Source of the DNA: Cupriavidus necator
GTDB taxonomy: Bacteria > Pseudomonadota > Gammaproteobacteria > Burkholderiales > Burkholderiaceae
Length of the DNA: 32,000 bases
NCBI RefSeq assembly: GCF_016127575.1
Contig: NZ_CP066018.1
Span: 1,500,001 to 1,532,000, forward strand
Direction of reading: 5' to 3'
The notes under the pieces: generated by a model
Database searches by the model: none
The model's input: only the letters and a program-made list of their open reading frames with translations
What the model was told of the DNA's origin: nothing
In this document: piece after piece, positions 1 through 32,000 of the stretch
How the letters are laid out: each line of letters starts with the position of its first letter
How positions within the stretch are numbered: position 1 is the first letter of the stretch
Made by a program: the position numbers and the translations under genes

Positions 1-420
1 CGAAAGCCAGGCCTTGGCACGCTCGCCGTACCAGCGGATGAAATGCTCGCGCGCGGCGGGTAGGGCGTCACGGCGCAGACAAAAGCGGCCTCCATTCAAC
101 TTCAGTGGCACATTCTGTTCATCGACCACCTTCAGCCGATGGCTGCGGCCGAGATACAAGAATCCCTCGCCTCCGACGAATTCCTTGCGCGGAACCTGGC
201 GCTGCAAGCGGTCCTTCTCGGCCAGCTTGGTGTAGATCCAGAAGCGCTTCTCCAGCACGAATGCTCGCAGCGCGGCCTCGTCCACCTCCGGCGGTGCGCA
301 GAGCATCAAGTCGCCACTGCGCTCCACGGTGATCTGCATAGTTCTGCGGCGCGCGCTCCGCTGGAGCGTGAACCGGAGGTCACCGATCTGAAGGCTTGGC
401 AATTTCACCGGCGAAGGCAT
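1..420 (-). CDS. DUF45/YgjP-like putative zinc metallohydrolase; only the N-terminal 140 codons are present and the 3' end lies outside the window
   Basis: Absent from the ORF track because it runs off the window edge. Manual reverse-strand translation from ATG at 420-418 gives MPSPVKLPSLQIGDLRFTLQRSARRRTMQITVERSGDLMLCAPPEVDEAALRAFVLEKRFWIYTKLAEKDRLQRQVPRKEFVGGEGFLYLGRSHRLKVV...REHFIRWYGERAKAWLS, open to position 1. The RSxRRxTxxIxV ... GExFxYLGRxxxL pattern matches my memory of the N-terminal half of DUF45 proteins found downstream of hsdR. The HExxH motif would lie beyond the window and is not seen. The gene starts 4 nt after the hsdR stop codon. Confidence 0.6.
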   Translation of the reverse strand, partial: MPSPVKLPSLQIGDLRFTLQRSARRRTMQITVERSGDLMLCAPPEVDEAALRAFVLEKRFWIYTKLAEKDRLQRQVPRKEFVGGEGFLYLGRSHRLKVVDEQNVPLKLNGGRFCLRRDALPAAREHFIRWYGERAKAWLS

Positions 421-424
421 CGAA

Positions 425-3400
425 TCACACCTGCATCAGCTTGTCGTGGCTGGCGCGAGCCTGATCAATCAGCTTGTCGGCCAGCACACCGGCCCTGTCT
501 GCATCTAACAGCGGTGGACGCAGGCGCATCAGATGCTCGAACAAGACACCGTCGCGAAGATTCTCCTGGTCTGGAATCTTGTTCGCGCTCCAGATCTTCG
601 GGTTCTCCTTGAGCTCCTGCACCAGCAAGTCAACGAGCTCGACCGTCACGTCCTTCAGTCGAAGCAGTTCGGCCGACGTGGGCGTTTGCCCGGCGCACAC
701 CACATCCAGTACGGTGCGCAGGAAGGGCGCGCAATGCTCAGGCAGGTCACCTGGAGTATTGTCGGAGCTAGCCTTTCCAGTGCGCAACTCGTCGATGATC
801 TCCTGCAGCTGTGCGATAACCTCATTCCACTTCTCGCCGAGCGTCTTCAGGATGTCGTTCAGCCGCTCAGAGAGCTTGCGATACAGCACCGGATCTTCGT
901 CCGTGTGCTTGCGGATATGCGAGCGGATCGCGTGTTCCATCTCCGAGGCCTTTGCGCGATCGTTGACGGTACGTGCAAGATGGGTGTCGAACTCGGCATC
1001 GGTCAGCTGGATCGGCGGGACCTTTGGATCGACACCTAGCGAGATTACGTGGTCGTCGATCAGCTTGCGCACCTTTGCGCCGACGTCTTTGCCCAGGACC
1101 GGCGTGTCCTTGTACCGGTTGCGCGCCCGGGCATAGATGTAGGCTAGCCGCTTCGCATCACCCGAGTACGGCAGCCCCTCGGGGCGCGGCAGTACCGTGT
1201 CAAGCGACGCCAGAAACGCCTTGAGCTTGACGGCGAACTCGGCCCGCAGCTTCTCGCTGCCCAGCGCTTCGACGCACGCCTCAGTGTCGTCCAGCGATTC
1301 AATGCCCCGTTGGCGGAACAGGTCTGCCACACGGAGATGCCGGTCGCGTAGCACCGGCACCTCGTCTTTCAGGCTGGCCAGCGCGCCTTCCACGTCCTCG
1401 TCCGCGTAGGCGGCGAGAGCTTCCTTCAGATGCTGGGCGACACCGTAGTAGTCCACCACGATGCCGCAACGCTTGCCGAAGCCTGTGCGGTTTACGCGGG
1501 CGATGGCCTGCAACAACTCCGCTTCGCGGATTGGCCTATCCAGGTACATCACGCCCTCGATAGGCGCGTCGAAGCCAGTGAGCAGCATTGACTTCACCAC
1601 CAGAAATGCGAGCGGATCGGTCTTCTCCGGCTTGGCATGGAACAGTGGCTTCTTGAATCGCTTAATCAGTTGGTCGTGAGCCGCGGCATCAGTCCAGTTT
1701 TTCCAGGCAGGATCGTCGTTATTGCTGCCGGAGATAATTGGTGCGAATTCGATGCGGGCCAATATGCCCTGGTAGCGCCAGGCTTGGACAACTGCCTGCA
1801 TCTTTGGCGAGCGCTGGCACAGGGCTTCGTCGTCCAGGGCCTTGTCTTCCGGGCTGAGCGCCTGCGCCTCTAGCAGCAGTTCGTCCCTGGCCCTCCTCAA
1901 GGCTCCGAAGTAGCGAATCGCCGCCAGCCGGCTGTACGCCACGACCTGTGCCTTGTAGCCGTTGGGCAATATGTTGGTGACGTAGTGGCGAATGATGTCA
2001 CGGGCCTTGTCGGCAATCAGCGCTGGCGCATCAAAGATGTGCCCCTTAGTGGCGTACTTCTGCTTGATTACCTCCAGTTCCTCTGGCGTGTGCTGGCGAA
2101 ACAGGTCTTCGAACAGCTCGTCCAGACTGGCGCCGTCCTTGATCGCACCGTTGGCGGTGCGCCCCTCGTAGAGCACCGGTACCGTGGCGCCATCGGCCTC
2201 GGCCTCCTTGATGGTATAGCGGTCGATGAACTCGCCAAAGATTTCATGGGTACGCTTCTTCTCCCCCATGATGATCGGCGTGCCGGTGAAGCCGATACGC
2301 GCGCAGTTTGGCAGTCCGGCCAGCAGGTTGGCGTGCAGATCGCCCGCCTGGGTGCGGTGGGCTTCATCCACGAGCACGAGAATGCTCTCGTCCTCGTTCA
2401 GCACCTCGAACTTCTCTCCGGTCTTATAGGTCGCGCGCGGCTGCTCCAACTCAGGCAGGTCTTCTGCCGCCAGCGGTGAATCACCTGCCGTGTCCGGGTC
2501 CCGGTATTTTTGGATGGTGGCGAAGATCAGCCCCGGTCCCTTGCGCCGCACGAGAGCCTTAATGCCCGCCGTGCTGTCCGCCACTTCGACCACCTCACCC
2601 GTGAGCGTGGCGGTCACGGATAGCTGGCTCTGCAGATCCTTGCGGTCGGTGACGACGATGACCTTGAAGCGTCGCAGCTGCGCTTCGGCGCGCATCTTGC
2701 GGACCAGGAATACCATCGTCAGGCTCTTGCCCGAGCCCTGGGTGTGCCAAATGATGCCGCCACGCTGGTCATGCTCACCGTGCTGCAAACGAGTCTGGCC
2801 CGTTCTGAGCCGGGCGATGGCACGGTTCACCGCCCGGTACTGCTGGTAGCGGCAAACGGACTTTATAGTTTGGCCGCCCACCTGCATGAACAGTAGGAAG
2901 TTCTTCACCACGTCCAGCAAGTGCGCTGGTGCCAGCAGCCCGGCGATCAGCCGCTCTTGTTCATTGAGTTTGCTCTCGCCCAGCGCCTGCGCCACCTCGG
3001 CCTCGGAGCCCGATCCGTCCGGTCCGACGACTGTCTTCCACTGCGCGTAGTGCTCGAACCCCGCGCCGATGCACCCGACCCGTGCCTCGTCCACGCAGCT
3101 GGCGATCAGCAGCTGATTGGTCGCGAACAGCACCTCGTTGCCCTCGTTGTCATCCACTTCGAAGGCCGCCTTGCGCTGATTGCTGTATCGGCGCAGTTGA
3201 TCGACGGCCTCGGCCAGCGGCTCAGGGATCGATGGGCTCTTGCACTCCACTATCACCAGCGGGATGCCGTTCACCAGCAGCACCAGATCGGGCACGATGA
3301 AGGCCTTCGCCGAATTGAACCCAGGCGGGCAATCGACGCGGTACTGGTTGACCACTGTGAAGCGGTTGTTCGCCGGAATGTCCCAGTCAATGTAGCGGAT

Positions 3401-3745
3401 GGTCTGGCCGCGTCCGCCATCCCAGCCAGGTAGGCCTTCGACGGTCAGGCCCTTGATCAGCAACTCGGTGGCCCTTTCGTTGGCCTCCATCAGCCTGCGC
3501 GTTCCCAGCCGAGTGATAGCCGCCATAGCCTCTGATAGACGCGCATCGTCCACCCAGGGCTGGCCGTCAGGGCCGGGGTTTAGCGCTCGCAAAGCTTCGC
3601 GCAGCACGGGCTCCTGGATAACCTCAGTAAAGCTGGTACGGCAGGTAGATGTCGGGTTTTCGAGACTGCCTTCGATGTGTGTCCAACCCTGCGTCTGTAA
3701 CTGAGCGACGAAGGGTTTTTCGACGTCTTCAAGCTCCCAGCCCAT
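425..3745 (-). CDS. hsdR: Type I restriction enzyme, R (endonuclease/translocase) subunit, 1106 aa
   Basis: Carries an N-terminal PD-(D/E)xK-like nuclease block (VPDLVLLVNGIPLVIVECK). Has SF2 helicase motif I (TQGSGKSLTM) and a DEAH box (LVDEAHRTQ). ATG at 3745-3743 overlaps the hsdS stop (ATGA). Sits in an operon with hsdM and hsdS. Confidence 0.95.
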   Translation of the reverse strand: MGWELEDVEKPFVAQLQTQGWTHIEGSLENPTSTCRTSFTEVIQEPVLREALRALNPGPDGQPWVDDARLSEAMAAITRLGTRRLMEANERATELLIKGLTVEGLPGWDGGRGQTIRYIDWDIPANNRFTVVNQYRVDCPPGFNSAKAFIVPDLVLLVNGIPLVIVECKSPSIPEPLAEAVDQLRRYSNQRKAAFEVDDNEGNEVLFATNQLLIASCVDEARVGCIGAGFEHYAQWKTVVGPDGSGSEAEVAQALGESKLNEQERLIAGLLAPAHLLDVVKNFLLFMQVGGQTIKSVCRYQQYRAVNRAIARLRTGQTRLQHGEHDQRGGIIWHTQGSGKSLTMVFLVRKMRAEAQLRRFKVIVVTDRKDLQSQLSVTATLTGEVVEVADSTAGIKALVRRKGPGLIFATIQKYRDPDTAGDSPLAAEDLPELEQPRATYKTGEKFEVLNEDESILVLVDEAHRTQAGDLHANLLAGLPNCARIGFTGTPIIMGEKKRTHEIFGEFIDRYTIKEAEADGATVPVLYEGRTANGAIKDGASLDELFEDLFRQHTPEELEVIKQKYATKGHIFDAPALIADKARDIIRHYVTNILPNGYKAQVVAYSRLAAIRYFGALRRARDELLLEAQALSPEDKALDDEALCQRSPKMQAVVQAWRYQGILARIEFAPIISGSNNDDPAWKNWTDAAAHDQLIKRFKKPLFHAKPEKTDPLAFLVVKSMLLTGFDAPIEGVMYLDRPIREAELLQAIARVNRTGFGKRCGIVVDYYGVAQHLKEALAAYADEDVEGALASLKDEVPVLRDRHLRVADLFRQRGIESLDDTEACVEALGSEKLRAEFAVKLKAFLASLDTVLPRPEGLPYSGDAKRLAYIYARARNRYKDTPVLGKDVGAKVRKLIDDHVISLGVDPKVPPIQLTDAEFDTHLARTVNDRAKASEMEHAIRSHIRKHTDEDPVLYRKLSERLNDILKTLGEKWNEVIAQLQEIIDELRTGKASSDNTPGDLPEHCAPFLRTVLDVVCAGQTPTSAELLRLKDVTVELVDLLVQELKENPKIWSANKIPDQENLRDGVLFEHLMRLRPPLLDADRAGVLADKLIDQARASHDKLMQV

Positions 3746-5013
3746 CAGGCGCTCCCTGCTTGTTTGGTTTCCGCCAGCTGCGGCTTGACGCGGACGCGGC
3801 CGGTGAGGAGGTCATCCATAAGGCCAGATTTCTCAAGTCGCATCTTTCGGATCAGTTCCTCCTCACACCAGATTTGTTCCTGCGCGGCATCAACTCGGTC
3901 AACGATTGCCTGTTGCTCATTGATCGTCATCCGAGGTAGAGGAAGCTCCTGGCATAGAGCGAGGGTCAGATTCACTTGTCCCGACGTCTGCTTGGCTCGG
4001 TTCCTCAGCCAAGACTGCGAGATTGAGCTACTAAGCCAGATTAATAGGAACTTTGGCAGTAGTTGTTCGGTTGGTCGAAATAACGCAATTGCTTGATTAA
4101 TATTGACCTCACCAATTTCTTTGGTAACAAGCCCCAGTTTCCCTAGAGGTGGGCCAACGATGTTCGTCAGCACATCACCTTCAAGGCATCTTGAACGAGC
4201 CAGAAAACCTTTGTGCGTGGCAAGGCTAACTCGAAACGTGCTTGCATCTAGATCCAGTTGTCCATCGAAAGAAAGATTATCGACTCGCAGAAACCTAATT
4301 CCCGCGCCACCCTGCCACATCTCATTAGCCGCAGGGGTAGTGCCTTTGGTTATCAGATGGCAGCGAGTTGCTGTAGGAGCAAGACCCCACTCATTCGGAA
4401 TCCAACCCAACGGTGACGACTCGTAGAGATGCGGTGCCTCGGCCTGAGGTGGGCGCAATTCGCCGTTGGCGTCGATGCCGCGCGTCAAGAGGTCATGCAG
4501 CAGGCCTTGCTTGACCGCCTTGAGCTTGGCGATGATCGCTTCAGTTTCGTAGATGGCGGTGTCGAGAGTGTCGAGGATTTCCGCAAGTAATTGCTGCTCC
4601 GTAGAGCCAGGACAAAAGACCTTTATCCCCTCGAGAAGCTCTCGGTCAACGTGTGGAATGCCAGTGCCATTGGTTTGAGCCTTCAGGAATCGCTCAGCTT
4701 GCTTGGCGACATGAAAAAAGTATGCCGGACGAAAAACACTGCTCGGAGAAATCTTCGTCATCGTCGAAGCAACCAACCCGACCTTGGACCTGAAGAATTC
4801 CCCAGCGTTCGAACCGTCCCACAGCAGTATCGTTTCGCCTTCAGCAGCACGCACAGCATCCGGCCCAGCTTTGGCAAGGTCGGCCGGCGCTCGCCCGCGG
4901 AGATATTCAGGACTCAGGTAGGGCTCTGCACCCTTGCCCACGTAGCCGGTGACGAGTGGTGCCTTACCCTTCTGAACGGTAATGTGATCTCCAAGGGCAA
5001 CGAAGTTAGACAT
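3745..5013 (-). CDS. hsdS: Type I restriction-modification specificity subunit, 422 aa, with two target-recognition domains
   Basis: Contains the duplicated conserved helical spacers typical of HsdS ([24 protein letters not shown] centrally and [23 protein letters not shown] at the C-terminus). These separate two variable regions. The gene overlaps hsdM by 8 nt and hsdR by 4 nt. GC content is visibly lower than in the flanks. Confidence 0.9.
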
Positions 5014-7513
5014 ACCGCAGCCCCTTCAAAAACACCTGCAAGGCCTGCGCCGCCGAATCGCGCTTTCCCTCAATCTCAGTCAGCGTCACTCGGTACTTAT
5101 CCCACCAGTTTTCGAATGCGACGACGATGGCCTTACGCTGGGCGGCGATGTAGCGCTCGACGATGGCGCGCATGTCGTTGTGCAGGATGGTCAGCAGCAG
5201 CTCGGCGGCCTGCTCGGGCGACAGACCATCCACCTCGCGATTGAGGTGCGCAGCGAAGCTATCCTTCTTGGCCTTCAAGGCTTTCTTCGCGGTAGCGAGT
5301 TCCTTCTTCCACGCCTTGAGCTGCGTTTCGTCGACCGCGTTGTCGTCGGCGGGTTCGTCTTCCGAAGACTCTGCGGCGTCACCTTCGTCGCCCTCGGCGT
5401 CCTTGCCAGATTTGGGGTCAGCAGCCTTGATTTGACTGTCCAGTTCAGCCCTCTTGGCCTCCAGCTCGTTGATGGCATCGACGAAGTCGCTCATCAGAAA
5501 CTTGACTAGCTTGTGGTCAAGTGGACTTTCCTTGTTCGCTTTGTCCTCCAGCGCAGTGACGATGCTGGTGCGCCAAGCGTCGGCCACGCCCTTGGCGCCA
5601 CGCGCCATCAGGGTGAGGAAGTCGTACTTCGTCTGGTACCAGAACCCAGCGACGATGCCGCGCACCTGGAAGGGGTCGAGCATACCGATCGCTTCCAGCG
5701 ATTCGCTAAAGCTAGCCAGCAGATCGTTGCGCAGGCCGACCAGACTGGCCGCATTGTCCATTTGCCCAGCAAGCAACGTAATACGCGCGCTATGCTGATG
5801 CCACCACTGCTCGAAAGCTGCGCGGATGGCGGCCTCCTTGGCGACAAGGCCGGCGTTTCTCTCGATGGAGGGCTTAAGGTCCCTGCGCTTGGCTAGCTCG
5901 GGTTTGAAGTCGACGTACTTCGCGTCACGCTCAACGAACAGGTCCATCGGGTTGAGGCCGTGCGCCGCGAACAGCGTCGACTTGGCCTGCACCTCGGCTT
6001 TTGGCACGCCCCCCACAAGATGCGCGCGCACGTCGTGTGGTTCGGGCGGTGGTGTGTTATCAGCGTAGCGGCGGATGTTGAGGTTGTAATCGTTGGCCTT
6101 GAGGGTGGCGTTGTCCACGATGGCCGAAAAGCCCTCTACCTGCTTGAACTCGTTGAAGGTGGTGACGATCTTCTCGATGTGTTCGGGTAGCAGATGGTTC
6201 TGCGCGCGGCCTTCGAAGAACTCCCGGTCGGCATTGATAAACAGCACCTTGCCCCGGCGCTCGGCGGGCTTGCCGCTAACGCGGTTGGCGCCGTTCTGCA
6301 CCCGCTGGCGCAGCACCAAAATACAGGCGGGGATGCCGGTGCCGTAGAACAGGTTGGGGGCGACGCCGAGCACGGCTTCGAGCAGGTCGTCCTCGACAAT
6401 GCCAGCCCGGATGGCCTTTTCCTCACCGCCACGGAACAGCACGCCGTGGGGCATGACGGTGGCGACCATGCCGCCGTCGCGGGTAACTGCCAGCATGTGC
6501 TGCAGGAACATGAGGTCGGCCTTCTTGGCGCCCAGCGGCACCTGGCCGTAACGGAAGCGCTCGGGGAACTTGGGCGACCAGGCAGGCGTTCCGTCGGCGT
6601 TCTTCTCCGTATTGCCCCAGTTGATGGAGAACGGCGGGTTGGTGAGCACCCGGTCGAAGTGCATTAATTCGCCGCCTTCGACGTGCTGCGGCTCGGCCAG
6701 GGTGTCCTCGTTCTGCAGGTTGGCAGTGCTGATGCCGTGCAGAAGCATGTTCATCTTGGCGATCGACCAGACGGTACCATTGAACTCCTGCCCGAACAGG
6801 TTGGCCTTGCGGCCGTCCTCGCCGTGCTCGTCGATGTATTCCTTGGCTGCGATCAGCATGCCTCCGGAGCCGCAACAGGGATCATAAATGTCGTGGGCCA
6901 AGGTCGGCTGGATCAGCCGCACCATCATACGCACCACCGAGCGCGGTGTGTAGAACTCGCCGCCTTTCTTACCGGCCGAGTCGGCGAACTCGCCGATCAA
7001 GTATTCGTAGGCCGCGCCGAGCAGATCGGGGAACTCGAAGTCCTCGTTACGTAGGCGATAGATGCCGAAGTGGGTAATCAGCTGGCGCAGCTTGATATCG
7101 GGGATCTTGCTCTGGCCAACCTTTCGCGTAAAGTCGATGTGCTCCAGCACGTCGTAGAGCTTGGTGTTGGCAGTCTCGATACCGCTCAATGCCTTGTTAA
7201 GCGAGTCACCGACATTTTGATGAGCCTCATCCAATAGGAACTTGTACCGCGATCGTGGTGGCACCCAGAAGTACTCGGCTCCCTTGTACCAGCGCTCCAG
7301 TTCCGCCGATTTTTCGGCGTTAGCGCGTGATTCACCCGCATTCATTCGCTCGGCGATGACTTCCTCGCGCCGCTGGTCGAACACGTCGGAGCAGCGCTTG
7401 AGGAACAGCATCCCGAAGATATATTCCTTGAACTCGGAAGCGTCCATCTTGCCGCGCAGGATGTCGGCGGCTTTGAACAAATGGCGCTCGAGCTGGGGTA
7501 ACGTAAGGGGCAT
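5006..7513 (-). CDS. hsdM: Type I restriction-modification N6-adenine DNA methyltransferase subunit, unusually long at 835 aa
   Basis: The N-terminus ([40 protein letters not shown]) is HsdM_N-like. SAM-binding motif I is [10 protein letters not shown] and catalytic motif IV is LTNPPFS. About 330 extra C-terminal residues follow [10 protein letters not shown]. Confidence 0.95.
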
Positions 7514-7672
7514 ATGTAACTATGGGCGGATTCGTCGAACAGATAATCACAGGCAGATTTGCCACCTCTATCGAGGTAAATTGTCATCGTTGTAGGTGAC
7601 GTTTGGCAATCCACAGAGAGCAGTACACCAAAAAAATATGGTTCACATGGAGGGAGCTGAATGGCTCTGCCC

Positions 7673-7708
7673 AAAAAAGAAAGCCAATCCAATAGGACTG
7701 GCTTTTTT
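7673..7708 (-). terminator. Intrinsic terminator downstream of gyrB, with A/T runs on both sides (bidirectional-looking)
   Basis: Positions 7680-7686 (AAAGCCA) pair with 7699-7705 (TGGCTTT), and an inner TCC/GGA extension adds to the stem. The hairpin is flanked by AAAAAA (7673-7678) and TTTTTT (7703-7708). It lies about 75 nt downstream of the gyrB stop on the minus strand. Confidence 0.6.
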
Positions 7709-7779
7709 AGCTTCGGTCACTCAGTAGGTATCTACCCCCTGAGCAGCGCAATTTCGTCGATCATTTTCGGCTTCATAGA

Positions 7780-10311
<2,532 letters not shown>

Positions 10312-10387
10312 CTACTCACGGCAATGGCGGAATTCGGGCCGGGCCGGCATAGCGGCGGGGCGCGAAAAGGTCCGCATGGCGGGTTAC

Positions 10388-10430
10388 TAAAAACGGCAAA
10401 AGGGGCGGATCGTCGTTTCGATCCTGCCCC
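10388..10430 (-). terminator. Intrinsic terminator between dnaN and gyrB
   Basis: On the minus strand the sequence reads GGGGCAGGATCG-AAACGA-CGATCCGCCCC followed by TTTTGCCGTTTTT. The stem is 11 bp with one bulged base. It lies about 105 nt after the dnaN stop. Confidence 0.55.
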
Positions 10431-10534
10431 CGCTGCGGGATGGTCATCCCCAGGACTTCCCGGCCTGGGCCGGGTGTCGTTGCGTGCCGTTTGCTGCTCC
10501 GGTTCTTGTCTGGTCTGGTCCTGTTACCGGATCA

Positions 10535-11650
10535 TCAGATGCGCATCGGCATGACGACGTACTTGAAGTTGTCGTCTTCCGGCACGGTAATCAGCGCACT
10601 CGAATTCGAGTCGCCGAGGCTGACCTGCACCTGCTCGCTCTTCAGGTTGGCAAGCACGTCAAGCAGGTAGGTCACGTTGAAGCCGATATCGAGCGCGTCG
10701 CCCGAGTAATCGAGTTCCAGCTCTTCCTGCGCCTCTTCCTGGTCGGCGTTGGTGGAGCTGATCTTGAGCATGTGCGTGTCGAGGATGCAGCGCACGCCCT
10801 TGAATTTGTCGGTCGTCAGGATCGCGGTGCGTTGCAGCGCCTGCTGCAGCCGCACACGGTCGATGGCGAAGGCGTTCTTGTAGCCCTTGGGAATCACGCG
10901 CTGGAAGTCAGGGAACTTGCCTTCCACCAGCTTGGAGATCAGTTCGATATTGGCGAACGTGAACTTGACCTGGTTGGCGGCCAGTTGCACCTGCACCGGA
11001 TCGTCGTTGTCTTCCAGCAGGCGCTGCAGTTCCAGGATGGTCTTGCGCGGGATGATGACTTCCTGGCGCGCGCCCACGCCGACGGCTTCGGTTTCCAGCT
11101 CAACGCCGCAGTAGGCCAGGCGGTGGCCGTCGGTGGCGACTGCCATCACCTTCTTGCCTTCCACCACCAGCAGCATGCCGTTCAGGTAGTAGCGGATGTC
11201 CTGCTGCGCCATGGCGAAGTGGACCATCGCCAGCAGGTGCTTGAAGGTCTTCTGCGGCAGGCTGACGCTGGCGTTGAATTCGCTGGCTTCGGCAACGGTC
11301 GGGAATTCCTCGGCGGCCAGCGTCTGCAGTGCGAAGCGGCTCTTGCCGGATTGCACGGTCATGCGCTTGTCGTTGAGCGACAGGGCCACGTCGCCGTCAG
11401 GCATGGCGCGCAGGATGTCCAGCAGCTTGCGCGCGGCCACGGTGGTGGCAACGCTGTCGCTGCCTACGCCGCATTCGGCGTGCGTGGTGATCTGGATCTC
11501 GATGTCGGTCGAGAGGAAGGAAACGTTGGACCCGGACTTGCGAATCAGCAGATTGGCCAGGATCGGGAGGGTGTGGCGGCGCTCCACGATGCCGCTCACG
11601 ATTTGCAGCGGACGCAGCAGGTTGTCTCGCGAGGTTTTGACCAATTGCAT
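10535..11650 (-). CDS. dnaN: DNA polymerase III beta sliding clamp, 371 aa
   Basis: The protein MQLVKTSRDNLLRPLQIVSGIVERRHTLPILANLLI...VVMPMRI is a canonical beta clamp. I trimmed the track ORF (to 11695) to the ATG at 11650-11648. That ATG is preceded by GAAGGA and matches the conserved MQL N-terminus. Confidence 0.96.
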   Translation of the reverse strand: MQLVKTSRDNLLRPLQIVSGIVERRHTLPILANLLIRKSGSNVSFLSTDIEIQITTHAECGVGSDSVATTVAARKLLDILRAMPDGDVALSLNDKRMTVQSGKSRFALQTLAAEEFPTVAEASEFNASVSLPQKTFKHLLAMVHFAMAQQDIRYYLNGMLLVVEGKKVMAVATDGHRLAYCGVELETEAVGVGARQEVIIPRKTILELQRLLEDNDDPVQVQLAANQVKFTFANIELISKLVEGKFPDFQRVIPKGYKNAFAIDRVRLQQALQRTAILTTDKFKGVRCILDTHMLKISSTNADQEEAQEELELDYSGDALDIGFNVTYLLDVLANLKSEQVQVSLGDSNSSALITVPEDDNFKYVVMPMRI

Positions 11651-11736
11651 TGAATTTATCCTTCGTCGTTTGTAATCGGCGACCGCAGAACGCAAACAAC
11701 TCCGAATTCACTTAGGAATCAAGGAGTTAATATGCC

Positions 11737-11745
11737 ATTGTACCA
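11737..11745 (-). promoter_or_regulatory. Candidate extended -10 promoter element (TGgTACAAT) for dnaN
   Basis: The minus strand reads ...CTTATCCTTGGTACAATGGC... about 90 nt upstream of the dnaN ATG. No good -35 hexamer is present. This is pattern match only. Confidence 0.25.
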
Positions 11746-12017
11746 AGGATAAGCCGCTGCGGTGAAGCGGGGCGGGACCGGCCGGGGGGCCAGCTGTGCC
11801 CAAAAAGCCACGCTGGCGCTGCCCGTACTTGCCATCCCGTCCCGACTCACCGCAAAGCCTTATCAGTGGCCATTTTCCGGACACTTGCCCCGGCGACGCT
11901 GACGTTAATTCCCCAGGCGCCACGGGATGTCCGTGGCGCGCACCCTACAGTATGCCAGCCCCGAGGGGCCGACCCTTCAAAACGCCTTCCCGGGGGTCCC
12001 CGGGCATCGGCCATGCA

Positions 12018-13784
12018 TCAGCCCTTGAGCGTTTGCTCCAGCACGTGCAGTTCATGGTTGAGCTGCGCGTCCTTGCTGCGTTCGTCGGCGATCTTGCGCA
12101 CGGCATGCAGCACGGTGGTGTGGTCGCGGCCGCCAAAGAGCTCGCCGATTTCGGGCAGGCTCTTCTGCGTCAGCTCCTTGGCCAGGTACATCGCAATCTG
12201 GCGCGGCCGTGCAATATTGGCAGGGCGCTTTTTCGAATACATGTCAGCGACCTTGATGTTGTAGAAATCCGCGCAGGTCTTCTGGATGTTCTCCACGGAG
12301 ATCTGGCGGTTCTGCACAGTCAGCAGGTCCTTGAGCGCTTCGCGCGTCACCTCGATGGTGATGTCCTTGCCGTGGAAGTTGCTGAACGCCAGGATCTTGC
12401 GCAACGCGCCTTCCAGCTCGCGCACGTTTGAGCGCAGGTGCTTGGCGACAAAGAAGGCAACCTCTTCGGGCACGTTGACGTTTTCCGCGGCGGCCTTCTT
12501 CATCAGGATGGCCACGCGCATTTCCAGCTCGGGCGGCTCGATGGCCACGGTCAGGCCCGAGTCGAAGCGCGAGATCAGGCGGTCGTCGATGCCGGAAATC
12601 TCTTTCGGGTAGGTATCGCTGGTGATGATCACCTGCGCCCGGTTGGCAATCAGGGCCTCAAAGGCATAGAAGAACTCTTCCTGCGTGCGGTTCTTGCCGG
12701 AGAAGAACTGGATATCGTCGATCAGCAGCAGGTCCAGCGAGTGGTAGTAGCGCTTGAACTCGTCGAACGCCTTGCGCTGGTACGCCTTGACCACGTCGGA
12801 CACGTACTGCTCGGCGTGGATGTAGCGGATGCGCGCGCGCGGGTTCTCCAGCAACATGAAGTTGCCGATGGCGTGGATCAGGTGAGTCTTGCCGAGGCCC
12901 ACGCCGCCATAGAGATACAGCGGGTTGTACGACTTGCCCGGGTTGTTGGCCACCTGGATGGCCGCGGCGCGGGCCAGCTGGTTGGCTTTACCAGTGACGA
13001 AGTTGTCAAAGGTCAGGATCGGGTTCAGGCGCGAGCGCTCATGCACCGTGTCGCTGGGCTGGTGGCCGGGCATCGGCGTGGCGCCGCCCATCTGCTGGTG
13101 CGGCTGCTGCTGGGGTTGCTGCGGCGGCGCGCGGTAGGAGCGGGCGCTGGCTTCGGCGGGGTCCATCTGGACCACGTCGATCTCACCCATGTCGGCGCCG
13201 TGCGGCTGGTGGCCGTGCTGGCCAGGGTGGGGCTGGCCGCGCGCACCGGCCGGGACCGGTGCGGCGGACGGCATGCCGGCCGGATTGCCCGGGTTGCCCG
13301 GATTGCCATAGGGCGGTTGCCCCATGCCGTAGCCGGCCGCGCTGACCGGCTCGCCATAGCCATAGCCGGGCTGCTGGCCGGGCATGGCGAACGGCGGCTG
13401 GCCCATGGCCTGGCCGCCCATCGGCTGGGCGCCGGGATAGCCGCCCATGCCCGTACCCGGTGCTGCGTGGCCGTCCATGCCGCCCGGGCCCATGCCGGGC
13501 TGGGCCGGCTGCATATAGGCAGCGGCACGGCCCGAAGCGGCGGGATCCAGCACGAACTGGACGCTGACCTGCGCCTCCCAGTACTCGCAGGCCAGTGCGG
13601 TGATGCGCCCCGAAAACTGGCTCTTGACCCAGTCCAGCTTGAAACGGTTGGGCGCGGCAATGCGCAGCGCGTGCGTTTCTTCATCGAACGCAACGGGCGC
13701 CAGCGGCTTGATCCACGTTTTGAACTGTTGCGGCGTCAGCTCGCGCTCTAGTTGCGCTGCTGCCGCCTGCCAGAAATCTTGCAT
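12018..13784 (-). CDS. dnaA: Chromosomal replication initiator protein DnaA, 588 aa from the conserved start
   Basis: The conserved domain I start is [28 protein letters not shown]. The AAA+ Walker A is [14 protein letters not shown]. The domain IV DnaA signature is [16 protein letters not shown] trimmed the track ORF (to 13922) to the ATG at 13784-13782. The upstream 46 codons ([32 protein letters not shown]...) are Arg/Cys-rich and do not resemble DnaA domain I. Confidence 0.95.
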
Positions 13785-14064
13785 TGTTTGTTTTTTGGTA
13801 ATCGTACCCGGCCGCAAATCAGCGGTTCCCCCGGCACGCCACAAGCAGCATCTACGCCGCGCGATCCGGGCCATCCTTACCGTATTAGGAATCAATTCCG
13901 TTCGGTGAGGCCTCCGCGGCATGCCAATGCAGCAGCAAGCGAGCCTTCAGGCTCGCCGCACTGGCGTGCGTTCAGTCATGCGTTGCCGCGGTGGGGGCCC
14001 GGGTTGCGCCTGCGCCACGCAGCCCGTGTTGTGTTTGGACCCGGATTGTACCCCCGCCCCTGAG

Positions 14065-14093
14065 TTATCCACAAAGGATAAGTCTGTGGATAA
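14065..14093. promoter_or_regulatory. Two perfect consensus DnaA boxes in inverted orientation (TTATCCACA ... TGTGGATAA), 11 bp apart
   Basis: TTATCCACA is at 14065-14073 and TGTGGATAA at 14085-14093. With one flanking base each they form 10-bp palindromic arms (GTTATCCACA / TGTGGATAAC, 14064-14094). They lie in the divergent dnaA/rpmH intergenic region. Confidence 0.8.
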
Positions 14094-14152
14094 CTTGTGC
14101 AAATGCAGTGGATTTGTGTGCACAACCCTTGGTGCGATGCGGCTTTCCGGGG

Positions 14153-14294
14153 TGTGGAAACGGGGGAAATCTCAGGCAAAACAGGGACTTCGCCTGTGGA
14201 TGGATGCGGTAGAGGTGGCCCTCGGGACACTTGCAGTTACCCACTGGCCTTTGTGGACAATGGCGCACCACGGGCCACAGACGGGTGTGGCAAT
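14153..14294. promoter_or_regulatory. Array of degenerate DnaA-box-like 9-mers with a TGTGG core, all in the same orientation
   Basis: The 9-mers are TGTGGAAAC (14153-14161, 2 mismatches) and TGTGGATGG (14195-14203, 2 mismatches). Also TGTGGACAA (14252-14260, 1 mismatch) and TGTGGCAAT (14286-14294, 3 mismatches). All are oriented like the perfect box at 14085. Confidence 0.45.
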
Positions 14295-14320
14295 TGTGCC
14301 GGTGCACATAGTCTTGCGCC

Positions 14321-14349
14321 TTGACATTGCCGCAGAAAATCGGTTAAAT
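14321..14349 (+). promoter_or_regulatory. Candidate sigma70 promoter facing rpmH
   Basis: TTGACA (14321-14326) is followed by a 17-nt spacer and then TTAAAT (14344-14349). This would imply a leader of about 245 nt before the rpmH ATG. Pattern match only. Confidence 0.35.
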
Positions 14350-14600
14350 GCCGGGTTCTGCGATGCGGCAGGGGATCACGTATGCGCATCGCCGGGTCTG
14401 GCCTGTTCGTGCCGTCCTTGCTAACAGGTTAGCGACCTGCACATGCATAAACACGGCCGGCAGCAAGACAGAACCAGAATCGTCGGCAATCCCGCTGCAG
14501 TGTCTTGCCAGCGGCAGCCCCATGCGAACCATACGCGGCGGCCACGGCACCCCGGCACCGGCCGGTGTCAGGCGCGCCCAGATCAACCAGAGAGTGCAAC

Positions 14601-14735
14601 ATGAAACGTACCTACCAACCTTCCGTTACCCGCCGCAAGCGTACCCACGGCTTCCGTGTCCGCATGAAGACCCGCGGCGGCCGTGCCGTCATCAACGCAC
14701 GCCGCGCCAAGGGCCGCAAGCGCCTGGCCATCTGA
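14601..14735 (+). CDS. rpmH: 50S ribosomal protein L34, 44 aa
   Basis: The protein [44 protein letters not shown] is a near-universal L34 sequence. I used the internal ATG at 14601 within track ORF 14505-14735. Confidence 0.97.
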
Positions 14736-14868
14736 GGCCGGGGCGACTGGTATGACGGCGCGCACTGCGTTGCCGTCATGGCCTGACGCCTCACCTCAGG
14801 GACGGCCGGCAGCTTGCCGCAGGGCTCAGCTAGTTAGTCAGCAGTATCTCTCGCCAGCATTGCCCAGC

Positions 14869-15306
14869 GTGTCTGCCCATGCCTTCCCCAAAGCCGCAAG
14901 GCTGACAAAGACGGATGAGTTTTCATCCGTTTTTGCTTTGCGGCCCCGGCGTCGCAGCCCGCATTTCGTGCTCTATGTGCGCGCCAATGACCGGCCGGAA
15001 GGCCGCCTTGGCGTGGTGGTGGGCAAGAAGTTCGCGCCGCGCGCCGCTGAGCGCAACCTGGTGAAGCGCATGGCGCGCGAGCTGTTCCGCCAGCGCCGTG
15101 AGCACCTGGCCGGGCGCGACGTACTGCTGCGCCTGCAAGCCAGGTTCCCGCGCGCGGAATTTGCGACGCGCGCGGCGGTCAGACAGGCGTGCCTGGCGGA
15201 AATCACCAGCTTGCTGGAAATTGCCGCCAGGCCGCTGCCGCCACCGCCGGCGGCAAACCCCGCTCCGCCTGCGCCACCCAGCCAGGCACCGGGCCTTCCA
15301 GCCTGA
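14869..15306 (+). CDS. rnpA: Ribonuclease P protein component; start codon uncertain
   Basis: [35 protein letters not shown]...[28 protein letters not shown] matches the RnpA core, and the gene follows rpmH as expected. I chose the in-frame GTG at 14869. The TTG at 14860 and the ATG at 14752 are alternatives. The track ORF start at 14683 overlaps rpmH and is unlikely. Confidence 0.8.
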
Positions 15307-15316
15307 CCACCCCGCC

Positions 15317-15628
15317 ATGAAGCCGATCCTGCTAGCCCTGCTGCGTATCTACAAGATCGCCCTGAGTCCTTACCTGGGCTCGCGTTGCCGCTTCCTGCCG
15401 ACCTGTTCCGACTACGCCCGCGACGCCGTCATCCATCACGGCGCCGCGCGCGGCAGCTGGATGGCCGCCTGCCGGCTGTGCCGCTGCCATCCTTTCGCCC
15501 AAGGCGGGTATGATCCCGTGCCGGGCACGGAAGCTGACGACACTGCCAGGCCGGACACCCACGCGGGCCGTTCCGTCCATGCCGCCGCAGGCCATGCGCC
15601 TGTTGCGATCCGTCTGCCCAGACCCTGA
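15317..15628 (+). CDS. yidD: Membrane protein insertion efficiency factor YidD, 103 aa
   Basis: [62 protein letters not shown] is the YidD signature. The ATG at 15317 lies inside track ORF 15098-15628. The gene sits between rnpA and yidC. Confidence 0.9.
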
Positions 15629-15649
15629 TTTCTCCGACCACAGCCAGAC

Positions 15650-17317
15650 ATGGATATCAAACGCACCATCCTCTGGGTCATCTTCTCGATGTCCCTCGTG
15701 CTGCTCTACGACAACTGGCAGCGCTCCCAAGGCCATGCGTCGATGTTCTTCCCGAGCACGACCCAACAGGCCGCCTCGGCGCCCGCCGCCAGCGGCGCTG
15801 CCGCGCAGGGCGACGTGCCCAAGGCCAACGTGGCGCCAGGCGCAGCGGGTACCGCTGCCCCGGCCGCGCCGCAGGCCGCGGCCCAGCCCACCGGCGAGAA
15901 GGTCGTGGTGACCACCGACACGGTGCGCGCCGAGATCGACACCGCCGGCGGCATCGTGTCGCGCCTGGAGCTGCTCAAGGAGCATGAGAAGGACGGCAAG
16001 CCGGTGGTGCTGTTCGAGCGTGACAACGTGCGCACCTACATGGCACGCTCGGGCCTGATCGGCGGCGACCTGCCCAACCACACCACGGTGTTCACCGCCG
16101 CCCCGGGCCCGCGCACGCTGGACGGCGCCGAGCAGCTGGAAGTGGCGCTGACCGCCGAGAAGAACGGCGTGAAGCTGGTCAAGACCTATGTGTTCCGCAA
16201 GGGCAGCTATGTGGTCGACACCAAATTCGCGGTGACCAACGCGGGTGCCGCGCCGGTCTCGCCGACGCTGTACCTGGAGCTGGCGCGCGACGGCAGCAAG
16301 GTCGAGCAGTCGCAGTTCTACAGCACCTTCACCGGCCCGGCCGTCTACACCGACGCCGACAAGTACCACAAGATCGACTTCGAAGACATCGCCAAGGGCA
16401 AGGCCACCGTGCCGGCCGCCGCCAACAATGGCTGGGTGGCGATGGTGCAGCATTACTTTGCCTCGGCCTGGATCCCGCAGACCGGCAAGGAGCACAGCTT
16501 CTACGTCCAGCAGATCGATCCGCACCTGTACCGCGTGGGCGTGCAGCAGCCGCTGGGTGAACTGGCCCCGGGCGCCACGGTGACCACCGATGCACGCCTG
16601 TTCGCCGGCCCGCAGGAAGAGCACATGCTCGAGAAGATCGCCCCGGGCCTGGAGCTGGTGAAGGACTATGGCTGGCTGACCATCCTGGCCAAGCCGCTGT
16701 TCTGGCTGCTGGAGAAGCTGCACGGCTTCCTGGGCAACTGGGGCTGGTCGATCATCGCGCTGACGGTGCTGATCAAGCTGGTGTTCTTCCCGCTGTCGGC
16801 GGCGAGCTACAAGTCCATGGGCAAGATGAAGGACCTGCAGCCGCGCATGACGTCGATCCGCGAGCGTTACAAGAACGACCCGCAGAAGATGAACCAGGAG
16901 ATGATGGGGCTGTACAAGACCGAGAAGGTCAACCCGCTCGGCGGCTGCCTGCCCATCGTGATCCAGATCCCGGTGTTCATCGCGCTGTACTGGGTGCTGC
17001 TGTCGTCGGTGGAAATGCGCGGCGCGCCGTGGCTGGGCTGGATCCATGACCTGTCGGTGCCGGATCCGTTCTACATTCTGCCGATCGTGATGGCCGTGTC
17101 GATGTTCGTGCAGACCAAGCTGAACCCGACCCCGCCGGACCCGGTGCAGGCCAAGGTTATGATGATCATGCCGCTGGTGTTCTCGGTGATGTTCTTCTTC
17201 TTCCCGGCGGGCCTGGTGCTGTACTGGGTGGTGAACAACATCCTGTCGATCGCCCAGCAATGGCAGATCAACCGCATGCTCGGCAAGGGCAAGGCGGCAG
17301 TGGTGGCGAAGAGCTGA
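15650..17317 (+). CDS. yidC: Membrane protein insertase YidC, 555 aa
   Basis: Has an N-terminal TM segment, a large periplasmic domain, and the conserved C-terminal core ([36 protein letters not shown]...[19 protein letters not shown]...). Follows the canonical rpmH-rnpA-yidD-yidC order. Confidence 0.97.
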
Positions 17318-17340
17318 AGCTGTTGCAGGTTGCGGTAAGC

Positions 17341-17375
17341 AAAAAAGCCCGGCAGTGATGCCGGGCTTTTTGTTT
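17341..17375. terminator. Bidirectional intrinsic terminator between convergent yidC and the rubredoxin gene
   Basis: The sequence is AAAAAA-GCCCGGCA-GTGA-TGCCGGGC-TTTTTGTTT. It forms a perfect 8-bp GC-rich stem (17347-17354 / 17359-17366) with a 4-nt loop and A and T tracts on either side. Confidence 0.85.
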
Positions 17376-17424
17376 GATGGATCGGGGCGCTGACAGCCAT
17401 CACCCCTCATTGGCCACCGCCCGC

Positions 17425-17589
17425 CTATAGCGCAACCATGTCGAAATCCGCTTTCGCCATGCCGCAGTCCGGGCAGCTCCACTCCAGCGGGACCGCGCCC
17501 CACGGCGTGCCGGGCGCGATCCCGTGCTCGGGCATGCCGAGCGCTTCTTCATAAACGAATCCACAGATACGGCACTGCCAGATGGTCAT
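17425..17589 (-). CDS. Rubredoxin, 54 aa
   Basis: The protein is [54 protein letters not shown]. It carries the two CxxC knuckles (CRIC and CPDC) and conserved aromatic residues. ATG at 17589-17587 overlaps the stop of the upstream gene (ATGA). Confidence 0.92.
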
Positions 17590-18461
17590 GCGGCCCCCCG
17601 CAGCGAGGGCGCACGGGTGGAGACGCCGGCGGCGCGCGCGGTGTTTTCGATCTCTTCGACCAGCGGGGCGATGCGCGCCAGCTCGGCGCGGTTGTCGTCG
17701 TCCCACGGATGGAAGCCCGGGCGGAAGTAGCTGAGCCATTCCGGGATCATCTTGGGCAGCACGCCGGGCGAGGCCCACAAAAAGCGCAGCACGCCGCCAA
17801 ACCCGGTCAGCTTGTTGCGGCAGCCCTTGTCGCCCATCACCAGCGCGATGTGGAACACGAACACCATGGCCCAGAACGTCACCGTGGTGGTCAGCATGGT
17901 GAAGGTGCGCAGGAAGTAGCGGTAGGGGCCGGGCTTCATCACCGTGTTCCAGACATCGTAGGCCACGGCCTTGTGCTCGGTTTCTTCCAGTGCGTGCCAG
18001 GTCCACACCTGCCGGTAGCCGGTCTCAGAGGCCGCGCCCATGTGGCGCTGATCCTGCAGCAGGCCGCCGGCCAGCATCGCGGTGTAGTGCTCCAGCGCGA
18101 TGGTGTGGGCCAGCTGCCAGGACTTGGGCAGGATCTTGCGCAGCAGGTCCAGCAGCTTCCACACCGAGCGGTCCAGCGCCGCGGCGGGCAGGCCGGCGTC
18201 TTCCATCAGCCGGTTGTAGAGGATGTGCTCGCGCGTGTGCATCGCTTCCTGGCCGATAAAGCCGGCGATGGCGCGGCTCAGTCCGGGGTCTTTCACCTGG
18301 TCGCGGTAGTTGCGCACGCTGTCCATGAAGAAGCGCTCCCCGGCGGGGAAGAAGATCGACAGCGCGTTGATGAAATGGGTGACGTGACGGCCCCGTTCGT
18401 GCCAGTCGCTGATGCGTTCTGGCGGCAGGTGGGGATGCACGTCGCGGCGGACTGGCATCAT
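17586..18461 (-). CDS. Protein of the 'predicted metal-dependent hydrolase' type (PF10118-like, from memory), 291 aa, with a possible ferritin-like di-iron site
   Basis: ATG-ATG at 18461 is preceded by AAGGAGA, so I trimmed track ORF 17586-18674. The residues E42, E72xxH75, E124 and E160xxH163 are visible in the translation. A hydrophobic stretch occurs near residues 185-210. The gene is translationally coupled to the rubredoxin. Confidence 0.8.
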
Positions 18462-18508
18462 GGCGGTCTCCTTGGGTGACGGCCGGCGCGTGTTGCGCCG
18501 GCGGGGAT

Positions 18509-19471
18509 TTATTGGGCGGCCAGGAACGGCAGCAGGTCTGCTGCCACGCGTTGCGGGTCTTCTTCCATCGGCACATGGCCAAGCCCCGCGTAGCGGCGCA
18601 GCTGCGCGCCGGGGATGCGCTCGGTGAAGGCCTGCGCGTGCGCGGGCGGGATCCAGCGGTCGCGCTCGCCCCACAGCACCAGCGTGGGCGCGCGCACGCT
18701 GCCGAGCAGGTGGGTATCAAGCTGGGCAAAGTCGAGCCTGGGCACCATCTTGCCGACGGCCTCGCGGCTGCCTTCGGCGTAGAAGAAATCGACGTAGCGG
18801 CGGAAGGTGGACTCCGGCACGCGTGAAGCATCGCCATAGACGTCGCGCGTGGCGGCGCGGATGATGAACTCCGGCAGCATCCACGGTGCCGACCAGCGCA
18901 CCGGCGCATGGCGGAACAGGTCGATGTAGATCGGCAGCCGCATCTGGAAGCCGGCGGCGTCGATCAGCACCAGCTTGTCGACCGCATCGGGCCGGCGCAC
19001 CGCCAGGTCCCACCCGATCAGCCCGCCCAGCGAGTTGCCGATGATGCTGGCGCGGCGCACGTTCACCGCGGCCAGGAAGGCATCGATGAAGTCGCGGTAG
19101 CGGTGCACGTCCATGGTTTCGATGCGGCCGCGCGCATCGCGCAGCGGCCCGGTCAGCCCGAACGGGGCGAGGTCCAGCCGCAGCACGCGATAGCGCTGCG
19201 CCAGCGCCGGCACGATCCCCTGCCACGTATGCAGCGAAGCGCCGAAGCCGTGGATCAGCACCAGGGTCTCGCCGTCGGCGGGGCCTTCGTCGGTGTAGTG
19301 CACCATCGCATCCAGCACGCGCACCCAGCGCGAGGCCGGCAGCGCATGGCGCTGCGCCAGCGTGGCGCGCGACAGGCTGAACAGCCCTACGCGGCCCTGC
19401 CCGAACCAGCGCGTCAGCGCCCCCGGTGGCGCCAGCAGCGCAGCATCCTGTTCGATCGCGAGCCGGTTCAC
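18509..19471 (-). CDS. Alpha/beta-fold hydrolase (esterase/lipase-type), 320 aa
   Basis: The HG oxyanion motif (LVLIHGFGAS) and the nucleophile elbow GNSLGG (GxSxG) are present. A C-terminal His region reads YAGLGHVPMEE. The GTG start at 19471 overlaps the SDR stop (GTGA). Confidence 0.85.
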   Translation of the reverse strand: MNRLAIEQDAALLAPPGALTRWFGQGRVGLFSLSRATLAQRHALPASRWVRVLDAMVHYTDEGPADGETLVLIHGFGASLHTWQGIVPALAQRYRVLRLDLAPFGLTGPLRDARGRIETMDVHRYRDFIDAFLAAVNVRRASIIGNSLGGLIGWDLAVRRPDAVDKLVLIDAAGFQMRLPIYIDLFRHAPVRWSAPWMLPEFIIRAATRDVYGDASRVPESTFRRYVDFFYAEGSREAVGKMVPRLDFAQLDTHLLGSVRAPTLVLWGERDRWIPPAHAQAFTERIPGAQLRRYAGLGHVPMEEDPQRVAADLLPFLAAQ

Positions 19472-20358
19472 GGGCGCTCTCCCTGGCCGACCGAGGCCGG
19501 TGCGGCAACGGGGCCCAGATCGCGCTTGCGGCGCGTCTCGCGCACCACCAGCGACTGGTAGGCGGCGGGCAGCAGCCGCGCCATGGCATCGGCGGCGTAG
19601 GCGTCGGGTCCGATCAGCACGCGCCGGCGGTTGCGGCGCACGCCTTCCAGGATCACGCGCGCGGCCTTGTCGGGCGAGGTGATGAAGAATTTCTCGAACT
19701 CATCCTTGCCGTGCTGCGCGTCGCGCACCAGGAAGCCGTTGACGCTGGATGACACGCGGCTGGCCTGGGCGATATTAGTCTTGATGCCGCCCGGGTGCAC
19801 GGTGGTGGCCGACACGCCGCAGTCCATCAGGTCCAGCTCCTGCCGCAGCGATTCGGTGAAGCCGCGCACCGCGTACTTGCTGGCGTTGTAGGCGCCCATG
19901 CCGGGCTGGGCGAAGATGCCGAAGATGCTCGACGTATTGACCACGTGGCCGTCGCCGCTGGCCTTCAGGTACGGCAGGAAGGCCTTGGTGCCGTAGACCA
20001 CGCCCCAGAAGTTGATGCCCATGATCCATTCCAGGTCGTCGTAGCTCATGCCCTCGACGGTGCTGGACAGCGCCACGCCGGCGTTGTTGAAGATCAGGTT
20101 GATGCGGCCGTGGGCCTCGGCGGCCGCGGCGGCCCACGCGTAGACCGCGGCGCGGTCGGCCACATCCACGGTGTGCTGGGTGATGCGGGCCTGCGGTGCG
20201 GCGGCCATGGCCTGGGCCACGGTCTGCGCCAGCCCGGCCTCGTTGCGGTCTGACAGTGCCAGGTGGCAGCCCTGCCGTGCCAGCGCCACCGCCAGCGCGC
20301 GGCCGATGCCCGAGCCGGCGCCGGTGATCGCGGCAACCTTGTTGCGGAAGTCCTTCAT
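19468..20358 (-). CDS. Short-chain dehydrogenase/reductase (classical SDR), 296 aa
   Basis: Has the TGAGSGIG cofactor motif, NNAG, and the catalytic YNASK (YxxxK). The ATG at 20358 is preceded by AAGGAGA, so I trimmed track ORF 19468-20427. Confidence 0.9.
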   Translation of the reverse strand: MKDFRNKVAAITGAGSGIGRALAVALARQGCHLALSDRNEAGLAQTVAQAMAAAPQARITQHTVDVADRAAVYAWAAAAAEAHGRINLIFNNAGVALSSTVEGMSYDDLEWIMGINFWGVVYGTKAFLPYLKASGDGHVVNTSSIFGIFAQPGMGAYNASKYAVRGFTESLRQELDLMDCGVSATTVHPGGIKTNIAQASRVSSSVNGFLVRDAQHGKDEFEKFFITSPDKAARVILEGVRRNRRRVLIGPDAYAADAMARLLPAAYQSLVVRETRRKRDLGPVAAPASVGQGERP

Positions 20359-20419
20359 GTCCGGTCTCCTTCCGGTGATGTCGTTCTTTTGGGTGTGAAC
20401 CAGGGGGAATGCGTGTGCG

Positions 20420-21994
20420 TCAGGCACCGGCGACCGTGGCGATATCGGCCGGCCCGGGCTGCATTGCGGTCTCGTCCGGCAATGCGCGCCGCACCGGGTA
20501 CAGGTCGTAGTCGGTCATGCGGAAGCTGGCCGTGGCGCGGCGGAACTGCCAGGTGAAGCCCGGCCACAGCGTGGTGTTGCGGCCGCTGCGCGGGTCGATG
20601 TACCAGCTGGCGCAGCCGCCGGCGGACCAGATCGCATGGCCCAGCCGCGCCTGCAGCCGTTCGTTGAAGCGGCGCTGCACCGGCTCGCGCACGTCCACCG
20701 CCTGCACGCCTTCGCGGCGCATCTGCTGCAGGGCGTCCGCGATGTAGGCCACCTGCGACTCGATCATGAACACCATCGAGCTGTGGCCCAGGCCGGTATT
20801 GGGGCCGACCACGAAGAACAGGTTGGGGAAGCCCGCCACGGTGGTGCCCAGGTAGGCCTGCGCGCCGTCGCGCCAGGCATCGACCAGGTCCACGCCGTCA
20901 AGGCCGGAGATCACGCCGCGCGGCAGCGGGTCGGTGGCATGGAAGCCGGTACCCAGGATGATGCAGTCGGCGGGCCGGCGCGTGCCGTCGCGCAGCACGA
21001 CCGCGTCGCGCTCAACGCGGGCGATGCCGGTGGTGACCACGTCCACGTTGTCGCGTGTCAGCGCCGGGTAGTAGTCGTTGGAGATCAGCACGCGCTTGCA
21101 GCCGATGGTGTAGTCCGGCGTCAGCGTTGCGCGCAAGGCGGGGTCGCGCACCTGCCTGGCCAGATGGCGGCGTGCGACGCGCTCCACCACCTTCATGATC
21201 TTCGGATGCAGCACGAAGCCCAGCACGCGCGATTCCAGCATCCAGTAGATGCCGGTGCGCACCAGCGTCTGCGTGAACGGCAGGCGGCGGAACAGCCAGC
21301 GCTCGGTCGCGCTGACCTCGCGGTCCGGCTTGGGCATGATCCACGGCGGGGTGCGCTGGTACAGGTCCAGCTGCGCCACCTGGGGCGCGATCTGCGGCAC
21401 GAACTGGATCGCGCTGGCGCCGGTGCCGATCACCGCCACGCGCTTGCCAGCGAGCGCATAGGCGTGGTTCCAGTGCTGCGAGTGGAAGCACTCACCCTCG
21501 AACGAGTCCAGCCCCGGGATATTGGGGTAGGAAGGCCGGCTCAGCCCGCCCATGCCGGAGACCAGCACGCGCGCGCGCACCACCTTGCCGTCTGCCATCT
21601 CCAGGCGCCACACCTGCGCGGCCTCGTCCCAGGCGGCGTGGCGTAGTTCATGGTGCAGCCGCAGGTGCGGGCGCAGGCCGAAGCGGTCGGTGCAGCCTTC
21701 CAGGTAGGCGCGGATCTCCGGCTGGGTCGAGAACATGCGCGACCAGTCGGGGTTCGGCGCGAATGAAAAGGAATACAGGTGCGACTGCACATCGCAGGCG
21801 CAGCCCGGGTAGTGGTTGTCGCGCCAGGTGCCGCCGACGGAGCCGGCTTTCTCGAAGATCAGGAAGTTGCGCTCGCCGCGTTCGCGCAGCCGTATCGCCA
21901 TGCCGAGGCCGGCAAAGCCACTGCCGATGATGGCAATGTCTGTGTGCTCAAGGGCAGGGGATGCCTGCTGCGGCAGCTCCGCGGGTGCATTCAT
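20420..21994 (-). CDS. Type I Baeyer-Villiger / class B flavoprotein monooxygenase (EthA/AlmA-like), 524 aa
   Basis: The FAD Rossmann motif is IAIIGSGFAG, followed by GGTWRDNHYPGCACDV. The BVMO fingerprint FxGxxxHxxxW appears as FEGECFHSQHW (residues 165-175). The second Rossmann motif is VAVIGTGASA. A GAGGAG Shine-Dalgarno lies before the ATG at 21994. Confidence 0.9.
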   Translation of the reverse strand: MNAPAELPQQASPALEHTDIAIIGSGFAGLGMAIRLRERGERNFLIFEKAGSVGGTWRDNHYPGCACDVQSHLYSFSFAPNPDWSRMFSTQPEIRAYLEGCTDRFGLRPHLRLHHELRHAAWDEAAQVWRLEMADGKVVRARVLVSGMGGLSRPSYPNIPGLDSFEGECFHSQHWNHAYALAGKRVAVIGTGASAIQFVPQIAPQVAQLDLYQRTPPWIMPKPDREVSATERWLFRRLPFTQTLVRTGIYWMLESRVLGFVLHPKIMKVVERVARRHLARQVRDPALRATLTPDYTIGCKRVLISNDYYPALTRDNVDVVTTGIARVERDAVVLRDGTRRPADCIILGTGFHATDPLPRGVISGLDGVDLVDAWRDGAQAYLGTTVAGFPNLFFVVGPNTGLGHSSMVFMIESQVAYIADALQQMRREGVQAVDVREPVQRRFNERLQARLGHAIWSAGGCASWYIDPRSGRNTTLWPGFTWQFRRATASFRMTDYDLYPVRRALPDETAMQPGPADIATVAGA

Positions 21995-22025
21995 GGGCGC
22001 TCCTCACCGTTCACAGTGTTTATTG

Positions 22026-22071
22026 TGACATTGATGGATGTCATCGTAGGAAGCGCAGGGCAGGTGGTCAA
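22026..22071 (-). promoter_or_regulatory. Candidate sigma70 promoter with an overlapping inverted repeat (possible operator) upstream of the BVMO operon
   Basis: The minus strand has TTGACC (22071-22066), a 17-nt spacer, then TACGAT (22048-22043). This is immediately followed by the inverted repeat TGACAT-N6-ATGTCA (22026-22043). Pattern match only. Confidence 0.3.
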
Positions 22072-22250
22072 TGCCGTGAGTTGAAGGATGGTTCTAATTT
22101 TTGGGGATTTCCAGCGGCGTTTCGCGCACATAAAACAAGGCGATGCCACCCCGCAGGCGCTTGCGCCATGGGATTCGGTCGTGCGTTTGAAACCGGGAGA
22201 TTTTTTTCAGGCTTCGCAGATCACGAAGGCGTGGCCGCAACATTCAGGCG

Positions 22251-23324
22251 CTAGGCGGCCTGGCCCTTGCGGCGCCAGCCGTGCGGCGTTTCACCGGTCC
22301 AGCGCTTGAAGGCGTGGGTGAAGGCACTCTGCTCGGAATAGCCGAGCCGCATCGCGCACTGCGCCAGGCTGATGCCGGGATCGGCAAGATACTGCTCCGC
22401 CAGCGCGCGCCGCACGTTATCCACAAGCTGTGAATAACTGATGCCCTGCGCCTGCAGCCGCCGCTGCAGGGTGCGCACGGGCAGGCTCAGGTGCGCGGCC
22501 ACGTCGGCAATCGGCAGTTCGCCCTGCGGCAGCCGCCCGCTGATATAGGCACGCGCCTGCGCCAAGGCGTCGGCCCCGGCCGGCGCGATCTGCTGCAGCT
22601 GGGTATCGGCGATGCGCGTCATCTGCGCCTGCATGCCCGCGTCGGCCTGCAGCGACGGCAGGTCCAGCAAGGCCCGTTCGATATGCATGGCATGGCGCGC
22701 GGCGTTGAAGACCACGGGGCAGCCGAACACCTCGGCATGCAGGCGGGTATCAGCGGGCGCGGGATGCGGGAATTCCACCTGGGTGGCCACGTGCTGCTCA
22801 CCGATCAGCCAGCGCGCGAACACCACCCAGGTTGCCATGTGCAGCTCATGCGCATGGCGCGACAGCGGGCCATGCCGGGCTTCCCAGGTCATGCAGGCGG
22901 CATGCGGCGTTTCGATCAGGCGGGTGCCGCCGATATCGTTGGCCAGCACCTCATAGCGGATGCCTTGCAGGATGGCGTCGCGCACGGTGGGCGTGGTCAG
23001 CACCACGTAGCCCATCTCGGCATAGTGGCGCGGCGCGAAGGCGGCGCCGGCGCGCAGGCCGACATCGGGATCGCCGGTGACCTGCTCCAGCCAGTCGAGC
23101 AGGGCCAGGTAGGCGGCACCGGGAATGCGCGTGGCGGTCTGCGCACCGGTGGCATGCAGCAGCTCGGGCGGCACGCCGACGGCGCGCAGCTGTTCGGCCG
23201 GGGCAATGCCCTGGCGCGCGCCGTGGTCGAGCACGGCGCGGAGGTAGGCGAGCGAGACGGTGCCCAATGCGGTGCCCGCTTGCGTACCACTGGCACCGCC
23301 GTCGGGCTGGTTGGCGCGTGGCAT
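22251..23324 (-). CDS. AraC/XylS-family transcriptional regulator with an N-terminal ligand-binding domain, 357 aa
   Basis: The C-terminal double HTH reads IADVAAHLSLPVRTLQRRLQAQGISYSQLVDNVRRALAEQYL...LAQCAMRLGYSEQSAFTHAFKRWTGETP. The track start at 23327 is TTG, and I used the adjacent ATG at 23324. Confidence 0.9.
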   Translation of the reverse strand: MPRANQPDGGASGTQAGTALGTVSLAYLRAVLDHGARQGIAPAEQLRAVGVPPELLHATGAQTATRIPGAAYLALLDWLEQVTGDPDVGLRAGAAFAPRHYAEMGYVVLTTPTVRDAILQGIRYEVLANDIGGTRLIETPHAACMTWEARHGPLSRHAHELHMATWVVFARWLIGEQHVATQVEFPHPAPADTRLHAEVFGCPVVFNAARHAMHIERALLDLPSLQADAGMQAQMTRIADTQLQQIAPAGADALAQARAYISGRLPQGELPIADVAAHLSLPVRTLQRRLQAQGISYSQLVDNVRRALAEQYLADPGISLAQCAMRLGYSEQSAFTHAFKRWTGETPHGWRRKGQAA

Positions 23325-23439
23325 CAATTCACCTGTCGTGCGGGATCAAGACCGGGCACCGATCTTTATCCATACTCCGGGTAGCGTCAATGCGGGCCTG
23401 CCCCCGCCTGAATACAAGAGACCGACGCAAGGAGACAAC

Positions 23440-24045
23440 ATGGCCCCCAATCATCCACACCGCCGTGCGGATGCCGATGCCGAGGCGCTGCACGCGCTGA
23501 CGCGGCGCGGCTTCCTGAAAGTCGGCCTCGGCTTCTCGGCCGCGCTGGCCTGTACCGCGCTGGTGCCGTCGCTGGCCGGCTGCTCATCGGCCCATCCCGC
23601 GCCGCAGGCCGGCATGACCTGGCTGCGACCGGAAGACGTGGCGATGTTGCGCGCGCTGCTGCCGGCCATCGTCACCGAGCTGGCCGAAGCGCCGCCGCCG
23701 CGGCGCGCGGCCCTGGAGCAGGACGCGCTGCGCAATATCGACGCGACCTGCGCCGCGATGGGCGCGGGCGCGCAAGCCGAGCTGCGCAAGCTGTTCGGAC
23801 TGCTTGCCAGCATGCCGCTGCGCTGGGCGCTGACCGGCATCCGCCAGGACTGGAGCGCGGCCACGCCCACGCAGGTGCAGGCCTTCCTGGCGCGCTGGCG
23901 CGCCAGCCGCCTGGCCACGCTCAATGCCGGCGCGGTGGTGCTGGTCAAGCTCATCAGCGTGAGCTACTACGTGTTGCCGGCCGCATGGGCGGGCAGCGGC
24001 TATCCCGGCCCGAACGCGGCCGTCTACAAGGCGCTGCACGCCTGA
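23440..24045 (+). CDS. TAT-signal lipoprotein, the small subunit partner of a GMC flavoprotein (gluconate 2-dehydrogenase subunit-3-like), 201 aa
   Basis: The ATG at 23440 is preceded by AAGGAGA. A twin-arginine motif TRRGFLK is followed by a hydrophobic region and the lipobox LAGC. The gene lies immediately upstream of a signal-less GMC oxidoreductase. The family name is from memory. Confidence 0.7.
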   Translation: MAPNHPHRRADADAEALHALTRRGFLKVGLGFSAALACTALVPSLAGCSSAHPAPQAGMTWLRPEDVAMLRALLPAIVTELAEAPPPRRAALEQDALRNIDATCAAMGAGAQAELRKLFGLLASMPLRWALTGIRQDWSAATPTQVQAFLARWRASRLATLNAGAVVLVKLISVSYYVLPAAWAGSGYPGPNAAVYKALHA

Positions 24046-24053
24046 TCCCCGAC

Positions 24054-25649
24054 ATGGCCATCGACAATCTCTACGACGCCGGCATCGCCGCCGGCTGGAA
24101 GGTACTGGACGCTGCCACCTTCACCACCACGCGCACGCTCGATGCCGACGTCGTCATCGTCGGCAGCGGCGCGGGCGGCGGCATCAGCGCCGAGGCGCTC
24201 AGCCGCGCGGGCCTGCGCGTGGTGCTGCTGGAAGAGGGAGCGCTGCGCACCTCGGACAGCTTCCGCGACATGGACGAGAACCGCGCCTATCGCGAGCTGT
24301 ACCAGGAGGCCGCGGCCCGCACCACGGCCGACGGCGCCATCGCCATCCTGCAGGGCCGCTCCGTCGGCGGCAGCACCACGGTCAACTGGTCGTCGAGCTT
24401 CCGCACGCCGCCGCAGACGCTGGCGCACTGGGCCACGCATCACGCCGTCACCGGCCACAGCGAGGCCGACATGGCGCCGTGGTTCAGGAAAGTGGAAGAG
24501 CGCCTGGGCATCGCGCCATGGGCGATGGCGCCCAATCCCAACAACGACGTGCTCAAGCGCGGCTGCGAGACGCTGGGCTGGGAATGGCACGTGATCCCGC
24601 GCAATGTGAAGGGCTGCTGGAACTCCGGCTATTGCGGGCTGGGCTGCCCGGTCAATGCCAAGCAGTCGATGCTGGTATCGACCATCCCCGCGGCACTGGC
24701 CAGCGGTGCGACGCTGGTGCACCGCGTGCGTGTGCGCACGCTGGACCATGACGGCAAGCGCGTGCAGTCGGTCACCGGCGAGGCGCTGGGCGCCGATGGC
24801 TACACGCCCACCGGCGTCGGCGTGATCGTGCGGGCCAGGCACTTCATCGCCGCCGGCGGCGCCATCAACACGCCGGCGCTGCTGCTGCGCTCGCGCGTGC
24901 CGGACCCGCATGAGCGGCTGGGACTACGCACGTTTATCCATCCGGTGAATATCAGCATCGCAAAAATGCCGGAGCGCATTGATCCTTATTATGGCGCACC
25001 GCAGTCGATCGCTTCCGACCACTTCCAGTGGAAGGACGGTGCGACCGGGCCGATGGGCTACAAGCTGGAGGTGCCGCCGCTGTTCCCCGGCATCAGCGCG
25101 GGCGTGGTCAACGGCGTGGGCGAGGCACTGCGCCGCGACATGGCGCAACTGCCCCATACCAACGCCATGCTGGCATTGCTGCGCGACGGCTTCGTGCCAG
25201 AGAGCACGGGCGGGCGCGTGCGGCTGGCACCCGACGGCAGCCCGCTGCTGGACTATGAGATGAGCGACTACGCCTGGGACGGCGTGCGGCGCGCGTGGCT
25301 GAGCATGGCGCAGGCGCAGTTTGCCGCCGGCGCGGAGCGCGTGCGGCCCGCCCACCTGGACGCCGCCGAGTACCGCAGCTGGCCCGAGGCGCGCGACGCC
25401 ATCGCGCAACTGCCGCTCAAGCCTTTCCGCACCGCGCTGTTCACCGCGCACCTGATGGGCGGCTGCGGCATGAGCGACGATGCGCGCGGCGGCGTGGTGG
25501 ACAGCCATGGCAACCACCACCAGCTGGCCAACCTGTCGGTGTTCGACGGCTCGGTGTTCCCGACCAGCGTGGGGGCCAATCCCCAATTGTCGGTGTTCGC
25601 GCTGACGGCGCAGAATGCGCACGCGCTGGCACGGAGCCTCACGTCATGA
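24054..25649 (+). CDS. GMC-family FAD-dependent oxidoreductase, 531 aa
   Basis: The N-terminal FAD motif is DADVVIVGSGAGGGISAEALSRAGLRVVLLEEG. The C-terminal GMC-type block is HLMGGCGMSDDARGGVVDSHGNHHQLANLSVFDGSVFPTSVGANPQ. I used the ATG at 24054 within track ORF 23985-25649. No signal peptide is present. Confidence 0.9.
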   Translation: MAIDNLYDAGIAAGWKVLDAATFTTTRTLDADVVIVGSGAGGGISAEALSRAGLRVVLLEEGALRTSDSFRDMDENRAYRELYQEAAARTTADGAIAILQGRSVGGSTTVNWSSSFRTPPQTLAHWATHHAVTGHSEADMAPWFRKVEERLGIAPWAMAPNPNNDVLKRGCETLGWEWHVIPRNVKGCWNSGYCGLGCPVNAKQSMLVSTIPAALASGATLVHRVRVRTLDHDGKRVQSVTGEALGADGYTPTGVGVIVRARHFIAAGGAINTPALLLRSRVPDPHERLGLRTFIHPVNISIAKMPERIDPYYGAPQSIASDHFQWKDGATGPMGYKLEVPPLFPGISAGVVNGVGEALRRDMAQLPHTNAMLALLRDGFVPESTGGRVRLAPDGSPLLDYEMSDYAWDGVRRAWLSMAQAQFAAGAERVRPAHLDAAEYRSWPEARDAIAQLPLKPFRTALFTAHLMGGCGMSDDARGGVVDSHGNHHQLANLSVFDGSVFPTSVGANPQLSVFALTAQNAHALARSLTS

Positions 25650-25666
25650 GGTATTGGCCGCGCAAG

Positions 25667-25715
25667 CCTGCAATGTCCTGCATTGCAGGCATCCGGCATG
25701 CCTGCTTCATGCAGG
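25667..25715 (+). other. Three overlapping, mutually exclusive hairpins built from CCTGCA/TGCAGG repeats, 18 nt after the GMC stop
   Basis: H1 pairs 25667-25675 (CCTGCAATG) with 25681-25689 (CATTGCAGG). H2 pairs 25685-25692 (GCAGGCAT) with 25698-25705 (ATGCCTGC). H3 pairs 25701-25705 (CCTGC) with 25711-25715 (GCAGG). No U-tract follows any of them. Confidence 0.4.
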
Positions 25716-25869
25716 TTGCCGGCGACATTGTTGTGCGATTCCCCACACCAGTGGCGCAATTAGAATGCCCACTCCAATTCAGGTCTTGTGAAACGCTCGA
25801 AGCGGTGGATAGGCTTCGTACAGCTGTTTCAAGCATCCGTATGCCGTCAGAGCAGGGAGCGGAACAGCG

Positions 25870-25882
25870 TAGCAAATTGCTA
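25870..25882. promoter_or_regulatory. 13-bp palindrome TAGCAA-A-TTGCTA, a candidate TetR operator
   Basis: The arms are perfect 6-bp repeats. The palindrome lies about 36 nt upstream of the TetR-family gene ATG. Position and symmetry are the only evidence. Confidence 0.3.
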
Positions 25883-25917
25883 AGGGGTTTAAGGCAGCAA
25901 CGAAGAGAGACGCCCCC

Positions 25918-26892
25918 ATGAAGACCGGCAAAAGCTCGGCAGGAGACACCAAGGCCCGGATTCTCGACGCCACGGAAAAGTTGTTTACCGAGGTCGGCTA
26001 TGAAGCCACCTCGCTCAGGCAGGTCACGTCGCGCGCCATCGTCAACCTGGCCGCCGTGAACTACCACTTCCGCAGCAAAGATATCATGATGCACGCCGTG
26101 CTGAGCCGGCGGCTGGATCCGCTCAACGCGCGGCGCCTGGCGCTGCTCGATGCGTGCGAAGCGCGCTGGCCCGGCAACAGCATCCGCTGCGAGCACGTGA
26201 TGGGTGCGCTGTTCGTGCCCGCGCTGCAAATGGCACGCGACCCGTCGGTGGGCGGGCCGTCGTTCCTGCGGCTGCTCGGGCGCGTGTATTCGGATACCTC
26301 GCCCTTTATCCAGCAATACCTGCTGGAGCACTACGCCCCGGTGTACGGGCGCTTCTTCGACGCCTTCTCGCGCGCCATTCCGGCGCTGCCGCGGCATGAG
26401 CTCGGCTGGCGCCTGCAGTTTGCGCTCAAGGCGCTGGCCGGCGTGCTGGCCGGCGAAGAGCTCACCAACCTGCTGCCCGCGTTCACGCAGGGCCGGCAGA
26501 TGAGCGATGCGCACGTGCTGGCCCAGCTCACCGCCATGGTGGAAGCCGTGCTGAACGTGGCGCAACCCAGTGCGGACGACTTCTCGGCCCTGCAGTCGGT
26601 GTTCGAGCTTGGCGAGCAGCAGCAGGCCAGGGAGCGCGCCAGCAGGCTGGCCGCGGCGCGGTCTGCCGATGAACTGAGTGCCAGTTGCGCCGCGATGGCG
26701 GCAACCATGGGCGATGCGGCCAGCCAGACCGCCGCCGCCCTCGGCAAGGCCCGCATCAGCGCACGCACCGTGCGCAATGAGGGCACCAAACGCTCAGCCG
26801 TGACCAGCATGCCGGTCCGCGCGCGCGAGCAAACCGTGAGCTTCCCCAGCAACCCGCTGGATGACTGGATGCGAATGCGCACCAGGACATAG
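25918..26892 (+). CDS. TetR/AcrR-family transcriptional regulator with a long C-terminal extension, 324 aa
   Basis: The N-terminal HTH is TKARILDATEKLFTEVGYEATSLRQVTSRAIVNLAAVNYHFRSKD. About 100 Ala/Ser/Arg-rich extra residues follow the usual TetR length. Confidence 0.9.
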   Translation: MKTGKSSAGDTKARILDATEKLFTEVGYEATSLRQVTSRAIVNLAAVNYHFRSKDIMMHAVLSRRLDPLNARRLALLDACEARWPGNSIRCEHVMGALFVPALQMARDPSVGGPSFLRLLGRVYSDTSPFIQQYLLEHYAPVYGRFFDAFSRAIPALPRHELGWRLQFALKALAGVLAGEELTNLLPAFTQGRQMSDAHVLAQLTAMVEAVLNVAQPSADDFSALQSVFELGEQQQARERASRLAAARSADELSASCAAMAATMGDAASQTAAALGKARISARTVRNEGTKRSAVTSMPVRAREQTVSFPSNPLDDWMRMRTRT

Positions 26893-27098
26893 CGGCGCGC
26901 GCCGCACCCGGTTACCGCCGGGCCGGCGCCACCGCCCTCACGCAAAAACTGAACCGTCGATCCATCCAGCGAGGCCACGCACAGGCCCCGCGGACCCCGT
27001 GCGCCTTATCGGATTTTCCAAGGGCGCGGCGGTGGCCCCGTTCGCCCTGCGCTGCCCGCGCTCCGCCTCCTGGCGGACATCTTGAGGAGGAAGCTGCC

Positions 27099-27995
27099 AT
27101 GTCGATCCAACCGCTTTACCTTGCCGCCGTCGCCGGTGCCGTCATCGGACTGCTGGCTGCGCCACTGGCCATGCCCCCGGTGGCCATGGCCCAGACGGCC
27201 ACAACCACCGCCGCCGCGGGCACGGGCTATGACGGCCAGACATCCGCACAGCAAGCCGCACTGTTCTCGCGCCAGGTCGCCAGCGGCGAACTCGCGCGGC
27301 TGTCCGATGAGCAGGTGCTGGCCGTGTTCCAGGCGCTGCAGCCGGACGCGCTGCTGAAATGGGCCCGTGCCGAGATGAACCGCTATCCCGAGTACGAGTA
27401 CTGGATGTCGCGCCAGGAACGGCTCAACAACCAGTGGCAGGACCAGCCCGCCAGGATGCAGATCCGCTACCGCCACCAGCCGCGCCAGCTCTATGCCAAG
27501 TGGCTGCCCGGCGGCGCGCAGTCGGGACAGGAAATCATCTACGACGAGACCCGCCGCAAGGACGAGATGTACGGCCACCTGGGCGGCGTGCTGGGCTTCA
27601 CCTCGATGTGGATTGCGCTGGACGGCACGCTGGCGCGCTCGCAGTCCAACCACACCGTGCGCGACCTGGGCTTCCAGTTCGTGCTGTCGATGCTGGAGCG
27701 CGACGCCAGGTCCCTGCGTGCCGCCGGCCTGTCCGAGAAGTACAGCAAGGCCGAGATCGTGCAGGAGCAGGGCGTGCGCATGGTGGCGCTGACCTGGGAC
27801 CTGCCGGCCGGCGCGCCGCAGTACTACGCCAAGAAGGTGCAGCTGATGCTGGACCTGAAGCATCCGTATATCCGCGTGGAAACCGCCTGGGATGCCGACG
27901 GCAACATGGTCGAGAAGATCGTGTTCGACAAGCTGGTGCGCAAGACCTTCGAGGCCTCGGCGTTCGATCCGGCCAATCCTGACTATCGCTTCTGA
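27099..27995 (+). CDS. Secreted protein, DUF1571-like (family assignment from memory), 298 aa
   Basis: A GAGGAGG Shine-Dalgarno precedes the start, and GC3 codon bias is strong. The Sec signal peptide ends in AMA-Q. The mature part reads ...MQIRYRHQPRQLYAKWLPGG...EIIYDE...RKDEMYGH...DPANPDYRF. The gene is real with high confidence, but the family name is only moderately supported. Confidence 0.75.
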   Translation: MSIQPLYLAAVAGAVIGLLAAPLAMPPVAMAQTATTTAAAGTGYDGQTSAQQAALFSRQVASGELARLSDEQVLAVFQALQPDALLKWARAEMNRYPEYEYWMSRQERLNNQWQDQPARMQIRYRHQPRQLYAKWLPGGAQSGQEIIYDETRRKDEMYGHLGGVLGFTSMWIALDGTLARSQSNHTVRDLGFQFVLSMLERDARSLRAAGLSEKYSKAEIVQEQGVRMVALTWDLPAGAPQYYAKKVQLMLDLKHPYIRVETAWDADGNMVEKIVFDKLVRKTFEASAFDPANPDYRF

Positions 27996-27998
27996 GAT

Positions 27999-28053
27999 GC
28001 GGCAAAGCGGCGCGCACCGTGCGTTTGAATCGGTGGCTGCGCCGCTTTGCCGC
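27999..28053 (+). other. Long perfect stem-loop (15-bp arms) immediately after the DUF1571-like gene
   Basis: GCGGCAAAGCGGCGC (27999-28013) pairs with GCGCCGCTTTGCCGC (28039-28053). An inner 5-bp extension pairs CACCG with CGGTG (28015-28019 / 28031-28035). The structure starts 4 nt after the stop codon and has no U-tract. Confidence 0.5.
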
Positions 28054-28246
28054 GCAGTCCGTGCAACACCCGCAATCCACCGCCACGTGCGGCATGCACG
28101 CCAGGCGCGCCTGTTTGGAACGGCCGCTCTATTGACGCAAAAACACGCGAGCGGCGAGAGTCGCCGCACCCGGGAGGGATCCGGCCGCAGAGCCGGACAC
28201 CAGATCCAGAACCAGGGGTCGCCAAGAAAAAATCAGGAGACAGGCA

Positions 28247-29599
28247 ATGACCATGTCGATGCTTCGACGCAGCACTTTGGTTTTGACAGGGGTGAGCCTT
28301 GCCGCGGCGCTGGCCGGCTGCGGTGGCGGCGGCGGCGATGAAGAGGCGCCGCGCGCCGGCACGCAGGCACCGCAATGCGCTGACACGGGCACGTGCCCCG
28401 CGCAGGGGCCGGTCACCATCGGCGGCCCGCCGGGGTCGTTGTGCCCGGCGGCACTGGACTACAGCACCACCTTCACCGGCGGCTCCGGCGCGGGCGAACT
28501 GGTGAAGCTGCGCTTCGACACCGCGGCCCGCACCTACCAGCTGGAGATCATCGAGTCGCCGGTGCCCAAGCAACCCGGCAGCGTCAGCCCGACGCGCGCG
28601 GGCGTGACTTTCACCGGCACCTTCGCCAACCTGACCTCGCTGCCGACCGCCGAGCAGAACCGCTGCGCAGTCGCGCTGCAGACGGCCACCGCATCCGACG
28701 GCACCTCGCAGGCCAATATCGACAGCGCCAGGCCGCCGGTGATCTTCCTGGGCAATGGCGTTGCCGGCGGCGGCATCCCCGGTGCCACCATCTCCTATCC
28801 GGGCGTGCTCGGGCTGGGTGCGATCCCGGCCACCACGTTCCCGTTCTACCCGGTGCTGGCATTCGCACAGACCGAGACCGACTTCACCAGGGTGGCCGGC
28901 AGCTACAACCTGCTGGGCTACCACCAGGTGCCGTCCGGCGGCTCGCTGACTTCGTCGAGCCACTTCACGCCCGCGACCGCGCAGACCACCGAGACGCTGA
29001 ACGCCGACGGCAGCTGCACGGCCGCGGCCGGCAGCTGCCTCAGCACCGGCAACAGCTGGAAGCTGCGCAGCGCCGATGGCGCCTTCGAAAGCAGCAATGC
29101 CGATGGCAGCCGCCGTTACCCGTCGTTCCAGAGTGCGGCCATCACCAGCAACAACGCCAGCCGCGCCAAGGGGCTGATGGTGGTGGGCAAGCTCAACGGC
29201 GCACTGGTGCCGCTGCTGGTGCGCACCGGCTACGCGCAGATCTCGCTGCTGCCACTGACGGTCAATGTCGACGACGAATCGGGCCTGGCACTGATGGCGC
29301 CGGCGAAGGCACTGGCCAGCGGCCAGCTTGACGGCGGCTATATCGGCTCGGGCAGCGACTTTGTCTACACCGCCTCGCTGGTCAAGGGCACGCGCGTGGA
29401 GCTGCTGGACCCGATGACGATGAACCAGACCGGTGCCTTCCAGCTCGACTTCACGCAGAACGCGCCGGGAATGATCGCCACCACCGACAACAGCGGCACC
29501 ACCGGTGCGCTGATTGCCAGCGGGCGCGTGTTCAGCCACCTGTCCGGCACCGGCAGCGCCAGCCCGACCTTCCGCGTCGGCGTGCTGGCAGCACCCTGA
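28247..29599 (+). CDS. Lipoprotein of unknown function, paralog A (possibly DUF2957-like, from memory), 450 aa
   Basis: An AGGAGA Shine-Dalgarno precedes the start. The signal peptide has the lipobox LAGC (Cys25) followed by a GGGGGDEE linker. GC3 bias is strong. The protein aligns along its full length with the next gene. Confidence 0.85.
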   Translation: MTMSMLRRSTLVLTGVSLAAALAGCGGGGGDEEAPRAGTQAPQCADTGTCPAQGPVTIGGPPGSLCPAALDYSTTFTGGSGAGELVKLRFDTAARTYQLEIIESPVPKQPGSVSPTRAGVTFTGTFANLTSLPTAEQNRCAVALQTATASDGTSQANIDSARPPVIFLGNGVAGGGIPGATISYPGVLGLGAIPATTFPFYPVLAFAQTETDFTRVAGSYNLLGYHQVPSGGSLTSSSHFTPATAQTTETLNADGSCTAAAGSCLSTGNSWKLRSADGAFESSNADGSRRYPSFQSAAITSNNASRAKGLMVVGKLNGALVPLLVRTGYAQISLLPLTVNVDDESGLALMAPAKALASGQLDGGYIGSGSDFVYTASLVKGTRVELLDPMTMNQTGAFQLDFTQNAPGMIATTDNSGTTGALIASGRVFSHLSGTGSASPTFRVGVLAAP

Positions 29600-29636
29600 G
29601 TCCACCAAGAACACACAAAACCGAGGAGACCACGCC

Positions 29637-30917
29637 ATGCAACCCCTTCGACTGATCCTGCCGCGGGCCTCGCGCCCATCCACGGTGCCGGCGCGTGCGC
29701 TGGCCGTGGCCGCCACCGCCATGCTCGCCGCCTGCGGTGGCGGCGGCGGCGACGACGCGCCGTCCACGCCGGCCGCGGTGCAGACGCGGCTGTGCCCGGC
29801 AGCGCTCGACTACTCCACCACCTTTACCGGCGGCACCGGCTCCGGCGAGCTGGTGAAGGTGCAGATCGACACCACCAAAAAGACCTGGCAGGTGACCTTC
29901 GTGGACTCGTCGGTGCCGCGCCAGACCGGCACCGTGCAGCCCACGCGCAGCGATCCCACCAACGGGCAGAACGTGATGCGCGGCACGCTGAAGGCGGAGA
30001 CGGGGTTGCCGACCGAGAAGCTCAACCAGTGCGCGTTCGAGCTGAGCGGCGCCAGCCTCGATCCGAACCGTCCGGCCAAGCTCTTCGTCGGCGAAGGCGT
30101 GGTGGGCGGCACCATCCCGGGCGCGCGCATCCAGTTCAACGGCGTGCTGGGCGCCGGCGCGGTGCCGGACACCACCTTCCCGTATTTCCAGTTCATCGGC
30201 TTCGCGCAGACCGAGACCGACCTGTCGAAGATTGCCGGCCAGTACAACGGCACGGGCTTCCACGAGGTGCCGTCCAAGCAGTTCCAGCTGGTGGCGCAGG
30301 ACTACCGCATGGCGCTGGCTGCCGATGGTTCCTTCACCGTCTGCGACAACGCCACCAACACGTGCGAGCGCAAGGGCAACAACTTCGTGCCGCAGGCGAG
30401 CGGCGCGCTGCTGTCGACCAACTACAAGGCCGAGAGCCAGCCGCCCACGCTGGGCGGCACGCTGGGCAAGGCCTACCTGATCGTGGGCAAGCTGCGCGGC
30501 CAGCTGGTGCCGGTCATGATCCGCGTGGGCTATGCCAATGACTCGCTCGCCAACGGCCCGCTTGGTGCCGACGACGAGATCGGCATCGGCATGATGGCGC
30601 CGGCGGTAGCGCTTACTGAAGGCACGGTCAACGGCGAATACGTCGGCGTGGACAGCAACTTCAACTACCGCGTGACGGCACTGGTCGGCGCCGCGGCCAC
30701 CATGATGGATCCGTTCCGGCCGCATGATGCCTCGCTCGCCATCCCGTACCGGCTGGATTTCTCGCAGCAGGTGCCGGGCGTGGTCCGCACGTCGCGGCGC
30801 GATGCGCCTGCAGGCTCGGCGCCGACCGGCAAGCTGATGTTCACCGGCGGCGTGTTCGGCTTCCTGGAACAGCGCGACAGCGGCCCGTACTTCACCGTCG
30901 GCGCATTCGTGCAGTAA
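29637..30917 (+). CDS. Lipoprotein of unknown function, paralog B, 426 aa
   Basis: The ATG at 29637 is preceded by GAGGAGA, so I trimmed track ORF 29514-30917. The lipobox is LAAC (Cys33), followed by GGGGGDD. Blocks shared with paralog A include LCPAALDYSTTFTGG, GELVK, FAQTETD and VGKLxGxLVP. Confidence 0.85.
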   Translation: MQPLRLILPRASRPSTVPARALAVAATAMLAACGGGGGDDAPSTPAAVQTRLCPAALDYSTTFTGGTGSGELVKVQIDTTKKTWQVTFVDSSVPRQTGTVQPTRSDPTNGQNVMRGTLKAETGLPTEKLNQCAFELSGASLDPNRPAKLFVGEGVVGGTIPGARIQFNGVLGAGAVPDTTFPYFQFIGFAQTETDLSKIAGQYNGTGFHEVPSKQFQLVAQDYRMALAADGSFTVCDNATNTCERKGNNFVPQASGALLSTNYKAESQPPTLGGTLGKAYLIVGKLRGQLVPVMIRVGYANDSLANGPLGADDEIGIGMMAPAVALTEGTVNGEYVGVDSNFNYRVTALVGAAATMMDPFRPHDASLAIPYRLDFSQQVPGVVRTSRRDAPAGSAPTGKLMFTGGVFGFLEQRDSGPYFTVGAFVQ

Positions 30918-30929
30918 GCACGCTGCCAG

Positions 30930-30958
30930 GCCCGGGCCATTGCAGCCCGGGCCACTGC
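30930..30958 (+). repeat. Tandem 14-nt direct repeat GCCCGGGCCA(T/C)TGC, two copies, upstream of the OmpW-family gene
   Basis: The copies are at 30930-30943 and 30945-30958 and differ at one position. Each contains the palindrome GGCCCGGGCC or most of it. Confidence 0.4.
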
Positions 30959-31003
30959 GCCACGATCCGACCATACAGAGACATCCACTGCCGGGGACAC
31001 AAG

Positions 31004-31843
31004 ATGAAAACCATACGCCTCACGCTCACACTGATGCTGGCCGCGCTGGCCAGCTTCGCCCTGCCTGCCCACGCCCAGAAGAAGGGCGACAACGTGGTAT
31101 CCGCGGGCTGGTTCCATATCCAGACCCACGGCCAGAGCGCTCCGCTGACTACCACCTTGCTCGACGTGCCGATCAACTACCCGCTCGGGCTGCCGTCCAG
31201 CTTCACCGCACCGGGCAGCAGCATCTCGTCATCCAACGCCAATACGCTGGGGCTGACCTTCAGCCACTTCGTCTCCGACCATATCGCGATCACCGCGGTG
31301 GGCGGCATCCCGCCGGAGTTCAAGCTCTACGGCCACGGCGAACTGATCCCGCCCGGCCCGGCCGGAGCGCTCGGGCGCCAGAGCCTGGGCGATCCGTCGC
31401 TGAACCCCATCGTCACCAAGGCACGCCAGTGGAGCCCGGCGGCGATGGTGCAGTACCACTTCCTGGATCCGGGCACGCGCTTCCGCCCGTTCCTGGGGTT
31501 GGGGGTGTCGTACAACTTTTTTACCAACATCGAGGTCAATCCGGCGTTTGCGAGCTCGGTCAACAACAACCTCGGCGCGATCCTGGCGGCGGGGGCGGGC
31601 ATCCCAGGTCCGACTTCGGTGAGTGCGGATGCGTCGTCGTCATGGGCGCCCGTGTTCAATATCGGCGGCACCTACAACTTCGACGAGCATTGGGGGCTGA
31701 CGGCGGCGGTGACTTATATCCCGCTGAAGACGACGTCGACGATGACGATCAAGGCGGCCGACGGGACCGTGCTGTCGACCTCGAAGACCAAGCTGGAGCC
31801 GAATCCGCTGGTGTTCTTCCTGGCGGCTTCGTACAAGTTCTGA
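31004..31843 (+). CDS. OmpW/AlkL-family outer-membrane beta-barrel protein, 279 aa
   Basis: The signal peptide ends in AHA-Q. OmpW-like blocks are present (FRPFLGLGVSYNFF and HWGLTAAVTYIPLKTT). The C-terminal beta-signal is LVFFLAASYKF. The protein is longer than E. coli OmpW because of loop insertions. Confidence 0.88.
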   Translation: MKTIRLTLTLMLAALASFALPAHAQKKGDNVVSAGWFHIQTHGQSAPLTTTLLDVPINYPLGLPSSFTAPGSSISSSNANTLGLTFSHFVSDHIAITAVGGIPPEFKLYGHGELIPPGPAGALGRQSLGDPSLNPIVTKARQWSPAAMVQYHFLDPGTRFRPFLGLGVSYNFFTNIEVNPAFASSVNNNLGAILAAGAGIPGPTSVSADASSSWAPVFNIGGTYNFDEHWGLTAAVTYIPLKTTSTMTIKAADGTVLSTSKTKLEPNPLVFFLAASYKF

Positions 31844-31852
31844 CGCTGAAAG

Positions 31853-31886
31853 AAAAAAACGACGCGCCTGAGCGCGTCGTTTTTTA
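31853..31886. terminator. Bidirectional intrinsic terminator after the OmpW-family gene
   Basis: The sequence is AAAAAAACGACGCGC-CTGA-GCGCGTCGTTTTTTAT. It forms a 9-bp GC-rich stem (31859-31867 / 31872-31880) extended by A/T pairing. Confidence 0.85.
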
Positions 31887-31911
31887 TTGCTGCAACGGCA
31901 AGCGGCAACCT

Positions 31912-32000
31912 TTACTGCGTCACCGTCCCCGGTTGCGCAGGCGTCGCCTGCTGCGCCACCGGACTGTTCTCCTGCAAGCCACCGCCCAGCGACCGGTACA
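31912..32000 (-). CDS. C-terminal 28 codons of a convergent gene, possibly an efflux outer-membrane factor lipoprotein (NodT/OprM-type); 5' part outside the window
   Basis: Manual reverse translation gives ...YRSLGGGLQENSPVAQQATPAQPGTVTQ*. The Y(K/R)xLGGGW-like motif near the C-terminus is typical of OMF proteins. The fragment is very short, so this is weakly supported. Confidence 0.4.
   Translation of the reverse strand, partial: YRSLGGGLQENSPVAQQATPAQPGTVTQ

Follow-up and report, generated by a model that had tools for sequence, protein, structure and literature searches.

Is the protein encoded at this locus of Cupriavidus necator a hydrolase, as its database name says, or an oxygen-activating di-iron enzyme served by the rubredoxin encoded next to it? 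The locus lies in a window of 32,000 nucleotides, meaning the whole stretch of DNA that was analysed, and its features are collected in Table 1. The gene product is 291 aa long with the N-terminus MMPVRR, and an AGGAG box stands 5' of its start. NCBI names it 'metal-dependent hydrolase', as the earlier note on this DNA had expected, and it matches Pfam PF10118 (Metal_hydrol, synonymous with COG3687 and UCP07580) along the full length of the profile, residues 5-256 aligning with positions 2-247 of 247 (E 2e-84, 283.6 bits, cut-off 33.2). The family is large, with 2,856 clusters at 50% identity that match the protein, and almost throughout it is annotated under the same name. No NCBIfam model covers the window protein, no solved hydrolase matched it or a 129-sequence family profile in PDB sequence searches, and no hydrolase was found among the top 50 PDB matches of its model in Foldseek; the hydrolase label is therefore unsupported. 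In the literature searched, experimental data for any PF10118 member were not found. The family is common in oil-degrading genera (Alcanivorax, Marinobacter, Thalassolituus, Zhongshania and relatives), and in the Acinetobacter RAG-1 transcriptome dodecane induces two adjacent 'metal-dependent hydrolase' genes 143-fold and 28-fold, a likeness by annotation name only.

Table 1. Features of the locus, with positions in the window.
Feature	Position	Strand	Evidence
G+C-rich hairpin GCCCGGCA-TCAC-TGCCGGGC between an A run and a T run	17341..17371	.	read directly
54-aa rubredoxin, proposed one-electron donor	17425..17589	-	PF00301, CxxCG...CPxCG
ATGA stop/start overlap, translational coupling	17586..17589	-	read directly
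PF10118 ('Metal_hydrol') gene, candidate ferritin-like di-iron oxygenase/oxidase	17589..18461	-	ORF, Pfam, AlphaFold2, Foldseek
Codons of hydrophobic helix, residues 183-209	17835..17915	-	Kyte-Doolittle, within model helix 179-210
Codons of residues 155-164, HxxEExxH (H156, E159, E160, H163)	17970..17999	-	conservation in 129 homologues
Codons of E124-H125 (in IALEHY), proposed carboxylate ligand on third core helix and His neighbour	18087..18092	-	invariant; model helix 113-136
Codons of residues 71-79, QEAMHTREH: QExxH (Q71, E72, H75) and H79	18225..18251	-	invariant; model helix 59-88
Codon of E42 (in FPAGERFF), proposed carboxylate ligand, first core helix	18336..18338	-	invariant; model helix 38-50
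Alpha/beta-hydrolase, candidate esterase; 47 bp upstream of PF10118 gene	18509..19471	-	PF00561, E 3.5e-28
Short-chain dehydrogenase/reductase; 4-bp overlap with hydrolase gene	19468..20427	-	PF00106, E 1e-46
Type I Baeyer-Villiger monooxygenase, first gene of operon; 8-bp overlap with dehydrogenase gene	20420..21994	-	FMO-like Pfam families
Promoter-like site, 5' of monooxygenase gene	22043..22071	-	9/12 consensus; pattern match only
AraC-family regulator with Arabinose_bd domain, upstream of operon	22251..23327	-	PF12625 (E 1e-41), PF12833
GMC oxidoreductase beyond AraC gene, opposite direction	23985..25649	+	PF00732, PF05199

Conserved residues and predicted fold

The earlier note had proposed E42, E72 with H75, E124, and E160 with H163 as metal ligands, with spacings of 30 and 36 residues, and both numbering and spacings were correct. 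The loose pattern E..ExxH..E..ExxH arises in ~2.4% of shuffles of a single sequence, so that in one sequence it is just suggestive. Among 129 PF10118 homologues of 29-53% identity, all six residues are invariant (129/129); the list is nevertheless incomplete, with Q71, H79, H125 and H156 conserved to the same degree. P39 is likewise invariant, G41 is kept at 95%, and E159 (128/129), E162 (96%) and H251 (at least 96%) are near-invariant. The window protein has 16 Glu and 14 His, four and five of which, respectively, are invariant across the homologues, and these nine include every proposed ligand.

The first ExxH motif reads Q71-E72-A-M-H75, with QExxH in place of the DExxH of AurF, and the second stands within H156-A-L-E159-E160-T-E-H163, an HxxD/EExxH arrangement in which a third His precedes the motif's Glu by four residues. 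QExxH has been reported for CylC-type dimetal halogenases (PMC12101540), and the HxxDExxH of AurF and CylC places an extra His on the helix bearing the second ExxH (PMC12101540, PMC7848743), as is likewise seen in AurF and CmlI (PMC7848743). Judged from conservation, the PF10118 site likely consists of E42, E72, H75, E124, H156, E160 and H163 (three His and four carboxylates), with Q71 and E159 as likely second-sphere residues. The true site may differ, because the invariant His and Glu exceed the needs of a standard di-iron site. The AurF/CylC-type extra histidine was absent from the earlier note, as was the link to monooxygenase, dehydrogenase and esterase genes.

The AlphaFold2 model is all-helical (pLDDT 89.8) and has every candidate ligand in a long helix. 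The two ExxH motifs occupy separate helices (59-88 and 147-174), each preceded by a carboxylate-bearing helix (38-50 and 113-136). The first 24 matches of this model in a Foldseek search against the PDB were all ferritin-like dimetal proteins, as were most of the top 50; almost all of the top matches were R2, R2lox, CmlI and acyl-ACP desaturases, and VlmB was also found, which agrees with the helical bundle suggested earlier. These matches are weak (E 0.02-1, TM-score 0.38-0.47), though their probability reaches 1.00. The best were R2lox and R2 structures (7ail, 6f6f, 4hr0, 4ac8; TM-score 0.44-0.47), the highest TM-scores belonging to R2lox. A heme-oxygenase-like di-iron oxidase was also considered and was rejected, none being present within the top 50.

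Among the 129 members, weak Pfam matches were obtained to AurF (24/129, best E 1.2e-4), COQ7 (8/129) and Rubrerythrin (7/129). The window protein itself matched neither AurF (PF11583, gathering score 29.6 bits) nor Rubrerythrin (PF02915), and all 24 AurF matches of its relatives are below threshold; the member P0204 scored 13.3 bits against PF11583, and one AurF match is colinear, running from residues 100-206 onto profile positions 137-239. PDB sequence searches with the window protein, the 129-sequence profile or P0204 gave chance matches or none. When the family profile was compared by hhalign with an alignment of 81 R2 sequences from viral contigs, the probability was 0.6%, short of significance; within this non-significant alignment E72 and H75 fell on E115 and H118 of NrdB. 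Taking NrdB or PaaA of E. coli singly as the hhalign target gave nothing, nor did comparing the N-terminal with the C-terminal half in search of the ferritin internal repeat. The hydrophobic segment pointed out earlier is real: residues 183-209 reach a Kyte-Doolittle 19-residue maximum of 1.89 (family median maximum 1.74), and the equivalent helix is the hydrophobicity peak in 93 of the 129 homologues.

AurF and CmlI (PF11583; PDB 3CHT and 5HYH) resemble PF10118 in the predicted helical ferritin-like fold, in the order carboxylate...ExxH...carboxylate...HxxD/EExxH with a third His on the second-ExxH helix, and in the weak cross-matches described above. They differ in that PF10118 has Q71 for D135 and E159 for D226 of AurF, extra conserved histidines (H79, H125 and H251) and a conserved hydrophobic helix, and in that its genes stand in a context of ketone and ester catabolism, whereas AurF and CmlI belong to arylamine natural-product clusters. 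The halogenases CylC, BrtJ and NocO, compared by published motifs alone, have the same pair of QExxH and HxxD/EExxH; their targets are unactivated carbons in fatty-acyl chains, and in vitro they need a small one-electron carrier and NADPH, as for NocO, which attacks an unactivated acyl carbon and required ferredoxin, ferredoxin reductase and NADPH. Like PF10118, CylC-type enzymes were long unannotated, and they were recognised through remote similarity to AurF. In contrast, their substrates are acyl chains bound to a carrier protein, in biosynthetic clusters of cyanobacteria, whereas the PF10118 operon encodes no carrier protein, and the CylC equivalent of the invariant E124 is proposed to swing out, making room for halide.

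R2lox, which binds a long-chain fatty acid, and R2 lack the third His of PF10118, in which a radical-site tyrosine could not be assigned. A parallel to the gene pair studied here is found in E. coli, where nrdB overlaps yfaE, a small ferredoxin gene whose product maintains the di-iron cofactor of NrdB. The AlkB/AlkG system shows the role proposed here: its rubredoxin passes electrons one at a time to a non-heme di-iron enzyme whose substrates are alkyl chains. AlkB is an integral-membrane histidine-box enzyme of a fold unrelated to PF10118, and an AlkB-type enzyme was rejected for the window protein, in which PF10118 is the sole domain detected, the histidine-box domain is absent and there is at most a single hydrophobic helix. 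AhyA was rejected as an aerobic alkane hydroxylase of PF10118 type, as the papers describe an anaerobic alkane hydroxylase.

The rubredoxin gene and the operon

The overlap of the PF10118 gene with a canonical rubredoxin gene, as first described, was confirmed by direct reading: the TGA stop (17586-17588) overlaps the rubredoxin ATG (17587-17589). The rubredoxin has CRICG and CPDCG motifs and matches PF00301 with E 3.6e-20 (72.2 bits, cut-off 23). Its PDB matches (E 5e-23) are led by aerobic, alkane-hydroxylase-associated rubredoxins, among them Rd2 of Pseudomonas aeruginosa (2v3b) and a rubredoxin domain fused to AlkB (8f6t). The ATGA junction is retained across five Cupriavidus lineages; it is conserved at the loci L081, L082, L085 and L176 and recurs in a Rieske-rubredoxin pair (L173). 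In the Cupriavidus lineages carrying the rubredoxin its substitutions fall mostly at third codon positions, indicating purifying selection, and the 4-bp overlap persists although the PF10118 proteins of those lineages diverge to 83% identity. The nearest rubredoxin outside Cupriavidus, at 63% identity, shows the same overlap with a Rieske/VanA-type oxygenase gene.

Enrichment of rubredoxin neighbours across the family, whose absence the earlier note would have counted against the pairing, did not emerge: no rubredoxin was found within 6 kb on either side in 80 species-level PF10118 loci, none was present at the PF10118 loci of sister Cupriavidus, Ralstonia and Paraburkholderia, and no rubredoxin fusion to PF10118 was seen among 150 representatives. 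Other electron carriers were also absent as conserved neighbours in the 80 loci. The adjacency is thus not a family trait and seems to have been acquired once, in one Cupriavidus clade. The suggestion of a rubredoxin-dependent di-iron pair holds in part, in the clade-level conserved coupling and its Rieske parallel, and does not extend to rubredoxin as a general neighbour of the family. Because the coupling is conserved within the clade and the nearest outside rubredoxin is joined to a Rieske oxygenase, the best reading of the gene arrangement is still that the rubredoxin would donate electrons to the product of the upstream PF10118 gene. The other three enzymes of the operon are NAD(P)H-dependent or cofactor-free, so that the PF10118 protein alone plausibly needs a one-electron carrier.

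The monooxygenase of the operon matches phenylacetone and cyclohexanone monooxygenases (E 1e-76 to 1e-70). Across the 80 loci, PF10118 genes are accompanied by a Baeyer-Villiger monooxygenase in 28-32, a short-chain dehydrogenase in 33 and an alpha/beta hydrolase in about 28, and these partners stand in at least three gene orders in Burkholderiales and several gammaproteobacterial lineages. There is no monooxygenase nearby in 48 of the 80 loci, and some copies lie amid housekeeping genes (e.g., L064). PF10118 is also fused to an alpha/beta hydrolase of the same family as that in the window (P0269) and, in other organisms, to an acyltransferase, and further neighbours include wax-ester synthases, a glycolipid-binding protein and an acyl-CoA dehydrogenase. 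The AraC regulator is kept in Cupriavidus relatives and adjoins PF10118 in Marinobacter and other loci. We take the chn and mek clusters, the Mycobacterium tuberculosis mymA operon and AlmA-type loci to be of the same make-up as the window operon, with a Baeyer-Villiger monooxygenase, a short-chain dehydrogenase, an alpha/beta-hydrolase and an AraC regulator, and wax-ester synthases presumably accompany the mymA operon as well. To our knowledge, none of these clusters has been described with a PF10118 gene.

Proposed reaction and rival explanations

Considering sequence and model together, we propose, with a probability of about 0.5, that the 291-aa protein and its family are ferritin-like, O2-activating di-iron oxygenases or oxidases of the AurF/CylC type that act on lipophilic substrates, possibly as a hydroxylase feeding the pathway. 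The invariant di-iron signature, the predicted fold, the ketone- and ester-oxidising operons and the dedicated rubredoxin of the Cupriavidus lineage are grounds to suspect that PF10118 is an oxygenase of hydrocarbon chains that has so far escaped recognition. From them we infer the metal, the O2 chemistry, the donor, the substrate and the reaction as follows. One-electron steps would take the diferric site to the diferrous state, which would then bind O2 and oxidise a lipophilic substrate near the conserved hydrophobic helix. General ferredoxins or rubredoxins would supply the electrons in most lineages, and in the one Cupriavidus clade that includes the window, the rubredoxin gene added directly downstream and translationally coupled would provide a dedicated donor. 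In the simplest role, PF10118 would supply the step absent from the module by hydroxylating a C-H bond of an alkyl or cycloalkyl chain, and the secondary alcohol so formed would be converted by the remaining enzymes to a ketone and then to an ester for hydrolysis. That the module lacks exactly a hydroxylase is deduced from known subterminal and cycloalkanol pathways.

A bolder version, which we regard as rather doubtful, is that PF10118 comprises the hydroxylases missing from the start of Baeyer-Villiger-dependent subterminal oxidation of alkanes, cycloalkanes or long alkyl chains. These would be alkane hydroxylases of a new, ferritin-like di-iron class, widespread in oil degraders, and would take electrons from rubredoxin in Cupriavidus and from general ferredoxins in other lineages. 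In Thalassolituus proteomics the hydroxylase starting the subterminal route was 'not identified' (PMC6304351), and no PF10118 motif appeared among the truncated protein sequences examined from that proteome. A similar degree of doubt attaches to a ferritin-like di-iron enzyme of other chemistry, whose place would lie at another point of lipid, wax-ester or ketone metabolism; candidates are desaturases, oxidases that deformylate or decarboxylate, oxygenases of N or other heteroatoms like AurF, and R2lox-like lipid-binding oxidases. The pattern of three His and four carboxylates is described as characteristic, for the most part, of N-oxygenases and CylC-type enzymes and not of hydroxylases (PMC12101540), and the top TM-scores of R2lox, the lipid-related neighbours, the acyltransferase fusion and the loci that have no monooxygenase gene fit such an enzyme; against it stand the absence of any conserved nitrogen-metabolising neighbour of PF10118 and the four-gene module short of just a hydroxylase. 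Nothing computational separates these candidate chemistries of PF10118.

The remaining explanations fare less well. In rubrerythrins a ferritin-like di-iron domain acts together with a rubredoxin-type centre, and a rubrerythrin-like peroxidase or protective protein could use rubredoxin electrons to reduce H2O2 or organic peroxides leaking from an uncoupled Baeyer-Villiger monooxygenase; the weak Rubrerythrin matches in the family and the co-occurring flavin monooxygenase fit this. We consider it very improbable, as no rubrerythrin appears within the top 50 fold matches, nearly all family loci are without rubredoxin, the hydrophobic helix and lipid-enzyme fusions suggest a lipophilic substrate, and the extra His belongs to the AurF/CylC type. 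A genuine metal-dependent hydrolase with a Zn, Fe or Mn site, acting for instance on the ester or lactone that the monooxygenase produces and accompanied by a rubredoxin that is incidental or structural, would suit the database name, the many invariant His and Glu that could form a hydrolytic two-metal site, and an operon whose ester product requires hydrolysis. It seems highly unlikely, however, given that the name is backed by neither a curated model nor an experiment in the searched literature and that no solved hydrolase is similar in sequence or fold. The module moreover already has an alpha/beta-hydrolase, even fused to PF10118 in P0269, and redox chemistry is favoured by the coupled rubredoxin, which is of a type also encoded behind a Rieske oxygenase. 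Finally, the rubredoxin might serve another enzyme, such as an unlinked AlkB-type hydroxylase supplying the pathway alcohol, and have landed at the operon end by chance, leaving PF10118 without a redox partner. Its clade-specific adjacency and its resemblance to AlkB-associated rubredoxins agree with this, and co-regulation with an alkane-related operon would remain sensible; it is nonetheless improbable, since the 4-bp overlap has been preserved during PF10118 divergence, the nearest rubredoxin relative overlaps an electron-requiring oxygenase gene in the same way, and no alkB gene lies within the window.

Should PF10118 indeed be a di-iron oxygenase or oxidase, thousands of current annotations would need correcting, and a new AurF/CylC-type branch would be open to enzymology and biocatalysis. 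The conserved context of monooxygenase, dehydrogenase and esterase genes makes it a testable candidate for the missing first step of subterminal alkane or alkyl-chain oxidation (PMC6304351), and the abundance of the family in oil degraders increases its relevance. The Cupriavidus PF10118 gene with its own rubredoxin offers a handy two-gene system for reconstitution.

Elements flanking the operon

The position of the GMC oxidoreductase gene beyond the AraC gene is conserved (L081, L082 and L085-87), and its product is possibly an accessory alcohol oxidase, a link to the operon that would follow from position. At the other end of the operon, a simple scan missed the hairpin downstream of the rubredoxin gene, probably because its flanking A and T runs pair and lengthen the stem; this hairpin is likely a two-way terminator common to the operon and the convergent yidC gene.

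The operon and its terminal gene pair

The PF10118 and rubredoxin genes lie at the end of a five-gene minus-strand operon. The 291-aa product is named 'metal-dependent hydrolase' in databases; its sole Pfam match is PF10118 'Metal_hydrol' (E 2e-84), no NCBIfam model was found for it, and its nearest homologue, from Cupriavidus lacunae, is 97% identical. The 54-aa open reading frame behind it is a canonical rubredoxin (PF00301, E 3.6e-20; CRICG...CPDCG), with aerobic nearest solved relatives, among them rubredoxin 2 of P. aeruginosa, rubredoxins of mycobacteria and the domain of this kind in an AlkB fusion. The ATGA coupling of the two genes described in the earlier note was read directly at the junction and holds. 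The monooxygenase of the operon matches phenylacetone and cyclohexanone monooxygenases (E about 1e-76).

Features of the operon and of other regions of the window
Feature	Position	Strand	Remarks
hsdR	425-3745	minus	restriction-modification
hsdS	3745-5013	minus	restriction-modification
hsdM	5006-7513	minus	restriction-modification
G+C-rich hairpin	17341-17371		flanking A and T runs; between rubredoxin gene and convergent yidC
Rubredoxin gene	17425-17589	minus	54 aa; last gene of operon
ATGA junction	17586-17589	minus	TGA stop of PF10118 gene overlaps rubredoxin ATG
PF10118 protein gene	17589-18461	minus	291 aa, start MMPVRR, AGGAG box upstream; 4-bp overlap with rubredoxin gene
Alpha/beta-hydrolase	18509-19471	minus	47-bp gap to PF10118 gene
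Short-chain dehydrogenase	19468-20427	minus	4-bp overlap with alpha/beta-hydrolase gene
Type I Baeyer-Villiger monooxygenase	20420-21994	minus	8-bp overlap with dehydrogenase gene
Promoter-like site	22043-22071		upstream of operon
AraC-family regulator	22251-23327		upstream of operon
ORF of about 200 aa	23260-24045	plus	no Pfam match; just upstream of GMC oxidoreductase gene
DUF2957 paralogues	28247-29599, 29514-30917		mutually overlapping
OmpW-family outer-membrane protein	31004-31843

A rearrangement breakpoint lies directly after the rubredoxin gene, beside the replication-origin region (17317-17425, compared with L081:7037-9009, the C. lacunae locus). The operon is followed in the window by yidC, yidD, rnpA and dnaA, but in relatives such as C. 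lacunae by genes for MerR, LysR and TctC. Upstream, synteny is kept through the AraC gene, an unknown gene and the GMC oxidoreductase gene.

Conserved residues, fold and class of enzyme

The earlier note proposed E42, E72, H75, E124, E160 and H163 as di-iron ligands. In one sequence the E..ExxH..E..ExxH pattern is only suggestive, its loose form arising in about 2.4% of shuffles of the PF10118 protein. Searched exhaustively, a set of 1.84 billion representatives yielded 2,856 clusters of relatives, and in an alignment of 129 full-length representatives (29-53% identity) the invariant columns were P39, E42, Q71, E72, H75, H79, E124, H125, H156, E160, H163 and P252, with E159 (99%), E162 (96%), H251 (96%) and D169 (93%) nearly so. 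All six proposed ligands are thus among the 4 of 16 Glu and 5 of 14 His that never vary, but the list was incomplete, as Q71, H79, H125 and H156 are also invariant. The conserved motifs read Q71-E-x-x-H75(-x3-H79) and H156-x-x-E159-E160-x-x-H163.

The AlphaFold2 model built from 26 homologues was all helical (mean pLDDT 89.8, pTM 0.88), and the candidate ligands fall in its long helices 38-50, 59-88, 113-136 and 147-174. Foldseek matches in the PDB were weak (best E 0.024, TM 0.38-0.47, Foldseek probability up to 1.00), but all the first 24 and most of the top 50 were ferritin-like dimetal proteins, including ribonucleotide reductase R2, R2-like ligand-binding oxidases, CmlI, acyl-ACP desaturases and VlmB. 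In a permissive Pfam scan of the 129 members, weak matches were obtained to AurF (24 members, best E 1.2e-4; one match colinear, second half onto second half), COQ7 (8) and Rubrerythrin (7), all ferritin-like di-iron families, while every other family appeared in at most 3 members. Profile comparison with an R2 alignment gave no significant match, and searches with the PF10118 profile brought no hit among PDB sequences. The Foldseek and Pfam lines, none individually significant, point the same way, towards a possible ferritin-like di-iron fold.

At the motif level PF10118 resembles the AurF/CylC branch rather than the 2-His hydroxylases or R2, because it carries exactly QExxH and HxxEExxH. The core helix that bears the second ExxH supplies a third His in both AurF and CmlI (PMC7848743); the AurF site has 3 His/4 carboxylates with second-sphere D135 and D226 (PMC7848743/PMC12101540), and the CylC/NocO dimetal halogenases conserve QExxH and HxxDExxH (PMC12101540). 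NocO acts on an unactivated carbon in a fatty-acyl chain and requires ferredoxin, ferredoxin reductase and NADPH in vitro. It thus sets a precedent for chemistry at alkyl C-H bonds as well as for electron supply by a small one-electron carrier.

We consider that PF10118 is a redox-active ferritin-like dimetal enzyme and not a hydrolase, with a probability of about 0.7. As a rival, a true hydrolase would agree with the database name; among the top 50 Foldseek matches in the PDB there were neither hydrolases nor heme-oxygenase-like di-iron enzymes. Among the other rivals, a rubrerythrin-like peroxidase would fit the weak Rubrerythrin matches, and other di-iron chemistry would suit the likeness to the dimetal halogenases. 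The PF10118 family would best be described as an uncharacterised new branch within a known enzyme kind, now under a misleading name. In the literature searched the family was not mentioned under any identifier.

Rubredoxin as a proposed lineage-specific partner

The rubredoxin-dependent di-iron oxygenase of the earlier note, proposed from sequence alone, was not borne out as a family-wide pairing. Among 80 loci, one per bacterial species, with PF10118 relatives of 39-83% identity, neither tblastn nor a CxxCG...CPxC scan, which recovered the window's own rubredoxin, located a rubredoxin within 6 kb in either direction, and no electron carrier was a conserved neighbour. The gene is present, with the same overlap, in C. 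lacunae (L081), a metagenomic relative (L082, L083), the Cupriavidus USMAA2-4 group (L085-87) and Cupriavidus sp. NPDC089707 (L176); it is absent from C. plantarum, C. pampae and Cupriavidus sp. OV096 (L001-L003), the Cupriavidus group holding the homologue P0007 (L090-92), Ralstonia (L004, L005, L043) and Paraburkholderia (L006 and others). The neighbour-joining tree of PF10118 proteins splits rubredoxin-positive from rubredoxin-negative members, with negative outgroups, which fits a single gain in one Cupriavidus clade. Within that clade the ATGA junction and four Cys are retained and substitutions cluster at third codon positions (10, 8 and 33 at positions 1, 2 and 3 against L085), indicating that the gene is maintained by selection.

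The nearest non-Cupriavidus rubredoxin (63% identity) lies, with a 4-bp ATGA overlap, behind a Rieske/VanA_C-type oxygenase gene adjoined by a LysR regulator (L173:3943-5165, also L174 and L175). Rubredoxins of this type thus seem to have been added more than once, as donors, after different oxygenase genes. A known analogue, in which the gene of a one-electron carrier is joined to that of a ferritin-like di-iron protein, is the nrdB gene of E. coli K-12, which overlaps by one base the small ferredoxin gene yfaE (L088:385-1769), annotated for maintenance of the nrdB diferric cofactor. The rubredoxin might instead serve an enzyme other than PF10118; since the other enzymes of the operon use NAD(P)H or no cofactor, we infer that PF10118 is its only plausible client there. 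The proposal taken whole, with rubredoxin as donor, stands at roughly even odds.

Neighbouring genes and possible role

Across the 80 loci the PF10118 neighbours were short-chain dehydrogenases (33), Baeyer-Villiger monooxygenases 42-80% identical to that of the window (28, or 32 with distant flavin monooxygenases), alpha/beta-hydrolases (about 28, in two clusters of 14), MerR regulators (24), glycolipid-binding proteins (11), wax-ester synthases (7) and AraC regulators with an Arabinose_bd domain (7). By a rough estimate, such a monooxygenase gene would occur by chance in a neighbourhood of this size in less than 1% of cases. The set of monooxygenase, dehydrogenase, PF10118 and hydrolase takes at least three gene orders in Cupriavidus, Ralstonia, Paraburkholderia, Burkholderia, Pseudomonas and several marine gammaproteobacteria, which argues for a functional link and not inherited synteny. 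The link is reinforced by fusions of PF10118 with an alpha/beta-hydrolase (P0269, 619 aa) and of an acyltransferase (PF19576) with PF10118 (P0257, 538 aa). In Zhongshania and Ketobacter, PF10118 paralogues adjoin genes for fused hydrolase-dehydrogenase proteins some 590 aa long (L059:8989-10785; L049:9625-11373). Tandem paralogues are common (L064:3465-6801; also L033, L039, L040, L045, L049 and L062), with pairs in Salinisphaera, Ketobacter, Alcanivorax and others; Thalassolituus maritimus has a run of three, flanked by glyA and nrdR-ribD. The PF10118-bearing taxa are rich in oil degraders (Alcanivorax, Marinobacter, Thalassolituus, Zhongshania, Oleiphilaceae).

The Baeyer-Villiger/dehydrogenase/hydrolase scheme is the known route for the subterminal degradation of alkanes and for that of methyl ketones and cycloalkanols. 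In it a secondary alcohol is oxidised to a ketone, the ketone becomes an ester, and the ester is hydrolysed. The missing piece in such modules is the enzyme producing the secondary alcohol, and in a proteomic study of Thalassolituus the subterminal hydroxylase 'was not identified' (PMC6304351); PF10118 is proposed for this reason. It would be an oxygen-activating di-iron enzyme hydroxylating alkyl or cycloalkyl C-H bonds, with electrons supplied by rubredoxin in this operon and by general carriers in other lineages, and with the substrate near the conserved hydrophobic helix 183-209. This specific hydroxylase role is tentative and rather unlikely at present. In Acinetobacter venetianus RAG-1 the adjacent ORFs 1533 and 1534, 'metal-dependent hydrolase' genes by name that also have homologues in Alcanivorax borkumensis and P. 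aeruginosa, were reported to be 143-fold and 28-fold up on dodecane versus dodecanol (PMC5074533); should they belong to PF10118, their induction would speak for a role specific to alkanes.

The ORF of about 200 aa is kept in Cupriavidus relatives as genes of 201-212 aa (L081, L082, L085), and its product may be a small subunit of the GMC oxidoreductase. Downstream of the latter, 25918-31843 encodes a TetR regulator, a DUF1571 protein, the DUF2957 paralogues and the OmpW-family protein; because OmpW/AlkL-type proteins import hydrophobic compounds, this region may serve to take up the substrates of the operon. A complete type I restriction-modification system (425-7513, minus strand) adjoins gyrB, dnaN and dnaA.

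Follow-up and report, generated by a model that had tools for sequence, protein, structure and literature searches.

What do the five co-directional genes at 25918-31886 of this 32,000-nucleotide stretch of the Cupriavidus necator genome (the window) do, and do they belong together? A preliminary description had read them as an envelope module that captures and shuttles hydrophobic substrates. All five genes were found where it had placed them (Table 1), and the families it had named, TetR, DUF1571, two DUF2957 lipoproteins and OmpW, are all correct by Pfam. As it had also stated, no enzyme or inner-membrane transporter lies inside 25918-31886. Export signals were read directly from the translations. 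The DUF1571 protein has a predicted signal ending in ...PPVAMA (followed by Q) and the OmpW protein one ending in ...LPAHA (followed by Q), with a C-terminus of ...SYKF. The two lipoproteins, which share 43% identity, carry the lipoboxes LAGC-GGGGGD (lipoprotein 1) and LAAC-GGGGGD (lipoprotein 2). Because the lipobox Cys precedes Gly5-Asp, residue +2 is Gly in both, in keeping with the non-Asp +2 residues and Gly5 tethers described before. Nearly all lipoprotein 1 orthologs keep the lipobox and the Cys-Gly-Gly motif, and Cys53 and Cys132 of lipoprotein 2 are invariant. We place the start of lipoprotein 2 at the ATG at 29637, which is preceded by GAGGAGA, and reject the TTG at 29514 given by a mechanical ORF list. 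The literature is nearly empty, consistent with the claim that no functional description is known: our search found no paper on DUF1571, and the sole mention of DUF2957 was an entry in a table of vaccine candidates.

Table 1. Features of the cluster and of the adjacent catabolic genes (window positions).
Feature	Position	Strand	Details
PF10118 metal hydrolase	17586-18674	-	Pfam
Alpha/beta hydrolase	18509-19471	-	Pfam
SDR	19468-20427	-	Pfam
BVMO	20420-21994	-	Pfam
AraC regulator	22251-23327	-	Pfam
Small lipoprotein with Tat signal	23437-24045	+	Adjacent catabolic context, 17586-25649
GMC oxidoreductase	23985-25649	+	Pfam
Conserved putative promoter region of the TetR gene	25785-25835	+	Alignment of window and 16 Cupriavidus loci
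Palindrome TAGCAA-A-TTGCTA	25870-25882	.	Earlier proposed operator
TetR-family repressor, PsrA-like	25918-26892	+	324 aa; TetR_N and TetR_C_30 (Pfam)
DUF1571 protein	27099-27995	+	298 aa; PF07608, E 8e-58
Very stable hairpin directly after DUF1571 stop codon	27999-28053	+	dG -41.7 kcal/mol, z -4.9
Conserved putative trio promoter block	28112-28162	+	Cupriavidus alignment; analogous blocks in other genera
Lipoprotein 1, DUF2957	28247-29599	+	450 aa; Pfam E 2e-144
Lipoprotein 2, DUF2957	29637-30917	+	426 aa; Pfam E 2e-160
GC-rich hairpin between lipoprotein 2 and ompW	30929-30953	+	dG about -22 to -25 kcal/mol, z -2.1
OmpW/AlkL-family outer-membrane beta-barrel, long-loop subtype	31004-31843	+	279 aa; PF03922, 63 bits vs cutoff 24
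Bidirectional intrinsic terminator	31854-31885	.	14-bp stem; dG -21.2 kcal/mol, z -4.9

Conservation divides the locus. The DUF2957–DUF2957–OmpW trio occurs, with all its genes in the same direction, in 80 of 80 Burkholderiaceae loci, which span Cupriavidus, Ralstonia, Paraburkholderia, Burkholderia and Caballeronia (49 outside Cupriavidus); it includes B. cenocepacia BCAL0200-0198. The trio was also found in the divergent assembly L091, where it is followed after 18 bp by a tannase-like esterase lipoprotein and then an MFS transporter. TetR and DUF1571 adjoin the trio only in Cupriavidus (31 and 28 of 31 loci respectively; the three loci lacking DUF1571 still keep the trio), and both were absent within 10 kb of it in 49/49 non-Cupriavidus loci, even at E 1e-3. 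There the trio lies among housekeeping genes and not near lipid genes. Ralstonia has rpoD and dnaG around it, and Burkholderia has malic enzyme and a semialdehyde dehydrogenase-like gene, among others. The idea of an envelope module thus stands as regards the protein families and, as set out below, the link to lipid catabolism, but not as regards five genes conserved as one unit. A single five-gene operon is also disfavoured because of intergenic distances of 206 and 251 bp, the hairpin after DUF1571 (which carries a GTTTGAAT motif, 28023-28030, in its loop) and the promoter block before lipoprotein 1. The strong terminator said to close the block is real. It is laid out as A7, CGACGCGC, loop CUGA, GCGCGUCG and U6, none of 200 shuffles folded as well, and the A-run before the stem together with the U-run after it makes it bidirectional, shared by the cluster and a convergent RND-efflux operon. 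A consensus terminator scanner missed this element.

Outside Cupriavidus, DUF1571 keeps different company. FadD lies directly upstream of it in 7/7 sampled contexts (gaps 1-133 bp); five of the seven carry SDR–MaoC–thiolase upstream of FadD, ACAD shows up in loci that extend far enough, and an OmpW paralog follows DUF1571 in two. The resulting operon for fatty-acid beta-oxidation reads TetR–ACAD–SDR–MaoC–thiolase–FadD–DUF1571, to which Ralstonia adds the OmpW paralog (48% identical to the window protein). The window TetR shares 69% identity with the Ralstonia TetR that heads this operon and 54% with the Burkholderia TetR upstream of FadD–DUF1571, and by sequence is the ortholog of the regulator heading the beta-oxidation operon. 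Its top NCBIfam match is PsrA (127 bits, below cutoff), and the closest solved structure in a PDB sequence search is 2FBQ (E 5e-29), which we take to be PsrA; both matches mark it as PsrA-like. It ends in an Ala/Ser-rich tail of ~95 aa. In Paraburkholderia acidisoli, FadD–DUF1571 comes after BVMO–SDR–metal hydrolase–abhydrolases, a set of enzymes that also adjoins the cluster in the window, which itself holds no FadD gene. This BVMO cluster is found in 26 Cupriavidus loci by ORF clustering, and tblastn against the 31 loci recovered the small protein in 26, GMC in 27 and AraC in 18. A neighbouring hydrolase gene of C. necator H16, identified as H16_A3742 from the gene numbering, has been reported in palm-oil transcriptomes (PMC4870535, PMC11388446). 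The suspected connection with the catabolism of hydrophobic compounds or lipids is real, resting on FadD before DUF1571 in every sampled non-Cupriavidus context, mostly inside beta-oxidation operons, and on the P. acidisoli arrangement.

The AF2 model of DUF1571 (pLDDT 83.7) gave 98 Foldseek matches in the PDB at E<=1e-3 (top E 2.8e-7; TM up to 0.69), including LolA, LolB complexes, RseB, LprG, VioE and DUF1329. The modelled fold is clearly of the LolA/LolB type, as the preliminary description had suggested, and the protein is a candidate periplasmic carrier of hydrophobic cargo.

Upstream regions may connect the two halves. Ahead of the TetR gene, blocks (near-)invariant in the alignment comprise CTTGTGAAACG (25785-25795), containing a -35-like TTGTGA, then after 18 nt TAGGCT (25810-25815), then CTGTTTCAAGCA (25824-25835). 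The putative promoter is flanked by an inverted repeat, TGAAAC and GTTTCA, and the Ralstonia ortholog has an analogous pair, TTCAAACG ... CGTTTGAATCG. We infer that these blocks are the promoter and operator of the TetR gene. The palindrome proposed earlier as the operator occurs once in the window (0.37 expected by chance) and is probably not a conserved operator, because among 31 Cupriavidus loci only those of the three closest strains (L001, L003 and L004) retain it. Ahead of the trio, TGTTTGGAACG (28112-28122), a -35-like TTGACG (28132-28137) and a conserved GGCGAGAGTC are invariant in the Cupriavidus loci that keep this intergenic region. Analogous blocks are GTTT[G/C]AATCG ... TCAATTGACAG in Burkholderia and Paraburkholderia, and ...TATTGACC in Ralstonia. 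GTTT[GC]AA lies upstream of the trio in 31/31 Burkholderia-group and 25/32 Cupriavidus regions, vs 4.7% of background windows, and in only 2/11 Ralstonia trio promoters, counts that are post hoc and phylogenetically non-independent. The motif CGTTTSAATC precedes lipoprotein 1 in Burkholderia, Paraburkholderia and Cupriavidus, and it also precedes the TetR gene in L084 and L083 (Burkholderia) and in L090 (Ralstonia). Strain L011 has lost the trio promoter, and just 27 bp separate DUF1571 from lipoprotein 1; co-transcription is therefore tolerated.

These data bear on whether the Cupriavidus cluster has any functional unity. TetR–DUF1571 could be the remnant of a broken beta-oxidation operon beside an unrelated trio, the halves sharing only OmpW paralogy. 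Such a history would account for the absence of both genes near the trio in other genera, the loss of DUF1571 from three Cupriavidus loci, the poorly conserved TetR–DUF1571 intergenic region, and the hairpin and separate promoter that divide DUF1571 from the trio. We consider it unlikely, since the arrangement is stable across Cupriavidus and reproduces the Ralstonia order TetR ... DUF1571–OmpW, L011 has DUF1571 joined to the transcription unit of the trio, and the TetR and trio promoters have an upstream motif in common. The data suggest instead a conserved trio joined to a repressor that senses fatty acids and to a periplasmic protein of the LolA-like kind.

Within the trio, the barrel belongs to the OmpW/AlkL family as claimed: in addition to PF03922, its best PDB sequence match is AlkL (1.5e-11), followed by OmpW (8e-9) and OprG (2e-5). 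Such barrels are small-molecule channels, and solved members let hydrophobic molecules bypass the LPS layer via a hydrophobic lumen and lateral opening. For the lipoproteins the result was unexpected and had been missed before. The AF2 model of lipoprotein 2 (pLDDT 77, pTM 0.77) is predicted to be all-beta, and Foldseek against the PDB returned TbpB (E 4.6e-5, probability 1.0), LbpB, HphA, fHbp and PmSLP, together with a weak FABP match, at low global TM (0.2-0.25) and from a shallow alignment of 24 sequences. The predicted DUF2957 fold thus resembles TbpB-like surface lipoproteins; sequence comparison gave no support for this likeness, and no Slam or TonB-dependent receptor was found near the cluster.

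We propose a model, to which we give an even chance, in which two sub-modules both serve the entry of long-chain hydrophobic carbon sources, candidates being fatty acids and the acids or alcohols formed when ketones, esters or alkanes are oxidised. The trio, which occurs throughout the Burkholderiaceae, would form an outer-membrane unit. Its OmpW/AlkL-type barrel would let small hydrophobic molecules past the LPS layer, with the Gly-tethered paralogous lipoproteins (predicted handle-plus-barrel, like TbpB and HphA) as its ligand-capturing partners. LolA-fold DUF1571 would shield the cargo between outer and inner membrane, and FadD at the inner membrane would activate it to acyl-CoA. The PsrA-like TetR may repress its own promoter, and probably that of the trio, until an acyl ligand accumulates. 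Support comes from trio conservation, OmpW/AlkL membership, the LolA fold and FadD context of DUF1571, TetR orthology, the P. acidisoli BVMO set, the shared CGTTTSAATC motif, the L011 arrangement, the esterase and MFS neighbours in L091 and the palm-oil report. Counting against it are the housekeeping surroundings of the trio outside Cupriavidus, the three Cupriavidus loci without DUF1571, the lack of FadD in the window, the weak DUF2957 fold match and the nature of the motif evidence. Experimental data on an ortholog exist for B. cenocepacia alone and point partly to another process: its OmpW, BCAL0198, was identified as a host (lung)-cell attachment factor and protective antigen, work that bears on adhesion and immunity instead of transport (PMC10224339, PMC7996558). 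The protein so identified is 100% identical to BCAL0198, whose gene belongs to the orthologous trio BCAL0198-0200 (PMC10224339, PMC7996558, PMC10303873 table 3).

The trio might accordingly be mainly a surface adhesin or antigen complex, for host or abiotic attachment or for a macromolecular ligand as with TbpB, fHbp and PmSLP, its adjacency to TetR–DUF1571 being incidental. Every specific DUF2957 fold match is a host-protein- or heme-binding surface lipoprotein, and the trio has its own promoter and housekeeping neighbourhoods outside Cupriavidus. We doubt this explanation, however. The trio is kept in Cupriavidus, Paraburkholderia and Caballeronia that are associated with soil and plants and are not pathogens, its barrel comes from a family of established channels, and an abundant surface protein may adhere as a secondary property. 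The motif shared with PsrA-like TetR promoters, the Ralstonia DUF1571–OmpW pairing and the L091 neighbours point to nutrient uptake.

A role in outer-membrane lipid or envelope homeostasis, or export instead of import, seems similarly improbable. Periplasm-facing, lipocalin-like lipoproteins under OmpW could, for example, remove or insert hydrophobic molecules. Near-universal conservation in one family and housekeeping contexts would suit this, as would the resemblance of eight-stranded surface-lipoprotein barrels to lipocalin and FABP barrels (with the FABP match itself), the lack of a nearby Slam to flip the lipoproteins, and the adjoining RND operon in Cupriavidus. However, no Mla, Pqi or Lpt-type partners lie nearby, the ties of DUF1571 to FadD and beta-oxidation indicate a catabolic direction, and the RND operon has an AcrR-like regulator of its own and does not occur in the other genera.

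On the uptake model, the cluster points to a route, not described before, by which oily molecules would cross the envelope, and in which the lipoproteins may be exposed on the outside of the cell, as TbpB is, or face the periplasm. TbpB, LbpB, HphA and fHbp are surface lipoproteins, and the DUF2957 model is alike in its predicted fold.

The five genes at 25918-31886 (+) form a composite block rather than a single module, and the best-supported explanation, in which every function is inferred, is a route through the envelope by which hydrophobic carbon sources enter. Profile searches matched all five genes to the families that had been named in the preliminary description (TetR, DUF1571, DUF2957 twice and OmpW), and the strong terminator noted there at the end of the block is indeed present. 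The terminator is also common to the convergent RND-efflux operon; a consensus scan for promoters and terminators, which returned zero sigma-70 matches, overlooked it because its A and U runs lengthen the stem. The window, part of a Cupriavidus chromosome, encodes proteins that share 92-98% identity with their counterparts in C. alkaliphilus, C. taiwanensis and Cupriavidus sp. UYPR2.512.

Features of the five-gene block and of the neighbouring catabolic operon (window positions)
Feature	Position	Strand	Evidence or remark
TetR regulator	25918-26892	+	TetR_N and TetR_C_30 Pfam matches
DUF1571 (PF07608) protein	27099-27995	+	Pfam E 8e-58
Lipoprotein 1, DUF2957 (PF11170)	28247-29599	+	Pfam E 2e-144
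Lipoprotein 2, DUF2957 (PF11170)	29637-30917	+	Pfam E 2e-160
OmpW-family protein (PF03922)	31004-31843	+	Pfam, 63.1 bits against a cutoff of 24
Terminator, 3' end of five-gene block			14-bp stem, dG -21.2, z -4.9
BVMO	20420-21994	-	operon with SDR and hydrolases
SDR	19468-20427	-	BVMO operon
Alpha/beta hydrolase	18509-19471	-	BVMO operon
PF10118 metal hydrolase	17586-18674	-	BVMO operon
AraC regulator	22251-23327		divergent context; best NCBIfam matches GliR, QhpR and CypR, all below cutoff

All window proteins were mapped onto 80 genomic loci with DUF2957 relatives, taken from species-representative genomes. Lipoprotein 1, lipoprotein 2 and OmpW (the trio) are present, adjacent and co-directional in 80/80 loci, from Cupriavidus, Ralstonia, Paraburkholderia, Burkholderia and Caballeronia; in B. 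cenocepacia they correspond to BCAL0200, BCAL0199 and BCAL0198 (PMC10303873). The 31 loci that have TetR upstream of the trio, and the 28 that have DUF1571 there, are all Cupriavidus-type; neither was found within 10 kb of the trio at any of the 49 other loci, even at E 1e-3. The idea of one five-gene module thus holds for DUF2957-DUF2957-OmpW and fails for TetR and DUF1571. Across the 80 loci there is no additional conserved gene around the trio, and the identified neighbours are housekeeping or catabolic (rpoD and dnaG in Ralstonia; semialdehyde-dehydrogenase-like, flavodoxin, PEBP, MFS and malic enzyme genes in Burkholderia and Paraburkholderia). The housekeeping surroundings outside Cupriavidus count against an uptake route, as does the loss of DUF1571 from three Cupriavidus loci; because of these observations, and of adhesion and immunity data on the B. 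cenocepacia ortholog, we considered three rival explanations. One is that the trio serves envelope homeostasis or export, with the lipoproteins facing the periplasm. Housekeeping neighbours would be compatible with this role, the link of DUF1571 to FadD and beta-oxidation points in a catabolic direction, and on balance we consider it improbable.

The DUF2957 family is small, with 102 representatives, many of them fragments, at 50% clustering among 1.84 billion proteins. A divergent locus that was found separately (L091; GCA_031450975.1, 6001-13932) carries a trio of two DUF2957 proteins (643 and 413 aa) and an OmpW (276 aa). The gene for an 816-aa tannase-like DUF6351 esterase follows 18 bp 3' of the trio, and then that of an MFS transporter, an arrangement seen at this one locus only. 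The tannase-like protein is itself a lipoprotein with a Cys-Gly-Gly-Gly tether (LVGC-GGGSGS). C. metallidurans ompW1 (Rmet_3526), which has a strong transcription start site, was rejected as the ortholog of the trio gene, since the adjacent Rmet_3527 falls in the amino-acid metabolism class. None of the locus tags inferred for C. necator H16 (H16_A3732-A3737) is listed in the proteome supplements for that strain.

The replication origin is close by: dnaA, dnaN and gyrB occupy 7.8-13.9 kb of the window, followed by rnpA and yidC in the interval 14.7-17.3 kb. A type I restriction-modification system at 425-7513 (-; hsdR 425-3745, hsdS 3745-5013, hsdM 5006-7513) adjoins gyrB, dnaN and dnaA and looks like a horizontally acquired insertion in the origin region; the GC content falls to 0.53 at 4-5 kb and 7-8 kb, compared with 0.60-0.70 elsewhere. 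The convergent RND operon 3' of ompW (window 31887-32000; 12326-19650 in the comparison locus L002) encodes an outer-membrane factor, an AcrB-type pump and a membrane-fusion protein, has a divergent AcrR-like TetR (TetR_C_2), shares its bidirectional terminator with ompW and is conserved in Cupriavidus only. A 'toxic small RNA' has been reported downstream of BCAL0198 in B. cenocepacia (PMC4603805); a whole-window Rfam scan at gathering thresholds returned no RNA family, this one included.

A block 5' of lipoprotein 1 is conserved across genera. Its Cupriavidus form is TGTTTGGAACG-N9-TTGACG...GGCGAGAGTC, the Burkholderia/Paraburkholderia form is GTTT(G/C)AATCG...TCAATTGACAG and the Ralstonia form ends ...TATTGACC. 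Because this block occurs together with a gap of 251 bp before lipoprotein 1 and a very stable hairpin 3' of DUF1571, we conclude that the trio is a self-standing unit and not the tail of a five-gene operon. The hairpin (27999-28053; dG -41.7 kcal/mol, z -4.9) lies directly 3' of DUF1571, has no U tract and exposes a conserved GTTTGAAT element in its loop; it might stabilise the transcript, act as an attenuator or bind a protein. At the corresponding place in other Cupriavidus genomes GTTTGAA(T/C) occurs twice as a direct repeat, with a spacing of about 33-35 bp. Cupriavidus sp. NPDC089707 (L011; 8479-8509) lacks all but 27 bp of what separates DUF1571 from lipoprotein 1, so that both the hairpin and the trio promoter block are gone. 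Co-transcription of DUF1571 and lipoprotein 1 is implied in that strain, and read-through expression is therefore tolerated.

The TetR regulator resembles PsrA of P. aeruginosa, a long-chain-fatty-acid-responsive TetR repressor of fadBA5. It matches TetR_N (E 6e-12) and the TetR_C_30 ligand domain (E 5e-22), and among solved structures its sequence is nearest to that of 2FBQ (E 5e-29), which we take to be P. aeruginosa PA3006 (PsrA). PsrA is also the best NCBIfam match, although the score of 127 bits is below the equivalog cutoff of 300. Its orthologs head beta-oxidation operons, so that it may, like PsrA, control fatty-acid degradation genes and respond to long-chain acyl ligands; the window protein is 69% identical to the TetR of the Ralstonia beta-oxidation operon and 54% identical to that of the Burkholderia FadD-DUF1571 unit. 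Unlike 2FBQ, it has an additional C-terminal tail of ~95 residues. The tail (residues about 230-324; window 26605-26892) is Ala/Ser-rich, which is unusual for the family, and its last residues are FPSNPLDDW. A similar tail, with FPANPMRPW at its end, is present in the 355-aa Ralstonia ortholog, so that a short motif at the terminus seems conserved.

A separate region 5' of the TetR gene is strongly conserved. The palindrome at 25870-25882, which had been put forward as the operator, lies outside the conserved part and was ruled out, since it is not conserved beyond the closest strains. The TetR-DUF1571 intergenic region contains no genus-wide conserved block. The published PsrA box is (G/C)AAAC-N2-4-GTTT(G/C), and the TetR promoter has conserved GAAAC and GTTTC half-sites, but these are ~30 bp apart and flank the promoter instead of being separated by 2-4 bp. 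In Ralstonia the PsrA-like TetR gene is preceded by the element CGTTTGAATC(G), which has an inverted TTCAAACG as its partner ~36 bp away; the element also precedes the TetR gene in Burkholderia, and the form upstream of the Cupriavidus TetR gene is TGAAACG...CTGTTTCA. The same element lies 77-97 bp 5' of lipoprotein 1 in the sampled Burkholderia and Paraburkholderia loci and about 165-225 bp 5' of it in Cupriavidus. GTTT(G/C)AA occurs in the upstream regions of 31/31 Burkholderia-group and 25/32 Cupriavidus loci, in Ralstonia in only 2/11, against a background of 4.7% of 260-bp windows, counts that come from loci related by descent and from a pattern defined after the data had been seen. These shared elements resembling the PsrA box suggest that the PsrA-like repressor may have the trio in its regulon, also in genomes that encode the two at distant sites.

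The DUF1571 protein matches its Pfam profile over the full length (195.7 bits against a cutoff of 27) and is predicted to be exported, with a cleavable signal peptide (AMA|Q) read from the translation. Its AF2 model (pLDDT 83.7) gave 98 matches to the PDB at E<=1e-3 in a fold search, all of them LolA-type with TM values up to 0.69, which upholds the earlier grouping with LolA/LolB-type carriers. LolA of many species, LolA-LolB, RseB/MucB, LprG, VioE, DUF1329 and ependymin are among the matches (top E 2.8e-7). A search of PDB sequences with the DUF1571 profile detected no similarity to any solved structure, so that the fold search alone was informative.

We examined the genomic contexts of seven DUF1571 proteins from other genera and metagenomes. 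A FadD-like AMP-binding acyl-CoA synthetase (579-604 aa) is encoded immediately 5' of DUF1571 in 7/7 contexts, with gaps of 1-133 bp, which makes FadD its constant neighbour in the sample. SDR, MaoC hydratase and thiolase genes lie 5' of the synthetase in five of the seven, with a long acyl-CoA dehydrogenase where the locus extends far enough. The full Ralstonia unit is TetR(TetR_C_30)-ACAD-SDR-MaoC-thiolase-FadD-DUF1571-OmpW, in which the OmpW is a 302-aa paralog, 48% identical to that of the window; the Burkholderia unit is TetR-FadD-DUF1571. In Paraburkholderia acidisoli (L086), BVMO, SDR and PF10118 hydrolase genes plus two alpha/beta hydrolase genes precede FadD-DUF1571, and at 17.6-22.0 kb the window carries a very similar enzyme set (with one alpha/beta hydrolase) on its minus strand. 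These contexts and the likeness of TetR to PsrA lead us to conclude that TetR and DUF1571 are components of a fatty-acid activation and beta-oxidation system. That TetR-DUF1571 and the trio are two unrelated units in fortuitous juxtaposition would fit their separation outside Cupriavidus. We nevertheless judge this unlikely, given the upstream elements common to both and the Cupriavidus gene order TetR-DUF1571-(two lipoproteins)-OmpW, which parallels TetR-(enzymes)-DUF1571-OmpW in Ralstonia.

The two lipoproteins score 481 and 531 bits against DUF2957 (cutoff 25) and are 43% identical to each other. The Gly5 tethers previously read in both are confirmed by the translations (LAGC-GGGGGD and LAAC-GGGGGD), and the lipobox with a Cys-Gly-Gly-Gly tether is kept in DUF2957 orthologs. 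The predicted structure of lipoprotein 2 is all-beta (pLDDT 77, pTM 0.77). Foldseek aligned this model with TbpB (E 4.6e-5, probability 1.0, ~420 aligned columns), at a global TM of only 0.2-0.25 and with a shallow alignment behind the model. LbpB, the hemophore HphA, fHbp and PmSLP were further specific matches, and together with TbpB they make up nearly all high-probability matches. All five are Slam-dependent surface lipoproteins built of handle and eight-stranded-barrel domains. The low TM would be expected if the domain orientations differ, and the strand count of the model (about 4+8+5+8) would fit two handle-plus-barrel lobes. Searches by sequence gave no such link. Neither TbpB_B_D nor any Pfam family besides DUF2957 matched 24 members at E<=10, distant representatives matched DUF2957 alone, and hhalign against an approximate fHbp sequence gave a probability of 0.2%. 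The sole match of the DUF2957 profile to PDB sequences at E<=10, 7mbz (E 0.046), is confined to the signal peptide and tether and is a chance match of a lipoprotein signal peptide. Because of the low TM, the shallow alignment, the missing sequence link and the lack of a Slam or TonB-dependent receptor nearby, we keep as a lead, rather than file under the TbpB family, the idea that DUF2957 'works like or looks like a TbpB-type lipoprotein', which we consider somewhat more likely than not.

Lipoprotein 2 residues 153-191 (window 30093-30209) align with its C-terminal 39 residues 388-426 (30798-30914) in the pattern GG..PG..I.F.G..G......PYF..G.F.Q, and this pair of segments recurred across comparisons. 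It may be the trace of an internal duplication of barrel hairpins; the N- and C-terminal halves are not significantly similar (hhalign probability <1%). Besides the lipidated Cys, Cys53 and Cys132 (window about 29793 and 30030) are invariant in 24 DUF2957 sequences of both paralogs. This suggests a structural disulfide, in agreement with an extracytoplasmic location.

The closest PDB sequences to the window OmpW are, in order, AlkL, OmpW and OprG. Inspection by eye shows a signal peptide (...LPAHA|QKK) and a C-terminal aromatic beta-signal (...ASYKF), and by homology the protein is expected to form a barrel of eight strands whose lumen is hydrophobic and opens laterally. Small hydrophobic molecules are linked to the family as its permeants, and the AlkL gene belongs to an alkane-degradation operon. 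The trio OmpW proteins of Burkholderia are 57-59% identical to the window protein. BCAL0198 is the orthologous gene in an orthologous trio, BCAL0198-0199-0200 (PMC10303873, PMC10224339), and the sole experiments on an ortholog, which count against an uptake route, tie it to lung-cell adhesion and to immune protection (PMC10224339, PMC7996558). They are the basis of the third rival, that the trio is an adhesin or another macromolecule-binding surface complex. That work dealt with OmpW by itself, in its capacity as antigen and attachment factor. OmpW/AlkL barrels are small-molecule channels, and we give this explanation little credence.

In Cupriavidus the cluster does lie beside oxidative catabolic genes, as stated in the preliminary description: a BVMO-SDR-esterase operon with an AraC regulator, and a GMC oxidoreductase, adjoin it. 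In C. necator H16 the neighbours H16_A3739 and H16_A3740 are AraC and BVMO, respectively (PMC11388446). By gene numbering, H16_A3742, annotated as a lipase, is the alpha/beta hydrolase of the BVMO operon; a passage of PMC4870535, citing Brigham et al. 2010, reports it in palm-oil transcriptomes. The gene of a small protein with a perfect twin-arginine motif (TRRGFLK), a lipobox (LAGC) and no Pfam match overlaps the start of the GMC oxidoreductase gene (pair at 23437-25649). The two resemble a periplasmic dehydrogenase, exported by Tat, and its small subunit; 26-27 of the 31 Cupriavidus-type loci contain them.

In the envelope route that we favour, the OmpW/AlkL barrel and two ligand-capturing lipoproteins in the outer membrane would take up a hydrophobic substrate, the LolA-fold DUF1571 protein would carry the cargo through the periplasm and pass it to FadD, and the PsrA-like TetR would govern expression as an acyl sensor. 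The BVMO-SDR-esterase and GMC neighbours, the palm-oil report for H16_A3742 and the esterase and MFS genes of L091 agree with such a route. The original interpretation as a hydrophobic-substrate envelope system therefore survives in part: it gains the LolA fold and the links to FadD and beta-oxidation, and loses the single five-gene module. A more specific version, about which we are doubtful, is that the DUF2957 pair would be surface-exposed, TbpB-like and Slam-free, docked on the OmpW-type barrel as a TonB-independent 'bipartite receptor' for hydrophobic nutrients, with DUF1571 as the periplasmic fatty-acid carrier to FadD.

Every part is of a known structural kind (OmpW/AlkL barrel, LolA fold, TetR and possibly a TbpB-like fold), but the assemblies are not described in the literature that was searched. 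DUF1571 appeared in no paper and DUF2957 in one table, and searches on Slam and surface lipoproteins in Burkholderia found no system of this kind. Both DUFs become testable candidates, one for periplasmic fatty-acid carriage and the other as Slam-independent TbpB-like lipoproteins partnered with an OmpW channel. How long-chain fatty acids and further very hydrophobic substrates cross the periplasm from the outer-membrane channel to FadD is an old open question, for which a LolA-fold protein encoded right after FadD in Burkholderiaceae beta-oxidation operons is a concrete candidate carrier. Among Burkholderia vaccine antigens OmpW (BCAL0198; BpOmpW in B. pseudomallei) is a leading one, and its two conserved but ignored operon partners may be co-exposed antigens or shape its display. 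AlkL-type channels serve whole-cell biocatalysis by improving the uptake of hydrophobic substrates, and industry uses C. necator as a host for oils and fatty acids, so that accessory uptake factors would be of practical use.

Compared with known systems, the DUF1571 model superposes on the LolA/LolB/LprG/RseB/DUF1329 superfamily (E 1e-7 to 1e-5, probability 1.0) and shares its predicted export. It differs in an additional N-terminal four-helix bundle (residues 49-94) and in gene context, with FadD and beta-oxidation genes in place of LolCDE or the sigma-E pathway. Like the solved OmpW-family members E. coli OmpW (2F1T), P. putida AlkL (6QWR/6QAM) and P. aeruginosa OprG (2X27), the window OmpW passes the Pfam threshold and has a signal peptide and a C-terminal Phe. 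At 279 aa it is ~60 residues longer than these, the extra residues falling in alignment gaps, and its type is always encoded 3' of two DUF2957 lipoproteins (80/80 loci); we know of no such partner for OmpW, AlkL or OprG.

The DUF2957 proteins share with TbpB, LbpB, HpuA, HphA, fHbp and PmSLP a lipobox followed by a Gly-rich tether (neisserial TbpB and fHbp start C-(L/S)(G/S)GGGG), and the predicted fold has a tentative match to all of these but HpuA. As in bipartite receptors (TbpB/TbpA, LbpB/LbpA, HpuA/HpuB), their genes adjoin that of an integral outer-membrane protein. Unlike these, they have neither a TbpB_B_D match nor sequence similarity, they are partnered with a passive barrel of eight strands, they come as a pair of paralogs instead of a single lipoprotein, and no Slam (DUF560) or TonB-dependent receptor is encoded within 10 kb of the trio in the 80 loci. 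To our knowledge TbpB-type surface lipoproteins occur only with Slam translocons and TonB-dependent receptors; a TbpB-like pair on an OmpW-type barrel with no Slam nearby would, if true, widen the biology of both surface lipoproteins and OmpW/AlkL channels. The proposed logic is that of vectorial acylation by E. coli FadL-FadD, in which hydrophobic substrates leave an outer-membrane channel laterally and are then activated by FadD, and for which we know of no periplasmic carrier. The route proposed here would use an 8-strand OmpW-type barrel instead of the 14-strand FadL, and would add a dedicated periplasmic LolA-like protein and two lipoproteins.
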